Below are positions 1 through 64,000 of a DNA stretch of 64,000 bases, piece after piece. The stretch is from assembly GCA_043817155.1 (NCBI GenBank), contig JBDRHE010000085.1:1464-65463 (forward strand), in the 5' to 3' direction. How positions within the stretch are numbered: the first letter of the stretch is position 1; every line of letters starts with the position of its first letter. The translations under genes were made by a program, and so were the position numbers. Under the pieces are notes generated by a model. That model searched no databases. It was not told the origin of the DNA and saw only the letters and a program-made list of their open reading frames with translations. This DNA is from Candidatus Omnitrophota bacterium (GTDB taxonomy: Bacteria; Omnitrophota; Gorgyraeia; JABMRN01; RBG-13-46-9).

Positions 1-216
1 CTAAGAGACTACGGTATAGGCGCCCAGATCCTTGTGGATCTGGGCCTCAAGAGAATAAAGTTATTGACTAACAACCCGCAGAAGATCGTAGGATTGGAGG
101 GTTACGGCCTTAAGATCGTCGAAAGGATTCCGATAGAGATAAGACCGGTAGATACCACGAAGAAATATCTTAAAACAAAGAAACAAAAATTGGGACATGT
201 GCTGAGGCATGCGTAA
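1..216 (+). CDS. ribBA: C-terminal part (GTP cyclohydrolase II domain) of bifunctional RibBA; 5' end lies outside the window
   Basis: Frame 1 is open from base 1 ([37 protein letters not shown]...); this is the typical RibA C-terminus. ribH follows immediately. Confidence 0.8.
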
Positions 217-245
217 GTTATAGGTGGTAATTTAAGGAGGAAAAA

Positions 246-710
246 ATGAAAGTAGTTAAGGGATCGTTGATCGCAACTGGCTTAAAGATAGGTATTGTGG
301 TACCGCGTTTTAACGAATTTGTGTCTGCGAAGCTTCTTGATGGCGCCGAAGATGCGTTGCTTCAGCATGGTGTTGATGAGAAGGATATCTCAGTCTTTTG
401 GGTGCCGGGTTCATTCGAAATACCGCCGCTTGCGCTCAGACTAGCGCGCTCGAAAAAGTATGACGCTGTAATCTGTCTCGGTACCGTAATACGAGGCGAT
501 ACGCCGCATTTTGATTACGTTTCAGGCGAGGTGGCCAAAGGAGTGGCGCAGGTTGCGCTGGCAGAGAACATACCGTGCATTTTTGGTGTTATAACTACAG
601 ATACTTTAGAACAGGCCATAGACCGCGCCGGAGCAAAAGGCGGCAACAAGGGAAGAGACGCAGCTGTATCCGCCATAGAGATGGCTAACCTTTACAAGAA
701 GGTAAAATAG
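246..710 (+). CDS. ribH: 6,7-dimethyl-8-ribityllumazine synthase
   Basis: 154 aa; [13 protein letters not shown]...[14 protein letters not shown] lumazine synthase signature; SD AGGAGG lies upstream. Confidence 0.9.
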
Positions 711-717
711 ATCTACT

Positions 718-1155
718 ATGAGAAACAGAACAAAAGGTCGGGAATGCGCCCTTAAGATACTGTATGCTGCTGAGATAAGGCAAGACTCCCAGGGTGAGTG
801 CGCGCAAACGTTCTGGGACAACCATCTTATGATAAAGGACGACATAAAGGCCTTTACGTCCTTTCTGATCGAGGGTGTCGCAAATAACAAAGACTCTATA
901 GACGGCGTCATTTCAAAATACGCAAAGAATTGGCAGATCAAGCGAATGGCGATAATCGACAGAAATATACTGAGGCTTGCGACATTTGAACTTCTCTTTT
1001 CCGAGGATATACCGCCCAAGGTATCTATAAATGAAGCTATAGAGATCGCCAAGAGATACGGGGATAAAGAATCCGGAAAGTTTGTAAACGGGATCCTGGA
1101 TAAAATAAATAAGTCTGAGAAGAAACACAGCGAGGATACGGTCAAACCCGACTGA
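718..1155 (+). CDS. nusB: transcription antitermination factor NusB
   Basis: 145 aa; ALKILYAAEI...AIIDRNILRLATFEL NusB fold motifs; classical ribH-nusB linkage. Confidence 0.85.
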   Translation: MRNRTKGRECALKILYAAEIRQDSQGECAQTFWDNHLMIKDDIKAFTSFLIEGVANNKDSIDGVISKYAKNWQIKRMAIIDRNILRLATFELLFSEDIPPKVSINEAIEIAKRYGDKESGKFVNGILDKINKSEKKHSEDTVKPD

Positions 1156-1171
1156 ACAAGGAAGTTACTTT

Positions 1172-1996
1172 GTGAAATACGCCGATCTGCATCTCCACAC
1201 GATATATTCTGACGGAACATACACCCCAAAAGAGCTCGTACGAAGCGCAAAGAGCAAAGGGTTCTCATGCATTTCGATCTGTGATCACGACTGTGTAGAC
1301 GCAATCGATCCGGCCTTAGAGTACTCAAAGAAAGATCCTATCGAGATCATCCCGGGCGTAGAGATTACTGTTATGCGCAGAGGCCAGGAATTGCACATGC
1401 TGGGGTATTTCATCTCATGGAAGGAGCCCTGGTTTGCTGATACCCTCAAAAGGATTCAGGGAGACAGGATTACCCGGCTAGACAAGATGCTGGAGAAGCT
1501 TAAGGGTTTTGACGTGCAGCTCGATAAGGAGAGGGTGCTAGCGATCGCGGGAGGCAAGGGTTCGGTAGGCAGGCTCCATTTAGCGCGCGCTTTATATGAG
1601 GCAAAGGCTGTCACTTCGGTGCAGATGGCGTTCGATAAATATATCGGGGACTTTAAGCCATGCTATGTGGAGGAGATCGGCTTCAGTCCCCGGGAAGCCA
1701 TAGAGATCATATTAAAAGCAAAAGGTGTCCCCATTTTGGCGCATCCGGGTAAGATGATAGATCGGGCAACTATTGTGGAATTTGTAAAGTACGGTTTGTG
1801 CGGTATCGAAACCTTTCACCCCGATCACAACTCTGCAACGCGCAGCTTACATGAACGAGTAGCCAAAGAGTGTGGGCTATTGCTTACAGGCGGATCAGAT
1901 TGTCACGGATACGGTTCCGGCAAATTGCTTATGGGCAGCGTAAAAGTCCCCTATGAAATGGTTGAACGTTTGAAAGAACGAGCATCGAGCATTTAA
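1172..1996 (+). CDS. PHP-domain phosphoesterase, TrpH/YciV-like (GTG start)
   Basis: 274 aa; N-terminal DLHLHTIYSDG (HxH...SDG), GVEIT, ILAHPG and GGSDCHG motifs typical of PHP/TrpH family metal-dependent phosphoesterases. Confidence 0.7.
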   Translation: MKYADLHLHTIYSDGTYTPKELVRSAKSKGFSCISICDHDCVDAIDPALEYSKKDPIEIIPGVEITVMRRGQELHMLGYFISWKEPWFADTLKRIQGDRITRLDKMLEKLKGFDVQLDKERVLAIAGGKGSVGRLHLARALYEAKAVTSVQMAFDKYIGDFKPCYVEEIGFSPREAIEIILKAKGVPILAHPGKMIDRATIVEFVKYGLCGIETFHPDHNSATRSLHERVAKECGLLLTGGSDCHGYGSGKLLMGSVKVPYEMVERLKERASSI

Positions 1997-2048
1997 CCAT
2001 CGAACCGGCGCTAATCAACCAAAGCTAAAAAAGACGATATTTGCGCAG

Positions 2049-2537
2049 ATGATCCGAAAGAGAAAAACTACCAAAGACAGGCGTTTTATGCTGCGGGCTA
2101 TAGCGCTTGCAAAGAGAGCTTCCGGCAAGACATATCCAAATCCCATGGTAGGCGCGGTGATCGTAAGGCGGAACAAAATAATAAGCGAAGGATATCACAA
2201 GAGACTTGGGGCGCCTCACGCCGAAACCTCGGCCATCATCAAGGCTAAAGGCGCGACTAAAGGGGCGTCAATATATATAAATTTGGAACCGTGCACCCAT
2301 TACGGCAGGACTCCACCTTGCGCAGATCGCGTAATAGAGAGCGGGATAAAGAAGGTGTATGTGTCAATGAGAGACCCGAACCCCATTGTGAATGGCAAGG
2401 GGTTGAGATTATTAAAGGCGAATGGTATCAAGGTAAGCCTGGGGTTATGTAGTAAAGAGGCCGGGCTTCTCAATGTAGATTATGTAAAATATATGGAGAA
2501 GAAACGTGTTTACGGGAGTGATCGAAGAGACCGGTAA
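2049..2537 (+). CDS. ribD: diaminohydroxyphosphoribosylaminopyrimidine deaminase (RibD deaminase domain only; no reductase domain)
   Basis: 162 aa; CMP/dCMP-deaminase zinc motifs HAE (GAPHAETSAI) and PCxxC (EPCTHYGRTPPCADRV). The ORF ends 32 nt inside ribE, so no reductase domain is fused. Confidence 0.8.
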   Translation: MIRKRKTTKDRRFMLRAIALAKRASGKTYPNPMVGAVIVRRNKIISEGYHKRLGAPHAETSAIIKAKGATKGASIYINLEPCTHYGRTPPCADRVIESGIKKVYVSMRDPNPIVNGKGLRLLKANGIKVSLGLCSKEAGLLNVDYVKYMEKKRVYGSDRRDR

Positions 2538-3147
2538 GATACTCGATCTATCGCGACATGACAATATCTATAGATTAAGCATCTCTGCGAGCACAGCGCA
2601 GGTTTCGGTTAAACCCGGTGATAGTATATCTGTCAATGGCGCATGTCTAACCCTTGTTAGCGCTAAAAAAGAAGTATTTATCTTTGATATCATGGAAGAG
2701 ACCTACAATAGAGCCGGTTTTTCATATATGTTAAGAGGTCAGACGGTAAATCTGGAAAGGTCAATGGGGGTGAAGTCGAGATTTGAGGGACATTTTGTTT
2801 TAGGACATATAGACGCTGTTGAGAGAATAAAGGGCATGAGTAAGGGACGAAGCCCACACCTGGATATATCTATTAACAAGCGCGATGAGGGACGCGTTGT
2901 AAATAAAGGATCCGTGGCAATAGATGGCATAAGCTTGACGGTCGGTGAGGTATTTGATGACGCGATCAGGGTATATATCATCCCTTATACAATGGAGCAT
3001 ACAAATCTGAGGCTGAAACAGCCGGGTGATAAGGTAAATGTTGAATTCGACATTATTGGCAAATACGTCACTCGGAATATGGCTAAAAGGGAAGATGGTA
3101 AACCCGGGGTCACTCAGGGTTATTTGAAGGAGAAAGGTTTTATTTGA
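2506..3147 (+). CDS. ribE: riboflavin synthase (alpha subunit); GTG start overlapping ribD by 32 nt
   Basis: 213 aa; MFTGVIEETG...SVNGACLTLV plus a second lumazine-binding repeat (SLTVGEV); canonical riboflavin synthase. Confidence 0.85.
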   Translation: MFTGVIEETGKILDLSRHDNIYRLSISASTAQVSVKPGDSISVNGACLTLVSAKKEVFIFDIMEETYNRAGFSYMLRGQTVNLERSMGVKSRFEGHFVLGHIDAVERIKGMSKGRSPHLDISINKRDEGRVVNKGSVAIDGISLTVGEVFDDAIRVYIIPYTMEHTNLRLKQPGDKVNVEFDIIGKYVTRNMAKREDGKPGVTQGYLKEKGFI

Positions 3148-3229
3148 TTTATATTTAATATGGTGTTATCATAAATCATATCAAAAGAGCGGCACGGTTC
3201 AATATAACTTTAAAAAAAGGAGGTGTAAG

Positions 3230-3559
3230 GTGAAGAAAGTAATTGCACTTATCTGTTTAACAGGCGTTTTGTTGGCATGTAGCCCGCTTTACGCTGATAG
3301 TCCGCTAAAGAAATTGGGCAGGGGTACAGCCAATATTATCACGTGTCCCGCAGAGATATTCCAGCGCGTTGACGAGGTTAACAAGGATAGCGGGCCCTTA
3401 GCAGCGCTAACCTGGGGCCTCGCAAAAGGGCTGTATAGAACCGTCGTACGAGGAGCTGTAGGTGTATATGAGGTTATCTCGTTCCCGTTCCCTTTTCCGG
3501 CAGAATACAAACCTATAATTACAGACCCCGAGTTTTACATGGAAGAAGGCCTGAATTAG
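3230..3559 (+). CDS. small secreted/lipoprotein-like protein resembling the exosortase-associated TIGR04073 family
   Basis: 109 aa; signal peptide with Cys (LLACSPL); KKLGRGTANIITCPAEI motif that I recall from TIGR04073-type proteins; a paralogous architecture sits at 29535..29816. Confidence 0.4.
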   Translation: MKKVIALICLTGVLLACSPLYADSPLKKLGRGTANIITCPAEIFQRVDEVNKDSGPLAALTWGLAKGLYRTVVRGAVGVYEVISFPFPFPAEYKPIITDPEFYMEEGLN

Positions 3560-3938
3560 ATCGCTATTTATCCCATCGTTATCACACCATCTTCAAAGTC
3601 AATAAGAAAACAGGCGTAGCGATCAGCTCGTGTGGGACAATTCTTCCGCTTGCCCCGTTCCAAATCGCCCTATAAAAGCATTTGGATAAAGAAGATGTTC
3701 TCTGCGCAGAATACTTTTGCAATAGCTAAAAGTTTTAGTGGGCGATTTGTAACGGGGCTTGCCGCCCTGAAAGATGAACGATCATCTTTCATAGCTCTCA
3801 TCCAAATTTCATATTGTCATAAAAGGACAAAAGATTGTCCTAAGATGTCATAATTCTTTATGGATCGATTGTATATGAAATTTGGAGAGTCGCTACAGAA
3901 TTGCCCCACACGAGCATCATTAGAGCGTGTAAGCCAGA

Positions 3939-4129
3939 GGTGAGGGGCTTCGGCGTGGGCTCATATTCTTCTTTTGTCTCTTTACAAGGTGAGAGTTGGT
4001 AATACAAGGTATTCGTATATCCTGGCTTACGGCATTTCCTAAAGATACCAACGATCACCTTATAAAGAGACAAGATAGAAGAATCTCGGCATAATATTTT
4101 ATGCTGAGACTGCGCCGAAGACCCTCACC
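3939..4129. repeat. ~190-bp nested inverted-repeat element (outer arms ~17 bp, inner arms ~29 bp); MITE-like or structured RNA
   Basis: Outer arm GGTGAGGGGCTTCGGCG (3939..3955) pairs with GCGCCGAAGACCCTCACC (4112..4129). Inner arm TATTCTTCTTTTGTCTCTTTACAAGGTGA (3964..3992) pairs with TCACCTTATAAAGAGACAAGATAGAAGAAT (4055..4084), nearly perfect. Confidence 0.6.
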
Positions 4130-4454
4130 TTTGGCATACATTGATGCATATGCACCGGTACGCGGAAGAATTATATCACAGCCAGGTGATTGGTCCTGAA
4201 GAAATCTTTAGCCTTTAGGATATACAGGAGAGAGTGACGCAATTCACCAAATCATATGGTTTCAAAGCCTATTTTCATTGATTTTTCTATCCTTCAATGC
4301 TATATTATTAGCCTACTATATTGATATATATGTAGGGTTTTCGAAATAGGGTCTCATTATCCGCGATTTCGTAAGGATTTTCTTCTTATTTCTACCTCGA
4401 TTGCTTCCATTGGTCGCAATCGTGGCATGGAATTGTATTTTGGAAAAGATTTCA

Positions 4455-4532
4455 CGGGGAGTAGCGCAGCCTGGCTAGCGCGCTTGCTTCGGGAGCAAGA
4501 GGTCGCGGGTTCGAATCCCGCCTTCCCGACCA
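4455..4532 (+). tRNA. tRNA-Pro (anticodon CGG), CCA encoded
   Basis: Manual fold: acceptor CGGGGAG/CTTCCCG (one GU pair), D-stem GCGC/GCGC, anticodon stem CTTGC/GCAAG with loop TTCGGGA, T-arm GCGGGTTCGAATCCCGC, discriminator A, then CCA. Confidence 0.85.
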
Positions 4533-4567
4533 TCTTTTATGAAAATTCTTACGGAATCTTATTCTAA

Positions 4568-4861
4568 ATGAAGAATATGGCAAAGGAACGGGCAAGGATA
4601 GTGTATTCCGGAACGGTTCAGGGCGTGGGGTTCAGGTTCGCTACTGAACGGACTGCCAATTCCATCGGCCTCGTTGGATGTGTTAGAAACTGCCCTGATG
4701 GAACGGTGGAAGTCGTCTGCGAGGGCGAGAGAGACAAAATACAACTATTTATTGAAAAGCTAGGTGAAGCCATGTCCTATTATATTAGCTCAAACATGGT
4801 AACCTGGCATAATGCAACAGACGAATTCGATTCATTTGATGTAAGGTTTTTGGGATTTTAA
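4568..4861 (+). CDS. acyP: acylphosphatase
   Basis: 97 aa; VQGVGFRF acylphosphatase signature followed by GxVxN...DG.VE pattern. Confidence 0.75.
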
Positions 4862-4868
4862 GGATCTT

Positions 4869-8111
<3,243 letters not shown>

Positions 8112-8123
8112 AATAGGGTATTT

Positions 8124-8738
8124 ATGATAAATGTGGAGACATTCGTTTTAGGATTGTTTGAGACGAACTGCTACTTAGTATATAGCCCGGCTACCAAGAC
8201 CGGTTTCTTGATAGATCCGGGTTCCTTTGATGAAAGAATAACGACTTTTATCAGAAAGAACGGTATCAGGATAAAGAGCATTTTAAATACACACGGACAT
8301 GCCGACCATACCGCGGGTGATGGAAAATTCGGTTACCCGGTCCAGATTCACAAGGATGACAGCGATTTTTTGAAAGATCCAGTAAAGAACCTCTCATCCT
8401 TTACCGGCATGAACTTATCGTTGCCGAAGGCAAGTCGGCTTCTAAACGATGGAGATATCATTGAAGATGGCGGCATCGCCATGGAAGTTATTCATACTCC
8501 CGGCCATACGCCCGGGAGCGTAAGCTTGAAGTTGGGGAATAAGATCTTTACGGGGGATACCCTTTTTCGGGAAGGGGTCGGGAGAACGGATTTCCCGGCG
8601 TCTAGCGACAAAGCGCTTATGGAGTCGATAAAAAAGCGACTACTTGTGTTCGATGATGAAACCCAGATATTTCCCGGCCATGGACCATCCTCCACAATAG
8701 GACACGAGAGGAAGAATAACCCGTTTCTTTCGGGGTAA
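8124..8738 (+). CDS. MBL-fold metallo-hydrolase (glyoxalase II-like)
   Basis: 204 aa; HGHADHTAGD metallo-beta-lactamase motif, followed by HTPGHTPGS and D...H motifs. Confidence 0.8.
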   Translation: MINVETFVLGLFETNCYLVYSPATKTGFLIDPGSFDERITTFIRKNGIRIKSILNTHGHADHTAGDGKFGYPVQIHKDDSDFLKDPVKNLSSFTGMNLSLPKASRLLNDGDIIEDGGIAMEVIHTPGHTPGSVSLKLGNKIFTGDTLFREGVGRTDFPASSDKALMESIKKRLLVFDDETQIFPGHGPSSTIGHERKNNPFLSG

Positions 8739-8740
8739 AG

Positions 8741-9628
8741 ATGCTTGAACTGATAGATCAATTCTTAGATTATCTCTCCATCGAAAGGGGCTTGAGTGCC
8801 AATACCATAAAGAGTTACAGGCAGGATCTTATAAAGTATGTCGAATATCTTAAGCGGCATGGCGCAAGGAACGTGGGAGATGTTAAAAGAAACCAGATTA
8901 CGAAGTTTCTATTCTTCTTGAAGGATAGCGGGCTTGCGGCGAATTCCATTTCAAGAAATCTCGTTGCAATAAAGGTATTTTACAGATTTCTGGTATCCGA
9001 GAGGATCGTTAAGGAAGATATCGCAAGCATATTGGAATCCCCGCGTCTGATGAAGAATCTTCCGGATGTGCTGACCGTAGATGAAGTGACGCGGATGATC
9101 GAGGCTTCGGATGTGCGTAACACTTTGGGCGCAAGGGACAGGGCCGCGATGGAGCTTATATATGCTACAGGTATGAGGGTTTCGGAGGTGGTTGAGCTCA
9201 CTCAGGAGAGCCCGAATCTCGATATGGGATTTATAAGATGCGTCGGAAAAGGTTCAAAAGAGCGCATAATCCCTGTAGGTAAGGCAGCCCGAAGCGCTTT
9301 AGAGAGGTATCTCAGAAGATCCAGGCCTAAATTATGCGGGCGCCTTCAAAGTAAGCATCTCTTCCTATCAAGGCTGGGAAAGAAGATCTCACGGCAATCT
9401 TTCTGGAAGATGATAAAGAAATATGCAAAGGCGGCCGGAATAAATAAACAGATATCCCCGCATGTCCTTCGGCACTCATTCGCAACGCACTTGCTTGAAA
9501 AAGGAGCAGATCTAAGAAGCGTCCAGGAGATGCTCGGCCATGCCGACATCGCCACAACTCAAATATATACACATATAAATAAGTCCAGGCTGAAGGGAAT
9601 ACATAAGAAATTTCACCCGAGAGGGTAA
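8741..9628 (+). CDS. site-specific tyrosine recombinase, XerC/XerD family
   Basis: 295 aa; N-terminal SAM-like domain (DQFLDYLSIERGLSANTIKSYRQDL); catalytic R..H..R..Y region (LRHSFATHLLEKGADLRSVQEMLGHADIATTQIYTHI). Confidence 0.85.
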   Translation: MLELIDQFLDYLSIERGLSANTIKSYRQDLIKYVEYLKRHGARNVGDVKRNQITKFLFFLKDSGLAANSISRNLVAIKVFYRFLVSERIVKEDIASILESPRLMKNLPDVLTVDEVTRMIEASDVRNTLGARDRAAMELIYATGMRVSEVVELTQESPNLDMGFIRCVGKGSKERIIPVGKAARSALERYLRRSRPKLCGRLQSKHLFLSRLGKKISRQSFWKMIKKYAKAAGINKQISPHVLRHSFATHLLEKGADLRSVQEMLGHADIATTQIYTHINKSRLKGIHKKFHPRG

Positions 9629-9640
9629 AAAACCAAAAAT

Positions 9641-9668
9641 TATCCCGCCGTTACTTTTGTATGGCGGG
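9641..9668 (-). terminator. intrinsic-terminator-like hairpin whose U-tract lies on the minus strand
   Basis: ATCCCGCC-N13-GGCGGGAT stem. On the minus strand the hairpin is followed by AATTTTTGGTTTTTT; on the plus strand there is no T-run after it. Confidence 0.4.
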
Positions 9669-9779
9669 ATCGCGCAATGTGCAAGCACGGCGGGAAAAAG
9701 CAACTACCAAAAAGTAAAAGTACAAATGGAAAAAATATTTTTAAATATTTGAATTCATTGCTTTCCAAATTAACTTTTT

Positions 9780-9885
9780 GTCATTCCCGCGGAAGCCTGC
9801 CCGCCTGCGGCAAGCAGGCAAGCGGGAATCCAGACGAAACTCTCGCCTGGATCCCCGCTTGCGCGGGGATGACATGTGAGAAAAG
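9780..9885. repeat. GC-rich double-hairpin intergenic repeat element, copy A (second copy at 60144..60222)
   Basis: GTCATTCCCGCG...GCGGGAATCC (ATTCCC...GGGAAT hairpin, here with a 27-nt insertion), then GGATCCCCGCTTGCGCGGGGATGACATGTGAGAAAAG; near-identical to 60144..60222. Confidence 0.65.
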
Positions 9886-10037
9886 CGGTCATGACAAAGT
9901 TTCGAATGTCAAAACGATATTTCCGTCGATATAGTACAACTCATTTGGAAACGAATGATTTGGTTTGTATTTTTGGTTTTTAGTTTTTGGTCTTTGCTTT
10001 TTTGCAAAAATTATTTAAACTTAGAATTTCAAAAAAG

Positions 10038-12680
10038 ATGGATTTAATAGTTACTCATAATAACGCCGATTTCGATGCATTCAGTTCGCTGGTAGCGGCG
10101 CAAAGGCTCTATCCTGGGGCAAGGCTTCTCATGCCCGGTTCGCAGGAGAGGGCAGTAAGGGAGTTCTTGTCTCTAGTCGGGGACAAGATAAAGATAGAAT
10201 CGGAGAGGACATGTGATCTAAGAGATGTAAAACGCCTCGTACTCGTTGACACAAGGCATAGATCCAGGATAGGCGTGGCGGCTACGATCGTAGATAAGCC
10301 ATCCGTGGAAGTGCATATATACGACCACCACCCGAGAAACCAGAGCGATATTAAGGGGGACAAAGATGTTTTCCGGGAGATAGGGGCTACCGTCTCGATG
10401 CTAATCGATATATTGCGCAGCAAGAACAAGGCGAAGTTTACGGCACTTGAGGCTACAATAATGTTGCTTGGAATATATGAAGAGACCGGTTCCCTGACCT
10501 ATAGAACGACCACACGGTCGGATGTTGATGCCGTTAGCTTTCTGCTTTCCAGGGGCGCGAATCTACAGGCTGTATCGTCGTATCTAAATAGAAAGTTAAC
10601 TGAAGAGGAGCTTACCTTCCTTACCACTCTTATAAGCGGGACGAAGGTGCTTGCTATAAACGGCGTAAATGTCGCCATAGCGCATGGGGAGATAAAGCGT
10701 TTTTTAGGTGAACTTGGCACGATCGTGAGGAAGCTACAGGATGTCGAGAATTTTCCGGTGCTCTTCGTACTCTTCAAAACAGGCAATAAACTACGTATCA
10801 TTGCGCGCAGTCGATTGAAAGAGGTTGACGTTAACAGGATCCTTAAGCAATTCGGCGGTGGTGGGCACAGGAGCGCGGCAAGTGCCAAGATCGAAGGGAT
10901 GGATGCCGAATCCTTCACAGAGCGGCTGGTCACTATCCTTAAGTCCAGCATTAAGACAAGGAGTTTAGCAAGAGATATAATGAGCTCTCCGGTTAAGACC
11001 ATATCCTCTGACAGGAAGATAATTGACGCAAGTGAGATGTTGGGTAGACTCAAGATGAAGGGGATGCCGGTTATGGAGAACAAGAGCCTCGTAGGTGTGA
11101 TCACAACTAGCGATATAAATAAGGCGTTAAAACACCACTATGAGCATGCTCCGGTTAAAGGTTATATGACGCGTACAGTATTAACGATAAGACCAAATAC
11201 GCCTCTACACCAAATACAGAAGACAATGTTCGAAGAGGGTGTAGGCAGACTTCCGGTAGTTCGGGGTAAAACACTCGTTGGGATAGTTACCCGCACAGAT
11301 GTTCTAAAGAGTGTCCACAGGGATATATTTAAAGGAGCGAGGAGGCGCAAGACACGGGGTGATAGGATGAGCTTATCGCGCGAGATGAAGAGGGTCCTGC
11401 CAAAAAAGATGCTTAACATCCTGCAGTCTATAGGCAGGTGCGCTAATAACATTGGGTACAGGGTCTTTGTTGTAGGTGGTTTTGTGAGAGATATGCTCCT
11501 GGGAGCGAAGAATTTCGATATCGATGTGGTTGTGGAAGGTGATGCTATTCTATTTGGCAGAAAGATAGCAGATCTATTCAATGGAAGTTTTGTCGCTTTT
11601 AAAAAGTTTGGGACGTCCAAGGTCGTTATGGATTGGCCAAGCGGGATGTGCAAAACAAGCGGCTCGGGCCCAAAATTTAAAATGGACTTTGCAACTGCGA
11701 GGAAGGAATCATACGAGAAACCGGCGGCGCTGCCTACGGTGGAGTTCAGCCTGCTTAAAGATGATATGCATAGGCGCGATTTTACAATAAACGCCATGGC
11801 AATCAGTCTCAATAAAGGCAGTTTTGGTCAGCTGATAGATTTCTTTGGCGGCGAAAGGGATCTGGAGAATGGTGTTATAAGGGTTCTTCATGACGGAAGT
11901 TTCATCGATGATCCCACGCGCATATTCAGGGCTGTGAGATTTGAGCAGAGGTTCGGGTTTCCGATAGATAGGTATACCGGCTTGCTAATTAAGAATGCGG
12001 TAAAAGAAGAGATGTTCAGCAAAACGCAAAACCATAGGATCAGCGATGAACTTGTATTGATTTTAAGGGAAGACAGCCCGGCCAAGGCAATAAAGCGCAT
12101 GAAAGAGCTCCATGAGTTAAGATTTATCCACAAGAAATTGAAGTTCACAAGATCTACGGGGCGATTATTCAGTAAGGTAAAAAGTTCATTTTATGCGTAT
12201 GATAAGAGCCCGTTTAAAAAGAGACACGTCGATTTATGGCTTATGTACTTGATGGCACTACTGCAGAATATGAGCCTGAAGGATACAAGAGAGATATGTG
12301 ATAAATTTGCTTTCAGGAGGAGCGACAAGCTGAGGCTTTTATCAGCCAAGAAGAATTGCAAAAAGATACGAAGGCTTCTCGCCGCTAAAAGAGTGCCGCC
12401 GGCAAAGGTTTATGGTTTGCTCGAACCCCTCTCTCTGGAGGAGATATTGCTGGTAAGAGCGCAAACAGATAGCAGGTTATTGCATTTGAGGATAAGGGAG
12501 TATTTCGAAAAGCATTGTGGTGTCGCGATAAGGATGGGTGGCGAAGATCTAAAACGTATGGGCCTTGAGCCCGGTCCAATGTACAAAGAGATCCTGACAA
12601 AGGTATTGCATCATAAGGTTGATGGAAATCTCAGAACGAAACGCGAAGAGCTGCAATACGCTAAGAGACTTATAAAATGA
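10038..12680 (+). CDS. multidomain DHH-DHHA1 / tandem CBS / CCA-adding tRNA nucleotidyltransferase (PolyA polymerase family) fusion protein
   Basis: Start probably ATG 10038 (MDLIVTHNNADFDAF); the ORF track extends to 9987. DHH (YDHHPRN) and DHHA1 (GGGGH) motifs, two CBS domains, then nucleotidyltransferase head GGFVRDMLLG..DIDVVV. Confidence 0.85.
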   Translation: MDLIVTHNNADFDAFSSLVAAQRLYPGARLLMPGSQERAVREFLSLVGDKIKIESERTCDLRDVKRLVLVDTRHRSRIGVAATIVDKPSVEVHIYDHHPRNQSDIKGDKDVFREIGATVSMLIDILRSKNKAKFTALEATIMLLGIYEETGSLTYRTTTRSDVDAVSFLLSRGANLQAVSSYLNRKLTEEELTFLTTLISGTKVLAINGVNVAIAHGEIKRFLGELGTIVRKLQDVENFPVLFVLFKTGNKLRIIARSRLKEVDVNRILKQFGGGGHRSAASAKIEGMDAESFTERLVTILKSSIKTRSLARDIMSSPVKTISSDRKIIDASEMLGRLKMKGMPVMENKSLVGVITTSDINKALKHHYEHAPVKGYMTRTVLTIRPNTPLHQIQKTMFEEGVGRLPVVRGKTLVGIVTRTDVLKSVHRDIFKGARRRKTRGDRMSLSREMKRVLPKKMLNILQSIGRCANNIGYRVFVVGGFVRDMLLGAKNFDIDVVVEGDAILFGRKIADLFNGSFVAFKKFGTSKVVMDWPSGMCKTSGSGPKFKMDFATARKESYEKPAALPTVEFSLLKDDMHRRDFTINAMAISLNKGSFGQLIDFFGGERDLENGVIRVLHDGSFIDDPTRIFRAVRFEQRFGFPIDRYTGLLIKNAVKEEMFSKTQNHRISDELVLILREDSPAKAIKRMKELHELRFIHKKLKFTRSTGRLFSKVKSSFYAYDKSPFKKRHVDLWLMYLMALLQNMSLKDTREICDKFAFRRSDKLRLLSAKKNCKKIRRLLAAKRVPPAKVYGLLEPLSLEEILLVRAQTDSRLLHLRIREYFEKHCGVAIRMGGEDLKRMGLEPGPMYKEILTKVLHHKVDGNLRTKREELQYAKRLIK

Positions 12681-12931
12681 TCCACGCAGGTGTTTTAAAG
12701 GTAGGTTTTGAGATCCCGGAGAGCGCGTCGCTGAAAGATGAGATACGGCGCCTCTTTAATGTCTCGGTTTCAGAAGTAGCAAATCACGATAAATGGCAGA
12801 TGTCCACGTTTGGCATTTCATCGATATCGAACGATAAGAAACATATAGATTCCTCGTTTAGCAAGGTGAAGAATTATTTTGATAGAGAACGAAATAATGT
12901 CATTGTAAACTACCAGATGGAGATTTTATGA
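12677..12931 (+). CDS. DUF503 (YlxP-like) protein
   Basis: 84 aa; LKVGFEIPESASLKDEIRRL pattern of YlxP/DUF503, usually encoded next to rbfA in nusA-infB-rbfA clusters. Confidence 0.55.
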   Translation: MIHAGVLKVGFEIPESASLKDEIRRLFNVSVSEVANHDKWQMSTFGISSISNDKKHIDSSFSKVKNYFDRERNNVIVNYQMEIL

Positions 12932-13311
12932 GCAGAAGAACCGAAAGGGTGGCGGAAGCCATAAGGCGTATTACAGGCGAGCTAGTGCAGGGTGGGCTAA
13001 GGGACCCTCGCCTCGAAGGACTTATAACGGTAACAAAAGTGGAGGTGGCGCCTAATCTCAGGTATGCAAAGATCTTCTATAGCTTCCTGGGTGAAGATAA
13101 GAAGAAGCCGCGGGTTGCGAAGGGCTTAAAGAGCGCCAAGAATTATATCCGGAAACATATTGCCGAAGAACTGAAGCTCCGGTATGCGCCGGATATCGTC
13201 TTTGAAACGGATAGTAGCATGGAATATGCGAAACGCATAGATACTATTCTAAACAAATTACACGATGAGGAGAAAGATGAAAGCGATAGACAGGATAATA
13301 GGGGCGCTTAA
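12928..13311 (+). CDS. rbfA: ribosome-binding factor A
   Basis: 127 aa; RVAEAIRRITGELVQ...DPRLEGLITVTKVEVAPNLRYAKIFYS, a classical RbfA KH-like sequence. Confidence 0.85.
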   Translation: MSRRTERVAEAIRRITGELVQGGLRDPRLEGLITVTKVEVAPNLRYAKIFYSFLGEDKKKPRVAKGLKSAKNYIRKHIAEELKLRYAPDIVFETDSSMEYAKRIDTILNKLHDEEKDESDRQDNRGA

Positions 13312-14248
13312 AAGTTCCAAGAGGTCTGTGATAACTGCACATGTTAACCTGGAAGGCGACTCCCTGGGCAGTCAGCTGGCAATGGCAAATCTGCTGAAGT
13401 GCTTGGGTAAAAAGCCTGTTATCATTGACGATGATGAAGTACCGGAAATATACAGATTTTTGCCCGGGGCAAAGCTCGTTCGACACGTGTCCGATTACAA
13501 TAATGAAAAATTCGATACTGCCATCGTTCTCGATTGCCCGAATCTTCGAAGAACCGGAAGGGTGAAGGGTATCGTTGAGAAGGCCAAACAGGTGATCAAT
13601 ATAGACCATCATGTAAGCAACGAGGGTTTCGGAAATCTTATATGGGTGGAGAAGAACGCCAGTTCCGTGGGCGAAATGATCTATACGCTATTCAAAGAGC
13701 TATCGTGTGAGATCACAAAAGAGACGGCGCTATATTTGTACATATCCATTCTTACGGATACGGGGTCATTTAATTACAGCAATACGTCAGGCGCGACACA
13801 CCGGATTGTTAGCGAATTGCTGGGTTGCGGCATTGAGCCGTACGAAGTATCGAAGAGAGTCTATGAAAACAAGACGCTAGGAGAGATAAGGTTGCTGGCA
13901 AAGGTTCTGTCGGGACTCAATGTAACCGCGGACGGCAGGATTGCATATATCGCTGTTCGGAAGGAAGACCTTGAACATACAAAAACAAGACCGGTTTCAT
14001 GCGAGAACTTTGTAAACTTCGCCCGCTCTATCAAAGGAGTGGAGGTGGCGGTTTTCTTCCGCGAAAATATTTCAAAAAAAGGTTTGCTAAACGTAAGTTT
14101 CAGATCCTCCGGGAATGTTGATGTTAATAATATAGCGGCATCATTTGGCGGGGGAGGGCATAAGAACGCCTCAGGTTGTGTTATTGAAGGGCAGTTTGAA
14201 GGTATCAAAAAGAGGGTGCTAAATAGGATATCCGATGAGTTCAAATGA
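13277..14248 (+). CDS. DHH-family phosphoesterase, NrnA-like (oligoribonuclease/pAp phosphatase)
   Basis: Start likely ATG 13277 (GAGGAG SD; MKAIDRIIGAL). DHH motif (NIDHHVSN), DHHA1 GGGGH; typical rbfA-nrnA-truB arrangement. Confidence 0.75.
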   Translation: MKAIDRIIGALKSSKRSVITAHVNLEGDSLGSQLAMANLLKCLGKKPVIIDDDEVPEIYRFLPGAKLVRHVSDYNNEKFDTAIVLDCPNLRRTGRVKGIVEKAKQVINIDHHVSNEGFGNLIWVEKNASSVGEMIYTLFKELSCEITKETALYLYISILTDTGSFNYSNTSGATHRIVSELLGCGIEPYEVSKRVYENKTLGEIRLLAKVLSGLNVTADGRIAYIAVRKEDLEHTKTRPVSCENFVNFARSIKGVEVAVFFRENISKKGLLNVSFRSSGNVDVNNIAASFGGGGHKNASGCVIEGQFEGIKKRVLNRISDEFK

Positions 14249-14924
14249 TGAAAGATGCGGAATCGTCCTTATCGACAAGCCGCATGGGCTTACCAGCCAC
14301 GATGTTGTGGATCTTATAAGAAGGAAACTTAAGATCAGGAAAGTGGGACATGCAGGTACGCTTGACCCAATGGCAACCGGCCTCTTGATAATTCTTTTGG
14401 GCAGATATACGAAGAAGTCGGATACTTTTTTAAATTATGATAAGGAGTACGTCGCGAGAATGATGCTCGGCGTGTCTACGGATACCGGGGATAAAGAGGG
14501 CAGAACTATAAGAGAGAGCGATATCTCGTCTTACAGGGAGCGCATTGATGATATGGAGGAGGTATTTGCTTCGTTTAAAGGGTCTATTCAACAAATCCCT
14601 CCAATGTACTCTGCCAAAAAGCTTAAAGGAAAGAAACTCTACGAGCTTGCCAGAAAAGGGATAGTGGTGGAAAGGCAGCCCCGGACCGTACAAATAAAGG
14701 ATATCGTCATGATCGAAGATGCTCTCCCGCACGTGACCTTTCGCGTTCGGTGCTCAAAAGGGACCTACATAAGACAGCTGGCGCACGATATTGGCGAGAA
14801 GGTAGGATGTGGGGCGCACCTGGTATCCTTGAAGAGAACAGAGATCGGCCCTTATGGCCTTGATGCGGCCATTCCGGCAGGGTCAGATGAAAGAGTATTG
14901 CATGAGAACATTTTACAAGCTTAA
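14235..14924 (+). CDS. truB: tRNA pseudouridine(55) synthase
   Basis: 229 aa; GIVLIDKPHGLTSHDVV...KVGHAGTLDPMATGLL with catalytic Asp motif. Confidence 0.9.
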   Translation: MSSNDERCGIVLIDKPHGLTSHDVVDLIRRKLKIRKVGHAGTLDPMATGLLIILLGRYTKKSDTFLNYDKEYVARMMLGVSTDTGDKEGRTIRESDISSYRERIDDMEEVFASFKGSIQQIPPMYSAKKLKGKKLYELARKGIVVERQPRTVQIKDIVMIEDALPHVTFRVRCSKGTYIRQLAHDIGEKVGCGAHLVSLKRTEIGPYGLDAAIPAGSDERVLHENILQA

Positions 14925-15846
14925 TGACTTCCTCAAGTTCGTGCCTTCATCTTATAAATGCGTAGCTACAATTGGGGTTTTTGACGGCGTACACCTGGCA
15001 CATCAGAAGATCGTGAGAAGGGTTATGGGGGTAGCAAAGATGGATAATATAAAAACTCTCGTAATAACCTTTAATCCACACCCGACAAACGTGTTAAATA
15101 AGAGCATAAAAGTTCCGCTTCTTATTTCGCTGAAACACAGGCTGCGTCTTTTTGATGAGACAGGAATAGATTATGCTCTTGTCCTGCAATTTAATAAGCG
15201 TTTTGCAAGGATGCAGCCGGGGGACTTCATAAAAAAGGTGTTGGGAAGAATGCATTTGTGCGAGTTAATAGTCGGAAGGAATTTCTTATTTGGCAATAAA
15301 AAGAGAGGGACGTTTGCGGACCTGGTAAGGTTCTCAAAGGATCATGACTTTAAGATAAGTGCAGTGGGCACGTATAGAAGTTCCGGGAAGGCCATATCGA
15401 GTACACGAATTCGCCGGCTTATCCTGAATGGAGAGCTCAAAAGGGCGTCGAAACTGCTATCAAGGGCCGTGACCGTGCTGGGCACGGTGGTGAAAGGGTA
15501 TAAGAGAGGCAGGCTCATAGGATTTCGCACAGCCAATATCGACCCTCATCACGAAGCGATACCACCCTCAGGTGTCTATGCCGTCAGGATAAGATTTGAA
15601 GGGAAGAGACTTAAAGGCATCCTAAATATAGGCGTAAAGCCCACGTTTAACGATAGCAATAAGAAGATCGACCCGACCATAGAGGTCCACATCTTCAATT
15701 TCAATAAAGTAATATATGGGAAAGACTTGGAGATTGAATTTGTAAGGAGAATAAGGGGGGAGAGGAGATTCAAAGACGCTCATTCTCTTAGGTTGCAGAT
15801 TGAGCGGGATGAAGAGCTCTCAAAAAATATACTCTCTTTTCGCTAA
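14902..15846 (+). CDS. ribF: bifunctional riboflavin kinase / FMN adenylyltransferase
   Basis: ATIGVFDGVHLAHQ adenylyltransferase motif; C-terminal flavokinase domain (GFRTANI...E.HI). Start ambiguous (ATG 14854, 14887 or 14902); overlaps the truB 3' end. Confidence 0.8.
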   Translation: MRTFYKLNDFLKFVPSSYKCVATIGVFDGVHLAHQKIVRRVMGVAKMDNIKTLVITFNPHPTNVLNKSIKVPLLISLKHRLRLFDETGIDYALVLQFNKRFARMQPGDFIKKVLGRMHLCELIVGRNFLFGNKKRGTFADLVRFSKDHDFKISAVGTYRSSGKAISSTRIRRLILNGELKRASKLLSRAVTVLGTVVKGYKRGRLIGFRTANIDPHHEAIPPSGVYAVRIRFEGKRLKGILNIGVKPTFNDSNKKIDPTIEVHIFNFNKVIYGKDLEIEFVRRIRGERRFKDAHSLRLQIERDEELSKNILSFR

Positions 15847-16004
15847 CGCTATATAGAAAGAGTTAAGAGAAAAAGCATTTACCCCATTAGATCCCTTTTA
15901 AGCCATTTCTTCTTGCGATGCATACATTTAGGCCAACATATATAAAATAATTATCTAACGGGGTTTACAAATCGCCACATTTGTGGTAGTATAGCAACAC
16001 TATA

Positions 16005-16301
16005 ATGTTACAAACCAAGGAGGAGATAGCTGTGGTATTAGCTAAGGAAAAGAAAAAGAATATCTTAGAGACGTATAAGCATCACGAGAAGGATACAGGC
16101 TCAGCCGCTGTTCAGGTGGCGCTAATAACTGAAAGGGTTAATTCGCTTGCCGATCATTTCAAAGCGCACAAAAAGGATTTTCAGTCGAGGCGTGGCCTTT
16201 TAAGGCTTGTAAGCCAGAGGCGCAGGTTAATGGACTACTTAAAGCGTCGCAGTAGAGCTGAATACGATTCCCTCTTGAAGAAGCTTAATTTACGTAAATA
16301 G
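16005..16301 (+). CDS. rpsO: 30S ribosomal protein S15
   Basis: DTGSAAVQVALITERVNSLADHFKAHKKDFQSRRGLLRLVSQRRRLMDYL; textbook S15, upstream of pnp. Confidence 0.85.
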   Translation: MLQTKEEIAVVLAKEKKKNILETYKHHEKDTGSAAVQVALITERVNSLADHFKAHKKDFQSRRGLLRLVSQRRRLMDYLKRRSRAEYDSLLKKLNLRK

Positions 16302-16333
16302 ATCAAGGTCGATACTGGGTGATTCTACATTAT

Positions 16334-16367
16334 GCACTTATGATGAGCTAAGCACCTTCATAAGTGC
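16334..16367 (+). promoter_or_regulatory. rpsO-pnp intergenic stem-loop (rpsO terminator / pnp leader processing hairpin)
   Basis: GCACTTATGA-N14-TCATAAGTGC 10-bp stem followed by a T-rich tract, between rpsO and pnp. In well-studied bacteria this position holds the RNase III-cleaved pnp leader hairpin. Confidence 0.5.
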
Positions 16368-16394
16368 AGTCTTATTAAGAAAGGAAGTTAAGAA

Positions 16395-18494
16395 ATGATA
16401 CAACGTGTTACTAAAATGATAGACAAGAACGAATTAATCATCGAAACCGGGAGGATCGCAAAACAGGCGGACGCTGCAGTTACTGTACAAATGGGCGATA
16501 CAGTTGTGCTTGTCACCTGCGTATGTTCCAAGGGAGTGAGGACAGGCATAGACTACCTTCCATTGATGGTCGAATACAGGGAGAAGACTTACGCTGCCGG
16601 AAAGATACCCGGAGGCTTCTTCAAGAGAGAGGGCAGGCCATCCGAAAAAGAGATCTTAACAGCCAGGCTCATTGATAGGCCCATAAGACCCCTTTTCCCT
16701 GAGGATATGATCAATGACATACAGGTGGTCTCTATGGTACTCTCGAGCGACGGGGAGAATGATTCAGACATACTGGCAGTGATCGGGGCATCGTGCGCGC
16801 TCTCAATTTCCGACATACCGTTTGATGGCCCTATAGGCTGCGTTCGCATCGGGATGATTGATGATAAGTTCGTTATTAATCCAACGTTTCAGGAAATGGA
16901 GATGAGTGCGCTGGATCTAGTCATTGCGGATCACAAGGGCAAGACCATCATGATAGAAGCTGGCGGGAAGGAATTGACCGAAGAAAAGATCGAAGAGGGT
17001 TTCGATTATGCGCAAAAGTATCTGAAAGAGATAGCTGGCTTGCAGAGCGAATTGGTCGCAAAGTGCGGGAAGAAGAAGCGTGAAGATATAGTGATAAGAA
17101 GAGCCGGTGAGGAACTGCTCCTTAAAGTAAAAGAGGCTTCGCAAGACAGGCTAAACGAGATCAATAAGCTGAGCCTGAAAGATCAGAGGGAAGAGGCTCT
17201 CACCATGCTGACCAAGGAGCTTGTTGAGAAATTTGTTACGAAAGAGGGCTCTGTTGAGACGTGGGAGGTTAAGTCTGCCCTTGATTCTCTCGAGAAGGAA
17301 GTGGTAAGAAGCCACATGTTAAAGAGCGACAAAAGGATCGATTCAAGGACATATAAAGATATCCGGCCTATAGAATGCAGCGCAGGTTTTTTGCCGCGTA
17401 CTCACGGATCAGGGTTATTCACCAGGGGTCAGACGCAAGCTCTTTGCGTAACTACATTAGGAACGAGCGCCGATGAGCAGAGGATAGATGCTTTAGAAGG
17501 GGAGACACAAAAATCCTTTATGTTGCATTACAACTTTCCATCATTTAGCGTGGGCGAGGTAAAACCTTTCAGGGGACCGGGTCGTCGGGAGATCGGACAT
17601 GGTGCTCTTGCGGAAAAAGCCTTAAAGCCTGTTATGCCTTCCGGGGAGACATTTCCCTATACCGTCAGGATAGTTTCAGATATACTTGAATCGAATGGCT
17701 CAAGCTCCATGGCCTCCGCGTGCGCTGCGTCCATCTCCTTGATGGATGCCGGTGTCCCGATCAAATCGTCGGTCGCCGGGATCGCTATAGGACTTGTATC
17801 GAAGGGAGATCAGCGCGTGTTCCTGACCGACATAGCAGGCCTCGAAGATCATTATGGAGATATGGATTTTAAGGTTGCCGGCACAAGGAACGGGATCACA
17901 GCTATACAAATGGATCTTAAGATCAAGGGCCTGGATAAAGAGGGGCTTAAGGAAGCCCTAAGCATGGCCAGGGAAGCCCGTTTTAAAGTGCTTGATATAA
18001 TGGATGGCGTTATATCGACACCGAAGGAGAGTATTTCGGATTTTGCACCTCGCATTGTCAATCTTAAGGTTAACCCTGAGAAGATCAAGGATATCATAGG
18101 GCCCGGTGGTAAAATCATCAAGAAGATCATACGCGATTACGGCGTTACTGTTGATGTTGATGATGACGGCAGCGTCCAAGTTGCATCAAACGATGAGAAA
18201 GCTATACAGGCCGCTATTGATGTTATAAAGGGGCTTACCGCTTCTGTTGAAGTGGGGAAGATATATTCGGGTACGATCACGCGTATAATGAATTTCGGAG
18301 CTTTTTGCGAGATCCTTCCCGGGAAAGAGGGGCTTATCCATGTGTCGGAACTTGCAAACAAATTTGTTAAAGAGGTGACACAAGAAGTAAATGTCGGAGA
18401 TAAGGTAAATGTTAAAGTAATTGAGATCGATCAACAGGGTAGGGTCAACTTAAGCAAGAAACAGGCGGAGGCGACAGAGGGTGATCCCAGTTAG
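16395..18494 (+). CDS. pnp: polynucleotide phosphorylase
   Basis: 699 aa; two RNase PH domains, then KH and S1 domains (GKIYSGTITRIMNFGAFCEI). Confidence 0.95.
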   Translation: MIQRVTKMIDKNELIIETGRIAKQADAAVTVQMGDTVVLVTCVCSKGVRTGIDYLPLMVEYREKTYAAGKIPGGFFKREGRPSEKEILTARLIDRPIRPLFPEDMINDIQVVSMVLSSDGENDSDILAVIGASCALSISDIPFDGPIGCVRIGMIDDKFVINPTFQEMEMSALDLVIADHKGKTIMIEAGGKELTEEKIEEGFDYAQKYLKEIAGLQSELVAKCGKKKREDIVIRRAGEELLLKVKEASQDRLNEINKLSLKDQREEALTMLTKELVEKFVTKEGSVETWEVKSALDSLEKEVVRSHMLKSDKRIDSRTYKDIRPIECSAGFLPRTHGSGLFTRGQTQALCVTTLGTSADEQRIDALEGETQKSFMLHYNFPSFSVGEVKPFRGPGRREIGHGALAEKALKPVMPSGETFPYTVRIVSDILESNGSSSMASACAASISLMDAGVPIKSSVAGIAIGLVSKGDQRVFLTDIAGLEDHYGDMDFKVAGTRNGITAIQMDLKIKGLDKEGLKEALSMAREARFKVLDIMDGVISTPKESISDFAPRIVNLKVNPEKIKDIIGPGGKIIKKIIRDYGVTVDVDDDGSVQVASNDEKAIQAAIDVIKGLTASVEVGKIYSGTITRIMNFGAFCEILPGKEGLIHVSELANKFVKEVTQEVNVGDKVNVKVIEIDQQGRVNLSKKQAEATEGDPS

Positions 18495-18539
18495 ATCCAG
18501 GATGGATTGGCGGGAAAACACAACTTAGAAAGAGATCTA
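18481..18539. repeat. ~57-nt repeat overlapping the pnp stop codon (second copy at 23605..23661 overlapping the rimO stop)
   Basis: Copy 1: GTGATCCCAGTTAGATCCAGGATGGATTGGCGGGAAAACACAACTTAGAAAGAGATCTA. Copy 2: GTGATCCCCGTCAGATCCAGGATGGATTGGCGGGAAGACATGACCTAGAAAGGATCTA. AGATCC...GGATCT terminal inverted repeat. Confidence 0.7.
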
Positions 18540-18604
18540 CGGGGGTGATGCCCGTAAGATCCATATATGGATCGTTTAGACTATAATATTAAAAAGGATC
18601 TAAC

Positions 18605-19057
18605 GTGGTGAAGACCATAAGAGTAGACATAAAGAGGGAAGATCACGCCAAGGATCTGCCCCTTCCACGCTATATAACTGCCGGCTCAAGCGGCATGGAT
18701 CTTTACGCCGATGTAAAGGGCGTGCTTATGATCGGACCGGGCGAGATAAAGCTGGTCTCCTGCGGAATATACCTGAGTATTCCAGAAGGGTTCGAAGCTG
18801 AGATCAGACCGAGAAGCGGTCTTGCGCTGAAGCACGGTATTACACTTGTTAATACGCCAGGCACGATTGACAGCGATTATCGAGGACTGATCAGCCTGAT
18901 CATGACAAACTTGGGGCGCGAGCCATTTAAGGTCAAAAGAGGCGACAGGGTTGCGCAGATGATAATAAAAGAGACGATCCGAGCTCATCTTGTCGAACAG
19001 GACGATCTTGACCGGACCGTAAGGTCACAAGGTGGTTTTGGCCATACCGGAACATAA
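18605..19057 (+). CDS. dut: dUTP diphosphatase
   Basis: 150 aa; AGSSGMDL, RPRSGLALKHGI, GTIDSDYRG dUTPase motifs. Confidence 0.85.
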   Translation: MVKTIRVDIKREDHAKDLPLPRYITAGSSGMDLYADVKGVLMIGPGEIKLVSCGIYLSIPEGFEAEIRPRSGLALKHGITLVNTPGTIDSDYRGLISLIMTNLGREPFKVKRGDRVAQMIIKETIRAHLVEQDDLDRTVRSQGGFGHTGT

Positions 19058-19082
19058 ATCTAAATAAATACCCGTCACTATA

Positions 19083-21272
19083 TTGAAGATATCAAGATTA
19101 AATGAGATAAAATTAGTCCTCTTATTGGCTATAGCGCTTGTCATCTTCATAAGCCTGCTTTCTTTCAGTAAAGACGATATACCGGGTCTTACCTCTAACC
19201 CGAATATCACCAAGAACAACATAATCGGTTTCGTCGGAGCCTACCTGTCATGGGCGATCATCTTTCTGACGGGGCGCGGGGGATACGTAATACCCTTCTT
19301 CATAGCGATTTGGGGGGCCCTGTCACTTTTTGGTGGCAAGGTCCACAAGTTCTACCTGAGGGTTTTCGGTGCGATCTTTTTGATACTCGCCGTAAGTTCC
19401 ATATGTAGCCTTGTCGGTCCGGGTGACACCGCTTTCAGGTTCGAGCGGGGCGGAATAATAGGATTGGCATTTTCCGATTTCCTCATAACGTATCTCGGAA
19501 CCGCGGGTACATTCATATCCATAAGTGTTCTCCTGCTTCTCTCTCTCTATGTGACGACTGACCTTCTTCTCTTTCCTTTGGTAGGCTGGATCGCCGGGTT
19601 ATTTATAGCTATTATTAGGGTGGCAAGATCTATTCCGGTCAACCTTTCAAGAAGGGGCAGGCCGAAGGCTCTTCGGGAGAATCAGAGGCCGGTCAAGCCC
19701 GCGATAAACAGAGCCCTTGCGAAGATTAGAACGAAAGAAGTTTCAAATGAAAGGATCACAAAAGCTGTTGTAGCGACCTGGCCATCAGCTGAACAGGCCG
19801 GAAAAAAAGAGACATCTTTTGTTAAGGAGCCGAAGACCGAAGAGAAGAGAGTAAGTGATACAGCCCTCCCGTACGAGCTTCCCCCGCTTAGCCTTCTGAC
19901 CTCTCCTCCTCCCGTCGAAGAGAGGCTCATTAAAGACAACTTAGACGAGAGCTCAAGGATACTTGAAGAGACTTTGAGGGATTTTGGCATAGAGACGAAG
20001 GTTGTGAAGGTAAGTCGTGGACCCGTAATAACCAGATACGAACTTGAACCGGCCAGCGGTGTAAAGATCCACAAAATAACATCTCTTAGCGATAATATTG
20101 CGCTTGCAATGAAAGCGATGAGCATAAGGATCGTGGCTCCGATCCCGGGCAAGGGCACTATAGGCGTGGAAGTGCCTAATTCTAAAGGCGCATTAGTCTA
20201 TTTAAAAGAGACATTAGAATCGAAAGAGTATAAAGAGGCTAAGTCTAAATTAAAGCTGGTATTGGGTAAAGATATCGCAGGAAAACCTATGATGGCGGAT
20301 CTGGGCGATATGCCGCATCTTTTGATAGCGGGAGCCACCGGCTCAGGCAAGACCGTTTGCGTAAATGGCATAATTGCCACGCTTCTTTTTAATGCAAAGC
20401 CTTCGGAGCTGAAGTTTCTTATGGTGGACCCCAAGAGAGTGGAACTGGCAGCGTTTAATGATTTGCCGCACCTATTAGCGCCTGTCATAACTGATTCGAA
20501 GAAAGTTTCGCATGCGCTGAACTGGGCTATTGGCGAGATGGAGAGAAGGTACGAGACATTTGCGCAGTTAGGCGTAAGGAATATCGAGGGGTACAACAAG
20601 AGGAGCGAAAGCGAAGATCTCGCTGACCTTCCTTTCATAGTGATAATCATTGATGAGCTTGCGGACCTGATGCTCATTTCGCAGGAGGAAGTGGAGAATA
20701 TGATAACAAGGCTTGCCCAACTCTCCAGGGCTGTTGGAATACACATGGTCATTGCAACGCAGAGGCCGTCCGTCGATGTTATTACCGGCGTCATAAAGGC
20801 CAACTTCCCCTCCAGAATATCATTTAAAGTTGCGTCTAAGGTGGATTCGAGGACAGTTATAGACATGAATGGCGCAGAGAAGCTTCTGGGAAGGGGCGAT
20901 ATGCTATTTATGGAACCGGGTAACCCTAAACCGATCCGAGGGCAAGCCAGCCTCGTGGGCGATGATGAAATTGCAAGGATCACCGCTTTTATAAAAGCTC
21001 AAAGGAGCGCGGATTACGAGGAAGGGATCGTTAAAGTCGAAGATAAACCCAAGTACAAGAACTTCGAAAGAGATGACATTTACGGGGAAGCGGTAAAGAT
21101 GGTCATGCAGACCAGGCAGGCTTCCGTATCGATGTTGCAGAGAAGGCTTGGCGTTGGATATACAAGAGCCGCTCGGCTTATTGACATGATGGAGGATGAG
21201 GGAGTGGTCGGTCCTTATCAGGGGTCAAAACCCAGAGAGATACTTGTAGATACCGTTGACGAGAAAGTATGA
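19083..21272 (+). CDS. ftsK: DNA translocase FtsK/SpoIIIE (TTG start)
   Basis: 729 aa; N-terminal TM segments, proline/charged linker, motor domain with Walker A GATGSGKT, C-terminal gamma winged helix (RRLGVGYTRAARLID). Confidence 0.9.
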   Translation: MKISRLNEIKLVLLLAIALVIFISLLSFSKDDIPGLTSNPNITKNNIIGFVGAYLSWAIIFLTGRGGYVIPFFIAIWGALSLFGGKVHKFYLRVFGAIFLILAVSSICSLVGPGDTAFRFERGGIIGLAFSDFLITYLGTAGTFISISVLLLLSLYVTTDLLLFPLVGWIAGLFIAIIRVARSIPVNLSRRGRPKALRENQRPVKPAINRALAKIRTKEVSNERITKAVVATWPSAEQAGKKETSFVKEPKTEEKRVSDTALPYELPPLSLLTSPPPVEERLIKDNLDESSRILEETLRDFGIETKVVKVSRGPVITRYELEPASGVKIHKITSLSDNIALAMKAMSIRIVAPIPGKGTIGVEVPNSKGALVYLKETLESKEYKEAKSKLKLVLGKDIAGKPMMADLGDMPHLLIAGATGSGKTVCVNGIIATLLFNAKPSELKFLMVDPKRVELAAFNDLPHLLAPVITDSKKVSHALNWAIGEMERRYETFAQLGVRNIEGYNKRSESEDLADLPFIVIIIDELADLMLISQEEVENMITRLAQLSRAVGIHMVIATQRPSVDVITGVIKANFPSRISFKVASKVDSRTVIDMNGAEKLLGRGDMLFMEPGNPKPIRGQASLVGDDEIARITAFIKAQRSADYEEGIVKVEDKPKYKNFERDDIYGEAVKMVMQTRQASVSMLQRRLGVGYTRAARLIDMMEDEGVVGPYQGSKPREILVDTVDEKV

Positions 21273-22096
21273 CAAAGTTTACAAATCCAAAAGATGTGGG
21301 TGCGCAACTTAGAGGAGCGCGTCAAAAAAAAGGTCTTACGATAGAAAATACCTACAAGACCACCCACATACAACCAAAGACCATAGAGGCACTTGAAGAG
21401 GGTATTGCCGATGAGATCCTTGAGAGGATATACCTTCTCCTCTTCCTGAAAAAGTACGCAAATTTTCTTGGATTGGATGGAGAGGGTATAGCGAGTCAAT
21501 ACAAAAGATTTGAGGAAGATAAGACAGGTGGGGTTGAGGATCTGAGAAAGCCGAAGAGGGAACAAGAAGTTAGGCCTTCTCTCTTAAGTCATGTAAAGCC
21601 GGAGATCATAGCTGCGGGTCTCTTTTTATTGCTGTATTTTATATTCTTGTTTGGGGTTAAAGCCAGGATCCCGGGCAGACCGGAAAAAGCTTCTGTGCCG
21701 GATTTGAAAGATGCGCTCACCACCCTTGTGGTAACCGCAAAACCCATTGCCAAGCATATCCAGGAACCAGAACCCAGCGCGGAGGTAAAGAGACCTGTAG
21801 CACCTCCCTCTCACGCAAAACCCATAGATCTGGCCTTAAAGAGCGATGACGATGTTTGGATGAAGGTCAAGAGGGACGGGAAAGTCGTATTTGAAGGTAT
21901 TGTTGGAAAGAATCAGTCGAAGAGTTGGGCCGCTGATAATGCTATAGACCTATGGGTGGGGAGAGCGGAAGCGCTTGATTTTACGATAAACGGTAAGTTT
22001 GTCGGGAAGATAGGCGCAGGCAGGATCAAAGGTATAGTTCTCACCAGGAGTGGCTTAAAAGTTGAAGACAAGTGGCTGCTCAAATCAAGCGAATAA
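21269..22096 (+). CDS. RodZ-like cytoskeleton protein (HTH + TM + DUF4115-like C-terminus)
   Basis: 275 aa; N-terminal XRE-type HTH, single TM (IIAAGLFLLLYFIFLFGV), C-terminal DDVWMKVKRDGKVVFEGIV...DLWVGRAEALDFTINGK resembling the RodZ C-domain. Confidence 0.6.
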   Translation: MTKFTNPKDVGAQLRGARQKKGLTIENTYKTTHIQPKTIEALEEGIADEILERIYLLLFLKKYANFLGLDGEGIASQYKRFEEDKTGGVEDLRKPKREQEVRPSLLSHVKPEIIAAGLFLLLYFIFLFGVKARIPGRPEKASVPDLKDALTTLVVTAKPIAKHIQEPEPSAEVKRPVAPPSHAKPIDLALKSDDDVWMKVKRDGKVVFEGIVGKNQSKSWAADNAIDLWVGRAEALDFTINGKFVGKIGAGRIKGIVLTRSGLKVEDKWLLKSSE

Positions 22097-22180
22097 TCCC
22101 ACCCCGGTACAATTCACTCCGCCCGCAGTCTTCCCAGGCTTTTGCCCGGGGATAGAATTTTGCACAGTGAAATTCATTAC

Positions 22181-22225
22181 TTGGCGAGATGCTTAGCATC
22201 TCGCCAAAGGTGATGTGTGTTTTTG
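22181..22225 (+). terminator. rho-independent terminator after the rodZ-like gene
   Basis: TTGGCGAGATGC-TTA-GCATCTCGCCAA perfect 12-bp stem, then GTGTGTTTTTGA. Confidence 0.6.
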
Positions 22226-22269
22226 ATGGAGGGAGCCCCGGACCTTAGCCCGGGGCTCCACTAGCAGAT

Positions 22270-23607
22270 ATGAAGCCTGACATATTTATAATTAGCCTGG
22301 GCTGTCCGCGTAATCTTGTGGATTCAGAGGTCTTAATAGGCATGTTGCGGCAGAAGGGTTTTAAGGTCTTTACTGAGTTTACAAAAAATCGCATTGCTAT
22401 AGTGAACACATGCGGGTTTATTGAGGATGCCAAGAGCGAGAGCATTGACATGATCCTCGAGCTGGCAGCCCTGAAGAGAGATGGCAGGCTCGAACATCTT
22501 ATAGTGACAGGCTGTTTTTCACAGCGTTATTCCGATCGCATATTGAAGGAGATAGGAGAGGTCGACGGTATATTCGGGTGTGGCAGTTTTACCGAGATCC
22601 CCGAGTTTATAAACCGTATAGCCGCCGGCGAGAAAGTGGTAAATGTAGATAAGAGGCCGAAGTTCCTATATAACCACACCATGCCAAGAGCGGTCTTAAC
22701 TCCAAGGCACAGCGTGTATGTTAAGATCCAGGAAGGGTGCATGAATCTCTGCAGCTACTGCGTTATTCCTAAAATAAGGGGTCCATACCGCTCAAGAAGC
22801 ATCGACTCTGTTCTAAAGGAGGTATTGCTACTTAAGGAAAGCGGGGCCAGGGAGATAAACCTTGTCGGGCAGGATACGACTCTCTACGGGACCGAGAGAT
22901 ATAAAGCGCCTGTTTTGGGTAAATTGTTAAGGAAGGTATCCCGTATTATGAAGGACGGCTGGGTAAGGCTACTCTATACCCATCCGGCGCACTATGATCA
23001 GGATATAATAGATGCCGTAAAAAATGAGACTTCGATATGCAAATACCTTGATCTGCCGATACAGCACATAAACGACAAGATACTCAAATCGATGAACAGA
23101 CACGTAACCAAGGGAGAGATCGTTGAACTTATAGAGAAGCTTAGACGGTCCATACCGGAAGTTGCGATCCGGACATCGATAATAGTAGGCTTTCCGGGTG
23201 AAGGCGATAAAGAGATGGATGAACTTGCACGCTTTTTAAAGGAGGTTGAATTTGACCGCCTGGGGGTCTTCACATACTCCCGGGAAGAGGGGACGAAATC
23301 CTTCGATCTTCCGGGTCAGGTTGCCGAAGACGAAAAAGAGAGACGGTTAAAGAGGATAATGGAGCTTCAGCAAGATATTTCAGAGAAGCTGAACAGGAGA
23401 TCACTGGGTAGTGTGGTCAAGGTACTCATCGATGATAAGGATAAGACCGAAGCCAACCTGTATTTGGGAAGGACCCAGCACGATGCGCCCTCTGTCGACG
23501 GCACCGTTTATGTACATTCAAAAAAGAGACTGAAGCAAGGGGACTTTGTAGACGCGAAAATAATAGATACACTGGAATACGATCTTGTTGGCAAAGTGAC
23601 ATTGTGA
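22270..23607 (+). CDS. rimO: ribosomal protein S12 methylthiotransferase RimO (radical SAM MTTase)
   Basis: 445 aa; MTTase N domain (ISLGCPRNLVDSE), radical SAM CxxxCxxC (CMNLCSYCVIP), C-terminal TRAM. Confidence 0.75.
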   Translation: MKPDIFIISLGCPRNLVDSEVLIGMLRQKGFKVFTEFTKNRIAIVNTCGFIEDAKSESIDMILELAALKRDGRLEHLIVTGCFSQRYSDRILKEIGEVDGIFGCGSFTEIPEFINRIAAGEKVVNVDKRPKFLYNHTMPRAVLTPRHSVYVKIQEGCMNLCSYCVIPKIRGPYRSRSIDSVLKEVLLLKESGAREINLVGQDTTLYGTERYKAPVLGKLLRKVSRIMKDGWVRLLYTHPAHYDQDIIDAVKNETSICKYLDLPIQHINDKILKSMNRHVTKGEIVELIEKLRRSIPEVAIRTSIIVGFPGEGDKEMDELARFLKEVEFDRLGVFTYSREEGTKSFDLPGQVAEDEKERRLKRIMELQQDISEKLNRRSLGSVVKVLIDDKDKTEANLYLGRTQHDAPSVDGTVYVHSKKRLKQGDFVDAKIIDTLEYDLVGKVTL

Positions 23608-23661
23608 TCCCCGTCAGATCCAGGATGGATTGGCGGGAAGACATGACCTAGAAAGGATCTA
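23605..23661. repeat. second copy of the ~57-nt repeat, overlapping the rimO stop codon
   Basis: See 18481..18539; 47 of 57 positions identical by eye, in an equivalent position relative to a gene stop codon. Confidence 0.7.
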
Positions 23662-23665
23662 AAGG

Positions 23666-24256
23666 GTGAATATTGCAAACAAAGTAACGATTTCACGAAT
23701 AGTTCTTACATTCGTATTCATGTTCTTTCTGTTCTCTAAAGGTGTGGTGTTCAAAAGTCTTGCGCTGATTACTTTCATTGTAGCAAGTTGCACGGATTTC
23801 CTTGATGGATACCTTGCGAAAATCAGGAATGAGAAGTCGGATCTTGGTAAATTCATGGATCCGATCGCGGATAAGGTGCTCATACTGGCCGCCTTCCTGG
23901 CTTTCGTTGAAATGAAGCTGGTACCCGCGTGGATCGTTGTTATCATAGTGTTGCGTGAGTTCATGATTACGGGTCTTAGATTTATCGCGCTTACAAAAGG
24001 CAAGATCATAGAGGCCGATATGATAGGCAAGCATAAGACCGTCTCTCAGATGCTCTCAATCTATGTTATTCTGCTTTTCATTCTATTCAAGGACTCCGGT
24101 ACCGGGGTATTCGATTTTTGGAATGTTGGATGGGAGCGCGTGCACAAGGAGAGCATATTCTATTTAATGGTTATAACGGCGATTCTTACAGTTATAAGCG
24201 GGATATCTTATCTTGTGAAGAATGAGAAGTATTTTAGAAGTGAAAAAAATTGCTAA
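23666..24256 (+). CDS. pgsA: CDP-diacylglycerol--glycerol-3-phosphate 3-phosphatidyltransferase
   Basis: 196 aa; CDP-alcohol phosphatidyltransferase motif DFLDGYLAR...G...DPIADK; multiple TM segments. Confidence 0.85.
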   Translation: MNIANKVTISRIVLTFVFMFFLFSKGVVFKSLALITFIVASCTDFLDGYLAKIRNEKSDLGKFMDPIADKVLILAAFLAFVEMKLVPAWIVVIIVLREFMITGLRFIALTKGKIIEADMIGKHKTVSQMLSIYVILLFILFKDSGTGVFDFWNVGWERVHKESIFYLMVITAILTVISGISYLVKNEKYFRSEKNC

Positions 24257-24686
24257 ATTTATAGCAACGCTATCGTTTGTCGGCTACAGCCCTATTGCGC
24301 CCGGAACGGCAGCAAGCCTCCTTGGATTGCTGGCATATCTTCTTTTAAAAAATAGCCCTATAATGCATCTGATCATGACTGCGATCTGGCTTGTGCTGGG
24401 ATTCTGGTCGGCGTCATCTGCGGAGGAAAACTTTTCGCGAAAGGATCCTCCGGAGGTCGTAATTGACGAATTCTCCTCTATGTTGCTCGCATATCTCTTT
24501 TTACCATTCAGCCCCAATCTTGCGATAGCGGGATTTCTCATATTCAGATTTTTGGATATAGTAAAGATACCGCCTATAAATAGACTGCACAACTTATCAG
24601 CCGGCCCGGGTATAATGCTCGATGATGTAGCTGCAGCCATCCTCACAAACACAATCCTTAGAATAATTGTATATATAGCAAAGTAA
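24222..24686 (+). CDS. pgpA: phosphatidylglycerophosphatase A
   Basis: 154 aa; LSFVGYSPIAPGTAASLLGL PgpA signature; overlaps the pgsA 3' end (operon). Confidence 0.75.
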   Translation: MRSILEVKKIAKFIATLSFVGYSPIAPGTAASLLGLLAYLLLKNSPIMHLIMTAIWLVLGFWSASSAEENFSRKDPPEVVIDEFSSMLLAYLFLPFSPNLAIAGFLIFRFLDIVKIPPINRLHNLSAGPGIMLDDVAAAILTNTILRIIVYIAK

Positions 24687-24710
24687 AGTTGATAATAAGG
24701 CAAATTATTA

Positions 24711-24740
24711 TTGACATCTCCACTCTTTTGAGTTATAATA
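24711..24740 (+). promoter_or_regulatory. consensus sigma70-type promoter (TTGACA-17 nt-TATAAT)
   Basis: TTGACA at 24711..24716, 17-nt spacer, TATAAT at 24734..24739; it would transcribe a ~125-nt leader with two stem-loops before the 24874 ORF. Confidence 0.5.
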
Positions 24741-24873
24741 AATAAAGGCGTGCGCTAAGGTAGGTACGCAACACGCCTTATCACGGTACGTCCCGGAAGG
24801 GACGCGTGTCTTTACCGTATAATTATAACCCCGGGTTTTGGTATTTGTCAATTAAAAAAAGAGGAGAATTATC

Positions 24874-26457
24874 ATGAAGCTGTTTCTTGTATTTGCAATA
24901 TTATTTGCCAATTTAACGTTCGCAAATATCTCATTTGCGGGTATCTGGAAGGATGAAATCGGGATAGTTGCTTACGGAAAATATTCGGCGTTAGCCATCA
25001 GTACAGGTCAGAATGGAGCCATTTATGCAGGCGCTGAAAGCGGGCTGTTTAAGAGACCGAATAAAAGCGCAGAGTGGACAAAGATCTTCGATTGTAGGGG
25101 AGAATGCAAAGGCATAAATGAGATATTGATAGACAAAGATAGGGATCGTATCTATATTGCTACAAAGAACGGTCTCTACCGGTCGGCTGATGGAGGAGCT
25201 ACATGGACACGCCGGTTTAAAGGGGTGGGGATAGAGAGCAATTGCACAAGCGTATTCATAGATCAGCATACTAAGCCAAAGATCTATCTCGGCACACAGA
25301 AAGGACTCTTTTCTGCAAGCGTTGGAGAAGAGAAATGGCAAAGGTCTGACGGCGCGCCAGAGGCTGCGCATGTGACGGCTATTTGCGGCCGTAGGTCAGG
25401 TGAAGACCTTTTCTTATATACGATTTGTGATAGTGAGTTATATATGATCGATACTAAAACAGGATTCAGCGAAAAGCTTTTTGGGTCGGGTTATAGCGAG
25501 GAGCGAGAAGAGGATAGTGATGCTCCCATGACAGATCAAGAGGAAGCAAGCCTCTTACTGAATGATATCCAATATCAAGATGATATATTGTATCTATCTA
25601 CAAATAGGGGCTTATATATATCCCGGGATATGGGGCGGTCATGGAAGCGCTTTAACGACACAGGGCTTACAAACCGTGCCATAAACCATATATTACCGGG
25701 TAAGCATGGCCTCGAAGATATCCTTGCCGCTACAGCGGGTGGTGTCTTTCAATATATAGGTAAGCAGGGAAGGTGGTCTGTATTGCAGACAGGTATGGAC
25801 TCCAGTAATGTGTCCGGGCTCATATTGGACCGGACAGGAGGCAAGATCTGGGCTTTTAGCGCAGACAGGATATATAGTGGTCTTCTTTCCGGCTTCAATA
25901 GTTCCATAAAAGAGAACGCGCTTTGCGAACATGTTATATCAGATATGATCGTGGAACCGACAGTGGATGAAGTTAGAACAATGGCCATCAATTACGCGGA
26001 AGTCCATCCCGACAAGATACGCGAATGGAGGAGAGGCGCAAGAATGAGAGCCATGTTTCCCAAGGTCAGTTTCGGTATCGATCGTTCCCTGAGCGATACG
26101 TACGAGATCTATACATCTTCAACGAGGTCATACTGGACATTGGGGCCTGAGGACAAGACGGAGGGTTGGGATCTCAACTTTTCATGGGACCTTGCAGATC
26201 TTGTGTGGAACGAATCTCAGACATCGATCGACGTGAGAAGTAAGCTCATGGTGCAACTTAGAGAAGATATAGTTGATCAGGTCATAAGGCTCTACTTCGA
26301 ACGCTTGAGACTTCAAAGTGAACTGAAGAAGGTCGATCTGGAAGGGAAGGAAGCGGATCCTGATAAGGTTCTCCGACTAAAGGAGCTTACGGCTGGTTTA
26401 GATGGTCTGACAGGAGGCGGTTTCTCCGAAACTATACGCAGGCGTCAACAACTTTAA
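24874..26457 (+). CDS. secreted BNR/Ycf48-like repeat protein with C-terminal coiled-coil region
   Basis: 527 aa; signal peptide; BNR-type motifs SADGGATWTRRF and SRDMGRSWKRF (SxDxGxTW). Confidence 0.5.
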   Translation: MKLFLVFAILFANLTFANISFAGIWKDEIGIVAYGKYSALAISTGQNGAIYAGAESGLFKRPNKSAEWTKIFDCRGECKGINEILIDKDRDRIYIATKNGLYRSADGGATWTRRFKGVGIESNCTSVFIDQHTKPKIYLGTQKGLFSASVGEEKWQRSDGAPEAAHVTAICGRRSGEDLFLYTICDSELYMIDTKTGFSEKLFGSGYSEEREEDSDAPMTDQEEASLLLNDIQYQDDILYLSTNRGLYISRDMGRSWKRFNDTGLTNRAINHILPGKHGLEDILAATAGGVFQYIGKQGRWSVLQTGMDSSNVSGLILDRTGGKIWAFSADRIYSGLLSGFNSSIKENALCEHVISDMIVEPTVDEVRTMAINYAEVHPDKIREWRRGARMRAMFPKVSFGIDRSLSDTYEIYTSSTRSYWTLGPEDKTEGWDLNFSWDLADLVWNESQTSIDVRSKLMVQLREDIVDQVIRLYFERLRLQSELKKVDLEGKEADPDKVLRLKELTAGLDGLTGGGFSETIRRRQQL

Positions 26458-26536
26458 GAAATGAATATAAAAAAAACAATAAAGATTGATTAAGGCTTGA
26501 CAAATCCAGTCTTACTGATAAAATAATGCTACAATT

Positions 26537-27277
26537 ATGATACTTAAAGATAAAGTTTCAATAGTAACGGGTGGCGCGCGAGGTATAGGTAAAGCTATAG
26601 CCCTTAAGCTGGCTAGTGAAGGTTCGAATATCGCCATCTGCGATGTAAATACGGATGTTCTCGAGGAGGCCAAGAAGGAGATAGGGACAAGCGGAACAGA
26701 AGTCCTGACAGGCAAGGTAGACGTTACAAACCTCCAAGACGTGCAAATATTTGTCCAGAAAGTCCTTGACAAATTTAGCAAAATCGATATACTTATCAAC
26801 AACGCCGGGATAACGCGCGATGGATTAATAGTCCGGATGACCGACGCTGATTGGGATGCGGTACTGAACGTTAATCTAAAGGGTACGTTCAATTGCATCA
26901 AAGCAGCTGCGAAGGTCATGATGAAGCAGCGGTCCGGTAAGATCGTTAACATAGCTTCGGTAATAGGGATCATAGGTAATGCGGGTCAGGCAAATTACGC
27001 GGCCAGTAAAGGCGGTGTTATTGCCTTAACTAAAAGTGCGGCAAAAGAGCTGGCGTCAAGAAATGTGAATGTCAACGCAATTGCCCCTGGGTTTATTGAA
27101 ACCCATATGACAGCTCAATTGTCAGAAGATATAAGAACAGCGATACTGAAACAGATCCCATTGGGTAGATGGGGTAGCTCAGAGAACGTAGCGGATCTTG
27201 CACTATTTTTGGTAAGTGATGCTTCAGGTTATATCACCGGGCAGGTAGTTCAGGTTGATGGCGGAATGGTCACTTAA
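26537..27277 (+). CDS. fabG: 3-oxoacyl-[acyl-carrier-protein] reductase
   Basis: 246 aa; TGGARGIGKAIA Rossmann motif, NNAG, YAASKGG catalytic tetrad region. Confidence 0.9.
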   Translation: MILKDKVSIVTGGARGIGKAIALKLASEGSNIAICDVNTDVLEEAKKEIGTSGTEVLTGKVDVTNLQDVQIFVQKVLDKFSKIDILINNAGITRDGLIVRMTDADWDAVLNVNLKGTFNCIKAAAKVMMKQRSGKIVNIASVIGIIGNAGQANYAASKGGVIALTKSAAKELASRNVNVNAIAPGFIETHMTAQLSEDIRTAILKQIPLGRWGSSENVADLALFLVSDASGYITGQVVQVDGGMVT

Positions 27278-27291
27278 GAAGGAGGATGTAA

Positions 27292-27534
27292 ATGTCAGGC
27301 ATTGCAGAAAAAGTTAAGTCGGTTATTGCTGAGCAACTTGGAGTAAAACCGGACGAAGTTACGGATCAGGCAAAGTTTGTAGACGACTTAGGCGCGGACT
27401 CGCTTGACACTGTTGAACTGGTTATGGCGCTCGAAGAAGAGTATGGCATTGAGATTCCCGACGAGGATGCCGAGAAGTTGGCTACGGTTGGCGACGCGAT
27501 CAAATATATAGAAGAAAAGATCGCCACCAAGTAG
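27292..27534 (+). CDS. acpP: acyl carrier protein
   Basis: 80 aa; [26 protein letters not shown] with phosphopantetheine-attachment Ser. Confidence 0.9.
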
Positions 27535-27540
27535 ACTGAA

Positions 27541-28797
27541 ATGAATAAAAAAAGGGTTGTTCTAACCGGGCTTGGAGCTATAACACCGGTAGGCAACACG
27601 CTTAAGGAATTGTGGACATCATTACTTGAGGGGCAAAGCGGCGTACGGATAATTCAATGCTTTGACCCCTCAAATTTTTCATCACAGATAGCCGCAGAAG
27701 CACTTGATTTCGATCCATCCAAATATCTACCTCCAAAAGATGTGCGAAAATCGGATAGATTTGTACAGCTTGCTATCGGTGCAAGCAAGGAGGCTGTTGA
27801 TAATAGTGGCTTGGATCTCGATGCAGAGGACAGGCATAGGGTTGGGGTGATCATAGGGTCCGGCATAGGAGGTCTCCATACGATCGAGAGCGAGCATATC
27901 AAGTACCTCGATCGTGGACACAAAAAGGGTCCGGGAAAGATATCACCATTCCTGATCCCCATGCTTATTGCGAATATGGCTGCGGGGCAGGTATCTATAT
28001 ATTTTAGGCTAAAAGGCCCCAACATGGCCGTCGTTACAGCATGCGCTACGGGTAACCATTGCATAGGTGACGCTTTTCGCGTAATTCAAAGGGATGAAGC
28101 AAGCGTCATGCTAGCCGGCGGTGCGGAGGCAGCGATCACGATTATGGGTTTCGGAGGATTCTGTTCCCTTAGAGCCCTCTCTACGCGAAACGATGAACCT
28201 GAAAAGGCGTGTCGTCCTTTCGATAGGGACAGGGACGGTTTTGTTATGGGCGAAGGGGCAGGGGTTGTAATTCTAGAAGAGTTGGAGCACGCTCTTAAGA
28301 GAAATGCAATGATCTACTGCGAAGTGGTGGGATACGGTTCGAACGCAGATGCTTATCACATGACTGCGCCCGATCCCGGAGGGGAGGGACCAAGAAGGTG
28401 TATGCAACTCTGTCTAGATGATGCAGGATTCAACCCGGGAGACATAGATTATATAAATGCGCATGGCACCTCTACCGTTTACAATGATCGAACGGAGACC
28501 AAGGCTATCAAGAATGTATTTGGCGATCATGCGCGGAAGCTCGCGATCAGCTCTACAAAATCGGTTACTGCGCACTTACTTGGGGCGGCCGGCGGCGTTG
28601 AGGCAATAGCTTGCGCGCTAGCCATAAAGAATAGTATAGCCCCTCCGACAATAAACCTGGAAAATCCTGATCCCGAGTGCGATCTGGATTACGTGCCGAA
28701 CCAGCCGCGTTCAATGAATATAGATGCAGCGCTTTCGAATTCGCTTGGGTTCGGCGGACACAATGCCACGCTTGCCTTCAAGAAGTATACCTCATAA
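27541..28797 (+). CDS. fabF: 3-oxoacyl-[acyl-carrier-protein] synthase II
   Basis: 418 aa; active-site Cys (VVTACATG), His (NAHGTST, SKSVTAHLLGAAG) and GFGGHN C-terminus. Confidence 0.9.
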   Translation: MNKKRVVLTGLGAITPVGNTLKELWTSLLEGQSGVRIIQCFDPSNFSSQIAAEALDFDPSKYLPPKDVRKSDRFVQLAIGASKEAVDNSGLDLDAEDRHRVGVIIGSGIGGLHTIESEHIKYLDRGHKKGPGKISPFLIPMLIANMAAGQVSIYFRLKGPNMAVVTACATGNHCIGDAFRVIQRDEASVMLAGGAEAAITIMGFGGFCSLRALSTRNDEPEKACRPFDRDRDGFVMGEGAGVVILEELEHALKRNAMIYCEVVGYGSNADAYHMTAPDPGGEGPRRCMQLCLDDAGFNPGDIDYINAHGTSTVYNDRTETKAIKNVFGDHARKLAISSTKSVTAHLLGAAGGVEAIACALAIKNSIAPPTINLENPDPECDLDYVPNQPRSMNIDAALSNSLGFGGHNATLAFKKYTS

Positions 28798-29038
28798 TGG
28801 GACGTTTCACCTCGCTTTAACTGCTTATAATCAAAAGGGTATTTCTGGCGCTGAACTTACGCCTGTTACCAAGCTGTACGTAGGAGTGCCCCCATCCTTG
28901 TTGCAACGTGAAATATAACTCTATCTCGATAATCTAATATAGAGCCAGTCCCCATCGAAGATCCCAGTCGCTTGACCTCGAGAAGCCCCGAGAAGGTAAT
29001 AAAACCGCTTTTCCTTCGGATCGAAAAAGAGGATCCAT

Positions 29039-29534
29039 GTTTTAACGGGTTCGGAAGTTGATATACTAGGCGACGGTAGGCTGGATTATGACTACAGCAC
29101 CCTAAAAGAGCTCGATTTTGTCGTAGCCGCGATACATTCAGGATTAAAGCAGCAAAAGGAGGTCCTGACCGGCCGGATAGTGAAGGCTATGGAGAATAGA
29201 TATGTTAACATGATAGCTCATCCAACGGGCCGTCTTATGTGGGGTCAGAGACGCTTATGCACTGGATCTTGAAAAGGTGTTCAAGGCGGCAAAGGAGACT
29301 AATACAGCGCTCGAAATAAACTCTTATACGGGAAGGCTCGATCTGGACGATACCGCGGTTCTCCTTGCTAAAGACGCGGGAGTCATGCTCGGAATAGCTA
29401 CCGACACTCACACCAAAGGCCAATTTTCGAATATGATTTTTGGTGTAAGTGTCGCTCGCCGTGGATGGCTTGAAAGGAAGAATGTTATTAACGCCCTTCC
29501 TTTCGAAAGCTTTATTAAGAGGATAATGAAATGA
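29039..29534 (+). pseudogene. remnant of a PHP-domain phosphoesterase gene (N-terminally truncated, one +1 frameshift near 29250)
   Basis: Frame 2 from 29039: VLTGSEVDILGDGRLDYDYSTLKELDFVVAAIHSG...MIAHPTGRLMWGQRR then stop. Frame 0 continues DAYALDLEKVFKAAKETNTALEINSYTGRLDLDD...GIATDTHT, the PHP C-terminal motifs. No HxH-bearing N-terminus is found upstream. Confidence 0.55.
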
Positions 29535-29816
29535 TCAATCAGTTGGATACCAGAATGTAGCGAGCTGCCACAATCCGCCAACAACCCTCGCTATGCCTCT
29601 GCCGACGTCGTCCTTCGTGGTATCCGTACAATCGTCAAACGCCTTCTTCCCTTTGGAATTGGTTTTGTTGATATTGTCCGGCGTCTCGAGGTTACCGTAG
29701 ACTATGTTGTCCAGGCCCGATGCCGCTCTTTTAAAAGGCTCGTTCTTGGAAATAGCAAAAGCACCGCAGGTCGATACGAAACTTAAAACAACAAGTAAAG
29801 CAACGATCTTCTTCAT
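29535..29816 (-). CDS. small secreted lipoprotein-like protein, second TIGR04073-like paralog
   Basis: 93 aa; signal peptide with Cys (VSTCGAFA), then RAASGLDNIVYGNLETP resembling the K-LGRG-xN motif of the 3230 protein. Confidence 0.4.
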   Translation of the reverse strand: MKKIVALLVVLSFVSTCGAFAISKNEPFKRAASGLDNIVYGNLETPDNINKTNSKGKKAFDDCTDTTKDDVGRGIARVVGGLWQLATFWYPTD

Positions 29817-29934
29817 TAGTCACCTCCTTCACTAATATTATTTATTTAATATACCCTATAGAAACGTATTTGTCAAGATGGTGTCATAAAAATGTCCTTG
29901 AATAAAGCATGGGCAGAACATATAATAGTACCTA

Positions 29935-30669
29935 ATGCAGACATTAAAGAAACTCGAGAATAGTATTTCTAAATCAATCGGCAGGGCCATAAAAAAAAAC
30001 GCGCTTATCGAGGATAATGATAGAGTGCTTGTAGGCGTATCCGGCGGGAAAGACTCACTTACTCTCCTTAAGATACTATCCTCCAGGAGAAAGTGGATGC
30101 CGATAAAATATGATATTGTGGCATGTCATATAATTTCAAACCATGTATGCGCCGAGTGCCATGAAGTCGATGAGCTTAAGAAGCTCTTTAATGAACTTGA
30201 ATGCGAATATGTATTCGAAAAGAGCGATATAGCAGATCGAGAGGATTATTTTTCTTGTTTCTGGTGCGCCTGGAACAGGAGAAAGGCAATGTTCAAGATA
30301 GCCGAAAGGACGGGTTGTACCAAGATCGCTCTTGGTCACCACATGGATGATGCCGTGGAGACTACGCTGATGAATCTATTCTTTCGAGGAGAGATATCCA
30401 GCATTAATCCAAAGCAACCCCTATTTGACGGGAAGATGACCATCATAAGGCCGATGATATATCTTGAAGAGAAAAGAATCGCAGACTTTGCTAAAGTGGC
30501 GCGTCTGCCGGAGTCATTTTGTCGGTGTCCCAACGCTACAAGATCGAGAAGATTTTATATAAAGGACCTTCTTACTAAGCTTGAGAGCGAGTTTAAATAC
30601 GTAAAGAAGAATATTATGAATGCTCCTCACAGAATAAAAGAGGAGTACTTGGGGGTAAGATATGGGTAG
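29935..30669 (+). CDS. PP-loop ATPase, tRNA 2-thiocytidine biosynthesis TtcA-like
   Basis: 244 aa; PP-loop VGVSGGKDS; conserved Cys motifs (CAECHE, CFWCAWNRR, CRCP) as in TtcA-family Fe-S tRNA thiolases. Confidence 0.65.
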   Translation: MQTLKKLENSISKSIGRAIKKNALIEDNDRVLVGVSGGKDSLTLLKILSSRRKWMPIKYDIVACHIISNHVCAECHEVDELKKLFNELECEYVFEKSDIADREDYFSCFWCAWNRRKAMFKIAERTGCTKIALGHHMDDAVETTLMNLFFRGEISSINPKQPLFDGKMTIIRPMIYLEEKRIADFAKVARLPESFCRCPNATRSRRFYIKDLLTKLESEFKYVKKNIMNAPHRIKEEYLGVRYG

Positions 30670-30967
30670 CAATTCGCCTGTAAGGGTATGGCAGGAGATG
30701 GATATCACTGCTATTAAGCCTCATCTCTTGATTGCCGGTACTCTAAGTTGCGACTGTGGTAATTGCAAAGAGGTGGGTCTCAACGTGGAGTCTCGAAGCT
30801 GCACAAGCTGCGGCACAACATTCAGGTATGTGGGCACGAGAACGCCGAATTCGGCAAAGGACGCCAGACGTATCAGATCAAGAAGGGCGGACCTTGTAAT
30901 CATCGACTTAAGTGATTTTAAAGTGGCGGATGCGCGCACAAAAGCGCATGGATTGCTGGGGGATTAG
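30662..30967 (+). CDS. hypothetical zinc-ribbon protein
   Basis: 101 aa; CDCGNCKE...CTSCG four-Cys pattern; overlaps the ttcA-like stop; no recognised family. Confidence 0.4.
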   Translation: MGSNSPVRVWQEMDITAIKPHLLIAGTLSCDCGNCKEVGLNVESRSCTSCGTTFRYVGTRTPNSAKDARRIRSRRADLVIIDLSDFKVADARTKAHGLLGD

Positions 30968-30979
30968 CGGTTAAATTCT

Positions 30980-31807
30980 ATGGGAAACAATATCCAAACA
31001 TATAAGAGTCGAGGGTTTTTTATAACATGGCTACTCTTTGCCCATATAGCCTGCGCAGTGTCCTCTTTTGCAATAACGGCCGATGATATTATTCCAATCT
31101 CAGCTGACAGAGAGAAGAGGATGGGGGACTCCATCGCAAGGCAGGTAGAGAAGAAGTTTGAAGAGGTAGATGATCCGCTTGTGCAGAAACGCTTCGAAGA
31201 CATAGGTAAGAGACTTGCTCCGGTGTGTGAGAGACAAGAGTTTATATACCGCTTTAAAGTGCTAAAGGCCGATGAGAACGAGGAGAAAGAGAAGTTCTTC
31301 AACGCTTTCGCGCTTCCCGGCGGGTATGTATATATTTTCGATGCTATGATGGAAGTATTGAAAACGGATGAAAATATTGCCGGCGTCACAGCTCACGAGC
31401 TTGCGCACATATCTGCAAGACACTCTGTAGAAAGATTGCAGAGTTCACTGGGCGTAAACGCGCTCATGCTTTTAGCTATTGTGACATCGGGCAGCGGAAG
31501 AACCGTAGCGGAAGCGAATATGGCGCTTGCGTCACTGATGAGTGCCTATTCACGCGAAGCTGAAATTGAAGCAGACAAATTGTCCGTAAAATATCTTAAG
31601 AGCGCAGGGTTCGATCCGGATGGGGCGCTAGGTAGCCTTATGATGCTACAGAAATTAAGAAAGGACGGGCCAGAGCGGAAGTACATCTATTTCAAATCCC
31701 ATCCGTATTTATCGGAGCGCATCTCAGCTGTTAGGACGGAGATGCAAGGGTATGCTGACTTCGATAGCTATATAAACACTCCTAAGGACGAGAACGGCTT
31801 CTACTGA
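30980..31807 (+). CDS. M48-family zinc metallopeptidase (HExxH), membrane/periplasmic
   Basis: 275 aa; N-terminal hydrophobic segment, HELAHISARH zinc motif; topology resembles BepA/YfgC-like M48 peptidases without TPR. Confidence 0.7.
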   Translation: MGNNIQTYKSRGFFITWLLFAHIACAVSSFAITADDIIPISADREKRMGDSIARQVEKKFEEVDDPLVQKRFEDIGKRLAPVCERQEFIYRFKVLKADENEEKEKFFNAFALPGGYVYIFDAMMEVLKTDENIAGVTAHELAHISARHSVERLQSSLGVNALMLLAIVTSGSGRTVAEANMALASLMSAYSREAEIEADKLSVKYLKSAGFDPDGALGSLMMLQKLRKDGPERKYIYFKSHPYLSERISAVRTEMQGYADFDSYINTPKDENGFY

Positions 31808-31827
31808 TAATCTCGTGAGCCGCCTCA

Positions 31828-32607
31828 TTAAAAGGGAAGGATCCTTTTCCGGGATATCTTGCCATCTTCAAAACGCAGGGTCTCAAACGTTAAGCCTGTA
31901 AATTTGGCCTCAAAAGCGACGGTTATACCTTTTTTGATCTCTTTTGTGCTCTCCCGGTCTACCGCCACTATCACCTCGTACTCTATTCCGCCAAACGGCC
32001 TTCTTATATAGACAAGGGCTTCTTTTTCAGAGCCGTTTCTCTTTAAAATGTCCTTCACCTTTCCGGCGCCCTTCACGACCTGCCCCTTATATTCCTCAAT
32101 AGTGTTCAGCCGCTCCAGCGTTGTTGAAGAGGATTTCGATATTTTGGATAGTAGCTTGTTCAGCGTCAGACCCTTTGGGGTAACAACATCCCTTTTCTTA
32201 GTTTTCGGAGCGGCCGTCTTCTTCTCTTTTATTTCTATTTCTTTAACGGGCGCAGGCTTCCTCTCCTTGACGAACAGACTTTTGTCCGGTTCCGGCTCCT
32301 TTGCGCGATCGAGAGCTTTCTTTTCTATCTCGACCTTTTTATCGGATGACTTGCTTGGCGATATATTAAAAAATCTGTTTAAGGTCGGTTCCTTTGCGGC
32401 TTTCTTGCCACTCTCTTCGCTTTTTGTCTTAGTCTCCTTCTCTTTCTTGACATCTTCAGATGGCTCTCGAGATATGTTGAAAAGCTTGTTAAGTACCGGC
32501 TCTTTCAAGTCGGTTGCCTTCTCTTTTTCAATTTTTGCTTCTGCAAAGAAAGGCGACACTATTAGATATATTCCGAGTACGAATAGAGAAACTATTTTCT
32601 TAGCCAT
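31828..32607 (-). CDS. secreted lysine-rich protein with three PxLNKLFNIS-type repeats
   Basis: 259 aa; signal peptide; repeats KEPVLNKLFNISREPSED, KEPTLNRFFNISPSKSSD and KGLTLNKLLSKISKSS; low-complexity K/E-rich linkers. Confidence 0.5.
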   Translation of the reverse strand: MAKKIVSLFVLGIYLIVSPFFAEAKIEKEKATDLKEPVLNKLFNISREPSEDVKKEKETKTKSEESGKKAAKEPTLNRFFNISPSKSSDKKVEIEKKALDRAKEPEPDKSLFVKERKPAPVKEIEIKEKKTAAPKTKKRDVVTPKGLTLNKLLSKISKSSSTTLERLNTIEEYKGQVVKGAGKVKDILKRNGSEKEALVYIRRPFGGIEYEVIVAVDRESTKEIKKGITVAFEAKFTGLTFETLRFEDGKISRKRILPF

Positions 32608-32822
32608 TAAAACCTCCTTTTGCTTTATACGATGATTATATTGATTATATCATAAAAAAAATATTTTGACAAACGAAAGGGATGCGATTTTAAAGACAGA
32701 AAACATAGCTTGACTTATCAAAAGGGGCATGGGAAAATGAGAGCGTTTCTCACGTAAGAGCAATAGTCGGATGAACCTATGAAGATCGGGTCGTCATAAA
32801 GTCGGATCTCGTCAAAGGAGGT

Positions 32823-33131
32823 GTGCCAATGGATAAGAAGGATAAGGTTATAGCGATACTTTGCGTTGCTTTATTGCTAAGCCTTGCAAGATTTACTATG
32901 TCTGAAATCAGGCTTGTTAAAAGCCAGGCAGAAAAGAACTCTTTCTATGCGAAGCTAAGGGAGACTGAGATCTTAACGACCAGGTTGAGCCAGAATACAG
33001 CGGATCTCAAGTCCATGCTGGGTAAGGCCAGGGAAGAGAAAGATAAGCTTACCATGGAAGCTCATAACCTGAAGCTGGAGATGAAAGCTAAAATAGTTGA
33101 GGCTGGAGCAGATACGACGGCAGGCAAATAA
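32823..33131 (+). CDS. small membrane-anchored coiled-coil protein
   Basis: 102 aa; one N-terminal TM (IAILCVALLLSLA), then a heptad-like coiled coil; good SD (AAGGAGG). Confidence 0.4.
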   Translation: MPMDKKDKVIAILCVALLLSLARFTMSEIRLVKSQAEKNSFYAKLRETEILTTRLSQNTADLKSMLGKAREEKDKLTMEAHNLKLEMKAKIVEAGADTTAGK

Positions 33132-33186
33132 GCCTATCATTTAACTAACCGGGTTGCGCTATAATATTATAATTATCTGAGAAGAG

Positions 33187-35202
33187 ATGAAATATGTCCT
33201 AAATGAAGATCCGGTCAAAAGCTTTAACCGGGTCGATTACAAAGGTACCCTAAATCCTGAGCAATACGAAGTTGTAACAAAAGCCGAAGGGCCGTGTCTG
33301 GTGCTGGCCGGTGCCGGCAGTGGAAAGACAAGGACACTTGTATACCGGGTTTCGTATCTGCTTGAAAAAGGCGTCCCACCGCAGAATATCCTCCTTGTTA
33401 CCTTTACGAATAAAGCCGCAAGAAATATGCAGGATAGGATCGAAACGCTGCTGAAGGCAAAGCCATCAAAGCTCTGGAGCGGAACGTTTCATCATATCGG
33501 CAATAGATCCTTGCATCTTTTCACTAAAGAATTGGGGTACAGGCCGGGGTTCGGTATCCTGGATGAGGAAGACTCAATTGATCTGCTCAAAGTCTGCATA
33601 AAGAACCTGAAGATAAAGATCCATGAGGAGAGATTTCCCCACCCGAAAGTTCTCCGTTCTATAATAAGCTTTTCGGCAAATTCGAAGAAGTCGTTACTTG
33701 AAACGCTGAAGAAGAAGCACCCGTACTTTCTGCGGTTTCACGACACCATAGCGAAAATAGCCGGGGAGTATGAGGTCAAGAAGAAGCGGTCCAACAACGC
33801 TGATTACGACGACCTTCTTACTAAATGGCTCTGGCTCTTAAAGAATGTCCAAAAAGCGAAGGAGCGGTTTTCGGAGCAGTTTCGCTACATCCTGGTTGAC
33901 GAATATCAGGATACGAACAGGTTGCAGTCAGAGATAGTAAGGGAGCTCTCGAGCTTTCACCGGAACGTTCTGGTCGTGGGGGATGACGCTCAATCCATAT
34001 ATTCATTTAGAGGGGCTGAGGTTTCGAACATACTTAAGTTTCCAGATGAGTACCCGGATGCCAAGATCTTTAAACTCGAAAGCAACTACAGGTCATCTCC
34101 GGAGATCCTTGAGCTCGCTAACGATTCTATACAGAATAATACTAACCAGTTTCGCAAACATCTGAGGGCTGTAAGCGATAGCAATATCAAGCCGATACTG
34201 CTGGAAGTGGGAGATCTGCACGATCAGGCCAGGTTTATATCACAGCGCGTTTTAGAACTGCGTGATGAAGGAGTTCCTCTTAACGAGATGGCCGTTCTCT
34301 TCAGGGCGCATTTTCAGTCCGCAGAACTACAGATGGAGCTTACCAAGCGTGACATCCCATTTATTTTACGTGGTGGCATAAGGTTCTTCGAACAGGCGCA
34401 TATCAAAGATGTGCTGGCTCATATAAAAATAATAGTAAACCCGCTCGATGAACTATCGTGGTTAAGGGCGCTCTCTATTCAGCCCGGGATCGGTAGTGTT
34501 TACGCAGGGCGCGTATTTGATGAATTTGCTAATACCGGGTCTCTTGAAAATATGGTAAAGAAACAGTTTGGCGCCTTTCTTCCGGATAGGGCAAGGAGAG
34601 GTCTGGAGCATTTCAAGAAGATAATGCGCGCGATTATGGGTGGGGATTTGGATAAGAAGCCGGATGAAACCATAATAAAGATAATAGATTCGGGCTATGG
34701 CAATCATGTTTTAGCCCATTTTGATAACGCCAAAGACAGGATAGACGACCTACATGAGCTTGCCAATTTTGCTCATAATTACAAGAGTATCAAAACCCTT
34801 CTGCATGATATTACACTGAGGGAGTCGTTCAAGGGCGAGACTATAACTCGAGCGCCCTCAAACGATGAATATCTCGTGCTTTCCACTATACATCAGGCGA
34901 AAGGGTTGGAGTGGAATACGGTATTTATTATTGGCTTGTGCGAAGGGCAGTTTCCACACTCCAAGGTGAAGGACGAACCCAACGAACTAGAGGAGGAGAG
35001 GAGGCTCTTTTATGTAGCAACGACAAGAACTAAGAGAGAGTTGTATCTTTTGCATCCTATTACGAGGTACGACTACCAGATGGGAACGGTTATAACGAGA
35101 AGATCGGTCTTTTTGGAGGAGCTTAATACTGATCTTTTTGATAAGTGGGAGATAGAAGAGCGATCCACAGAAGACCCTATTATTGATCTCGATATAGAAT
35201 AG
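33187..35202 (+). CDS. ATP-dependent DNA helicase, UvrD/PcrA/Rep family
   Basis: 671 aa; Walker A AGAGSGKT, motif II DEYQDTN, VGDDAQSIYSFRGA, and the C-terminal TTRTKRELYL box. Confidence 0.9.
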   Translation: MKYVLNEDPVKSFNRVDYKGTLNPEQYEVVTKAEGPCLVLAGAGSGKTRTLVYRVSYLLEKGVPPQNILLVTFTNKAARNMQDRIETLLKAKPSKLWSGTFHHIGNRSLHLFTKELGYRPGFGILDEEDSIDLLKVCIKNLKIKIHEERFPHPKVLRSIISFSANSKKSLLETLKKKHPYFLRFHDTIAKIAGEYEVKKKRSNNADYDDLLTKWLWLLKNVQKAKERFSEQFRYILVDEYQDTNRLQSEIVRELSSFHRNVLVVGDDAQSIYSFRGAEVSNILKFPDEYPDAKIFKLESNYRSSPEILELANDSIQNNTNQFRKHLRAVSDSNIKPILLEVGDLHDQARFISQRVLELRDEGVPLNEMAVLFRAHFQSAELQMELTKRDIPFILRGGIRFFEQAHIKDVLAHIKIIVNPLDELSWLRALSIQPGIGSVYAGRVFDEFANTGSLENMVKKQFGAFLPDRARRGLEHFKKIMRAIMGGDLDKKPDETIIKIIDSGYGNHVLAHFDNAKDRIDDLHELANFAHNYKSIKTLLHDITLRESFKGETITRAPSNDEYLVLSTIHQAKGLEWNTVFIIGLCEGQFPHSKVKDEPNELEEERRLFYVATTRTKRELYLLHPITRYDYQMGTVITRRSVFLEELNTDLFDKWEIEERSTEDPIIDLDIE

Positions 35203-35215
35203 GAAGGAAGGCAGA

Positions 35216-35395
35216 ATGAAGATAAACATTAGACACATTAAGGACAAGGATCAGTTTGAGCTACAGATAATAGAGCCCAGGCTAAGGTCACACTTTTTAA
35301 TAAACCGTAAGGTTCTGAACGACCTGCGCGTATTGATCGAAAGGGTTCTTGTAGACACAGCCAATAAGCAAAAAGGCCGGGAACTGAAACCCTAA
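35216..35395 (+). CDS. small hypothetical ORF (59 aa), below the 60-aa cutoff of the ORF track
   Basis: ATG at 35216 preceded by GGAAGGAAGG; MKINIRHIKDKDQFELQIIEPRLRSHFLINRKVLNDLRVLIERVLVDTANKQKGRELKP; sits immediately after uvrD; no homology recognised. Confidence 0.3.
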   Translation: MKINIRHIKDKDQFELQIIEPRLRSHFLINRKVLNDLRVLIERVLVDTANKQKGRELKP

Positions 35396-35588
35396 CGGGT
35401 AATCTAAACATTTCGTTAAGTCACCAATTGTAGGCATGATTAGGTATGAAAGTATATTATCTATGCACTTTTTTAACCTTTAAGCGGAAAAGGGCGTAAA
35501 AGAATAGTACAATTTTTTATTACACAGCCATTACCATTTATGCAGAAAATATGGTATACTATATAGTAGAAACGGAGTGGTTATAAAA

Positions 35589-35948
35589 ATGGAAAGCGAG
35601 TACACGGGCATAGAGAGAAGACGGTCACCACGGGTTAAAACGTGGCTGAAGGCTAAGTTGTTCGGTAAGAATTGTAGAAGATTCCTGCCCGTTATCAATT
35701 TAAGCTATCACGGGGCGCTCCTTAAATCTCGCCGGTTTTTGCGCCCCGACGAAGAGCTTGACCTTTCGATAGAGCTCCCTGTTTCGTGGAATTCAATCAA
35801 TCTAAAAGCAAGGGTTGCAAGGGTGAACGCGGTATGCTCGATGTGGGGCTTCTCTACGTTCTATGTAGGCATTGAATTCCTTAACCTTATTCCTGCCCAA
35901 AAGGAGACTCTGGCGGAATCGATCGTTACCCTGATGAAAGCTGCCTAA
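35589..35948 (+). CDS. PilZ-domain (c-di-GMP-binding) protein
   Basis: RRRSPR (RxxxR) then NLSYHGA (D/NxSxxG), the bipartite PilZ c-di-GMP-binding motif; start ATG 35589 (the ORF track GTG is at 35577). Confidence 0.6.
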   Translation: MESEYTGIERRRSPRVKTWLKAKLFGKNCRRFLPVINLSYHGALLKSRRFLRPDEELDLSIELPVSWNSINLKARVARVNAVCSMWGFSTFYVGIEFLNLIPAQKETLAESIVTLMKAA

Positions 35949-36206
35949 AATCACACCTCATTTCAATTTGTTGTTGTCATCAGATTGTGGTGCATTCTAA
36001 GCAAAGGGCTAAAACGCTGAAAGTTAGGGTTAAAAAAAGTCAGAATTTGGCCTATTGACATTTCTACAGAAGATCGGTATACTTATATTATGATGTATGG
36101 AACAGAATGTTGTATGGAATAGTTTCGCATTCATGAGCGAAAGGGGCGAATTTTTTTTAATTACTTATTTCACTGTTTAAATATGAGCCGAAGGATGCTA
36201 TAAAAA

Positions 36207-36461
36207 ATGAAGAAACTGTTTATCATAATGGTTGCATTAATAATAAGTGCTGGTTTATCGATACTTACACGTGCCTCCGGCGATGAGAAGAAGAGGGTTG
36301 AAAATCAGGAACCTCTAAAGGTTGTAACTGGTGGCGGGCAAACAGCAGAGATCCTTCAGCGCAAGGTTGTTCAAGATGAGCTATATATGATGTTTACCGG
36401 AGAGCTGATGATGGACATAGAGAGAGAGGGTGAAGGGAGGGATTTGCCTAAAAGAAAGTAG
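36207..36461 (+). CDS. small secreted hypothetical protein
   Basis: 84 aa; signal peptide (LFIIMVALIISAGLSILTRASG); no recognised domain. Confidence 0.4.
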   Translation: MKKLFIIMVALIISAGLSILTRASGDEKKRVENQEPLKVVTGGGQTAEILQRKVVQDELYMMFTGELMMDIEREGEGRDLPKRK

Positions 36462-36575
36462 ACTATAGTAAAATTTTTTAGCTTTTTATCCACCATGAGA
36501 AAGCCGGGTAAACAAGATACCTTTAAATATATATTCCTGGAGATCATAGATCGCTCCCTTAGCTAATTAGTAATT

Positions 36576-36612
36576 CCCGTGTATACATTATTGTAGAACA
36601 CGGGTTTTTTTA
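36576..36612 (+). terminator. rho-independent terminator
   Basis: CCCGTGT-N15-ACACGGG stem followed by TTTTTTTA. Confidence 0.55.
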
Positions 36613-36750
36613 TGCAGTGTTTAGGCGCATTTTAAAATCAGCCGATTGGCCGGGGAGACTGCGGCCTACGGAAGCATCTTGCTTTCATTTACTGATCCCG
36701 ATATAACTAATCTTTGGTAAAAAAACAAACGTTACAGGGAGTTATTTATC

Positions 36751-36778
36751 TTGACATTATATAAACACATGTTAAAAT
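36751..36778 (+). promoter_or_regulatory. sigma70-like promoter (TTGACA-16 nt-TAAAAT) upstream of the HTH gene
   Basis: TTGACA at 36751..36756, TAAAAT at 36773..36778. Confidence 0.4.
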
Positions 36779-36805
36779 TACGCCAGCAGAAAAATAAGTA
36801 AAAAA

Positions 36806-37021
36806 ATGGACAATCCAGTAAAATCATTCAGAAGTCGGTTCAAAATATCCGTGGATGATCTCGCCAAGAAGATAGGGGTAAGCAGGATGACTATCTACAG
36901 ATGGGAAAAAGCAAAGCATAAACCCCACAATAACCACTACGAAAAACTTGAACGCATGATCCGCACGTATAGCCTCATGAGCCACGGCCGAACTCACGAC
37001 AGCAGTCATTCACATCACTAA
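36806..37021 (+). CDS. small XRE-like HTH DNA-binding protein with His-rich tail
   Basis: 71 aa; LAKKIGVSRMTIYRWEKAK helix-turn-helix; C-terminal HGRTHDSSHSHH. Confidence 0.55.
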   Translation: MDNPVKSFRSRFKISVDDLAKKIGVSRMTIYRWEKAKHKPHNNHYEKLERMIRTYSLMSHGRTHDSSHSHH

Positions 37022-37257
37022 CTATAAAGAAACGGTCTCAACTCTTATTCCCACCACAAAAGAGATTCTTGCGGAAATATTCTTTCCTACAGAATAATCC
37101 ATAGATAGATATGCAGAATGACGAACTTGGCACGGTTCTTGCTTGGTAACATTTTGAGGAAAAGGAGTATCGTTGCTGCCGCAGAATTTGTGTTTATATG
37201 TATAAAAAAATCTCTTCCATCATGGCTGAGCTATTGCAAAAGGGACGAAATAAAAGC

Positions 37258-37725
37258 ATGAAGAAAATAAACCTTTTTTTACTTCTAACATTTACATTCC
37301 TCTTATCACTGCATATCTGTGTGTATGGTTCTGTATACATGTATGATAAAATACCGAATTCTGAATTCTATGCGCAAGAGACCGCATATATAGAAGGCGT
37401 AGTAGTTTTTAACGAGACACTTCGTCCGCCGCTCGATCTCTACATTGTAGAGCTAACCATGAAGAACAGATCGGAAGAACCGATAAACCTCAACGATGCG
37501 ATGTATGAAGCTATAAGAGAAGACGGCAGTATCTGTTATATGGATTTTGAGGAGATAGATTTTGACGGACCATATAACGATAAATTGATCCTGAAACCGG
37601 GCAATATCGCTACAATATATTGCCGAACACCGATCGCAAATAAAGACGTAAATTCGATAAATGTACGGATGCAGAACGGCAAAGATATACTCTTTGTCCC
37701 ACACACGAAGCCAGCCGAAATATAA
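37258..37725 (+). CDS. secreted hypothetical protein, member of a two-copy paralogous family (see 49852..50400)
   Basis: Signal peptide MKKINLFLLLTFTFLLSL. YDKIPNSEFY...FNETLRPP...VELTMKNRSEEPI...LILKPGNIATIY...ILFVPH aligns along its length with the 49852 protein (YEKIEGSEFY...FSETVFPP...VEVFMKNNSRKTI...LTLKPEGIIIAY...IIHFVPY). Confidence 0.5.
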   Translation: MKKINLFLLLTFTFLLSLHICVYGSVYMYDKIPNSEFYAQETAYIEGVVVFNETLRPPLDLYIVELTMKNRSEEPINLNDAMYEAIREDGSICYMDFEEIDFDGPYNDKLILKPGNIATIYCRTPIANKDVNSINVRMQNGKDILFVPHTKPAEI

Positions 37726-37834
37726 GAATGTTTCTTCTCGCCCTATAATCTAAAAAATAAACTTTCCGACATCTATGTTCGTTGACTTGACAATATGGAT
37801 AATATTGTGTAGAGTGTAAGGTCAAGGTGTTACT

Positions 37835-38944
37835 ATGATTAGATCGAGGATGGTCCGCTTTACATTGGCAACGGTTGTTTTTTTGACCGTGCTCCTGGTG
37901 CTTGTCCTGCTCTACCTTAAGATCTACGGAAAGAATGTTCTGGAGAAAGTGTTGAGTAGCATGCTCGGGACAAAGGTTGAATTCACGGGCCTGACAATTA
38001 ATCCGGACAGATACGCGCTTAAATTTAAAGGGGTTAAACTGCCTGAGAAGATCGATTTCAAGGACCGGTCTATATTCAGCGCCAAGAACTTCACGGTCTT
38101 CCTTGATAAGAGAGAACTCAAAGAAAAGAGGAAAATAGCGATCGATGAGATATTGATCGAAGAGGGCGTCTTTACTGTTGAGCGCAATAGGGCAGGGGTC
38201 CTTAATATATCCGGTTTGCCCGGTAAAAAACGCTCGATCCAGACCGGCGTAGCGTATGCAAACGAGCCAGAGCCTACAGGTCTTTACAGTTTTGCCAGCA
38301 GCATACGAAAGCTTATTATAAAGGATTCTGTAATAGAATTCAAGGACCACTTTATTTATGATGTGCCGTTTATAGTCACCTGTGAAGACTTCAGCGCAGA
38401 TATAACATCTATGCGTAAGCCATTAAAGAAGACCGGTTATATCCCTATTTTTTGCGAATTGAGCTGTACCATCCCAAGCGATCGATATGGAAAAGGGGAG
38501 ATCGCGATAGACACGGATCTGTCAGTCTATAAGTACATGTACGATGCGGATATGACTGTAACGCTCAGGCGCGTGGACCTCATGCGTTTTTTCCCGTACA
38601 TTGAGAAATATACACCGTTCTCTATCAGTGATGGCCTTGCCAGCTCTGACACTAAATTTGAATTGCGGAATAACAGGATAAATTCCATTACCAATGTGGT
38701 CTTTCACAGGTTGCGCTTAGTATCCGAACCGGGCAGCCGCGACGGTCAATTCCTGCAAACCTCTGTAAGCAGGCTCCTGCCTTATTTGACATCGAGGCAG
38801 GGTGAAATACTCTTCGACTTCGTCATAAGGGGTCCGGCCAATCAGCCCGAGGTATCCCTTGGGCCACAAGTACGTAGCGCGATGAGCTCCGCAGTTATGG
38901 GCGAGGTAGGTAGCGCCCTCCAGGGCTTACAGGGCCTTCAGTAA
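37835..38944 (+). CDS. membrane-anchored hypothetical protein (AsmA/DUF748-like topology)
   Basis: 369 aa; N-terminal TM (LATVVFLTVLLVLVLLYL), then a large periplasmic-type domain; preferred over the overlapping antisense ORF 37610..38350 on composition grounds. Confidence 0.45.
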   Translation: MIRSRMVRFTLATVVFLTVLLVLVLLYLKIYGKNVLEKVLSSMLGTKVEFTGLTINPDRYALKFKGVKLPEKIDFKDRSIFSAKNFTVFLDKRELKEKRKIAIDEILIEEGVFTVERNRAGVLNISGLPGKKRSIQTGVAYANEPEPTGLYSFASSIRKLIIKDSVIEFKDHFIYDVPFIVTCEDFSADITSMRKPLKKTGYIPIFCELSCTIPSDRYGKGEIAIDTDLSVYKYMYDADMTVTLRRVDLMRFFPYIEKYTPFSISDGLASSDTKFELRNNRINSITNVVFHRLRLVSEPGSRDGQFLQTSVSRLLPYLTSRQGEILFDFVIRGPANQPEVSLGPQVRSAMSSAVMGEVGSALQGLQGLQ

Positions 38945-39169
38945 CTTACTTTCCACCTATCCGTGTAATCAAAACTATATAAACTCCGTATAATCTGTGC
39001 ATTATTTCGTCTCGAGTTAACTATGAAAAAGTTACCTCATAATCTATTGTTATTTTTTCCTATTAAAGGCATACTTATATTAGGAGGCATGAATAAGTAT
39101 ATACAGTTATTAAGAGCGTAAAGAAGTTATTTCTTCGGACTGCATTGAAACTGAGAGAAGGTGAGACGC

Positions 39170-39547
39170 ATGAACCCAATGAGTTATCAACCGGCGAATA
39201 CAAATGTAGAAAAGAGGGCATACAAACGTATACGTAGGGGATATATGTTCCAATATAGAATAAACCCGCAGTCAACCTGGGACGCTGTTGTTATGCATGA
39301 TCTCAGTGCGGGGGGCATGGCATTCAACTGTGGCAAGACCATTGAGAACGACGCTATCCTGGATGTCAAGATAAACTTCCCATCATCAAACCGACCGATA
39401 GAATGCGCAGGCCGTGTCGTGCGCTCAAGGAAAGATGCATACTTACCGATGTACCATATAGCGCTCTCCTTCATGGATATAGCTGACGACGCGAAGAACC
39501 ATATTAATAAACTCGCTGAAGAGTTTCATGCAAAGGAAAGACTATAA
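39170..39547 (+). CDS. PilZ-domain (c-di-GMP-binding) protein
   Basis: KRAYKRIRR (RxxxR) and DLSAGGMAF (DxSxxG); ATG 39170 with AGGTGAG SD. Confidence 0.55.
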   Translation: MNPMSYQPANTNVEKRAYKRIRRGYMFQYRINPQSTWDAVVMHDLSAGGMAFNCGKTIENDAILDVKINFPSSNRPIECAGRVVRSRKDAYLPMYHIALSFMDIADDAKNHINKLAEEFHAKERL

Positions 39548-39716
39548 ATCCAACTTTGCTACATGTTAGTATTGAAGTGCGTAATTTTATAAAGACCGTT
39601 AATCCAATAAATAGTTATCTACTCTTTACAAATGCTTATTTTAAAGGTATACTTTAATTAGAATTAAATAAGGAGGTGGCCAAGTAGCGCAAAGCTGCGA
39701 AGGTTTACTACCTATG

Positions 39717-39743
39717 AAAGCCCGCAAGAACGCGGGCTTTTTC
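39717..39743 (+). terminator. rho-independent terminator after the second PilZ gene
   Basis: AAAGCCCGC-AAGAAC-GCGGGCTTT then TTC. Confidence 0.55.
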
Positions 39744-39995
39744 ATTATCATATAACTAATAGGGGAAAGGGTCTTTGACCCGGTCTGCGGGGTTGTCCAA
39801 CCCCGGCTTGGAATCTGGACTTATTTTCTGGCCGCTCTAGGTAAGCTTGGTTAGGGAATAAAAAAGCTTGCCATATACGTTTGCCTATTCTTACGTTTTA
39901 GGGTATAATCTATTACGAAGGGTAGGACAGCGCTATAGAATGTGATGCAGCATTATGTTGCATTTTTTTATCAGCGGTTATTATGAGGATTAAAA

Positions 39996-41621
39996 ATGTT
40001 TAATATGCGTGTTAAGTTATTAAGGAAGTTGCTGGCTCTGCCGATCGTGCTGGCATTCCTCTTTAACGTGATAGTAATCGACGCCGTGTATGCCGTAGAA
40101 AAAAAGGGATATACCTCTAGCAAACAGCCAAAGGAAGAGCTTCCCTCTAAGGATTCGAGCGATCTAACTAAGTACCTTAAGCATGTGTCCGCGTTGATTG
40201 AGCAGAAGAACGATATCTTAAAAGAGATATCTCAAAAAACGCCACCCACTGATCAGAACGATTCATTAACTGAACGGCTTGAAAATCATGGGTATTTAGA
40301 CATATCTGAAATAACCCTAGATAGAAAGGGATATGAATGTCTGATAAGGGATTTTGACCTGCCATTGGATGATATCAAGTATTTACCCGAAGACATACTT
40401 CTATTTTATAAAGAGAACGGCACAAAAGAGACGCTCGAATACATAAAGTACGCAAAAGAGATCTATGGCCAAAGAAAAGATAAGCCCGGCAAAGATACCC
40501 CAACGGAAATACCCCGCAAAGAAAAGGATCCCCCACCGGCGAAACCTCGCATCATTGACGAACCCGCTAAAATCGACTTACCCAAACCTTATCCTTGGAA
40601 CCCTTATCAGTTAGGAGAAGACTTTGTATCCTATGTAGAGGATGTCGCGTTACATGTGTTCGATGATAACGGGAACGGTCTTCTGGATGGCACGGAGATC
40701 CTAGCGCAAGATGAACGTCTGCATTCCCGGCGCATAGGTTCTTTCTATTATAGTTACTCTGAAAACGGCAGCTATGGTGGAAGTGAATTTATATTTAATC
40801 ATCATGTAAGAGATCTATTGGGTTTCATATTTATCTATATCGCTCAGGATTACTGGAACGCGACGCCCCAAGAGATCGCTCCCGGCGTTTTGGCGACTTT
40901 CACGGAATCGGACGATGGCAATCAATATACAGTCACTCTGACCGGTGACGCGTGGACCATAACTATTTTATATAAGAGGCCACCCGGTGTCGACACTACG
41001 ACAGTAACCGAAATGAGAAGGATATTCGCGGGAATCGAAGAAGCTATGGACGGCCTCTCTCATGAGTTCGACAATCTTGAAAAAGAAGGGGGAGAACACC
41101 CGGCGGGTGCTACTCCTGACAGAGAGAAGCTTAGAATGGAGCTCGGAAGCACTGACATCTTATCCAATGACGGCAACAGGAAAGAAGAAGCATTAAAGAA
41201 ACCTTATGCTCCTAAAGGCGAAAGCGATGAAACCGGGGAAACTGTCGAATCAGAAAGAAGAACGGTTAGCGCGTCGCGAAGCTACAAAAACACACAGAAA
41301 ACAGATTCGCCTCGCGATAAAGATGTCCTATTTAAAAAAGGAGAAAAGGTGCTAGAGGGCGCCGCTATTTCCTTTAACGACGTTGACCAAAATACTCAAA
41401 TTGACAACGAAACATCTCACCGGAAAGGATATTCATTATTGGATGATCAATGGAGGGATGCCAAAACGGTCTTTGATAAGGCATTTGAGAAGGTTTTATA
41501 TGAAGAGGCGGGCGCCGTATCTTCAGGGGATGGGGCCGTTATCTTATTAAAATCATTCAAAGTATCTGACGATAGCGATGAGGAGAGCGAAGAGGACGAC
41601 GGTGAGAGTGACCAGACATAA
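39996..41621 (+). CDS. secreted hypothetical protein with acidic C-terminal tail
   Basis: 541 aa; signal peptide; C-terminus DDSDEESEEDDGESDQT; putative promoter TTGCCT-17 nt-TATAAT at ~39880..39908. Confidence 0.5.
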   Translation: MFNMRVKLLRKLLALPIVLAFLFNVIVIDAVYAVEKKGYTSSKQPKEELPSKDSSDLTKYLKHVSALIEQKNDILKEISQKTPPTDQNDSLTERLENHGYLDISEITLDRKGYECLIRDFDLPLDDIKYLPEDILLFYKENGTKETLEYIKYAKEIYGQRKDKPGKDTPTEIPRKEKDPPPAKPRIIDEPAKIDLPKPYPWNPYQLGEDFVSYVEDVALHVFDDNGNGLLDGTEILAQDERLHSRRIGSFYYSYSENGSYGGSEFIFNHHVRDLLGFIFIYIAQDYWNATPQEIAPGVLATFTESDDGNQYTVTLTGDAWTITILYKRPPGVDTTTVTEMRRIFAGIEEAMDGLSHEFDNLEKEGGEHPAGATPDREKLRMELGSTDILSNDGNRKEEALKKPYAPKGESDETGETVESERRTVSASRSYKNTQKTDSPRDKDVLFKKGEKVLEGAAISFNDVDQNTQIDNETSHRKGYSLLDDQWRDAKTVFDKAFEKVLYEEAGAVSSGDGAVILLKSFKVSDDSDEESEEDDGESDQT

Positions 41622-41650
41622 CTAGCTTGCAACGCACGGTACTTTTTATA

Positions 41651-41684
41651 ACGAGGTTAGAGAGGATCTAACCTCGTTTTTTAT
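41651..41684 (+). terminator. rho-independent terminator
   Basis: ACGAGGTTAG-AGAGGAT-CTAACCTCGT then TTTTTTA. Confidence 0.6.
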
Positions 41685-41767
41685 TGACAAAAGAGGAGCA
41701 TTGTAACAGAATAAGCCTAATATTACGGAGTTTTACGCGTGAAATATTGTTTTAGATATAGGGTTTT

Positions 41768-42376
41768 ATGACAGTCCCAAATTCAGGAAAAGGCCCCTTG
41801 CGTGAAGAGGATCTCTTAATAGAGAGGTTTAAAGAGGGTGACAGGGCCTCATTTGACAAGATTTATAGCAAGTACAAGGCGAGGATACTGAGCTATATCA
41901 ACAGGATGATCGGTAACATAGCAGTCGCGGAAGAGTTAACGCAAGAGACATTTATCAACGTCTTTATTAATGTAGCCAGATACGAACCCAGGGGGATGTT
42001 TAAAGCATGGATTTACATGATAGCATCGAACCTCGCCAAGAATGAATTAAGGAGAAGGAGCCAAAGAAAAGATGTATCACTATTCAAAGTTATTGGCGGG
42101 CAAAGCTGCGACACCACCCTTGAGAACGTACTTACAAGCGAGAGCCTTTCTCCGGAATCGATAATAAATAACGGTGAGCTTAAGGAAACAATAGAAGAGA
42201 TACTGCAATCCCTTCCCGTGATACATAGAGAAGTTCTTGTGCTGTGCGTAATAGAGGGATTGTCCTATGAGGAAGCGGCGCGGGTTCTTAATATCAATGT
42301 TAAGACCGTCTCTTCAAGACTGGTTCGCGCGAGAAGGCGGTTTATAGAAGACATTAAAAGAAGGCGGGGAAAGTAG
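41768..42376 (+). CDS. ECF-type RNA polymerase sigma factor (sigma-70 regions 2 and 4)
   Basis: 202 aa; EELTQETFINVF region 2.2 motif; C-terminal region 4 HTH (SYEEAARVLNINVKTVSSRLVRARR). Confidence 0.85.
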   Translation: MTVPNSGKGPLREEDLLIERFKEGDRASFDKIYSKYKARILSYINRMIGNIAVAEELTQETFINVFINVARYEPRGMFKAWIYMIASNLAKNELRRRSQRKDVSLFKVIGGQSCDTTLENVLTSESLSPESIINNGELKETIEEILQSLPVIHREVLVLCVIEGLSYEEAARVLNINVKTVSSRLVRARRRFIEDIKRRRGK

Positions 42377-42380
42377 TAAA

Positions 42381-43817
42381 ATGAGACACGAGATCGACTT
42401 CGGGTCACTTTGCGATTATCTGGATAAGAGGCTTCCGGACGCCTTTAGAAAGAAGGTCGAGTCTCACCTGGCCGGGTGTAAATCGTGCCGGGAAGTATTT
42501 CGCTTGCTTGAGAATTCAGACCTTGCTATGCGCCATTTAGATGAGGCGAAAGCGTCGCCTTCCTTTGACCGGGAGTTCAACAGAAAATTGTACGAGCGTC
42601 TTAAGCGCAAAGAGGAGAAGAGAGTCGGTTTCATTATTAATGATATTCTCGGAAAGGTAAAATCCGCTATTCTGTCGCCGCCTCTCACTGTTGTCAGAGT
42701 GGCTATTTCTATATTGCTAATTCTATTCGCGCATGGGGTTTTAAAAAACTCGCTGGTTGAGTCGCCAAGCGTCGTATCTGTAAAGGGTAATGCATCTGTT
42801 TACATAGCCAGGCAAAAGATGTGGCTTACCACGTTGGACGGCGTTAAGCTGCGTAAAGGTGACATAATTAACGTTAAGGAAGATTCTTTTGTAGATATAC
42901 GGCACCAGGGTAAATATTCGATAAGGATAAAGGAGGACTCTGAGATTACTGTGGTAAAGTTACTCCCAAAATACATAAGCGGCACCGTTCTTTATAGCGT
43001 GGCAAAAGGAAAAGCGCTAATATATATATCAGATGCGTTTAAGGGCTCTAAACTTATAATTAAGACACCCGAGGCCATGGCCACAGCGTTAGGAACTGAG
43101 TTTTTAGTTGATGTGTCAACCGGTCCCATTGATATGACGCGATTTGGCGTTCTGGAAGGTAAAGTAATGGTAAAGTCCCTATTTAAACCCAAAGAGCGCT
43201 TAAGGTCGCGAGATGTCCTTGTGGATGGGGGAGAGGCAACGGAGATATATAGGGGGGAGGTTCCCATTACCCCCAGACGGCTCCTGGAATGGGAGTGGGA
43301 GGAGATGATTGAATTTTATCAGATAGGGAAGAAGACACAGGTTTCGCTTCTTATAAGTAATGGAAAACATAGAACACGGGAGCTTTTAAAGCCGTGTCCC
43401 ATATATATATTTGGCCTTGAGCCACCCATGGCCAAAGAGAAACTGAATAATACTATCGGTTTAATAGATAGAGCTATAAAGACCAACGACAGGGTAAGGC
43501 ACCTGGAAGGGATAAGCAGACTCGAGACCATATTGACCGAATACCCCAATCCTTTATATGAACCCCAGATCCGACTCTTTGTAGGAACCTATTATAATTA
43601 TCTTGAGATGCCGGAAAAAGCCATAGAGGCATTCAAATTGGTTCATTCCAGGTATCGCGATTCAACGTTCGCTAGCATGGCCATTTACGCTATTGGCATA
43701 GTCTACAGTGAAAAGCTGAATAACGAAAACGAGGCCAACGAGTACTATGGCCTTGTACTCAAAGACTACCCACAAAGCCCGGAAGCGTCCCTCCTGAGAG
43801 AGTTAAGAAAACAATAG
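42381..43817 (+). CDS. putative anti-sigma factor (zf-HC2 zinc finger, TM, FecR-like and TPR-like regions)
   Basis: 478 aa; HLAGCKSCREVF zinc-finger motif of anti-sigma factors; TM (VAISILLILFAHGV); directly downstream of the ECF sigma gene. Confidence 0.6.
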   Translation: MRHEIDFGSLCDYLDKRLPDAFRKKVESHLAGCKSCREVFRLLENSDLAMRHLDEAKASPSFDREFNRKLYERLKRKEEKRVGFIINDILGKVKSAILSPPLTVVRVAISILLILFAHGVLKNSLVESPSVVSVKGNASVYIARQKMWLTTLDGVKLRKGDIINVKEDSFVDIRHQGKYSIRIKEDSEITVVKLLPKYISGTVLYSVAKGKALIYISDAFKGSKLIIKTPEAMATALGTEFLVDVSTGPIDMTRFGVLEGKVMVKSLFKPKERLRSRDVLVDGGEATEIYRGEVPITPRRLLEWEWEEMIEFYQIGKKTQVSLLISNGKHRTRELLKPCPIYIFGLEPPMAKEKLNNTIGLIDRAIKTNDRVRHLEGISRLETILTEYPNPLYEPQIRLFVGTYYNYLEMPEKAIEAFKLVHSRYRDSTFASMAIYAIGIVYSEKLNNENEANEYYGLVLKDYPQSPEASLLRELRKQ

Positions 43818-43928
43818 TTACAAAATGGCGGGGGTAAACAGGCATCCCTTTTGTTATAGGGTAAGATGAGTTATTCTTTTCTGTTCAATTTAAGTAATTA
43901 TTAAAAGAGTAGCAAAAGGAGGTGCGAG

Positions 43929-44759
43929 ATGAAGACAGTAGTTAAGCCGCTTATAATAGCGGTGATTTGTTTGGGTATAGTCGTTCCTTATGAATCATGC
44001 CTTGCTGACATGCGTAAAAATACGCTAAAAACGAAGGAGATAAAGGATATTCCGAGCAGATCAGTAGAACAGCTTGAAAGACTGCTTACGAGCAAAGCGG
44101 AGGTTGTATCAAAGAAAAACGCCGTTTCCAAAGAGATTCAGAACGAAAAGGAGTCCAGGGAAGAGTCTTCCAAAAAGGAACTATTAAGCAAATCCCCAAA
44201 AGGCATAAATTTAGTAGTAGCCCCAAACACGAACAAAGAAAAACTAGCCCTTAAGGAACTGTTTTTTGGTAAACAACCTAAGGATGAGGTGCCTAACATA
44301 AGTAAGGATCTGTTGTTTAAAGACACTATTTCGGCCGATGACGGGTCCGTTTCTTCCTTGACAGGAGACCTTATTAAACCGCTTACCTATGAAGGCCGGA
44401 AAAAGGCGGATGATCCCGGGTTCTCTGTAGGGGCATATATTAAAAGCGTAGTTGAGATGAAAGAGATACCCCTTGAGAAAAACAAAGACACCATTGCAAA
44501 AGACTTGCCGGTTGAAATGAAGCCCTCTTTACAAAAAAAGAGTCTTATGGATAGCGAGCTTATAATACCCCTCAAAGGAGCTCGCAGATCAAGAAGTAGA
44601 CGCATTCTTAAGGATGAATATAACTACGATAATGAAGCACTGTCCGGGAATGGAAGAGGGCCCATAATGTATCGCCATTATGAGGACCACCCCTACATGA
44701 GACTGAATGGCGCTACAATTTCATACACTATCGAACGGAGAGAAACAAGCGTTAATTAA
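43929..44759 (+). CDS. secreted hypothetical protein
   Basis: 276 aa; signal peptide; K/E-rich; no recognised domain. Last plus-strand gene before the strand switch. Confidence 0.45.
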   Translation: MKTVVKPLIIAVICLGIVVPYESCLADMRKNTLKTKEIKDIPSRSVEQLERLLTSKAEVVSKKNAVSKEIQNEKESREESSKKELLSKSPKGINLVVAPNTNKEKLALKELFFGKQPKDEVPNISKDLLFKDTISADDGSVSSLTGDLIKPLTYEGRKKADDPGFSVGAYIKSVVEMKEIPLEKNKDTIAKDLPVEMKPSLQKKSLMDSELIIPLKGARRSRSRRILKDEYNYDNEALSGNGRGPIMYRHYEDHPYMRLNGATISYTIERRETSVN

Positions 44760-44772
44760 TCGTTGTTTATAA

Positions 44773-44828
44773 GCATAAATAAGCTCCTTAGGACCATCGC
44801 AGTGGCCACCCTAAGGAGCTTATTTATG
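44773..44828 (+). terminator. long perfect hairpin (19-bp stem) just after the 43929 gene; terminator-like
   Basis: CATAAATAAGCTCCTTAGG-N17-CCTAAGGAGCTTATTTATG; the loop contains a GTGGCCAC palindrome; followed by TAG rather than a clean T-run. Confidence 0.5.
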
Positions 44829-44919
44829 TAGAGGACGGCCGAAATCTGGCAGCGAAAACCACACATTTAAGATCTTAGCTCCTGTCAAGTAGGCCTAGAA
44901 ACCGCATGGAAATAGCACT

Positions 44920-44957
44920 GTAACAAATGTTACTTGAGGGCATGTAACATCTGTTAC
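44920..44957. promoter_or_regulatory. pair of 14-bp palindromes GTAACA-N2-TGTTAC, 24 bp centre-to-centre
   Basis: GTAACAAATGTTAC (44920..44933) and GTAACATCTGTTAC (44944..44957), both perfect palindromes; a degenerate pair recurs at 45445..45489. Confidence 0.55.
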
Positions 44958-45371
44958 TCGATGGTTTCATACAACTTCGGGGTTACAAGGCACAGCACTC
45001 GCCATTTCGTGATTCCATATTAGCGTCATTAACGGTCCGAAATAGGTTGATTACCTTAGGTAATGGTAACAGCCGATAGAAGGGAGAAAGGGCTCATAAA
45101 GAGGCCTCCAAGGCCTTAAAATGGCCAATGCCGTAGGCATAAAACAGATTGGTTGCTAATTGAATCGGGATCTAAAAAGTTCTACCTCCCACAATGCTCT
45201 TCATGCGATTATATCGATAAACCTCTATAATAGGTTATCCACAGGGGGAAAGCTTTAAATCGCCCAAAAAGAGCAAATTTCTACACCTTTGTCTATGTTC
45301 TCGCCAGACCAAGTACACCTTTGTTCGACTCCAAAACGCCTACTTATACACATTAGCCCCTCTTATCCCCA

Positions 45372-45399
45372 GCGTCCTATAATATATCTTATGTTAACT
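45372..45399. other. dif: dif-like XerC/XerD chromosome dimer resolution site (28 bp)
   Basis: GCGTCCTATAA-TATATC-TTATGTTAACT. Compare E. coli dif GGTGCGCATAA-TGTATA-TTATGTTAAAT and B. subtilis dif ACTTCCTAGAA-TATATA-TTATGTAAACT (both recalled from memory). The XerD arm matches 10/11. It lies in a 1-kb ORF-free region at a convergent strand-switch point. Confidence 0.65.
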
Positions 45400-45444
45400 A
45401 GGGCCTTAGGGGAGGGGAGGTTAGCATGTGTTCGTAGGGCCTAT

Positions 45445-45489
45445 GTAACAAATGTTGCGTTCGTCTTTATGCCATATAACAAATGTGTC
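45445..45489. promoter_or_regulatory. second, degenerate pair of GTAACA-N2-TGTTAC-like sites just right of dif
   Basis: GTAACAAATGTTGC (45445..45458; 13/14) and ATAACAAATGTGTC (45476..45489; 11/14). Confidence 0.4.
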
Positions 45490-45796
45490 GCGATCCCATA
45501 GTTTTAAGCGCTATTCAACGTTTATGCGTTAAACATATCCTATTAGGACGCACCGCCACTTTACTAAATATCCCCTATTCACTCAAGCCTTCAATAGCGC
45601 GTGATATAGAGGTTTATCTATATGATAGTGCCCCTATATATGTCTATTATTAACTACTTTGGGGTGGGTATTTGCTGCTTCTTTAGAAAGGAAATTCCGG
45701 GCTCGTTTAAATCGCGAGAGGTCTAATAAGCAACTCGGGGTATCGAAATATTACTGAATTCTTAACGGCTTAAGGCGTCTCTAATAAATGCTCTAA

Positions 45797-46447
45797 TCAA
45801 AGTTCGGATTCGATCTCGCGGATCAGGTTATCGACATCCTTTACAATCTGCGCAGGTAGCATTTTGGATATCTTAAGCTCCCTGCTGATGGACTTTAAAG
45901 CGCTCAGGAAGCGCTTAAGAATGGCTTGTTTCTTCTTTTTCCAAGCCTCTTCAGGCTGAAGTTCCTCGCGTTGCTTTATGAGGGCTGTAAGGTCCTTCTT
46001 TACATCCTTTGCGTCTTTCCCTTTTTGAAGAACGTTCTGCTTTATGGTTTCATATTCCTCTTTATCGATATCCTTCTTCTTGCTGGCAAGCCGTAGGGCA
46101 TCGACAGACTCATAAGTAGGCAGAGATGCAGCGGAAACGCCTTCATGGTAACCCTTGTTAAGGTACCTGGGCTCTTCTTTTTCAAGAAAATAGTATGACC
46201 TTAGCAACTTGAGAGCGGTCTGCTTCCGTATGCCTATCTCCTTTATGGCATATGCATCGAAAGTACCATATCCCCAGTCCCTGTACATCTTATCCTTCCA
46301 CACGGTGTGAAGAGCCTGTCCCAGATCTACCCAGGATGTTTTAAACGATTTGGCATTTTCCAGGATCTGATATCTAAGGGTCCCTTTGGCCACGTTTTCC
46401 ATCTTCTGTTCTAAGTTTTCTATGGTCTTAGTCTTAATAACACTCAT
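45797..46447 (-). CDS. hypothetical protein with predicted HTH; first minus-strand gene after the strand switch
   Basis: 216 aa; WKDKMYRDWGYGTFDAYAIKEIGIRKQTALKLLRSY helix-turn-helix-like segment; K/E-rich coiled-coil C-terminus; family not recognised. Confidence 0.5.
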   Translation of the reverse strand: MSVIKTKTIENLEQKMENVAKGTLRYQILENAKSFKTSWVDLGQALHTVWKDKMYRDWGYGTFDAYAIKEIGIRKQTALKLLRSYYFLEKEEPRYLNKGYHEGVSAASLPTYESVDALRLASKKKDIDKEEYETIKQNVLQKGKDAKDVKKDLTALIKQREELQPEEAWKKKKQAILKRFLSALKSISRELKISKMLPAQIVKDVDNLIREIESEL

Positions 46448-46983
46448 TTATCACCGCCTTTTTGAAAGCCTTATTTTTAGGGATAATATACTACATTGCA
46501 CTGAAAGAGTCAAATGAAAAAGATTCGAAGCATAATACATAAATTAGCACACCTGCCTGCCGGCCCACCTGTTTTTGTGCCCCCCCTCCCCCAGTTTGGA
46601 CGAAATGGGCAAAAACCGAGTTATACCTTGACATTTTAGCTATAATATGCTAATATTACAGCGTCTAAGGCGAATGGAACAAAGGATCTATTGGCGATTT
46701 TGTGGAATACAAGAACTGTTTGAACACGCACTGTTACTCACCAGTCAGCATCATACCATTCATGAGATCCCTAAACACATATTATAGGCCTGTTATATAT
46801 AACGTTATTTAAGTAGGTCATTGATTGAGGGTGCCCGCATGTAGGCGCCATTTCGTGTAATAGTGATAAAAAAGGAGGGTCAAATAGGTTAAGGAATAAG
46901 ATCGGTTTTTGTGTTTTAGGTGAACATTTTGTTCCGCATAAAGAATTATTTGATGCGGAAAACTAAGAAGGAGAATGAGAGAA

Positions 46984-47312
46984 TGGAACAAGTCAGTAAA
47001 TTGTACGTAGGCAACCTCGAATATTCAACAACAGAAGAAGACATTAAGGCTCACTTTGAGGAAAAAGGAATAAAGACAAAATCAGTAACCCTTATAAAGG
47101 ATAAATATACGGGTCGCGCAAAAGGTTTCGGCTTTGTAGAAGTGGAAACGGAATCGGAGATCGAAAAAGCGATCGAAGCACTGGACGGCCAGGACCTTAA
47201 GGGTCGCAAGCTTACAGTCAACAAGGCAAAGCCACCGAGAGAGCGATCAGACAATCCCAGAGGCGGCGGCGGAGGCGGATTTGGAGGCGGAAGAGGAGGC
47301 TCCAGGTTCTAA
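46984..47312 (+). CDS. RRM-type RNA-binding protein with glycine-rich C-terminus
   Basis: RNP2 LYVGNL and RNP1 KGFGFVEV motifs; RGGGGGGFGGGRGGS tail; ATG 46984 with AAGGAG SD. The 5' UTR has a CCGCAT-N13-ATGCGG stem-loop. Confidence 0.8.
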
Positions 47313-47331
47313 TACCGTAGTCTTATAAAAT

Positions 47332-47360
47332 AAAAAAGGCGGGTTAAAAGCCCGCCTTTT
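47332..47360. terminator. bidirectional rho-independent terminator between convergent genes
   Basis: AAAAAAGGCGGG-TTAAAA-GCCCGCCTTTTTT: GC stem with an A-tract on one side and a T-tract on the other. Confidence 0.7.
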
Positions 47361-48134
47361 TTATTGCGCCTTGGGATATTTCCCGCCCAGGGCATCTCTT
47401 ATCATATCCTTAACTGTCTTGCTGAAATCCTGACTCAATATCCATTGCAGATACGAAGGCTCCTTCTGGGCTATCTTCCTTATGCTCTGCTTCCTGGCAA
47501 ACTTACCGAATACCGGGTATAATTCTCCGTTCCACCAGCGGAACTTGCGTTCTTTATCAAAATATTGCGTCGATCTCTCATAGTCGATTTCCCTTAAGGA
47601 CTCAACACCGGTATCAATTGCGCCATACTTCTTGACCTGAGCGCCCAGTATCTCAAGCGTCGCTTCTACATCCCCTAGCGCCGAATGAGCGTTAACGAGC
47701 TCCTTCTGGCAATAGAACTGGTAAGCAGCGGTCAGCGTCCGTTTCTCATGGATGTGGTATATCTTCTGCGCGTCGTAAACGATTCTGTCGCGGCGCTCAA
47801 ACCTTAAACCGGCTTCGACAAGCTCCCTCTCCAGTATCGGCAGGTCGAACCGCTCTATCCCAAAACCGGCCAGATCCGAGTCTCCTATAAATGAGAGCAC
47901 CTCTTTAGCGATCGCTTTAAACGGAGGAGCCCCTTCCAGATCCTTGTCGTTTATGCCCGTTATCTTGGTTACGGCGGAGGGCATCGGCATCCCGGGATTT
48001 GTGCGCTTCACAAATTCTATCTTTGAACCATCAGTCAAGCATTTTATCATCCCGATCTCTACGATCCTATCCCTCTCTATCCATGTTCCCGTAGTTTCGA
48101 GATCCAATATCACCAGGGGCCGCGCAATTTTCAT
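47361..48134 (-). CDS. DEDDh-family 3'-5' exonuclease (DnaQ/PolC-exonuclease-like) with C-terminal extension
   Basis: 257 aa; exo I VILDLETTG, exo III H-x4-D (AHSALGDVEAT). Confidence 0.7.
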   Translation of the reverse strand: MKIARPLVILDLETTGTWIERDRIVEIGMIKCLTDGSKIEFVKRTNPGMPMPSAVTKITGINDKDLEGAPPFKAIAKEVLSFIGDSDLAGFGIERFDLPILERELVEAGLRFERRDRIVYDAQKIYHIHEKRTLTAAYQFYCQKELVNAHSALGDVEATLEILGAQVKKYGAIDTGVESLREIDYERSTQYFDKERKFRWWNGELYPVFGKFARKQSIRKIAQKEPSYLQWILSQDFSKTVKDMIRDALGGKYPKAQ

Positions 48135-48287
48135 AATATCACCTGCATATTTAACGATTTATTATTTCATCCGGCAGCAACAATAAAGAACATTGCAATG
48201 CTAAGCGCAACTGCGTAAAATGCGTATAATTGTTCTACGTTTGCGTTATCATACCGTGAAATAAGGCGGGTCTCAAGCGGTAATATT

Positions 48288-48668
48288 TCAGCGGTTTAGC
48301 ATCTTTATGCCATCCAGTTTCTTTTGGGGATCAAAAAAGAGGTATATCTTTACCCCTTCAAAATGGGAGGCCCATCCGGGTTTATAGATCCACTTTTCCC
48401 TGTTACCGTCTTCTGCGAGAACGACGACCGGTTTTCCGTAATTATTTAGGATGGACTCTTGGGTCAGACCTTTAGTTATCGCGCCCTTTTCGATCGCTTC
48501 TTTTACAGCGTCAAAGGTCTTCGTCTCGTCATTTAATTGCATCTCCATCCCGTCCTGGCTCTTACCGACTTCGATCAGTGTTGAGAGACCTTCGGCAAAA
48601 CATGTATGCGTAAAAAGGAGCGCAAATAAATATACCGCGAGTGTCTTATATGTTCTTTCCATCGTCAT
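48288..48668 (-). CDS. secreted hypothetical protein
   Basis: 126 aa; signal peptide (LAVYLFALLFTHTCFA). Confidence 0.4.
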   Translation of the reverse strand: MTMERTYKTLAVYLFALLFTHTCFAEGLSTLIEVGKSQDGMEMQLNDETKTFDAVKEAIEKGAITKGLTQESILNNYGKPVVVLAEDGNREKWIYKPGWASHFEGVKIYLFFDPQKKLDGIKMLNR

Positions 48669-49257
48669 TTTCCTCTATTTCTGTCTTGAATTTTGCGAGT
48701 TCCGCATCGATCTTCGATATATCTTCCTCTATACCCTTTTTTATCTTTGAGCTCTTCATCTCGTCTTCAACCATGCGCAGGTGTGCCTTTACCGCACCCC
48801 AACTCTTCTTAAGAGTCTTAACTGTGTCTCTCACGCTGACACGCATCTCTTCGAAATCCGTCGCAAGGTTCTTTAGCTGGTCGCTGTCTCTTACGTGTAT
48901 AGCGTGTGAAAAGTCACCCCTTTTTATCTTATCCATCTCCAGTTTGAACCTGTAGAGCGGACCGGCTATCTTATGTGACGCAAAGAGCGTTACGGCCGCG
49001 GTCGCAAGAATTACAAGCACAGTAACCGCGGCAAGCACCTGGAACATTGCCGGCAGTATGAAATCAGCGGTCGATCTTACAACCACTTTCAGGTTTTCGA
49101 ACGCAACGGTCGTAGTGTGGCGATTCATATAATATATCATGATACCTATCAAGATACTGGTAGCTATGATAAGGAATGAGAACTTCACGATAAAGGCCGT
49201 CTGGAACGGCTTGTCGATAAAGTAGTTTCTTCTTGCGAACTTCAGCGATCTGACCAT
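48646..49257 (-). CDS. membrane protein with two TM helices and a HAMP domain (no output domain)
   Basis: 203 aa; TM1/TM2 then IAGPLYRFKLEMDKIKRGDFSHAIHVRDSDQLKNLATDFEEM HAMP-like amphipathic region. Confidence 0.55.
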   Translation of the reverse strand: MVRSLKFARRNYFIDKPFQTAFIVKFSFLIIATSILIGIMIYYMNRHTTTVAFENLKVVVRSTADFILPAMFQVLAAVTVLVILATAAVTLFASHKIAGPLYRFKLEMDKIKRGDFSHAIHVRDSDQLKNLATDFEEMRVSVRDTVKTLKKSWGAVKAHLRMVEDEMKSSKIKKGIEEDISKIDAELAKFKTEIEENDDGKNI

Positions 49258-49273
49258 CGTATGCCTCCGGCTT

Positions 49274-49849
49274 CTATTTTATGCCAATAGCCTCTTCATT
49301 GATCTCTATTTCTGACCCGCCCTCAAGGTCATCGACCCAGGAGTCGAAGGAGAAACGCTTCTTTTCCCTTAGGAGCTGCCACCGTATGACTTCGCGGAGC
49401 TTATCGAACGACTCCGTATTCTCCGGGTTCTCGTCCTTCCATCTCTTATAGAAGTCTTCCAATTCCTCCTCGGAAACATCGAGTCTCCTTGAGAACTCGC
49501 CCGCTTTGCTGTCTATCATCACCTTAAGAAGAGCCTCCTCCCAAAATCGTTCTATGGTCTTCAGAAATATCTTCTGCCGATCCAGCCCTTCTCTTTCTGC
49601 TTCCTGCAAGAGCAATTTGCGCTTCACTAAATTCTTTACGAATTTTCGCCTGGCCTCGGAAGTATCTTCTGTGGGCCCGGACTCCATAAACAGTTCGGTG
49701 AATTCTCCGGCCGTAATCGAATACCCGTTTATCTTAACAGCGCATTTCTCGCTGCCTGAATTACCGATACAGCCGCCGCACATAAGAAATAGCGCTAGCA
49801 TTATAAAAATGAACTTTGCATGTCTGGCATCTTTCGCCCGGGCGCACAT
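49274..49849 (-). CDS. lipoprotein with SurA N-terminal-like chaperone domain
   Basis: 191 aa; signal with Cys (LMCGGCIG); KINGYSITAGEF...LQEAEREGL resembles the SurA/PpiD N-domain. Confidence 0.45.
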   Translation of the reverse strand: MCARAKDARHAKFIFIMLALFLMCGGCIGNSGSEKCAVKINGYSITAGEFTELFMESGPTEDTSEARRKFVKNLVKRKLLLQEAEREGLDRQKIFLKTIERFWEEALLKVMIDSKAGEFSRRLDVSEEELEDFYKRWKDENPENTESFDKLREVIRWQLLREKKRFSFDSWVDDLEGGSEIEINEEAIGIK

Positions 49850-49851
49850 CT

Positions 49852-50400
49852 TCAGCCTCCTTCCGGCATTCTGAATTTAAATATATCCATAAGCCCGCTC
49901 AAAAGTGTCTTCAAATGCCGCTCGGGCGAACTTACGAACTCGCCTAAGCGCGAATACGGTACGAAATGTATGATATCGCCTGCCGGAGTCTCAACGTAGA
50001 TCTCTCTTATGTCGTCATTCCGGGTCGCGCTCCTGTAATAGGCTATTATTATGCCTTCCGGCTTCAGAGTCAGGCTTCCGCTTCCGCCGCTGTTAACCTC
50101 GACCTCATCAAATTCGAAATAGTGAGATCGCCCGCTTTCGCTTATAGCCCTGTATTTGGAGTTTTCCAGTTCTATCGTTTTTCTGGAGTTGTTCTTCATG
50201 AAGACCTCAACCATGAATTCGCCGAATGGCGGAAAGACCGTTTCGCTAAACTCCATCATACCTTCTGCGGGCTCGGTGTTGTAGGTGTAAAATTCGGATC
50301 CTTCTATCTTTTCATAAACATATGGCGTACCCTGGCGGGCATAAAGAATTGAGGATATAGAGAACCCCAAAATAGCGGTTATGAGAAGAATTCTCTTCAT
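49852..50400 (-). CDS. secreted hypothetical protein, paralog of the 37258..37725 protein
   Basis: 182 aa; signal peptide; co-linear similarity to the 37258 protein (see there). Confidence 0.5.
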   Translation of the reverse strand: MKRILLITAILGFSISSILYARQGTPYVYEKIEGSEFYTYNTEPAEGMMEFSETVFPPFGEFMVEVFMKNNSRKTIELENSKYRAISESGRSHYFEFDEVEVNSGGSGSLTLKPEGIIIAYYRSATRNDDIREIYVETPAGDIIHFVPYSRLGEFVSSPERHLKTLLSGLMDIFKFRMPEGG

Positions 50401-50430
50401 GATCTAACGTCTCTTTTATGATCCTGCATG

Positions 50431-53256
50431 TTATGAAATAACCTTTAAGAACATATCCACGATCTGCGGGTCATACTTTGTACCGGACTCTTCCTTCAAT
50501 ATCTCAATGGCCCTCTCCTTGCTAAATGCTTTGCGATAGGGACGATCCGATGTTAACGCCTGGTAGGCATCGGCAATTGCTATTATCCTGGCGCCGATCG
50601 GTATATCTTCACCCTTTAGACCATTCGGATAGCCTTTCCCGTCCCACCTTTCATGGTGATCCAGGATAAGCGGAATTACGTCATGCAGATACCGAATAGG
50701 GCGTATGATATCCACGCCGATCTGCGGATGTCTCTTTATCTCTTCAAACTCTTCCGCTGTAAGGCTCGACCTCTTATTTAGGACGCTCTGTCTTATGCCT
50801 ACCTTTCCCAGATCATGCAATATGGAGGCCTTCTTGATCCGATCCACATCCTCCGTTGACAAGCGCATTATTTCGGCAAGCTCTGTAGCGTAGCGTACGG
50901 TTCTTTCTACATGGTCTCCCGTTTCAGGGTCGCTAACCTCTATGGTTCTGGCAAACGCGAAGATAGCTTCCATAAGGTTCTGGTTGGATTTCGTATTTAA
51001 TTTTTCTATCTTATTTTTCAAAAAGTCGGTATTGACATTTTCGGATGTTTCCGTTGTCGCCGCCTTCCTCTCCTTCGCATCTACAGATGTAAATACGTTA
51101 TTGCCCCCAAATTCCTTCGATTTACTAAGGATCTTATCAGCAAATGTAACAAGGTCCATAGCCTTAGAGATCGGATCCTCCGGGTATGAGCAAACAGCAA
51201 TGCTTATCTTAAGTTTAACACTGTATTCCCTATTCCCGAAATTGTATAAGTGTAGTGCATCCAGGAGCTTGCGGGCCAGGATCTTCTCACCGTTAAGATC
51301 TGTCCTCGGGGATATAACAAGAAACTCTTCCCCCCCGGAGCGAATGACAATATCATTACGCCTGACCAAGTTCTTTAGCTGGGATGCAAATTGTTTTAAT
51401 GCAAGATCCCCGAACTGGTGTCCATAAACGTCGTTTATCGATTTGAAATAATCCAGATCCACCATCAAGATCGATAAGGGGTAACCGTATCTCTTGGCGC
51501 GGTAGAACTCAGTTTCTATGACCGTTGTAAGATATCTGTAGTTAAATAGTCCTGTATGCGAATCTATTAAGACCAGCTGCTCGAGCTTCTTGTTAGACTT
51601 TAAGAGGTTCCTATTGGAGATCGCAAGTTTATTCTTCGTCTCTGTAAGTTCGCTTATATCCATAACAGAGATAAGGATCCGCGACCAGTCCTTCTCGTAC
51701 CCCGGCATTACACTGGCCTTAAGGTTGACTTTAAGCTTCTTGCCGCCTAAAGTCTTAGTGTAACAGTCGAATGCAAATCTTGTCTTGCCGTTCGCCAGGC
51801 TTATAAGCTCCTCCCTGAAAGCGTGGTACGATTCTTTAGTAAATATACGTGTTAATCCTCCCCAAAATTCCTTCTTGTCCTTTGCCTTGTAAAGATCCAG
51901 CGTTGCCTTGTTTACCTCTAATATCTTAACCATGGTCGCGCAGTCCGCGACATCTTCAGGATGTTCCTTAAAGTACTTTTCGAAATCGTCAACGCCACTA
52001 TCGCTTAATTTCGTAATGAACTTCTTGACATTTGAAAGGTCCTCCTCCCACAAGGAGACCGGAGAATTCTCAAATAGCGCCCTGAAACGCTTCTCACTTG
52101 TAAACAACCTCTCCTGCGCTTTTTTCCGTTCATATATATTACGAGCGGAGGCACAGTTGAATTCGTTTCCCTGTAGCTCCAGGTAATTCAATGATATCTC
52201 TACAGGAAATGACTCTCCTTCTTTAGTGCGATAAGTGGACTCGATGGTAAAAGACTTCTTGCGCTTGAGTTCCTTCCAGTGGCCCGGCCATACTTTCTTT
52301 GGGAATTCGGTATCGATATCGTGCACAGTCATGGAAAGCAGCTCGTCCGGAGTATAGCCTAAAGCATTGCACGCATTCTCATTTACGTATTTGAAGCGTC
52401 CATTCCGATCGATCAGAAATATCGACTCGGCAGCTTTGTCAACCAGATACTTTGAAAGCCTAAGCTCCCCTTCAGCGCTCTTACGCTCAGTAATATCCCT
52501 GAGGATAACTTGCATGACGGTCCTTCCACCGATATCAGCTACCGACGATGATATTTGGACGGGTTTAATCGTTCGGGTTTTTGTTATTATCTCAGCCTCA
52601 ACATCGCTTACCCCACCATTTTTCACCAGCTTTTTAAATAACTTGAGCTGCATATCTCTTGTTTTTGGAGGAAAGAGGACCGATTGATGCTTCCCTATTA
52701 TATGCCTCCGATTGCGTTCGAAAAGCTTTTCGGCTGCCAGGTTGCAATTGACCAGAGAGTGCGTACTGCCATCAACCCAGAAGATCGCATCCTTGGCATT
52801 TTCAAATATTGAGCGAAAACCCTCTTCACTCTTCAGCAGAGACTCCTCTGCGATCCTCCGATCGCTTATGTCTTCGCCTGAGCTAAGCGTGCCGATGATC
52901 ACATTCTTATCATCTCTTAAGACCTCGTTATGCCATGAGATCAATCTAAGCTTGCCCTTCTTCGCTACAACGGGATTAACGTAATACTCAAGAGCCTTGG
53001 TCTTTCCCGCCATCAAACCATTGAACGCCGCCTTTACCTGGTTCTTTATGCTTGCCGGAATGAAGTTGGCAAACCAGCCCTTATTAATGATCTCCTCTTT
53101 CCTGCGTCCCAGGATCTCGCAGCCCTTCCTATTAATGAGGGTAACATTGCCTTTATTGTTGAGAACGACTATCATCACACCGGCAACATCCAGATATTTC
53201 TGCGCCATATCCCTCTCACTATACAGTTGCGTGATGTCTAATATTTTATTATTCAT
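50431..53256 (-). CDS. cytoplasmic multi-PAS / GGDEF / HD-GYP signalling protein (c-di-GMP synthesis and hydrolysis domains)
   Basis: 941 aa; ~4 PAS/PAC modules; GGDEF domain with RxxD I-site and GGEEF (RRNDIVIRSGGEEF); C-terminal HD-GYP (ILHDLGK ... HHERWDGKGYP). Confidence 0.85.
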   Translation of the reverse strand: MNNKILDITQLYSERDMAQKYLDVAGVMIVVLNNKGNVTLINRKGCEILGRRKEEIINKGWFANFIPASIKNQVKAAFNGLMAGKTKALEYYVNPVVAKKGKLRLISWHNEVLRDDKNVIIGTLSSGEDISDRRIAEESLLKSEEGFRSIFENAKDAIFWVDGSTHSLVNCNLAAEKLFERNRRHIIGKHQSVLFPPKTRDMQLKLFKKLVKNGGVSDVEAEIITKTRTIKPVQISSSVADIGGRTVMQVILRDITERKSAEGELRLSKYLVDKAAESIFLIDRNGRFKYVNENACNALGYTPDELLSMTVHDIDTEFPKKVWPGHWKELKRKKSFTIESTYRTKEGESFPVEISLNYLELQGNEFNCASARNIYERKKAQERLFTSEKRFRALFENSPVSLWEEDLSNVKKFITKLSDSGVDDFEKYFKEHPEDVADCATMVKILEVNKATLDLYKAKDKKEFWGGLTRIFTKESYHAFREELISLANGKTRFAFDCYTKTLGGKKLKVNLKASVMPGYEKDWSRILISVMDISELTETKNKLAISNRNLLKSNKKLEQLVLIDSHTGLFNYRYLTTVIETEFYRAKRYGYPLSILMVDLDYFKSINDVYGHQFGDLALKQFASQLKNLVRRNDIVIRSGGEEFLVISPRTDLNGEKILARKLLDALHLYNFGNREYSVKLKISIAVCSYPEDPISKAMDLVTFADKILSKSKEFGGNNVFTSVDAKERKAATTETSENVNTDFLKNKIEKLNTKSNQNLMEAIFAFARTIEVSDPETGDHVERTVRYATELAEIMRLSTEDVDRIKKASILHDLGKVGIRQSVLNKRSSLTAEEFEEIKRHPQIGVDIIRPIRYLHDVIPLILDHHERWDGKGYPNGLKGEDIPIGARIIAIADAYQALTSDRPYRKAFSKERAIEILKEESGTKYDPQIVDMFLKVIS

Positions 53257-53390
53257 TTTTTCTTTCTAAATAACTCCCGTTTTCAAAAAAACACCTTGAT
53301 TTATTTTAACATGCAAACAAAAGGAATCCTACAACTATTTGACAATTATTACACTGACTTTATACAGTTTATCAGCTTTGATTGCACATC

Positions 53391-53550
53391 CGCCTGCCAT
53401 TGCGAGTACGGGCGGGCAGGCCCGCCTGCCATTGCGAGTACGGGCGGGCAGGCCCGCCTGCCATTGCTAATACGGGCGGGCAGGCCCGCCTGCCATTGCT
53501 AATACGGGCGGGCAGGCCCGCCTGCCATTGCTAATACGGGCGGGCAGGGA
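53391..53550. repeat. tandem direct repeat, 5 x 32 bp (CGCCTGCCATTGCGAGTACGGGCGGGCAGGCC), each unit with a GGCAGG/CCTGCC mini-palindrome
   Basis: Unit starts at 53391, 53423, 53455, 53487, 53519. The first two units have GCGAGTAC, the last three GCTAATAC; no spacers between units. Confidence 0.85.
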
Positions 53551-53575
53551 TTTTGTGAAGCGGATATTACTTTGA

Positions 53576-53995
53576 TTACTCTCCGATAATTTTTACAAGT
53601 ACGCGCTTACGCCGGCGTCCATCGAATTCACCGTAAAAGATCTGTTCCCACGGTCCAAGATCCAATCTCCCTTTAGTTATAGCGACAACTACTTCTCTCC
53701 CCATAATAGTTCGCTTCAAATGAGCGTCAGCGTTATCTTCCCCTGTAAGGTTGTGTTTATATTGGGATATGGGCGCGTGAGGGGCGAGTCTCTCGAGCCA
53801 TTTATCGAAATCGCTATGTAGCCCATCTTCGTTATCGTTGATGAAACATGAGCTCGTAATATGCATAGCATTTACAAGGCAGAGGCCCTCTTTTATGCCG
53901 CTTTTTGTGATAATTTCCTGGACGTCGTGGGTTATATTTATGAATTCGCGCTCGTTCTTAGTGTTAAACCAGAGATAGTCGGTGTGGGTTTTCAT
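53576..53995 (-). CDS. yjbQ: YjbQ/UPF0047 family protein (secondary thiamine-phosphate synthase-like)
   Basis: 139 aa; [15 protein letters not shown]...[13 protein letters not shown]...DLGPWEQIF, characteristic of YjbQ. Confidence 0.7.
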
Positions 53996-54011
53996 TATTT
54001 AAAATGCTCCT

Positions 54012-54530
54012 TTACTTTATGGGACGGAGGTATATCTTTATGTGTTCCGCAGGAAAAATATATGTCCAGAACCTCTCGTATAACATTGGGAATTTATTGA
54101 ATAATTTATGCAATAATACTGCTCTAAAAAGTTTATGGAAAGTTATTTCTTTTCTGAGCAGTTTAAATTTTTTTGCAGTAATCCATTTTGTTATGCCGCC
54201 TTCAAAATATCCGTCAAACGCAAAGTAGTTAAACCTTAATTTATGCTCCGGAGCATTCGCGCACCACGAAGTATGGTGGGGCACCTCTATATATATTATT
54301 CCGGCCATGCTGCAGATTCTATGAAGCTCGGGCAAAATGGAATGCAGGTCGTTAAGGTGTTCTAAAACATGGTGGCAGATGATCTCTTCAAATTGATTGT
54401 CCTTGAAAGGTAATGGCGTTATGTTTAAATCATGAACAATGTCTGGCTTATGTTCCGGGTTAATGTCTAAGGTTATCGCGTCTGTATGTTCATTGCCGGC
54501 GCTTCCCAGTATAAGTTTTTTCATCTCCAT
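54012..54530 (-). CDS. class I SAM-dependent methyltransferase (Methyltransf_11-like)
   Basis: 172 aa; LILGSAG motif I, LDINP, PFKDNQFEEIICHHVLEHLND motif II/III pattern. Confidence 0.6.
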   Translation of the reverse strand: MEMKKLILGSAGNEHTDAITLDINPEHKPDIVHDLNITPLPFKDNQFEEIICHHVLEHLNDLHSILPELHRICSMAGIIYIEVPHHTSWCANAPEHKLRFNYFAFDGYFEGGITKWITAKKFKLLRKEITFHKLFRAVLLHKLFNKFPMLYERFWTYIFPAEHIKIYLRPIK

Positions 54531-54544
54531 GTCATCTTTTTTTC

Positions 54545-54762
54545 TAAACCTTCCTTTTATATTAGAAAAATAAAGTCATCCGAGTCAGCATTTAACCCAA
54601 TGTGTTTGTAAAGACGCTCGCCGTTATGCGCATAGCGCTTACCAGACACAGCCCCTATTTTATACCGTTCTTCTCTAAGCATTCCCCGGCCTTCCCTGTG
54701 ATGTTTATGAATTCTCTCCTTTCCGGCGCGTTAAACCATAAGTGCTTTGTATGCGATCTCAT
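54545..54762 (-). pseudogene. decayed 5' fragment of a second yjbQ copy (premature stop and frameshifts)
   Basis: Minus strand from ATG 54762: MRSHTKHLWFNAPERREFINITGKAGECLEKNGIK then stop. A shifted frame continues GLCLVSAMRITASVFTNTLG then stop. Compare intact Yjb[50 protein letters not shown]. Confidence 0.55.
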
Positions 54763-54778
54763 ACCTGCCCGTTCCTTA

Positions 54779-55108
54779 CTATAACTCTCCCCTACCTTTG
54801 GAATCCCTTAATTCAAGATAAAGCGCTGACATAAATAAAATAAATCCAAGAGTAAACCCGACCATATCTTCCAGGAAATCCTGGATCCAGTAGAATCTCT
54901 CATCGATCGGCAATCTTCTCAAGACTTCCAGTTCGTCTATAAAATCCATAAAGTGCCCAAAAAAGAGCAGGACAAGGCCGCCTGTGAGCAGATAAAAGTA
55001 CTTTAAATTGAGGTTCCTCCGCCGGGCTATAACATAAACAAGCGGAATAAGGTAAACGAGTGCCTTCAGCCCATCCTGAAAATACCCGCTCTTCAAAATT
55101 GATATCAT
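54779..55108 (-). CDS. small VanZ-like membrane protein
   Basis: 109 aa; 3 TM; HFMDFIDELEVLRR...DFLEDMVGFTLG resembles the VanZ core. Confidence 0.4.
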   Translation of the reverse strand: MISILKSGYFQDGLKALVYLIPLVYVIARRRNLNLKYFYLLTGGLVLLFFGHFMDFIDELEVLRRLPIDERFYWIQDFLEDMVGFTLGFILFMSALYLELRDSKGRGEL

Positions 55109-55163
55109 CTATGCCCTCGTTGAAGCTCTACGAACTTAAATCCGAAGATTTTTTTTCGCCTAG

Positions 55164-55757
55164 CTACGCTGAAACCTCGCCTTCGTCCGCCGCCGTAGGC
55201 GATGGACGAAGGCGGGATAAGATATTAAATCGTATTGCAAGAAGTACTATTATGCCGCTTGCGCCGTTAATAAAGACATCGTGCCAGGTAAATACCCTGT
55301 TCGGAAGAAACCACTGTATGATCTCGTCGACAGCTCCGGTTAATAAACATATTGCGGAGCCGATCGCGTAAAGTTTCATCTTGAACCTGTCAAGATCGAC
55401 CTTAAGCGCATTATACAGTATAAGCCCCGACAACCCGTACTGCGCCATGTGTATCTTCTCGCCGGGATTCTTTTCGAATTCTACCATGATAAAGAAAATC
55501 CCTGCGAAGAATAATAGAAGAAGATACTTCAGTATAGATTCTTCCCGTTTTATAAATAAGACATAAAACAATATACCGATGCCAAATAAAGAATATATGG
55601 TGTACTGCAACAAAAGGCCCCTACCGCCCAAAGATCTGTTTACGGTATTCCATACAGACGGCATTAGTCCCAGAGTAGAATAATTAAGTAGCGCGTAGAC
55701 CCCGAACAGCGCCCACCACAGTCTCCTAGCACTCATATCCATATGCTGAAGTTCCAT
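55164..55757 (-). CDS. VanZ-family membrane protein
   Basis: 197 aa; GAVDEIIQWFLPNRVFTWHDVFINGASGIIV, the canonical VanZ DE..Q...P.R.....D...N..G motif. Confidence 0.6.
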   Translation of the reverse strand: MELQHMDMSARRLWWALFGVYALLNYSTLGLMPSVWNTVNRSLGGRGLLLQYTIYSLFGIGILFYVLFIKREESILKYLLLLFFAGIFFIMVEFEKNPGEKIHMAQYGLSGLILYNALKVDLDRFKMKLYAIGSAICLLTGAVDEIIQWFLPNRVFTWHDVFINGASGIIVLLAIRFNILSRLRPSPTAADEGEVSA

Positions 55758-55930
55758 AAACTTATGCTTCCAGATTTTTTCTTTTCATTTCAGTCGAGCA
55801 CCCCACCATTACTTTTGCGTGGTGGGATTCTGTCGCATGATTGTGCCCGCGTGAAAAGCCGCGCCGAAGCGTATTGGTATCGCTATTTGTCCCCGTCATG
55901 CAAACGAACTGCGTCCAACGCGAAGGCGGG

Positions 55931-56203
55931 TCAAATCCGCCTATATGAGCAGTTGACCCTGCAAAGAGAACGAGTCGCGATCTCGTTTATAGGCACGCAG
56001 TTGAAGATATTGCCTCCCACGGTTCTCCTGGGTCCCAGCCGATCCTCATATGTCACGCAGTAGTATTTAGAATCCTCGCCCAAAGCAAGATTGACGCATG
56101 GATCGCCGTCCAGCGAACCACAGCACTCTCCGCAGCGTTTGCACAAGCCTTCATTCCTATCTTGCTCCTTCCGCAGGTGTTCTTCGTATCTCGATCTATC
56201 CAT
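55931..56203 (-). CDS. CxxCxxCC-motif putative zinc/iron-chelating protein (YkgJ/UPF0153-like)
   Basis: 90 aa; CKRCGECCGS motif and additional Cys (CVNLA, YYCVTY, CVPINE). Confidence 0.5.
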   Translation of the reverse strand: MDRSRYEEHLRKEQDRNEGLCKRCGECCGSLDGDPCVNLALGEDSKYYCVTYEDRLGPRRTVGGNIFNCVPINEIATRSLCRVNCSYRRI

Positions 56204-56347
56204 ATATCCTCGTCCTCTTGCCCACTAAACCATTTTAATACATACTTATATAGAGTCAATTAAATTTCTTCTAAATTTTCAGCGCTTTTGCAATACTTTC
56301 ATTATTGCGATTAGGTCTTAAGCCACCGAAGAGCGAGAGATGCATAA

Positions 56348-56480
56348 TTCGTCTTTGCGAGGTGCCGTAAAAAGCTAGCGCACCGAAGCAATCTCAAGCT
56401 AGCTCGATGAGATTGCCTGCCTAGCGGCAAGGCCGCTGGCTTCGGCACGCTCGATTATTCCGGTGCCTCGCAAAGACGAG
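56348..56480. repeat. ~130-bp inverted-repeat element with nested palindromes (MITE- or sRNA-like)
   Basis: Arms TTCGTCTTTGCGAGGTGCCG (56348..56367) and CGGTGCCTCGCAAAGACGAG (56461..56480). Inner GCGCACCGAAGC/GCTTCGGCACGC and AATCTCA-AGCTAGCT-CGATGAGATT. Shares GGCAAGGCCGCTGGC (56426..56440) with 60256..60270. Confidence 0.6.
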
Positions 56481-56842
56481 AAAAGATGAACGGAGCCCCT
56501 CTCTTCAGATATTATGATTGTTTTCCACTTTTATCCATTGTGCCCTTGATTTTTTCGGAAAAATAGGGTATATTATATTTAGGATGACAACGGCTTAAAT
56601 GACCAGTTATCTGGTCCTTAAATAAATAAAAGTGCTGTTGCCATCCGTGCAATAATAAAGATCATACCAACACCTACGTAATTAAAACGTAGGTGTTCTT
56701 TTATCCGCCAGACCAAATTATTCAACATCAAGTACCACGCTTCGTTTCGGATGATAATCCGGAGCATCTAATCTGAAAAGCCTTCTCCATCGCCAACGAC
56801 GGTACATAAAGGCAATGCGCATATATGCTCGCTTACTTATGC

Positions 56843-57718
56843 TCAGGCAAATGCCAGTAAGAGCACGCCGCACACCATTACAGAGGCGCCCAAAAGTCGG
56901 TAGCGGATTTTTTCCTCTTTAAAGATTATTGCCCCATAAAAAACGCTCATCATAAGGCTCAACCTCTTTACCGAGATCATATATGCTACATTGGTAAGCA
57001 ATACAGCATGAAAATGTAAAAGCACCGCCGTGGTAAAGCTCGCGCCTAGAGCTCCAAATAGCACAATGTCCTTTTTAGTGATTCGCTCTGCTTTCTCGGG
57101 ATTCTTCCTTCTGGCAAAGGTTATGACTGAGAGAACCGAAAAGAATATGACATAGTAAACGGTTGCGAAGGAGAGAGGGCTGGACATCGCCACCACCCTC
57201 TTTCCCATGACCGCCGTGAGACTAAAGAGGAAAGCCACGATGATCATAAGAACGGAACCCTTCTGGCTGAAGATGCTTTTGAATGGTTCAAGGAACCCTT
57301 TGTGGATCGTATCTACATTCAGTAAGTACGCTCCAATGGAAACCGTGATGACCCCGGCAATGCCTTGAGCGCCAACTTTTTCTCCGAGCAGAATATATGA
57401 AGTTGCTATTGTGAAAGCCGGGGTAAGCCCAAGGAGCGGAAAGACCAGGGAAATCGGTGCCATTTTTAGCGCCTTCAGGTAAAGCAAGAACGCCATAACC
57501 TCTAGCGGCAAAAGCACCATTACCGTCTTCCAGAAAGAGGCGGTGAAATGCATATCCGGCCGTAAAATAAGATAGAGGATCATAACGAAAGGGAGGGAAA
57601 AAGCGAACCTGAGCCACCCTACAAAGAACAGCGCTCTCTTCTTTAGTAAGATCTTTGATAACGCGGCTGTCGTAGAGGTAAAGAAGGCGCAGCCCAGGGA
57701 GAGGAGAAACCAGTTCAT
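56843..57718 (-). CDS. EamA/DMT-family transporter (10 TM)
   Basis: Start probably ATG 57718 (MNWFLLSLGCAFF); the longer ORF-track start would overlap the upstream ParA-like gene. Two EamA-like halves. Confidence 0.65.
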   Translation of the reverse strand: MNWFLLSLGCAFFTSTTAALSKILLKKRALFFVGWLRFAFSLPFVMILYLILRPDMHFTASFWKTVMVLLPLEVMAFLLYLKALKMAPISLVFPLLGLTPAFTIATSYILLGEKVGAQGIAGVITVSIGAYLLNVDTIHKGFLEPFKSIFSQKGSVLMIIVAFLFSLTAVMGKRVVAMSSPLSFATVYYVIFFSVLSVITFARRKNPEKAERITKKDIVLFGALGASFTTAVLLHFHAVLLTNVAYMISVKRLSLMMSVFYGAIIFKEEKIRYRLLGASVMVCGVLLLAFA

Positions 57719-57761
57719 CGATCGAAAGACCAATTCATAAACGCCCTGCCGTATAATAAAA

Positions 57762-58853
57762 TTATATTCGAAAGACGGAATCGAAATCGCCGTATGGGTT
57801 CTTTTCCTTTTCCGTATTTTCAGGATCCCAGAGCCAAAGTCCATCAGCCACAAACTTATATCTGTACCGGCCGGGCAAGAGGTATATGGACTTCTCCCAA
57901 TTGCCTTCTTCACTCCTTATAAGCTTGCTCGCAACATCGACCTTCCAATCATTAAAATCCCCGACAACATAGACGTCATTGGCCTTCGGGGCGAACAATT
58001 TAAAGATCTTCTCTTTTGAATAGACATTACCGTAAGCCCCATGCATTATCTTGCGCATCTCCTGATAGACGCTCTTAGCCGATTCCTCACTGTCGCGCAC
58101 AAGGAGCTCTTCTGCCATTGCCAGGTAATCATGAGCTGCCCTCGACTCAGCATACTCGGTAAATATCGACTGTGTCTTCTCCTGCGCTTGCCGCACGGCT
58201 GTATCGAAAGAGATCATCGCGGAAAAAAGTTTCTCTTTAAATATATACTTGATCTTAGCAAGCATCTTTATGGAAAAATCGGAATACTCATCGTACATAA
58301 CTACCAGGCCCCTTAAGTTGGGGGCGTGATGTAGCTTTATCTTGATGAGCTCGACCATGCTGATCAATTTCCCGACACCCATTATAGCGAATGCGCTCGT
58401 CTCTACGGGTATTATGATCTCGCCGGCTGCCCTGAGAGCATTAAAGGTCAAGAATCCCAGGTTAGGAGGGCAGTCGATAACAATATAGTTGTAGTCAGGG
58501 GCGCATCGCATAATAGCCCGTGAAAGTATTAAGAGACCGTCCTGCCTCTCTTTCAGATCCTGCTCTATGGTGCTGAGTATAATATGAGAAGGGACCAGAT
58601 CCAATCCCCTCTCCAGGTTTATGGATATATCGTCGATCTTCTTTATCTTCTCCGGATCGTTCGTAAATAATGTGACTATGGACTTGAATGGGTCGACCTT
58701 TAGAACCCCAAGCCCTATCGTGGCGTGCGATTGTGGATCGAGGTCTATGAGGAGAACGTTCTTGCCTTTCTTTGCCAGGGCAGCAGCGAGGCATGTAGCA
58801 GTGGTGGTCTTTCCACAACCACCTTTTTGATTAGCTATTGCGAATATCTTCAT
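57762..58853 (-). CDS. ParA/MinD-type P-loop ATPase fused to a C-terminal CBM48 / AMPK-beta-type glycogen-binding domain
   Basis: 363 aa; deviant Walker A KGGCGKTT, ParA-like core to ~aa 255, then VYVVGDFNDWKVDVASKLIRSEEGNWEKSIYLLPGRYRYKFVADGLWLWDPEN matching the V.V.G.FN.W...L...G.W...L.PG.Y.YKF.VDG.W..DP pattern of AMPK-beta GBD/CBM48. Confidence 0.75.
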   Translation of the reverse strand: MKIFAIANQKGGCGKTTTATCLAAALAKKGKNVLLIDLDPQSHATIGLGVLKVDPFKSIVTLFTNDPEKIKKIDDISINLERGLDLVPSHIILSTIEQDLKERQDGLLILSRAIMRCAPDYNYIVIDCPPNLGFLTFNALRAAGEIIIPVETSAFAIMGVGKLISMVELIKIKLHHAPNLRGLVVMYDEYSDFSIKMLAKIKYIFKEKLFSAMISFDTAVRQAQEKTQSIFTEYAESRAAHDYLAMAEELLVRDSEESAKSVYQEMRKIMHGAYGNVYSKEKIFKLFAPKANDVYVVGDFNDWKVDVASKLIRSEEGNWEKSIYLLPGRYRYKFVADGLWLWDPENTEKEKNPYGDFDSVFRI

Positions 58854-58939
58854 ACTATAATCATATTATAATGATATATAGGCATATTGCAAGAGCGTGG
58901 GAACTAATAGTTCAAGTTTATAGCTGTATGTTGCCATTC

Positions 58940-59150
58940 AATAGTAGATCAACCATGTATCAATTGCATTTCGATTATTTTCAATCAATTTCAATGTATA
59001 TCAACCGTATATATCTTGCGCTAACAGCTTTAAGCTCTAAGCCTTAAGCTATAAGCCCTAACTTGAACTACATTGAAATACAATTGAAATAAATGGAAAT
59101 GCAATAGAAATACAATTGTATATCTACGTATATCAACCGCATTTCAAAGC
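58940..59150. repeat. AT-rich iteron/inverted-repeat region upstream of the ParA-CBM48 gene
   Basis: GTATATCAACCG at 58996 and 59128. ~36-bp imperfect inverted repeats (58961..58996 vs 59068..59104). Central heptad tandem TTTAAGC-TCTAAGC-CTTAAGC-TATAAGC-CCTAAC (59027..59061). Confidence 0.55.
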
Positions 59151-59223
59151 ATATCAATAAATAATCGTCCTACGTCTATCGTCCTTCGTAAGTTGGTTAT
59201 AAGATATGTGGGCTGTGTATAAA

Positions 59224-60024
59224 TCAGAGTTTGGAAGCGGCCCTGACGCCGTTTTCAAATATACCCAGACCATCAGAGGTTCTCTTGTCCGATCTAGTCC
59301 AGCGCGGATGCTGCGTATAGCAGATGTGCCTTTCGGGGTGCGGCATGAGACCAAATATCCTACCTGTCCTGTCGCATATGCCCGCAATATTATTAACCGA
59401 ACCGTTCGGGTTGTCCGGGTATTGCGGATCCTTTCCGGATCCGGTGCAATACTTAAATACGATCTGGCCGTTCTCCCTCAATTTTTGCAGCACCTTATCG
59501 TTCTTGGGAATGAACTTTCCCTCGGCGTGAGCAACAGGCAGATATATAATATCTTTCATACCTTTCGTCCATACGCAGCGCGATCCGCGCCCCTTATGGC
59601 GTGGGCTTCTCAGATATACCCAGCGATCCTCGAATTTTCCTGAATCGTTTATACTTAGAGTAACGTCTAGCTTGCCTAGCCCCGCCACCGGGTCCGGCAA
59701 TAGCCCCGACTTCGCAAGCACCTGGAAACCGTTACATATACCGATCATCAGTTTCCCGTCAGCTACAAAGTCTCCAACCTCACGGGATAGTTTAAATCTT
59801 ATTTCATTGGCAAGGATCTTCCCGCTTGCTATGTCATCCCCGTAAGTAAAACCACCAGGTAGCGCTAGAATGCTGTAATCATTCAGAAGGACTTTTCGAG
59901 ATATGATCTTGTTCACGTGAATAAGGTCGCATGACGCCCCGACCTTCTTGAATGCATACGCTGTCTCTACGTCACAATTCGTACCGGCGGTCCTTAAAAC
60001 TAAAACTTTAACTTTCTTAATCAT
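59224..60024 (-). CDS. purQ: phosphoribosylformylglycinamidine synthase I (glutaminase subunit)
   Basis: 266 aa; class I GATase with ICNGFQVL catalytic Cys and HPER His motif (GLMPHPER). Confidence 0.85.
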   Translation of the reverse strand: MIKKVKVLVLRTAGTNCDVETAYAFKKVGASCDLIHVNKIISRKVLLNDYSILALPGGFTYGDDIASGKILANEIRFKLSREVGDFVADGKLMIGICNGFQVLAKSGLLPDPVAGLGKLDVTLSINDSGKFEDRWVYLRSPRHKGRGSRCVWTKGMKDIIYLPVAHAEGKFIPKNDKVLQKLRENGQIVFKYCTGSGKDPQYPDNPNGSVNNIAGICDRTGRIFGLMPHPERHICYTQHPRWTRSDKRTSDGLGIFENGVRAASKL

Positions 60025-60143
60025 TTGTCAACTAAATGTTTGTCGTTTCCACCCAACTTTTGTCATTCCCTCTAACTTTGCCACATGGCATCATGAAACC
60101 CCTTTGAAGACTTTGAGTTCCGAAGCAATCTTATCACCCCTCT

Positions 60144-60222
60144 GTCATTCCCGCGCAAGCGGGAATCCATGGTGGGGCTCGTCTGGATCCCCGCTTTCGC
60201 GGGGATGACATGTGGGAAAAAG
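60144..60222. repeat. GC-rich double-hairpin intergenic repeat element, copy B
   Basis: GTCATTCCCGCGCAAGCGGGAATCCA (ATTCCC-N8-GGGAAT hairpin with GCAA loop) then GGATCCCCGCTTTCGCGGGGATGACATGTGGGAAAAAG; homologous to 9780..9885; intergenic between purL and purQ. Confidence 0.65.
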
Positions 60223-60341
60223 AGGCGAGAATTCTTAGATCCTCGTCTGCATAGAGGCAAGGCCGCTGGCCTATGAACGGATTCTAGAGTCTTATTAAGA
60301 AACAGTACAGCCCTTTGCACCGAGTTATCCTTGTTTCTCAT

Positions 60342-63233
60342 TTATAGCTTGCTAAAAGGTCTTTGCCAGGATTCCTTTAGCTTGTCAATTGTAGTATTAA
60401 TAACGGCGTTGCCCTTAAGTCCCTCAACCTTGAACGAGCTCGACAAAACGGTCGCGCCGATACGACCAATGGGTATCCCTTTCATTGAATTCTCAAACGT
60501 TCTACTCATCCTCTTCGGCACCTCGACTATGAAACGCGTGTTCGATTCAGAGAAGAGTATTATGTCGTCTCTATCGGCTGCTGACGAGCGGGGTACGTCC
60601 TCAATATTTAAGTGCATGCCGAGATCCCCCGCAAATGCCATCTCCGCCAGGCAAACGGCAATGCCGCCTTCAGAACAGTCGTGACAAGCAGTAACGATCC
60701 CCTCCGAAATCACCGAAGAGAGCCTCTCCATAAGCTTCTTGCCCTTATCAGCATCCACTCCGGGCACGGTGTTGCCGGTATACCCAAGTATCTTCCAGTA
60801 ATGTGAACCACCCATCTCGTCATGGGTGAGACCTACAACATAAAGAGAGCTTCCCGGCTTCTTGGCATCCATAGAAATAGTCTTCTTAACATCATCAATA
60901 ACCGCGAGAGCTGAAATCAAGAGTGTTGGAGGTATGGATATACTCCGGCCTTTTACCGAATACTCATTATTCAAGCTATCTTTGCCGGATATGAACGGAA
61001 CGCCGTAGGCTTTAGCGATGTCATAGCAGGCGAGCGATGCCCTGACGAGGCTGCCCAGTTGATGCGGCTTATTGGTATTCCCCCAGCAGAAATTGTCCAG
61101 TATCGCAACCCTCTTAAGGTTGCCTCCCACGGCGATGATCTGCCTTAAAGCTTCATCTATGGCGCTTGCTGCCATCCAATACGGATCGATAAGTCCGTAC
61201 AAAAAATTTATACCGTTCGACACGGCTATACCTTTATCGGATCCAAGCCTGGGCCGAACCACGCAAGCGTCTCCCGGACCGTCGTTCATCTTTCCCTGGA
61301 GAGGTTTTAGTACGCTTCCACCCTGCACTTCATGATCGTATTGCCTTATTATCCATTCCTTGCTGCATACGTTCCAGCTTGAAAGAATGTCTAAGAGAGA
61401 CTTTGTAAAATTTGTGTCCTTATTTATTTTAGGATCAGGGTGCTTTTTGATTTCCCACACAGCAGTTCTTTTTATCTGCGGAAGGCCGTCATGAACAAAA
61501 CGCATATCGAGATCTCCTACAAGGTTTCCCTCGTAATAGAGCTTCATCTTCTTCGTGCCCGTGAACTTTCCTATCACAGTAGCTTCAACGTTCTCTTCCT
61601 CAAAAACCTTGAGTAGTTTATCTACCTTCTTTGGGTCCGCCGCAAGCACCATTCTCTCTTGTGCTTCCGATATCCATATTTCGTCATAAGAGAGCCCGCT
61701 GTATTTAAGAGGCACCTTATCGAGGTATACCTCTACCCCCGTATCCTGTCCCATCTCACCGGCAGCGCTTGAGAGGCCACCTGCCCCGCAATCAGTGATG
61801 GCTTTATAAAGATCTTTGTCACGCGCTTTAAGGATCGTATCGGTGACCTTCTTCTCTGTTATGGGGTTGCCGATCTGTACAGCCGATCCGGATATCTTCT
61901 CAGATTCGGTAGTAAGTTCACCGGACGAGAAGGTCGCCCCATGGATCCCGTCTCTTCCGGTTCTCCCCCCTACCACCACTATTAGATCTCCCGGGTTAAG
62001 CTTCTCAGGCGAACGGTTCTTCGGCATGAGGCCTACGTTTCCGCAATAGACGAGCGGATTGCCTATATATCTTTCATCAAAAAGCACAGCCCCGTTTGCG
62101 GTGGGGATGCCCATACGGTTGCCATAATCTCTTACACCGCTCACAACGCCTTTCATCACACGCTTGGGATGTAACGTACCCGCAGGAAGTTTATTAAATG
62201 GCGTTTCGGGCGGCCCAAAACAGAAGACATCAGTATTCAATATCGGTTTTGCTCCTTTGCTTGTTCCGAGAGGGTCCCTTATCACCCCACCGATCCCTGT
62301 TCCCGCTCCACCATATGGCTCAAGCGCTGAAGGATGGTTGTGTGTCTCCACCTTGAAACATACATTATATTTTTCATCGAATCTTATAACGCCGGAATTG
62401 TCTTCAAAAACCGATACACACCAGCTCTTATCAAGTTCTTTTGTAACGCGCATCACCGTGCTCTTTAAAAGATTATCTATTGTCATTCTTTTCCGCTTCT
62501 TCCCCGGAATGCGCTCCTCGTACTCTATCTTCCCCCTGAATGTCTTATGCTTGCAATGTTCTGACCAGGTCTGGGCTATCGTCTCAAGTTCACAATCCGT
62601 CGGTCTTCTCTTTAGCGACCGGAAGTATCTCTTTATTGTCCTCATCTCCTCAAGCGTCAGGAAGAGCTGACCATCCTTGCTTATCCTCATGAGCTCTCTG
62701 TCGTTGGCCTTCAAGAGATCAACAGTGACGAGTTTAAATTTATAGGTAGGGGCTGGCGGGTACTCTTCTGCATCATGAGTTACGTGTTCTATGGCCTTAT
62801 TAAACAGGAGTTTTTCAGATATAAACTTAACGTCCCCTTTTGATATTCTTCCTTCAAGTACATATTTTTTTGCGGTCTTGATCGATTCTACACTGTTTAT
62901 GCCAAGGTCAGCGATACCCTTCTTCAGGCTCTCTTCTACCGGATCCATGACGCCCGGATTGTGCGAGATCTCTACGACATGGGTGCTACTGTTAGACCTG
63001 TACTTGAAGCCGGAGTTAAAGACATACTCTTGAGTAATAGGGTCATGCAGAAGATCATCGCATATGCGCTCAAGATCGCGGCCCTCTATCGAACCGCCTA
63101 AGAAGTATACCTGTACGAACGATACCTTGCGAACCCCGGTCTTCCCGATGTCCGCAATATCCTTCTTTACACCTTCGCCGATCGCGTCGAAGATGGAAGC
63201 TCTGTTTCTTATTTCTACACGATGTAGACGCAT
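60342..63233 (-). CDS. purL: phosphoribosylformylglycinamidine synthase II with N-terminal PurS-like domain (PurSL fusion)
   Basis: 963 aa; N-terminal ~80-aa PurS-like segment, then PurL AIRS-like domains (GGAGTGIGG, two PurM-like repeats); adjacent to purQ. Confidence 0.8.
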   Translation of the reverse strand: MRLHRVEIRNRASIFDAIGEGVKKDIADIGKTGVRKVSFVQVYFLGGSIEGRDLERICDDLLHDPITQEYVFNSGFKYRSNSSTHVVEISHNPGVMDPVEESLKKGIADLGINSVESIKTAKKYVLEGRISKGDVKFISEKLLFNKAIEHVTHDAEEYPPAPTYKFKLVTVDLLKANDRELMRISKDGQLFLTLEEMRTIKRYFRSLKRRPTDCELETIAQTWSEHCKHKTFRGKIEYEERIPGKKRKRMTIDNLLKSTVMRVTKELDKSWCVSVFEDNSGVIRFDEKYNVCFKVETHNHPSALEPYGGAGTGIGGVIRDPLGTSKGAKPILNTDVFCFGPPETPFNKLPAGTLHPKRVMKGVVSGVRDYGNRMGIPTANGAVLFDERYIGNPLVYCGNVGLMPKNRSPEKLNPGDLIVVVGGRTGRDGIHGATFSSGELTTESEKISGSAVQIGNPITEKKVTDTILKARDKDLYKAITDCGAGGLSSAAGEMGQDTGVEVYLDKVPLKYSGLSYDEIWISEAQERMVLAADPKKVDKLLKVFEEENVEATVIGKFTGTKKMKLYYEGNLVGDLDMRFVHDGLPQIKRTAVWEIKKHPDPKINKDTNFTKSLLDILSSWNVCSKEWIIRQYDHEVQGGSVLKPLQGKMNDGPGDACVVRPRLGSDKGIAVSNGINFLYGLIDPYWMAASAIDEALRQIIAVGGNLKRVAILDNFCWGNTNKPHQLGSLVRASLACYDIAKAYGVPFISGKDSLNNEYSVKGRSISIPPTLLISALAVIDDVKKTISMDAKKPGSSLYVVGLTHDEMGGSHYWKILGYTGNTVPGVDADKGKKLMERLSSVISEGIVTACHDCSEGGIAVCLAEMAFAGDLGMHLNIEDVPRSSAADRDDIILFSESNTRFIVEVPKRMSRTFENSMKGIPIGRIGATVLSSSFKVEGLKGNAVINTTIDKLKESWQRPFSKL

Positions 63234-63234
63234 C

Positions 63235-64000
63235 TTACTCCCATTCTATTGTAGCCGGTGGTTTTGAACTAATATCATACACAACCCTGTTCACGCCTTT
63301 AACCTCATTTACGATCCTGTTCGAAACAGTTTCCAGAAACTTGTAAGGCAGCTTCGCCCAATCAGCTGTCATACCGTCTTTGCTTGTAACGGCCCGGATA
63401 GCTACAAGGTTCTCGTAGGTTCTCTTGTCCCCCATGACTCCCACCGTTCTTATAGGGACTAGCACGGCGAAGCACTGCCATACGTCATAGTAGATATTAT
63501 TCTTCTTGGCATGATCGATCACCACGTGGTCGGCTTCCTGCAACATATTTAGCCTCTCTTTTGTAACCTCACCCAATATCCTGACTCCAAGGCCCGGCCC
63601 GGGGAAAGGCTGCCTCCAAATGAGCTCGTGGGGCATGTTAAGGCTTTCGCCCAGCTTCCTTACTTCATCCTTAAAAAGATACTTCAGCGGCTCCAGTAGC
63701 TTTAAACCCATCTTCTCGGGTAATCCGCCCACGTTATGGTGTGTCTTTATAGTAGCGCTTGGGCCCCCAAACGCTGATCTCGATTCGATCACATCGGGAT
63801 AGAGGGTACCCTGAGCAAGGTATTTTACCTTACCCAGTTTACGCGACTCCCTTTCAAAGACGCGGATGAAGGTCTTGCCTATTATCTTCCTCTTTTCTTC
63901 CGGATCGGTTACGTCTTTTAAGCGTTTTAGGAATTCGTCTTCAGCTCTGACGACCTTCAGGTTCATTTTATAATGTTTTTGGAATACTTTTTTTACTCTT
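63235..64000 (-). CDS. guaA: GMP synthase (glutamine-hydrolysing), ATP-pyrophosphatase/dimerisation C-terminal portion; 5' end beyond the window
   Basis: C-terminus ...KPPATIEWE and [29 protein letters not shown] motifs of GuaA; the reading frame stays open to the window edge. Confidence 0.8.

Follow-up and report, generated by a model that had tools for sequence, protein, structure and literature searches.

Two intergenic inverted doublets assigned to the Neisseria Transformation Sequence/Ssn-related motif in an Omnitrophota-like bacterium

Genes and features at the two loci

The DNA analyzed is a 64-kb stretch (termed the window) from an Omnitrophota-like bacterium. It contains two copies, A and B, of a palindromic repeat element, located at positions 9779–9885 and 60143–60222. 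A sequence-only reading had described a double-hairpin element in two copies at these places, and both are present as a dispersed, intergenic and REP-like element. The gene context given there is also correct, i.e. a xerD-like gene precedes copy A, and copy B lies between purL and purQ. The neighboring genes are:

8741–9628, plus strand: XerD-like tyrosine recombinase, upstream of copy A (Pfam Phage_integrase, 2.2e-53, and a SAM-like N-terminal domain)
9987–12680, plus strand: DHH-DHHA1-CBS-PolyA_pol fusion, downstream of copy A (the true start may be later)
60342–63233, minus strand: PurS-PurL fusion, transcriptionally upstream of copy B
59224–60024, minus strand: PurQ, downstream of copy B (Pfam GATase_5, 1.4e-78)

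Copy B is inserted at a normally tight purL-purQ junction and the spacer is expanded; the gap is 317 nt here, against at most 79 nt in 42 of 72 relatives. The distance between A and B is 50 kb and their contexts are unrelated.

Architecture of copies A and B

In each copy a 28-nt unit, TGTCATYCCCGCGNAAGCGGGRATCCAG, is present twice in inverted orientation, with its GTCAT ends pointing outward. Every unit displays an 8-bp hairpin with a GMAA loop and the stem ATYCCCGC/GCGGGRAT. Two types are distinguished by one stem pair, which is T-A in the T-type and C-G, a compensated change, in the C-type. An inverted-repeat search aligned the units over 27 nt at 93% complementarity. The earlier description of two adjacent hairpins holds in that the hairpins are real, but they are more regular than described and constitute two inverted copies of a single unit. 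In the list below the units carry the designations to which they are assigned, Neisseria Transformation Sequence (NTS) and Ssn-related motif (SRM).

9779–9833, plus strand: copy A unit 1, T-type NTS/SRM with interrupted loop, TGTCATTCCCGCG...GCGGGAATCCAG
9792–9818, plus strand: copy A, 27-nt GC-rich nested hairpin in the loop of unit 1, seen as the length difference from copy B
9834–9846, no strand: copy A spacer, partly palindromic together with the CCAG/CTGG unit ends, CCAGACGA...TCGCCTGG
9847–9874, minus strand: copy A unit 2, C-type NTS/SRM, TGTCATCCCCGCGCAAGCGGGGATCCAG; SRM match, 3 mismatches to NTS
9875–9885, plus strand: copy A tail, TGTGAGAAAAG, within the 43-nt, 93% block common to copy B
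60143–60170, plus strand: copy B unit 1, T-type NTS/SRM, TGTCATTCCCGCGCAAGCGGGAATCCAT, with a canonical dRS3 inside; SRM match, 2 mismatches to NTS
60171–60182, no strand: copy B spacer, whose last 5 nt (CTCGT) are common to copy A
60183–60210, minus strand: copy B unit 2, C-type NTS/SRM, TGTCATCCCCGCGAAAGCGGGGATCCAG; SRM match, 3 mismatches to NTS
60211–60222, plus strand: copy B tail, TGTGGGAAAAAG

The T-type core common to A and B is GTCATTCCCGCG...AAGCGGGAATCCA. A second common block spans 43 nt (9842–9884 and 60178–60220, 93% identity); it takes in the spacer's final 5 nt, runs through the C-type unit and covers most of the tail (ATGTGRGAAAA). The 28-nt units are separated by 12–13 nt in both copies. 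The T-unit-proximal part of this spacer is unrelated between A and B, thus the copies do not represent one simple copied 80-nt element, as had been assumed. The host tail pattern, CGCGGGGATGACATGTGRGAA, has no match in the genome and metagenome contig collections.

All four units are intergenic, in AT-rich surroundings, and have perfect 8/8 stems with all flanking determinants kept. NTS/SRM repeats are typically numerous in a genome and lie nearly always between genes. The two doublets, with four units in total, are the only ones within the 64 kb, and a covariance model search with filters off detected no further diverged copies above noise in the window. With respect to annotation, the NTS doublets explain spurious small open reading frames, e.g. 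at 9677–9934 and 60072–60341, as well as the long purL-purQ spacer.

Unit 1 of copy A is 27 nt longer than unit 1 of copy B, which bears out the GC-rich insertion that had been proposed for the first hairpin of copy A. AAGC repeats leave the insert boundaries (9792–9818) uncertain by about 5 nt. The insert has its own stem, GCCTGC/GCAGGC, and in reverse complement it shows about 67% similarity to the 32-nt unit of a tandem array at 53390–53548; this array unit has no matches in viral contigs. Loop insertions are also seen in the NTS units of two other loci (L295 and L306). The window displays additional modules that may be related to these repeats:

56349–56479, no strand: a second inverted doublet, SRM-like but with a stem of another family, CGTCTTTGCGAGG...CCGAAGCAATC, detected as an inverted repeat
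60058–60070, plus strand: possible remnant of a T-type left end, TTTTGTCATTCCC, 13/13 identical to the left edge of copy A
60120–60131, plus strand: CCGAAGCAATCT, with a 12/12 match to 56383–56394; may be what is left of a 3′ half from the second hairpin family

The doublet at 56349–56479 has a 24-nt GC hairpin insertion in its second unit and shows no match to the published SRM pattern; units of this type are found in two viral contigs too, as doublets or mosaics. The match at 60058–60070 is borderline (E = 0.1–0.24). Support for the one at 60120–60131 is weak (E about 1), and the junction ...GCAATCT-N-CCCCTCT-GTC... is present in locus L334 as well.

The sequence-only reading had termed the element MITE-like and suggested looking for target-site duplications. 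The units do act as terminal inverted repeats, but on inspection no direct repeat flanks A or B, with or without the tail.

Identity of the 28-nt unit

The NTS/SRM and its GIY-YIG single-stranded DNA (ssDNA) endonuclease SsnA are described by Chenal et al. (Nat Commun 2025;16:2388, PMC11893778). The dRS3 sequence, ATTCCC-N8-GGGAAT, is the core of the 28-nt NTS, which is CGTCATTCCCGCGMAVGCGGGAATCCYRG in spirit and CGTCATTCCCGCGMAVGCGGGAATCYRG in its published form (PMC11893778). By sequence comparison the unit of copies A and B is identified as an NTS/SRM. The resemblance to dRS3 that had been noted merely as a pattern is a real homology of the motif, because the NTS/SRM is an extended form of dRS3, and the units are 2–3 mismatches away from the NTS.

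The published SRM pattern, HGTCWY N(0-2) YYVSBRH N(0-5) WNVSBRG N(0-2) RNCYNB (PMC11893778), has exactly three matches in the window, at 9847–9874 (minus strand), 60143–60170 (plus strand) and 60183–60210 (minus strand), versus a mean of 0.18 in 100 dinucleotide shuffles. The fourth unit, unit 1 of copy A, misses the pattern solely because of its 27-nt loop insertion. The search for the NTS sensu stricto in PMC11893778 used CGTCATTCCCGCGMAVGCGGGAATCYRG with at most one mismatch; the units fall outside this limit, with two mismatches at 60143–60170 and three in both C-type units. The units depart from the NTS at both end positions and at the stem pair with the compensated T-A to C-G change. Their first base is T, which ranks second in frequency at this position in other loci. 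The dRS3 pattern itself is found in one unit (60148–60167) and is absent from the two C-type units (ATCCCC...GGGGAT) and from the interrupted unit (N35).

With a covariance model (R1) derived from the units found in other organisms, the three intact units score 43–44 bits (E about 1e-9), i.e. 43.7 bits for copy A unit 2 (E = 1.2e-9), 43.1 bits for copy B unit 1 and 44.2 bits for copy B unit 2 (E = 8.9e-10). The next-best site in the window is the interrupted unit 1 of copy A, which scores only 13 bits because of its insertion. The model is strand-specific, with 43–44 bits forward versus 11 bits in reverse.

Mutagenesis in PMC11893778 assigns cleavage to the upstream GTC and binding to the palindrome and the C after the stem, the loop being dispensable. 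These determinants, i.e. the palindrome with GTC on its 5′ side and C on its 3′ side, are present in all four units. In the same work, changing the palindrome while keeping the structure abolished the activity of the Neisseria enzyme (PMC11893778). Given this result, the C-type stem change may by analogy be a point against cutting.

Occurrence in other contigs

The exact T-type/C-type doublet is found in at least 120 metagenome contigs of 36–70% GC. Among deduplicated close pairs of units, 20 have the GTCAT ends outward versus 4 with the opposite arrangement. A preference for heterotypic T/C pairs in short doublets was also considered and was dropped as too weak; stretches from viral contigs show seven T/C, eight T/T and no C/C doublets, versus a T:C unit ratio of about 7:1.

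Only two copies are in the window, as would be expected if the similarity were due to chance or if a GC-rich palindrome had simply been duplicated locally, and the sequence-only reading had proposed local duplication in the event that no other copies existed. This explanation is refuted by the shuffle controls, by the model scores and by the hundreds of unrelated contigs in which the unit and the doublet recur, and also by the 50-kb distance between copies in unrelated contexts.

The unit is found in more than 120 viral or prophage contigs. This is consistent with a function as attachment or target site for an IS110/Piv-type recombinase or transposase, as dRS3 is for Neisseria filamentous prophages. 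IS110-family elements target REP-like palindromes. In addition, dRS3 is cited as a phage recombinase target in PMC11893778. Such a function is nevertheless very unlikely for copies A and B. No gene of this type and no prophage adjoins either copy, both doublets are intact and unsplit, and the one insertion seen is the 27-nt hairpin and not an IS or phage.

Folding and covariation

The units are predicted to form ssDNA hairpins of −9 to −9.8 kcal/mol (copy A unit 2, −9.8; copy B unit 1, −9.0). In unit 1 of copy A the 8-bp NTS stem is still predicted around the nested hairpin, with −16.6 kcal/mol as DNA. Folding z-scores for the copies are −5 to −9. When the whole doublet is folded as single-stranded DNA or RNA, a long hairpin (−24.5 to −26 kcal/mol) is preferred over two unit hairpins (about −19), and this modeled fold could hide the units. 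The T/C difference had been considered as a means of forcing two separate hairpins; this was rejected, as the long hairpin is still the minimum-energy fold of the DNA.

Among 120 distinct units, 96.9% of cells are paired, a fraction that is inflated because the units were selected with a partly symmetric pattern. Double-sided changes are present in five of the eight pairs, and none of 500 shuffles reached the observed values. In a count of the T/C stem position, T-A was recorded 114 times, C-G 16 times and a mixed pair 3 times. This covariation indicates that the hairpin of the NTS/SRM unit is maintained by selection.

A function at the RNA level, as put forward in the sequence-only reading and compatible with one at the DNA level, is possible although doubtful. 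Copies A and B would be REP-like elements in the purSL-purQ and xerD-downstream transcripts, where the hairpin would block 3′-5′ exonucleases or pause ribosomes or polymerase and in this way give the mRNA segments upstream and downstream of it different stabilities. REPs of E. coli stabilize upstream mRNA. Both copies are located between co-oriented genes, the RNA folds of the doublets are very stable (−46 to −72 kcal/mol, z −5 to −8.6), and the minus strand of the purL-purQ spacer has weak terminator-like sites (3 versus 0.5 expected). However, A and B are opposite in orientation relative to transcription, neither strand has a U-tract after the hairpin, and there is no Rfam family match. The purL and purQ genes abut in most relatives, without such an element. 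The exact oriented sequence, including the unpaired flanks, is conserved across phyla, which fits a protein-DNA site better than a generic RNA stem. A role in mRNA decay is not the best-supported function because the published partner, Ssn, acts on ssDNA and does not bind the RNA form (PMC11893778).

An intrinsic terminator was rejected, there being no U-tract and no site flagged by terminator scans at the doublets. The Rfam search at the gathering threshold returned only a tRNA elsewhere in the window, and permissive thresholds applied to the two loci returned sub-threshold miRNA-like hairpin noise.

Ssn nuclease genes and NTS units

Ssn is a 94 amino acid GIY-YIG nuclease that binds NTS hairpins and nicks beside them, in ssDNA only (PMC11893778). 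It is a single-domain protein of the cd10448 type, and the repeats often flank its gene. According to this source, cutting of ssDNA a few nt 5′ of the motif is reported for four homologs, Ssn lowers transformation by NTS-bearing DNA in Neisseria, and 81% of genomes with more than 200 SRMs have an Ssn homolog. A search of the literature library returned no follow-up work on Ssn/NTS. For the protein, the PDB has distant UPF0213 GIY-YIG structures only, and NCBIfam has no curated Ssn family.

No GIY-YIG or ssn gene was detected in the 64-kb window, either by two motif scans or by tblastn from three Ssn seeds. The 26 open reading frames near the repeats include no nuclease or transposase and display housekeeping Pfam families or no match.

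Seven loci with a single-domain GIY-YIG gene (Pfam PF01541) were fetched. NTS units are 5–125 nt from this gene in six of the seven, and in four they are on both sides. One locus, L141, belongs to a MAG of Omnitrophota type; the PurQ of this MAG and that of the window share 62% identity. Here a decayed ssn is situated between near-identical units, GTCATTCCCGCGAAAGCGGGAATCCATG. An intact homolog of Omnitrophota type is present in L306. In another, L035, the protein has a catalytic spacing (Y8/Y19/E66) that matches the published Y6/Y17/E64. Both L035 and L141 show the arrangement plus unit, gene, minus unit. Thus the NTS-ssn-NTS cassette has the same orientation as the doublets.

These loci also bear on mobilization by a RAYT (an IS200/IS605-like Y1 transposase), in which case the copies would be REPINs, i.e. 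REP doublets. The inverted doublet with a short spacer is the REPIN architecture, and the analogy is noted in PMC11893778 itself. This origin is disfavored and appears highly improbable. The genome-wide association screen of PMC11893778 singled out ssnA and not RAYT, the units in the fetched loci are flanked by GIY-YIG genes and not by RAYTs, and no Y1 transposase is present among the 26 open reading frames around the repeats. The head of the unit is GTCAT. The REP consensus head, in contrast, is GTAG or GTGG.

The copies could also be inert relics of an NTS-ssn invasion, the nuclease having since been lost from the lineage, without current activity. There are but two doublets and no ssn in the 64 kb, one unit is interrupted, the purL-purQ spacer displays remnant-like fragments, the ssn of L141 is itself decayed, and density in relatives is low (3 strict units in 1.17 Mb). 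On the other hand, the 8/8 stems and flanking determinants are intact in all four units, within AT-rich surroundings, and the T to C difference is compensated. The relic explanation is considered unlikely.

Proposed mechanism

Copies A and B are probably inverted NTS/SRM doublets that would be cut as ssDNA by an Ssn-family enzyme and may represent gene-less derivatives of an NTS-ssn-NTS cassette. Replication, repair or DNA uptake would expose the DNA as single strands, in which each unit would fold into its 8-bp stem and GMAA loop. The hairpin would be bound by an Ssn-family enzyme, a small GIY-YIG endonuclease with a single domain whose gene is presumably located elsewhere in the genome; binding would depend on the stem sequence and on the C immediately 3′ of the stem. 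The enzyme would then introduce a nick into the single strand, a few nt to the 5′ side of GTCAT. The host presumably encodes a cognate Ssn, which would cut the sites in A and B.

Because the units are inverted with the GTCAT ends outward, one unit per strand would be cleavable, and the cuts are predicted to fall on either side of the doublet. The same inversion is a point against the proposal, since only one end of the doublet would be cleavable on a given strand. The tail of copy A, read on the minus strand, is the 5′ flank of the C-type unit and would be the predicted cut position for Ssn.

In the simplest view, the doublet would be a gene-less miniature or mosaic derivative of the NTS-ssn-NTS cassette that was dispersed into intergenic DNA. 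We know of no transposase for the parent cassette and, so far, of no demonstration of Ssn-dependent mobility. Whether NTS-ssn-NTS is a transposon is a question that the authors of PMC11893778 leave open. A broader proposal, which we hold to be decidedly unlikely, is that the doublet is the non-autonomous form of a selfish NTS-ssn-NTS cassette, corresponding in a GIY-YIG-based system to a REPIN or MITE. Ssn/NTS would then constitute an unrecognized ssDNA-dependent mobile class across phyla of 36–70% GC, and its exposed hairpin loops would be landing sites for another, smaller GC-rich hairpin family, with the 27-nt insert of copy A, the 24-nt insert at 56349–56479 and the 32-nt tandem array among its members.

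Significance and comparison with known systems

The Ssn/NTS system was described in 2025 mainly from Neisseria and other Pseudomonadati, and the assignment made here adds an uncultivated Omnitrophota-like lineage to its range. Contigs of 36–70% GC carry the 28-nt site with hardly any change, often as a defined inverted doublet. If the doublets are indeed mobile offspring of the ssn cassette, they would bear on the transposon question for NTS-ssn-NTS. A second Ssn specificity may correspond to the compensated C-type variant, a candidate that is relevant to the ssDNA-cutting tools proposed for this enzyme family.

Copies A and B share with the NTS/SRM the 28-nt oriented hairpin, the GTC, the ATTCCCGCG stem, the GMAV loop and the C after the stem, as well as an intergenic and clustered location and, in a related MAG, an NTS-ssn-NTS cassette. 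Unlike the strict NTS, half of the A and B units are the compensated C-type variant (ATCCCC/GGGGAT). The units are in tight inverted doublets with a 12–13-nt gap, an arrangement of which the sections of PMC11893778 on the NTS/SRM that we draw on make no mention. Other differences are the nested hairpin in one loop of copy A, the Omnitrophota-like host and the lack of ssn in the window.

Two features recall dRS3 and the Neisseria intergenic mosaic elements (NIMEs), namely the canonical ATTCCC-N8-GGGAAT inside copy B's T-type unit and the purL-purQ spacer, which has the look of a mosaic made up of repeat modules. However, no 50–150-bp RS blocks are present between the units of A and B, and the organism is not Neisseria. 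REP, BIME and REPIN sequences are similar in being short GC-rich extragenic palindromes with inverted doublets at intergenic and intra-operon sites, without target-site duplication, and in the likely involvement of an enzyme that recognizes ssDNA hairpins. They differ in that the head here is GTCAT, no RAYT is seen, and the associated enzyme is a GIY-YIG nuclease rather than an HUH Y1 transposase.

The doublets resemble MITEs in being small and non-coding with terminal inverted repeats, and plausibly in being gene-less derivatives of a longer cassette. They are unlike MITEs in the lack of target-site duplication and in the internal half-spacer, which differs between A and B. On these comparisons, the A and B doublets are a known kind of repeat in a new host, an Omnitrophota-like bacterium, and not a new kind.

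Structure of the doublets

The elements at positions 9780–9885 (copy A) and 60144–60222 (copy B) have, on direct inspection, the sequence given in the sequence-only reading. That reading described two adjacent hairpins in each element. These hairpins are one and the same unit, TGTCATYCCCGCGNAAGCGGGRATCCAG, present twice in inverted orientation. This follows from a formal repeat search, where positions 9842–9884 and 60178–60220 form a 43-nt direct repeat (93% identity), and the right hairpin of copy A and the left hairpin of copy B display a 27-nt inverted relation (93% complementary). The GTCAT ends of both units point outwards in each doublet. The units are:

Left unit of the doublet, T-type, stem ATTCCCGC/GCGGGAAT
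Right unit of the doublet, C-type, stem ATCCCCGC/GCGGGGAT

The C-type stem differs from the T-type by a T-A to C-G exchange that is fully compensated. The loops, read on each unit's own strand, are GCAA, GAAA and GCAA. The 28-nt units are 13 nt apart in copy A and 12 nt apart in copy B, and the sequence ATGTGRGAAAA(A)G continues rightwards from both copies. The 27-nt insertion reported in hairpin 1 of copy A is confirmed as 27 extra loop bases at positions 9792–9818, with ends ambiguous by ~5 nt. The insert folds into a hairpin nested within the unit, whose outer 8-bp stem is still predicted.

Copies A and B are not plain copies of one 80-nt element: the T-unit core and the 43-nt block with the C unit are common to both, and next to the T unit their spacers are unrelated. 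Inspection showed no target-site duplication at either copy. The pattern of sharing fits recombination at the conserved cores that reshuffled the modules, a process proposed for dRS3 and NIMEs.

Chance and local duplication are refuted by the folding z-scores of the doublets (−5 to −9), by the published degenerate pattern of Ssn-related motifs (SRMs), which has three matches in the window against 0.18 expected, and by a covariance model built only from units of organisms other than the host. In the 64 kb this model gives the three intact units 43–44 bits (E ~1e-9); the next best site is the interrupted unit of copy A, at 13 bits. No further copies of the doublet or unit were found in the 64-kb window, only two borderline fragments:

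60058–60070, borderline fragment TTTTGTCATTCCC
60120–60131, borderline fragment CCGAAGCAATCT

Identity of the unit

According to Chenal et al. (2025; PMC11893778), some half of the dRS3 repeats of Neisseria (ATTCCC-N8-GGGAAT) belong to a longer oriented motif, the Neisseria Transformation Sequence (NTS), CGTCATTCCCGCGMAVGCGGGAATCYRG. The paper also describes NTS-like SRMs across bacterial phyla, spatially associated with SsnA, a 94-aa single-domain GIY-YIG protein of family cd10448. SsnA binds the hairpin solely as ssDNA and cuts a few nt upstream; it is inactive on duplex DNA, RNA and the reverse strand. Mutagenesis assigned control of cleavage to the GTC directly 5′ of the palindrome, and no base was more critical for binding than the C directly 3′ of it; the sequence of the palindrome is important, that of the loop is not. 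A five-fold effect on transformation is reported in Neisseria (PMC11893778).

The window units differ from the NTS at two to three of 28 positions, i.e. the terminal base at either end and the compensated stem pair, and the three intact units match the published SRM pattern exactly. The 5′ GTC, the palindrome and the 3′ C are all kept. Since the units match this pattern and retain every published determinant, the likeness to dRS3, first offered purely as a pattern, was on target. The best-supported reading is that the doublets are NTS/SRM sites, ssDNA hairpins for a cognate Ssn encoded elsewhere in the genome.

Units and ssn genes in other sequences

The sequence GTCATYCCCGCGNAAGCGGGRATCC is present in at least 120 viral or prophage contigs. 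The T/C stem position is T-A in 114 cases, C-G in 16 and mixed in 3. When 120 distinct 28-nt SRM matches, a set picked by a partly symmetric pattern, are aligned, 96.9% of stem cells are paired and double-sided changes occur in five of the eight stem pairs; no shuffle or slid register approaches this covariation. Deduplicated close unit pairs are biased in orientation, with 20 showing GTCAT outward, as in the window, versus 4 in the opposite arrangement.

The full doublet, with T-type unit, spacer and C-type unit, is found in at least 120 metagenome contigs (36–70% GC among the matches listed) and in seven viral contigs. The metagenome doublets have unrelated spacers and flanks, with a modal CCA-to-TGG spacer of 17–18 nt among the matches listed. 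In one group of GC-rich contigs (L207, L210, L211, L233, L236, L265, L268, L270, L276, L282 and L304) the doublet is at the center of a larger palindromic element whose flanks form a conserved inverted repeat, CTGAAYAA...TTATTCAG. This suggests a longer composite repeat built around the T/C doublet.

A tblastn search with the Ssn-like protein of contig locus L035 found single-domain GIY-YIG genes (Pfam PF01541) in seven fetched loci. Six of these loci have NTS units at a distance of 5–125 nt from the gene, and four have them on both sides of it. The L035 protein has Y8/Y19/E66, the same spacing as the published catalytic Y6/Y17/E64. L141 is from a MAG with a PurQ 62% identical to that of the window; its ssn has a disrupted frame and is flanked by GTCATTCCCGCGAAAGCGGGAATCCATG, a sequence that matches the T-type unit of copy B and its CCATG end at all but one loop base. 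The order in L035 and L141 is forward unit, gene, reverse unit, the orientation of the window doublets.

Genomic context of copies A and B

An ORF/Pfam scan agrees with the earlier placement of copy A after a xerD-like gene and of copy B between purL and purQ. The neighboring genes are:

8741–9628, plus strand, XerD-like tyrosine recombinase, upstream of copy A
59224–60024, minus strand, PurQ, flanking the copy B spacer
60342–63233, minus strand, PurS-PurL fusion, flanking the copy B spacer

The copy A spacer, ~360–410 nt, runs from the XerD-like gene to a DHH-DHHA1-CBS-PolyA_pol fusion gene. The ORFs 9677–9934 and 60072–60341 overlap the elements and have no family assigned; they are most likely translated repeat sequence. 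The Pfam scan of 26 ORFs around the repeat loci found no transposase or nuclease, only housekeeping genes or ORFs with no Pfam match. Interpretation of the doublets as targets of an IS110/Piv enzyme is without any supporting gene among these ORFs and very unlikely; a RAYT/REPIN origin, equally without one, is extremely improbable.

The nearest PurQ relatives (52–64% identity) are overwhelmingly Candidatus Omnitrophota MAGs, which makes the host a divergent Omnitrophota-like bacterium, with ~45% GC. The purL and purQ genes overlap, or lie ≤79 nt apart, in 42 of 72 PurQ relatives, and most of the remainder have an extra gene-sized gap of ~700–800 nt. The 317-nt spacer housing copy B is unusual, and it is filled with repeat-derived modules.

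Given the high stability of the stems, the doublets may also exert a REP-like side effect on the operon mRNA. This is not the favored reason for their conservation, since copies A and B are oppositely oriented relative to transcription, there is no U-tract or RNA family match, and what is conserved is an exact sequence with a direction, recognized by a known partner that does not act on RNA.

Other repeats and features of the window

A second inverted doublet lies at 56349–56479, between two minus-strand genes; its hairpins belong to another family, CGTCTTTGCGAGG...CCGAAGCAATC, and its GTC heads likewise point outwards. Its second unit has a 24-nt GC hairpin insert (56417–56440) comparable to the nested hairpin of copy A. 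Units of this type are found in two viral contigs, again as doublets or mosaics. An orphan copy of the insert, 92% identical, is at 60247–60270, on the right side of copy B at a distance of 25 nt. Together with the fragments 60058–60070 and 60120–60131, it gives the purL-purQ spacer the look of a mosaic of repeat modules.

Directly past the xerD-like stop codon (9644–9672) is a hairpin, ATCCCGCC-N13-GGCGGGAT, with a T-rich run on the minus strand only; its stem is similar but not identical to the C-type stem and the GTC head is absent. A T-rich 13–14-nt tandem repeat (TTTGGTTTKTAKTT, ~2.5 copies) at 9959–9995 directly precedes the DHH-CBS-PolyA_pol gene. Between a PAS-GGDEF-HD gene and a UPF0047 gene, the spacer has five GC-rich units of 32 nt, CCGCCTGCCATTGCKARTACGGGCGGGCAGGC, arrayed in tandem in perfect register (53390–53548; 98% matches, TRF score 290). 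Viral contigs gave no match to this unit, whose reverse complement shows ~67% similarity to the 27-nt insert of copy A, with GCCTGCCCGCC common to both.

Two unrelated plus-strand genes have a 52-nt repeat with a GATCCA...TGGAT palindrome at or just past their stop codons (18481–18532 and 23604–23655, 88% identical). A related half-copy (18540–18575) follows the first occurrence. The repeat may represent a further intergenic family or a regulatory site common to both genes. Between purQ and a ParA-family ATPase gene (57762–58853, minus strand) that carries a CBM48/AMPK1_CBM domain, positions 58950–59145 display two inverted arrays of ~11-nt TTGAAATRCAA-like repeats and repeated GTATATCAACCG around a short central segment, an iteron- or centromere-like arrangement. 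Two long imperfect inverted repeats (3652–3758 and 3974–4073; arms of 26–28 nt, 88–89% complementary, 44–55 nt apart) are near a tRNA gene (4455–4529) and unrelated in sequence to NTS units. At ~44000–48000, GC skew, AT skew and gene orientation all change sign, from plus-strand to convergent minus-strand genes; this could be a replication terminus or merely coding-strand composition.

Proposed mechanism

The enzymology of Ssn and the transformation effect are those of Chenal et al. (2025), not of this analysis, which itself demonstrates the identity of the motif, its conserved determinants, the covariation of the stem, the biased orientation of pairs, the cassette order in relatives and the widened purL-purQ spacer. 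A cognate Ssn from elsewhere in the genome would recognize the units as ssDNA hairpins; the inverted doublet would give one cleavable unit per strand, with nicks predicted at the outer edges. Given a single cleavable end per strand, simple IS200-like excision does not follow. We infer that the host encodes an Ssn and that it accepts both T-type and C-type stems, and likewise the mode of copy spread; the doublets are best read as gene-less miniatures, or recombinant mosaics, of an NTS-ssn-NTS cassette. Against this, folding prefers one long hairpin across both units to two unit hairpins. No ssn was found in the 64-kb window, which speaks against the cognate-Ssn reading. That the doublets are inert relics is unlikely.

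Comparison with known systems

This kind of repeat is already known (2025); the host lineage is new. The tight heterotypic doublet, the compensated C-type variant and the nested hairpin in a unit loop, the last also found in the contig loci L295 and L306, are not described in the sections of Chenal et al. (2025) consulted.

Follow-up and report, generated by a model that had tools for sequence, protein, structure and literature searches.

A probable chromosomal dif site where the replication arms meet in a Candidatus Omnitrophota contig

This study examined a 64-kb stretch of DNA (the window) out of a 74.8-kb contig from a Candidatus Omnitrophota metagenome-assembled genome (MAG). The 28-bp sequence at positions 45372-45399 is very probably the chromosomal dif of this bacterium, situated in the gap where two oppositely replicated arms, and the co-oriented genes they carry, meet. 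The original prediction of a replication terminus with its dimer-resolution site was supported by the flip of GC skew and gene orientation within the gap, by the absence of any other dif-like 28-mer in the window, by the presence of genes for XerD and for an FtsK with a gamma domain, and by conservation of the site across the phylum. A dif at the terminus is to be expected in any bacterium that carries XerCD, and this one is ordinary in that sense. A literature search turned up no account of dif in the Omnitrophota, and the computational prediction of dif sites across 16 phyla by Kono et al. 2011 (PMC3025954) did not cover them.

The site was read directly, and is made up as follows.

45372..45399, plus strand: dif site, 11 + 6 + 11 bp
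45372-45382: XerC-type arm, GCGTCCTATAA
45383-45388: central region, TATATC, 6 bp
45389-45399: XerD-type arm, TTATGTTAACT

The letters of the 28-mer, GCGTCCTATAA-TATATC-TTATGTTAACT, were exactly those predicted, and the arms show an inner dyad symmetry (ATAA ... TTAT) around the 6-bp central region. The likeness claimed for the XerD arm also held, with 10/11 matches to the dif of E. coli and 10/11 to that of B. subtilis, the reference sequences of both having been checked in PMC3025954. Over its whole length the site was identical to B. subtilis dif at 23/28 positions and to E. coli dif at 20/28. It was the best match in the window to the former, and for the latter it shared first place with a 28-mer at 2463, which also scored 20/28. 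When the window was searched with the site itself, the next-best 28-mer in the 64 kb reached only 19/28.

Two well-studied systems are instructive for comparison. The Firmicutes-type dif of B. subtilis (ACTTCCTAGAATATATATTATGTAAACT) has the same 11 + 6 + 11 layout, an XerC arm with 8/11 matches besides the similar XerD arm, and a position at the skew switch, with XerD and FtsK/SpoIIIE-type translocases present; the recombinases of that species, CodV and RipX, correspond to XerC and XerD. It differs in host phylum, and in a central region ending in A, where that of the window ends in C. The E. coli system of dif, XerC/XerD and FtsK/KOPS resembles the window in architecture, XerD arm, FtsK gamma domain and position at the junction of the arms, but the XerC arms match at only 6/11 positions, and neither Tus/Ter nor MatP/matS is known or was seen in the window.

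The strongest support for this assignment came from comparison with other genomes. A degenerate core of the site (20 fixed bases and one two-fold position) was scanned against 185,579 species genomes (species representatives), or about 1.2e12 positions, for which we estimate ~0.5 chance matches. At least 120 loci were recovered, with one site per locus. The last of the six central bases, which adjoins the XerD arm, proved typical of the phylum, being C or G in 31 of the 33 loci named as Omnitrophota and in 6 of the 78 loci from other taxa; the exact core of the window, TATATC, was present in 23 of the Omnitrophota-named loci. The commonest Omnitrophota site, ACTTCCTATAATATATCTTATGTTAACT, departs from that of the window only at positions 1 and 3 of the XerC arm, and the consensus for the phylum is ACTTCCTATAA-TATAT[C/G]-TTATGTTAACT. 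The outer XerC-arm bases are ACT in most members and GCG in the window, so that the window variant begins GCGT. This prefix was private to the window, save for an unrelated 1.2-kb metagenome contig, the one match when the JGI metagenomes were searched with the exact 28-mer. In most Omnitrophota loci a plus-strand gene lies immediately to the left of the site and a minus-strand gene immediately to the right; where both flanks of dif extended for at least 1.2 kb, as they did in 26 Omnitrophota-type loci, long open reading frames (ORFs) converged on it in 23 and diverged from it in none. The recurrence of the site, its central region ending in C or G, and the convergence of genes upon it together mark the 28-mer of the window as very probably the conserved dif of the phylum.

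For Candidatus Omnitrophota, a PVC-related phylum without cultured members, these data provide a dif consensus at the level of sequence. They extend the standard XerD/FtsK-gamma machinery of dimer resolution to the Omnitrophota and nothing more, an extension that was expected. In practice, the 28-mer should offer a landmark, presumably one per genome, that marks the terminus in fragmented MAGs and allows contigs to be ordered and oriented; it may also anchor growth-rate estimates from read coverage, and flag elements that exploit Xer recombination.

Within the window, the predicted strand switch was recovered by a greedy ORF call, with plus-strand genes ending at 44759 and minus-strand genes beginning at 45797.

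43929..44759, plus strand: the 276-aa gene that closes the left arm, without a family match
44760..45796, no strand: convergent intergenic gap, junction of the replication arms
45797..46447, minus strand: the 216-aa gene that closes the right arm, of a conserved family found throughout the Omnitrophota, without a Pfam match

By the same ORF call, 47 plus-strand genes (38.2 kb) lay to the left of 44760, against four small minus-strand ORFs (2.0 kb), and 17 minus-strand genes (15.1 kb) lay to the right of 45797, against two plus-strand ORFs, one of them an RRM gene at 46920-47312. The GC skew of the 64 kb also changed sign near 45 kb, as had been anticipated, from +0.131 to the left of dif to -0.105 to the right, and cumulative G-C is highest at 45169, inside the gap and ~200 bp from dif. 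Intergenic DNA taken by itself behaved similarly (+0.086 to the left, -0.104 to the right). Because nearly all genes are co-oriented, replication skew is not cleanly separable from transcription-linked bias: the few counter-oriented ORFs in the window have a skew that follows their own strand, and they are too few to divide the two contributions, also at third codon positions.

This confounding of skew with gene orientation, together with the use of MAG data and a view limited to 64 kb, leaves some room for reading the convergence as a local boundary between two co-directional blocks, or as a metagenome mis-join, in which case the 28-mer would resemble dif by chance or without its function, or would serve as an accessory Xer site. 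Such an explanation is highly improbable, given that loci across the phylum each carry one copy of this site, with genes that converge on it in 23 of 26 and diverge in none. Signs of a mis-join were sought in composition, and tetranucleotide usage agreed between the arms, with correlations of 0.92-0.95 between the right arm and segments of the left, compared with 0.88-0.93 among the left segments themselves; genes typical of the Omnitrophota were present on both arms. The conserved repeat is, moreover, only 28 bp long, and the window copy carries its private GCGT prefix. Assemblers usually finish with k-mers longer than 28 bp. The objection that the contig might be a plasmid or a chimera, raised beforehand as a possible refutation, fared no better, since the composition gave no chimera signal and the window is chromosomal in content, encoding LigA, PNPase, RimO, FabF, PurL, and a PcrA/UvrD-family helicase, the last of which scored below equivalog cut-offs.

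The proteins that would act at the site are partly encoded on the left arm, where both genes named in the original prediction could be assigned more closely.

8741..9628, plus strand: xerD, an XerD equivalog scoring 387.9 bits where the TIGR02225 cut-off is 329.6
19083..21272, plus strand: ftsK, with 4TM, alpha, motor and gamma domains (PF13491, PF17854, PF01580, PF09397)

What had been described as a XerC/D-family recombinase is thus XerD, and it is the sole tyrosine recombinase of the 64-kb window, in which no second one, xerC included, was found; a gene for XerC would have to be sited elsewhere. The FtsK carries all four domains, including the gamma domain, which in this family recognises DNA and activates XerD. 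Xer genes adjoin dif in loci of Bacilli, Mollicutes and Muribaculaceae, and none were seen beside it in the Omnitrophota loci examined. On the left arm the KOPS-type sequence GGGNAGGG pointed toward dif in a ratio of 8:1, and on the right arm the ratio was 1:1, a distribution confounded by purine-rich coding strands; purine-rich words in general were skewed toward dif, as such coding strands would produce. By analogy with characterised systems, homologous recombination would give rise to a chromosome dimer, and FtsK anchored at the septum would pump DNA to bring both copies of dif together. The gamma domain of FtsK would then activate XerD to exchange the first pair of strands across the 6-bp central region, and XerC would finish the reaction, converting the dimer to monomers. 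We infer binding and cleavage at the 28-mer, their dependence on FtsK, and the fusion of replication forks near the site.

An entirely different function for the gap, that of a replication origin, was suggested by DnaA-box-like sequences close to dif.

45235..45371, plus strand: three 9-mers resembling DnaA boxes, all on the same strand, TTATCCACA at 45235, TTATACACA at 45344, and TTATCCCCA at 45363, the last abutting dif

The first is a perfect DnaA box and the other two are near-matches, all within 137 bp. Across the window, boxes with no more than one mismatch numbered 20, compared with 14.4 +/- 3.2 expected, so they are not enriched overall, and near dif they form only a small group. An origin would show diverging genes and a skew passing from negative to positive; here genes converge on the gap and the skew passes from positive to negative. 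Neither DnaA nor DnaN was detected among the 26 window proteins scanned, and the element of the gap that is conserved is dif. Both the convergence of the genes and the direction of the skew change contradict an oriC, and we attach next to no probability to it.

If the 28-mer is the dif of this chromosome, the remainder of the gap calls for separate comment. At 1037 bp, it is the largest gap in the window at an ORF cut-off of 80 aa, and ~3.4 times as long as the corresponding gaps of other Omnitrophota, which have a median of 301 bp (range 88-1027). The claim that it contained no ORF of 60 aa or more did not stand, as a TTG-initiated ORF of 70 aa runs from 45289 to 45501 on the plus strand and spans dif; it is most likely spurious. 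Comparison with related loci indicated that the 28-mer alone is conserved within the gap, and the ~1 kb outside it is lineage-specific non-coding DNA that forms no part of the conserved dif function. The 216-aa protein of the right arm has 1239 homologues, one of them (ABID09_07765 of a Candidatus Omnitrophota MAG) 100% identical, and in its closest relatives (65-69% identity) the gene is not at the terminus. Exact-protein look-ups of three window proteins, made for synteny, found no contig.

Two kinds of repeated sequence were found around dif in this lineage-specific DNA.

44919..44958, no strand: left pair of GTAAC-N4-GTTAC palindromes, copies at 44919-44933 and 44943-44957, 24 bp from start to start
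45444..45489, no strand: right pair of GTAAC-N4-GTTAC palindromes, copies at 45444-45458 (one mismatch) and 45475-45489 (three mismatches), 31 bp from start to start
45208..45229, plus strand: left arm of a 22-nt inverted repeat, 20/22 complementary to 45605-45626, bracketing dif
45605..45626, minus strand: right arm of the 22-nt inverted repeat

Both left palindromes are perfect, and the four copies fall inside 570 bp, two on either side of dif, with no comparable copy elsewhere in the 64 kb. The inverted repeat, for which zero matches were expected by chance, encloses a 419-bp segment containing dif, and no further copy was found in the window. Its score of 16 exceeded the maximum of 13 among the window's own 30 shuffles; of 32 other loci, only L067 (14) and L014 (13) surpassed their own shuffle maxima (11 and 12, respectively), and both remained below the window. 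Neither feature is shared: among 120 dif-bearing loci of other genomes, 42 of them Omnitrophota-type, the palindrome was absent except for one chance-level match, and the inverted repeat was not found next to dif.

One way to account for the extra ~700 bp of the gap is that they are the debris of a mobile element, either an IMEX-type element integrated at dif or a MITE, with the palindromes as its operators and the 22-nt repeats as its termini. The size and lineage-specific content of the gap, and the enclosure of a segment by inverted repeats, would fit such an origin, and three phage-like IMG/VR contigs carrying an Omnitrophota-type dif exist, which makes Xer-exploiting elements plausible in the phylum. 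There is precedent in the CTX-phi and TLC elements of Vibrio and in the gonococcal genetic island, which likewise bring lineage-specific DNA to lie beside dif, much as the viral contigs carry the dif of this phylum. Integration at dif is accompanied in those cases by a flanking second dif-like site and element genes, and neither was found here. No second dif or hybrid site was detected in the window; the best candidate, at 45628-45655, matched at 18/28, which is chance level and is equalled at four other places in the window, and it was rejected as a pseudo-dif. No element genes were found in the gap, which is also unlike the three viral contigs outside the 28-mer, and unlike plasmids and phages. 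The inverted repeat, too, lacks another copy in the window, and it encloses dif without abutting it. Altogether, a mobile origin for this DNA seems very unlikely.

The same repeats could instead be sites for a protein that arrests replication forks (Ter-like), or that organises or marks the terminus (matS-like), a proposal that would add to the dif assignment and not replace it. The arrangement of the palindromes, two and two about dif and nowhere else in the 64 kb, and an inverted repeat that is unique in the window and above chance, are in keeping with such a role. Nor are the palindromes explained by a promoter, since both neighbouring genes end in the gap and there is none for them to serve. 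On the right, the inner copy is better than the outer one, so that a fork arriving from the left would encounter the strong-then-weak order that is the polarity rule of B. subtilis-type terminators (PMC10331603). On the left no polarity is evident, because the palindromes are symmetric and both copies are perfect. The fork traps known so far occur only in a few groups related to the Enterobacterales and in some Bacillus (PMC10331603). As in Tus-Ter, and in RTP-Ter of B. subtilis, repeated sequences that look like protein-binding sites lie in tandem pairs on either side of the terminus. Those traps differ from the window in possessing a terminator protein, no homologue of which was found (a scan of 26 window proteins gave no Tus, RTP or MatP-like family), and the sites of the window are not conserved in relatives; the likeness is one of resemblance only. 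With both motifs missing from the other dif loci, there is no conservation to argue for function, and the proposal is distinctly improbable. The palindrome may resemble the RTP B-site and matS. That the palindromes and the 22-nt repeat are bound by a terminus-specific protein, and so represent a third, independently evolved system of fork trapping or terminus marking, in a candidate phylum without a known one, is very improbable.

A further structure lies at the left edge of the gap.

44774..44828, plus strand: hairpin with a perfect 19-bp stem and a 17-nt loop, starting 15 nt past the stop codon of the left gene

Folded as RNA it is strongly stable (-41 kcal/mol, z -6.0), and judging from sequence it probably stops transcription or stabilises the RNA; it has no T-run, and no canonical terminator was scored. 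No Rfam family reached its gathering score in the gap, and the one sub-threshold match there merely reflects the 19-bp stem. Two other candidate structures were set aside. An inverted stretch resembling the XerC arm, at ~45537-45554, gave less than 16/28 ungapped and was otherwise inspected by eye, and a hairpin between the C-rich left and G-rich right flanks of dif was no better than shuffles (DNA z -0.9; duplex z -1.1). As a group, the Omnitrophota loci showed a weak tendency toward such a duplex of the flanks (19% compared with 3% with z below -2).

The 28-mer at 45372-45399 reads GCGTCCTATAATATATCTTATGTTAACT, exactly as in the original prediction. It matched the reference dif of B. subtilis at 23/28 positions and that of E. 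coli at 20/28 (both reference sequences agree with Kono et al. 2011, PMC3025954), and the predicted score of 10/11 was obtained for its XerD arm against each of them. It was the best match in the window to either reference, the E. coli score being tied with an intragenic 28-mer at 2463 (20/28), while the next-best 28-mer of the window resembled the site itself at ≤19/28 positions; the XerD arm together with the central region occurred only once. The site has the architecture, sequence similarity, conservation, and local skew position of a dif, and the window encodes an FtsK gamma domain. By sequence, the site belongs to the XerCD dif family, nearest to the Firmicutes type. This agrees with the results of Kono et al. 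2011 (PMC3025954), in which the Firmicutes profile was the top scorer in Chlamydiae and among those predicting dif in Verrucomicrobia. In full-text literature searches, no account of an Omnitrophota dif turned up.

The predicted convergence of transcription on this region was confirmed by ORF calls, as ORFs of at least 100 aa are + strand as far as 44759 and - strand from 45797 onward, a few small genes being the exceptions, besides shadow ORFs. A greedy call without overlaps gave 47 + genes (38.2 kb) versus four small - ORFs (2.0 kb) left of the gap, and 17 - genes (15.1 kb) versus two + ORFs right of it, one of which is an RRM-domain gene (46920-47312). All 2-kb windows had a positive GC skew in the left part and a negative one in the right (overall, +0.131 and -0.105), and the skew also flipped in intergenic DNA alone, from +0.086 (5.1 kb) to -0.104 (2.6 kb). 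The cumulative G-C maximum fell at 45169, 200 bp from the site, and so provides, within the window, the inflection anticipated at ~45 kb. Both the orientation of the genes and the sign of the skew rule out a replication origin. With a cut-off of 80 aa, no ORF-free stretch of the window is longer than this 1037-bp gap, but the claim that it contains no ORF of 60 aa or more did not hold: a 70-aa ORF with a TTG start (45289-45501), without support as a gene, spans the site and part of the gap.

The decisive part of the evidence came from comparison across genomes. A scan of 185,579 species (one genome per species) with the degenerate pattern CCTATAATRTATNTTATGTTAA, for which ~0.5 chance matches were expected by our own estimate (20 fixed bases and one two-fold position, ~1.2e12 positions), recovered at least 120 loci, with a single site in each. 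The 120 listed comprised 33 Omnitrophota-named and nine Planctomycetes-type loci, the remainder being mostly Bacilli, Mollicutes, and Bacteroidota. Among these listed matches, the sixth central base, unconstrained in the pattern, was C or G in 31/33 Omnitrophota-named loci versus 6/78 others; 23 of the 33 carried TATATC, while the other taxa, save those six, had TATATA or TGTATA. These counts make the TATATC of the window the form typical of Omnitrophota. The commonest Omnitrophota site among the matches listed was ACTTCCTATAATATATCTTATGTTAACT, from which that of the window differs only at outer XerC-arm positions 1 and 3; ACGT variants were also present. Where at least 1.2 kb was available on each flank (26 Omnitrophota-type loci), long ORFs were convergent in 23, co-directional in 3, and divergent in none, and GC skew changed from + to - across the site in 18. 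Typical neighbors were a + gene to the left and a - gene to the right, with an ORF-free gap of median 301 bp (88-1027), and similarity of the window gap to the loci listed did not extend past the 28-30 bp that make up the site. A chromosomal dif located where two replication arms meet would be expected to show this pattern. Together, the site match, the local skew flip, and the phylum-wide convergent conservation support a terminus with its dimer-resolution site; the feature is a textbook dif, and the original prediction is upheld in both observation and interpretation.

The window is chromosomal, since it encodes LigA, PNPase, RimO, FabF, PurL, tRNA-Pro, and a PcrA/UvrD-family helicase (the last scoring below equivalog cut-offs). 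The XerC/D-family recombinase and ftsK reported in it were both verified. The former (8741-9628), the only tyrosine recombinase found in the window, passed the XerD equivalog model (387.9 bits, cut-off 329.6) and failed that of XerC (316.6, cut-off 335.15), and all of the 4TM, alpha, motor, and gamma domains are present in FtsK (19083-21272). Dimer resolution at dif by XerC/XerD and FtsK is established in E. coli and B. subtilis. By analogy, the left arm of the 28-mer would be occupied by XerC and the right by XerD; at the septum, FtsK would unite both dif copies of a dimer, and its gamma domain would switch on XerD; two pairs of strands would then be exchanged in succession across the 6-bp central region, which would resolve the dimer. 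Binding, catalysis, and control by FtsK would then be as in those species, and replication forks would probably fuse nearby. Termination has been argued to happen near dif, not at dif (Kono et al. 2011, PMC3025954). KOPS-type polarity was not demonstrable in the window apart from coding-strand purine bias.

An integrated IMEX was rejected, as a second, hybrid dif was absent from the window, the best candidate (18/28) being at chance level. An assembly chimera was without compositional support (right arm against left segments, 0.92-0.95; left segments among themselves, 0.88-0.93), and Omnitrophota-typical genes lie on both arms.

The gap is ~3.4 times as long as is usual, and what it has in addition is lineage-specific DNA. 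The gap contains the following elements.

44774-44828: perfect 19-bp hairpin, 15 nt past the stop codon of the left gene (RNA -41 kcal/mol, z -6.0)
44919, 44943; 45444, 45475: GTAAC-N4-GTTAC palindromes, two tandem pairs, one on each side of dif
45208-45229 and 45605-45626: 22-nt inverted repeat enclosing dif (20/22)
45235-45371, one strand: three DnaA-box-like 9-mers

At ≤3 mismatches, GTAAC-N4-GTTAC gave 7 strand-wise matches where 1.6 were expected, and only one of them, a weak one, lay outside the gap. The 22-nt repeat, with one occurrence in the window, scored above all shuffles. It is very improbable that palindromes and repeat form a terminus-binding or fork-trap-like array; neither was found beside dif in 120 other loci, a set including no close relative. 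Mobile-element debris is an unlikely source of the extra elements, and comparison of the gap with plasmids, phages, and dif-bearing viral contigs gave no match, nor did it contain any Rfam family. Neutral repeats are a further candidate. The main value of the site lies in a phylum-specific dif consensus and a terminus landmark for MAGs, with added value in the small chance of a terminus-specific function for the flanking repeats. A locally stable fold at 45020-45139 (+; z -3.8 versus mononucleotide shuffles), around the GGCC-rich hairpin GAGGCCTCCAAGGCCTT, could act to end - strand transcripts that run into the gap.

In several Omnitrophota (loci L011, L067, L033, L089, L018, and others), the 28-mer is lengthened by a short outer inverted repeat, e.g., TGCTCA-dif-TGAGCA, and by a semi-conserved CATAT(T) a few bases past the XerD arm. 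Flank complementarity at dif was modestly enriched (z below -2 in 19% of Omnitrophota loci versus 3% of others); the window itself has neither this nor the outer repeat. In one Omnitrophota subset (L067:4531-6269, L018:5893-7693, L044:5881-7681, and L075:1442-3211, dif in + orientation), dif is flanked by two conserved convergent genes, one for a ~110-aa protein starting M..RGRPKK..FSPRG and the other for what looks, by eye, like a Y-family (DinB-type) DNA polymerase.

Three IMG/VR viral or proviral contigs also contain the core of the Omnitrophota-type dif.

L128 (UViG_3300044580_000221), 31-54: dif core; full canonical 28-mer ACTTCCTATAATATATCTTATGTTAACT
L130 (UViG_3300028622_000016), 10980-11003: dif core; full canonical 28-mer ACTTCCTATAATATATCTTATGTTAACT
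L129 (UViG_3300001866_000057), 106-129: dif core; 28-mer starts GCTT

In L128 and L130, the site directly follows a 150-aa HTH (XRE-like) gene and a GC-hairpin-plus-T-run, and a 1884-aa phage-like ORF lies near it. All three may be Xer-exploiting (IMEX-type) phages, or prophages adjoining a host dif.

The right-hand neighbor of the gap encodes a 216-aa protein identical (100%) to ABID09_07765, encoded on a 74,848-bp contig of a Candidatus Omnitrophota MAG, from a family of >1200 Omnitrophota proteins without Pfam or NCBIfam match. In relatives (e.g., L121:9184-10654), its gene lies directly downstream of, and co-oriented with, a DUF748 gene; in the window, the pair (45797-46447, -; 37835-38944, +) is split by dif, with each gene on a different strand, a layout suggestive of a rearrangement across the terminus. 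An 897-aa protein (9987-12680, +) aligns over the full length of the A-adding tRNA nucleotidyltransferase model, with 737 bits against a cut-off of 1440 that it does not reach, and NrnA/DHH-type and CBS-containing models match the N-terminal part of the protein. A ParA/MinD-superfamily ATPase gene (57762-58853, -, 363 aa) lies on the right arm, ~12 kb from dif. Genes of c-di-GMP signaling are abundant near the terminus.

50431-53256, -: PAS-PAS-GGDEF-HD(GYP) protein, 941 aa
35577-35948, +: PilZ-domain protein
39161-39547, +: PilZ-domain protein

Follow-up and report, generated by a model that had tools for sequence, protein, structure and literature searches.

What is a block of five GC-rich repeats doing ahead of a gene for c-di-GMP signaling? 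The question is raised by one intergenic space in the DNA of a Candidatus Omnitrophota bacterium, within the stretch of 64,000 nucleotides that was analyzed as a whole (the window hereafter), for which a sequence-only reading had proposed a VNTR-like regulatory or terminator array dedicated to the signaling protein.

A five-unit array between two genes of the minus strand

TRF reports one array at positions 53390-53548 (period 32, 5.0 copies, 98% matches, score 290), which is by a wide margin the strongest tandem repeat of the window and also its largest GC-rich island. Matching the 32-mer with two mismatches at most returns five hits that lie head to tail without spacers, starting at 53391, 53423, 53455, 53487, and 53519, against none in 100 shuffled controls, where 0 are expected by chance. 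As the sequence-only reading had noted, together with the tandem arrangement itself, two units carry one variant and three the other: The order is AABBB, with GCGAGTAC in units 1-2 and GCTAATAC in units 3-5, and in the register starting at 53391 unit 5 terminates in GGGA, the other units in GGCC. Comparison with related loci sets the register used in the following, in which every unit has a left end CCCGCCTGCC and a right end GGCGGGCAGG, each of 10 nt, around a middle that has 12 nt in the window array. The five-unit array then starts with TCCGCCTGCC and spans 53389-53548 on the plus strand, as placed by TRF, pattern matches, and related loci; units 1 (53389-53420) and 2 (53421-53452) are of variant A with the middle ATTGCGAGTACG, whereas units 3 (53453-53484, middle ATTGCTAATACG), 4 (53485-53516), and 5 (53517-53548, followed by GATTTTGTG) are of variant B. 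The mini-hairpin that had been described for each junction is present at all of them, in the form GGCAGG-CCCG-CCTGCC.

Could such regularity be an assembly artefact, a repeat collapsed or expanded in a MAG of short reads? The source is indeed a MAG from which one contig is on record, and exact 32-bp periodicity is difficult for short reads. However, arrays built alike recur in numerous independent assemblies, a SAG and megabase contigs among them, and the AABBB variants with their unique flanks render all k-mers longer than ~97 nt unique, so that, reasoning from the sequence, large-k assemblers can resolve the array. We regard an artefact as extremely improbable.

The array takes up half of a 319-nt intergenic space. 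Its position between yjbQ and the signaling gene was correctly recognized, but the strand detail needs correction, since the minus strand carries both flanking genes: Upstream in the direction of transcription lies the gene of a UPF0047/YjbQ-family protein of 139 aa (53576-53995, from the ORF list; Pfam PF01894, E 3.5e-38), downstream that of a PAS-PAS-PAS-GGDEF-HD-GYP protein of 941 aa (50431-53256; Pfam HD_5 7e-41, GGDEF 1.1e-35, PAS_9 5.8e-31). The gap of 25 nt to the yjbQ stop is as formerly given, whereas the distance of ~300 bp to the start of the signaling gene was wrong, the gap to its ATG being ~134 nt and 319 nt being the whole intergenic space. The AT-rich spacer between the array and the signaling gene (53257-53388) should contain the latter's own promoter. 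The signaling protein is matched at 100% identity by a Candidatus Omnitrophota MAG protein at NCBI; the closest homologue in our homologue search is only 47% identical, exact-protein look-ups with YjbQ and with the signaling protein gave no contig, and no empty allele of the yjbQ-GGDEF spacer was found in the collections searched.

If the array were a cis-regulatory or terminator device for the signaling gene, the number of its hairpins would set the read-through from yjbQ into the PAS-GGDEF-HD-GYP gene, or else the stability of the 5' UTR. The location between two genes of the same strand is in keeping with this, as is the strong fold of the RNA of that strand (-99 kcal/mol for the 201-nt region, z -3.2 vs. 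shuffles), and copy number does vary between the duplicated loci of a related family member, L102, which have 3 vs. 2 units. The part of the proposal that concerns hairpin units set head to tail without spacers stands, and a VNTR-like dynamic is plausible given the AABBB order and the L102 loci. The part concerning termination and dedication does not. On the minus strand, from which both genes are transcribed, the hairpins lack a U-tract and are followed instead by CGUAUUAGCAAU or UGUGCAAUC, and the terminator scan makes no call anywhere in the array; an intrinsic (Rho-independent) terminator was accordingly rejected. A c-di-GMP riboswitch, or another known cis-regulatory RNA, was equally discarded for want of any Rfam covariance-model match: At E <= 10 the locus yields only sub-threshold chance matches, to nhaA-II (24 bits, with 70 needed) and to miRNA models, and at the gathering threshold no match overlaps the units of 18 related loci. 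Elsewhere in the related loci, Rfam recognizes tRNAs, one RNase P RNA, and one group II intron domain. Moreover, units of the same family adjoin unrelated genes in other genomes, occur in tRNA genes and phage contigs, and lie in either orientation to flanking genes, with 17 sense and 17 antisense cases and hence no bias. With nothing that ties the array to the signaling gene, a dedicated regulator is unlikely.

The plus strand has to be considered as well, for its fold is stronger than that of the minus strand (-119 vs. -99 kcal/mol, with z -6.8 vs. shuffles). The five repeats might belong to a non-coding RNA of ~190 nt, acting as a sponge or in antitoxin-like fashion, given that a sigma-70-like site, TTGACA-N18-TACAGT, with 10/12 matches points into the array from 53339-53368, 21 nt ahead of it, and that the last unit is directly followed by a short T-run, GATTTTGTG. 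This evidence needs to be qualified. The promoter scan finds 5 sites vs. 2.5 +/- 1.6 in shuffles of this AT-rich region, which is not significant; only GAUUUUGUG follows the hairpins on this strand, without a call from the terminator scan; Rfam gives no match, and comparable flanks are missing in other family members. Downstream on the plus strand there is no toxin or partner gene, yjbQ being convergent. Such an RNA is consequently very doubtful. The antitoxin repeats of type III TA systems (ToxI/CptI/TenpI) resemble the array in having ~32-36 nt tandem repeats without spacers and a promoter-like site upstream on one strand; they were rejected, for neither strand has a gene for a ToxN, AbiQ-type, or endoribonuclease toxin, the genes beyond the array being that for the PAS-GGDEF-HD-GYP protein on the minus strand and the antisense yjbQ in plus-strand direction.

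A family of units with common ends and free middles

The sequence-only reading had staked itself on the unit being conserved elsewhere, and the outcome is in its favor, though in an unexpected way: The exact unit CCTGCCATTGCNNNTACGGGCGGGCAGG has 0 matches in 596 Gb of genomes and in the metagenome collection, yet a widespread family is defined by the two ends of the unit. The junction 20-mer GGCGGGCAGGCCCGCCTGCC matches at least 120 loci, and among the junction matches listed about half are low-GC MAGs or SAGs with units of the form CCCGCCTGCC-middle-GGCGGGCAGG, which share the two 10-nt ends around a middle that is free, from 0 to ~100 nt. The related loci were recruited by the exact tandem junction and form, therefore, a biased sample, in which all counts refer to the matches listed. 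Within it the hosts are MAGs and one SAG from at least ten bacterial phyla, including Bacteroidota, Desulfobacterota, Planctomycetota, Patescibacteria, and Omnitrophota, the last with at least four other contigs. In addition, 32 viral contigs match, about one third of which are high-GC and probably due to chance. Against plasmid and phage records, BLAST yielded nothing beyond chance matches of 19-24 nt to high-GC replicons, a literature search with the two 10-mers only primers and eukaryotic sequences, and a keyword search papers on REP and SDR elements, none naming this sequence family.

Among the matches listed, 103 units have exact ends, with 85 distinct middles and length peaks at 30, 33, 36, and 40 bp. 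They form head-to-tail arrays of one (64), two (20), three (2), or four (1) units; the single array of four is that of the window itself, counted without its first unit, which has one mismatch, and it is therefore the largest among the matches listed. Its closest relative there, L110, has three units of 33 bp, CCCGCCTGCC-ACAGATAATACAT-GGCGGGCAGG, followed by GATTC. Other genomes carry family units on several contigs; the 64-kb window has one array and one degenerate relative. Many family matches sit at contig ends, so that the family appears to break assemblies.

The degenerate relative concerns the GC-rich stretch at 9794-9820, the likeness of which to the array had been noticed beforehand and is real, for the 10-mer CCTGCCCGCC is common to this stretch and the units. 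Judged by its sequence, the segment at 9796-9826 on the minus strand, CCCGCTTGCC-TGCTTGCCGCA-GGCGGGCAGG with one mismatch in the left end, is a probable relative of the unit. A REP-like dimer, copy A (9780-9875), harbors it in its first hairpin loop, as a GC-rich insert of ~27 nt that is missing from the second copy (60144-60209, plus strand), the "empty" counterpart of the first.

What might maintain the same ends across phyla? Pairing between the ends of a unit is possible in two perfect 6-bp registers (CCCGCC/GGCGGG or CCTGCC/GGCAGG), and one case of a compensatory stem variant was found (CCAGCC/GGCTGG). Single 32-nt units, however, gain only marginally over shuffles (z -0.6 to -1.5), and as DNA they fold with -6 to -7.5 kcal/mol. 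A covariation test with degenerate ends on viral contigs was swamped by the generic perfect palindromes (C:G) of high-GC DNA and is weakly informative. Conservation across phyla could reflect a host function instead, for example as a signal for processing or as a binding site for protein. For the latter, one may imagine a dimeric protein arranged along one helix face of the DNA, which would be a regulator, a nucleoid protein, or the family's own recombinase: Each junction forms a 7+2+7 near-palindrome of 16 bp, GGCGGGC-AG-GCCCGCC, with a spacing of exactly 32 bp or ~three helical turns, the ends are conserved and the middles free as if a protein read the ends, and there is no strand bias. Yet solo units, which lack a junction altogether, are the commonest form (64 of the 87 arrays among the matches listed), no DNA-binding protein recurs near the units, and five near-identical units speak for recent duplication rather than for maintained sites. 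An array of binding sites is, in our opinion, rather improbable.

Signatures of mobility and the association with tRNA genes

Filled and empty sites are among the signs of mobility. L145 presents a precise 33-bp filled site vs. two empty sites, and no target duplication accompanies the filled sites of the family. Units also insert into units: L130 and L148 have a 27-bp unit nested in a 33-bp unit, which is absent at the orthologous site of L152, while the 36-bp unit of L131 holds a nested unit of 33 bp. Within the window, the GC-rich insert in the hairpin loop of REP-like copy A, which copy B lacks, is a sign of the same kind. Tandem repeats with a period of 5-9 bp lie within 40 nt of 23 of the 115 arrays, vs. 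8.5 expected; beside the window array, TRF detects no heptamer repeats. We consider the units as apparently mobile DNA. A linked transposase or recombinase was found neither near the units nor in the scanned window ORFs, among which (25 ORFs, window 33-64 kb) there is no RAYT (Y1/HUH) transposase. All-against-all clustering of 923 ORFs near units returned generic families and a syntenic phage module as the only recurrent neighbors, and a Pfam scan of 148 neighboring proteins no family with more than two members. Nor did a search for long gene-carrying elements between orphan ends yield any above ~200 bp, save for one chance pair 4.4 kb apart.

Some units are associated with tRNA genes. In L102 the interrupted tRNA-Arg copies hold the arrays exactly within the T-loop, and an intact copy adjoins them; in L065 an array sits in the D-loop of a full-length tRNA with an intact paralogue nearby; and in L037, L115, and L003 the reverse is seen, tRNA genes being contained within units. 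The unit is antisense to the tRNA in 8 of 9 tRNA cases, a small sample. Flanks with tRNA fragments, like those of L110, L102, and L020, were sought beside the window array and not found; the sole tRNA of the window is at 4455-4532.

This observation invites a further explanation, namely that the units are RNA-processing or intron-like modules, the paired ends of which mark a segment cut out of, or from, transcripts, which would account for their being tolerated in D- and T-loops and for their flanking of whole tRNAs; in the window, the array would then be a processing site between two cistrons. Full-length tRNA genes do hold arrays in their loops, the interrupted copy of L102 keeps a valid acceptor stem of its own (CAGGTCC vs. 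CAGGCTC in the intact copy), in L037 and L115 the paired ends adjoin the leader and trailer of the embedded tRNAs, and the antisense preference goes in the same direction. Conversely, interrupted copies may be dead, because an intact paralogue adjoins them in L102 and L065, orientation to protein genes is unbiased, and no endonuclease or ligase recurs, with one RtcB among the 148 neighboring proteins. We hold this explanation to be very improbable.

The best explanation is that the array is a locally amplified cluster of a miniature hairpin element of REP/SDR-like nature, to which we assign a probability of about 0.6. The same small element recurs in at least ten phyla and is apparently mobile, and therefore the repeats look like selfish DNA and not like a purpose-built switch. 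One unit, or a pair of units, would have inserted into the yjbQ-GGDEF spacer and been amplified in place, either by slipped-strand or unequal recombination or by repeated insertion end to end, leading to AABBB, the order to be expected from stepwise local duplication. The mobilizing enzyme would be encoded elsewhere than in the neighborhood; since hairpin loops and tRNA genes are the targets and no target duplication ensues, we infer an enzyme acting on single-stranded, folded DNA, for which the HUH/RAYT or IS200-IS605 type, or a small site-specific recombination system, are candidates. The array is probably either neutral for its host or of slight use. Transcribed from the minus strand, it may form a block of GC hairpins that would slow read-through from yjbQ and shield the yjbQ 3' end in the manner of REP elements, leaving the signaling gene reliant on its own promoter in the AT-rich spacer of 134 nt. 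The repeats beside the c-di-GMP gene are thus probably not a bespoke regulator, and any change in the expression of yjbQ or of the GGDEF gene would be a by-product of the inserted RNA hairpins.

A bolder extension of this reading, which we advance as tentative, is that the array belongs to an undescribed, cross-phylum super-family of ultra-small mobile "cassette" elements. The fixed ends CCCGCCTGCC and GGCGGGCAGG would suffice for an enzyme acting in trans, and any content would travel along, whether of 0 to ~100 nt or as large as a whole tRNA gene; insertion would proceed without target duplication into single-stranded loops, be they tRNA D- and T-loops, REP loops, or the loops of the units themselves, and units would join end to end into arrays. 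Possibly, transcripts of interrupted tRNA genes even lose their units, which would then represent a novel type of intervening sequence in bacterial tRNAs. If the family-level interpretation holds true, few mobile DNAs known would be as small as these elements of 20-40 bp, and ends common to at least ten phyla and to phage contigs would point to a widespread enzyme for folded single-stranded DNA, or else to a conserved host function. Units of this kind would also create spurious ORFs, and by interrupting or carrying tRNA genes they matter for tRNA annotation and for the question of whether bacteria tolerate or process such insertions.

Comparison with known small repeats

Several known systems share features with the array. 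A repeat of 32 bp is of typical CRISPR length, partially palindromic, and set head to tail, and in L052 and L083 a constant 20-bp junction even alternates with variable middles. In contrast to CRISPR, the window array is devoid of spacers, and the "spacers" found elsewhere in the family measure 0-100 nt and are often identical. A CRISPR array was rejected on this account, on the lack of Cas domains in the 25 ORFs of window 33-64 kb, and on the lack of a CRISPR-DR match in Rfam; nor do cas genes recur among the 148 proteins neighboring family units. The mobile GC clusters or double-hairpin elements of fungal mitochondria are GC-rich palindromes of 30-50 bp in AT-richer DNA, which show insertion polymorphism, have no coding capacity, and in some cases produce short target duplications. 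Their organellar location and different sequences set them apart from the window units, and the likeness does not imply homology.

Closer parallels are offered by the tagged palindromic repeats (REP/BIME), which comprise the GTAG and CGTC super-families (Di Nocera et al. 2013, PMC3733652), and by REPINs (PMC3116915). REP elements and the window unit are alike in being 20-40 bp long, GC-rich, hairpin-forming, and non-coding, the unit having 32 bp and possible perfect stems of 6 bp; the two families are mostly intergenic, place a short unpaired motif beside the stem, come as singletons, dimers, and clusters, sometimes in tandem reiteration, extend over several phyla, and are regarded as miniature mobile DNA with an additional role as RNA hairpins downstream of genes. 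By definition, however, REPs have an unpaired GTAG or CGTC tetranucleotide at one end (PMC3733652), and here the unpaired motif is CCCG (GGCG internally), a GACG variant being limited to a few 21-bp units of other genomes. The stem differs too, with 6 bp in two alternative registers here and 8-9 bp in REPs, as does the loop, which is free here, from 0 to ~100 nt or even a tRNA gene, and fixed at 4-5 nt in CGTC REPs. Head-to-tail arrays are the typical cluster form of the present family, whereas such dimers are "negligible" in CGTC REPs, and one pair of 10-nt ends is common to at least ten phyla. REPs are further marked by a high copy number within the genome and by an associated RAYT gene; no RAYT was found near the present units, although a single copy may lie elsewhere in the genome.

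The other parallel is with the small dispersed repeats SDR4-6 and their kin, which are reportedly nested, located beside heptamer tandem repeats, and free of a linked transposase. Three papers portray the SDRs of Nostocaceae as very small (about 20-30 nt), hairpin-related, and precisely inserted (PMC4390886), as ~20 bp sequences in tandem of varying copy number that are possibly mobile (PMC2884548), and as reported only from Nostocaceae (PMC5861425). The family considered here is cross-phylum, with an Omnitrophota host in the window, and the comparison is one of descriptions. We know of no SDRs with fixed ends around a free middle, with insertion into tRNA loops, or with tRNA genes as content. 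At the level of the family, nevertheless, the resemblance to SDRs extends to the tiny unit, the precise insertion, the nesting, and the context of 5-9 bp repeats (23 vs. 8.5).

The array and its surroundings

Tandem Repeats Finder reports one strong array, with 5.0 copies of a 32-bp period at 53390-53548 (98% matches, no indels) and a score of 290, against 70 for the runner-up in the 64-kb window. The 32-mer recurs head to tail, with at most two mismatches, at 53391, 53423, 53455, 53487 and 53519, against no match in 100 dinucleotide-preserving shuffles; the five head-to-tail repeats described in the sequence-only reading are thereby confirmed. GCGAGTAC is the sequence of units 1-2 and GCTAATAC that of units 3-5; the last unit ends in GGGA, and together the five form the largest GC-rich island of a window with ~45% G+C. 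The copy number of five is that assembled in a short-read MAG, and our reading of this genome covers 64 kb.

In the register set by comparison with related loci, the unit is 5'-CCCGCCTGCC-ATTGC(G/T)A(G/A)TACG-GGCGGGCAGG-3', the first one lying at 53389-53420. Its ends form an imperfect inverted repeat (8/10) and, because they are built from shifted tetramers (CC-CGCC-TGCC and GGCG-GGCA-GG), two perfect 6-bp pairings are possible, CCCGCC/GGCGGG or CCTGCC/GGCAGG. The junctions of the array can fold too, as GGCAGG-CCCG-CCTGCC, the mini-hairpin noticed earlier and present at each junction, or as GGCGGGC-AG-GCCCGCC. ViennaRNA uses the pairing registers interchangeably, and a 201-nt region folds far better than its shuffles on both the + strand (-119 kcal/mol, z -6.8) and the - strand (-99.4 kcal/mol, z -3.2), whereas single units do so only marginally. 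The length of 32 bp is no multiple of three, and the short ORFs that cross the array on the + strand are side effects of a repeat without stop codons.

The array occupies half of the spacer between the gene for a UPF0047/YjbQ protein (53576-53995, minus strand; PF01894, E 3.5e-38) and that for a PAS-PAS-PAS-GGDEF-HD-GYP protein of 941 aa (50431-53256, minus strand), in antisense orientation to both. Read in the transcribed direction, yjbQ is followed by 25 nt, the array, ~134 nt of AT-rich DNA and the ATG of the signalling gene; the distance of ~300 bp previously assigned to the last interval approximates instead the whole spacer of 319 nt. The signalling protein matches an NCBI protein of a Candidatus Omnitrophota MAG at 100% identity; the next relative shares 47%. 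Exact-protein look-ups found no other contig. The 25 ORFs scanned between 33 and 64 kb of the window are ordinary chromosomal genes (purL, purQ, guaA, uvrD, parA-like, an ECF sigma/anti-sigma pair, PilZ, RNase T), none of them a cas, transposase or integrase gene.

Other features of the window deserve mention. Cumulative GC skew peaks at ~44000-47000, with + strand genes to the left and - strand genes to the right, so that the window may span a replication-terminus-like convergence point. Several short tandem repeats (TTGAAATACAA x5, AGCYYTA x5, ATATCAA motifs) crowd the AT-rich segment 58850-59160, immediately upstream of the minus-strand gene for a ParA/MinD-like ATPase (57762-58853); this segment may contain iterons or a centromere-like site. 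Two copies of a 52-nt direct repeat (88% identical) lie 5.1 kb apart, at 18481-18532 and 23604-23655.

A family of units with fixed ends

Allowing three free positions, a search for the whole unit in 596 Gb of species-representative genomes and in the JGI metagenome records gave no match. The 20-nt junction GGCGGGCAGGCCCGCCTGCC occurs at more than 120 genome loci among the matches listed; related loci were gathered by this exact tandem junction, toward which the sample is biased. Matches in high-GC genomes (Streptomyces, Methylobacterium and others) are due to chance, since they are single and lie in coding sequence. Low-GC matches belong to complete units CCCGCCTGCC-[middle]-GGCGGGCAGG, frequently at least two head to tail and frequently on several contigs of a MAG. 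Units with exact ends number 103 among the matches listed, with length peaks at 30, 33, 36 and 40 bp and a maximum of ~115 bp. They carry 85 different middles, in which A at +1, GC at +4/+5 and T at -1 are weakly preferred. Arrays of one, two, three and four such units number 64, 20, 2 and 1, the four-unit case being the window's own, whose first unit (TCCGCCTGCC) is left out of the count; hence its five units make it the largest array among the matches listed.

The hosts, as named in the record titles and again among the matches listed, include many Bacteroidota, Desulfobacterota, Planctomycetota, seven lineages of Patescibacteria/CPR, low-GC 'Gammaproteobacteria' MAGs, Chloroflexota (Dehalococcoidia), Acidobacteriota, Neomarinimicrobiota and Victivallales, besides four contigs of other Omnitrophota, one from a single-cell genome. 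The closest relative found there is an Omnitrophota SAG locus, L110, with 3 x 33 bp of CCCGCCTGCC-ACAGATAATACAT-GGCGGGCAGG followed by GATTC; its counterpart in the window has the middle ATTGCTAATACG followed by GATTT. The unit pattern also matches 32 viral contigs, of which roughly a third are high-GC and probably chance matches.

Signs of mobility and the target sites

Several loci present filled and empty, or differently filled, versions of one site. A 33-bp unit interrupts two copies of a ~60-nt dispersed repeat in the viral contig L145, precisely between CACAGA and GG; two other copies of this repeat are uninterrupted, and no target duplication is seen. A 36-bp unit that is intact in L124, L129 and L145 has a 33-bp unit nested inside it in L131, and a 27-bp unit is nested in a 33-bp unit in L130 and L148. 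At an orthologous site of related viral contigs, the 33-bp unit is intact in L152 and a 30-bp unit is found in L133. The site shared by these last four contigs, between phage structural genes, thus holds differing unit versions, and a separate terminator-like hairpin, CCCCTCTTA..TAAGAGGGG, directly follows the unit in each.

Genes for tRNAs also appear as targets. In L102, arrays of two and three units lie exactly between GGGATTC and AAACCCC in the T-loop of tRNA-Arg(ACG) copies, an intact copy lying between the two interrupted ones (region 2118-3085). An interrupted copy has a valid acceptor stem of its own (CAGGTCC vs CAGGCTC in the intact copy), so recent duplication alone does not account for it. 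L065 has a full-length tRNA whose D-loop is split by two units; its 53 flanking nt are 100% identical to an intact paralogue ~500 bp away (regions 3940-4100 and 4526-4599). T-arm fragments adjoining tRNA genes repeat the pattern in L020 and L110. Elsewhere whole tRNAs lie between two unit ends: tRNA-Pro CGG in L037 (3954-4068), tRNA-Ala CGC and tRNA-Arg CCT in L115 (minus strand, 6408-6529 and 6721-6829) and, probably, tRNAs in L003 (~2307 onward) and L093, read by eye, of which ARAGORN confirms that in L093 and calls none in L003. These enclosed tRNAs lie 11-15 nt from each end, always antisense to the unit; they thus appear either as 'content' that the element carries or as tRNAs bounded by a conserved leader and trailer that pair. 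Over all tRNA cases the unit is antisense to the tRNA in 8/9, a small sample.

A tandem repeat of 5-9 bp period lies within 40 nt of the border in 23/115 arrays, against 8.5 expected from random positions in the same loci. Judging from the sequences, the sites have in common that the insertions fall in loops of structures available to single-stranded DNA. Units with differing middles join precisely end to end (L052, L083, L005, L067), which hints at the ends themselves as favoured sites of joining. Identical neighbours, as in the window array, L110, L053, L066 and L111, suggest local duplication. Neither a recurrent protein family next to the units nor gene-sized cargo between orphan ends was found; the units would therefore be non-autonomous, presumably depending on a mobilising activity. 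A stem variant, CCAGCC...GGCTGG, has both partners of a T:A pair changed in the CCTGCC/GGCAGG register, its three copies counting as a single event. In one Bacteroidota MAG (L013, L023, L073) a variant unit CCCGCCAGCC-N16-GGCGGGCTGG, altered in both members of one stem pair, lies within a standard unit. A scan with degenerate ends added little, generic perfect palindromes predominating.

The window also contains two REP-like hairpin dimers, copy A (9780-9875) and copy B (60144-60209), both of the form GTCATTCCCGC-GCAA-GCGGGAATCCA ... TGGATCCCCGC-TTKC-GCGGGGATGAC. By sequence they conform to the CGTC-1/dRS3 type among tagged REPs (PMC3733652) in the 8-bp stem, 4-nt loop, CCA tail and TGTC tag variant. 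Copy B is the empty form; the loop of the first hairpin of copy A carries ~27 additional GC-rich nt containing CCTGCCCGCC together with the other unit end at one mismatch, which bears out the earlier remark on GC-rich fragments there. Separately, a ~131-bp hairpin in an intergenic spacer (56349-56479; 41-nt arms, 80% complementary) starts with CGTCTTTGCGAGG and ends with CCTCGCAAAGACG, so that each end bears a CGTC/GACG tag; the hairpin resembles a MITE or REP dimer.

Probable local consequences and related elements

The earlier interpretation, a regulatory or terminator array for the signalling gene, is only partly supported. The scan for terminators gave no call within the array, whose minus-strand hairpins have no U-runs after them, and we see no sign that it was selected to regulate c-di-GMP signalling. 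At the locus Rfam (E <= 10) returned chance matches far below threshold, with no GEMM/c-di-GMP riboswitch and no CRISPR-DR family; the CRISPR and ToxI-type antitoxin readings, like those of a riboswitch and an intrinsic terminator, each lack a defining feature. A minor rival is a small RNA transcribed from the + strand of the array, into which a sigma-70-like site points (TTGACA-N18-TACAGT, 53339-53368, + strand) and after whose last unit GATTTTGTG directly follows on the same strand; however, promoter-like sites in the AT-rich region (5 vs 2.5 +/- 1.6) are not above shuffles. Relative to co-directional flanking genes, family units are 17 sense and 17 antisense, an absence of orientation preference which disfavours strand-specific RNA function in general.

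The most likely reading of the locus is a mobile unit amplified in place: one or two units would have arrived in the yjbQ-GGDEF spacer and then multiplied there, the order AABBB being a signature of stepwise duplication. In a yjbQ read-through transcript the array would form a GC-hairpin block able to hinder RNA polymerase and 3' exonucleases, as PMC3733652 proposes for REP hairpins. The signalling gene would then most probably be driven by a promoter within the 134-nt AT-rich stretch.

The array itself is rated as one of the miniature palindromic repeat elements, a known kind; the wider family behind it may be undescribed. No description was found in the literature by the two 10-mer ends or by keywords, which is weak evidence, subscription journals being largely outside the scope. 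The SDRs of Nostocaceae were reportedly called 'very small mobile repeated elements' by Elhai in 2008, a work cited in PMC4390886, PMC5861425 and PMC2884548. Together with REP/BIME-type tagged palindromes (PMC3733652, PMC3116915) they are the closest described kinds, and by analogy the family would work like both. Yet it differs from REPs in its tag, CCCG instead of GTAG or CGTC, in the free length of its middle and in its preference for head-to-tail arrays, which are 'negligible' in CGTC REPs according to PMC3733652. SDRs are reported only in Nostocaceae (PMC5861425), whereas the present family extends across phyla.
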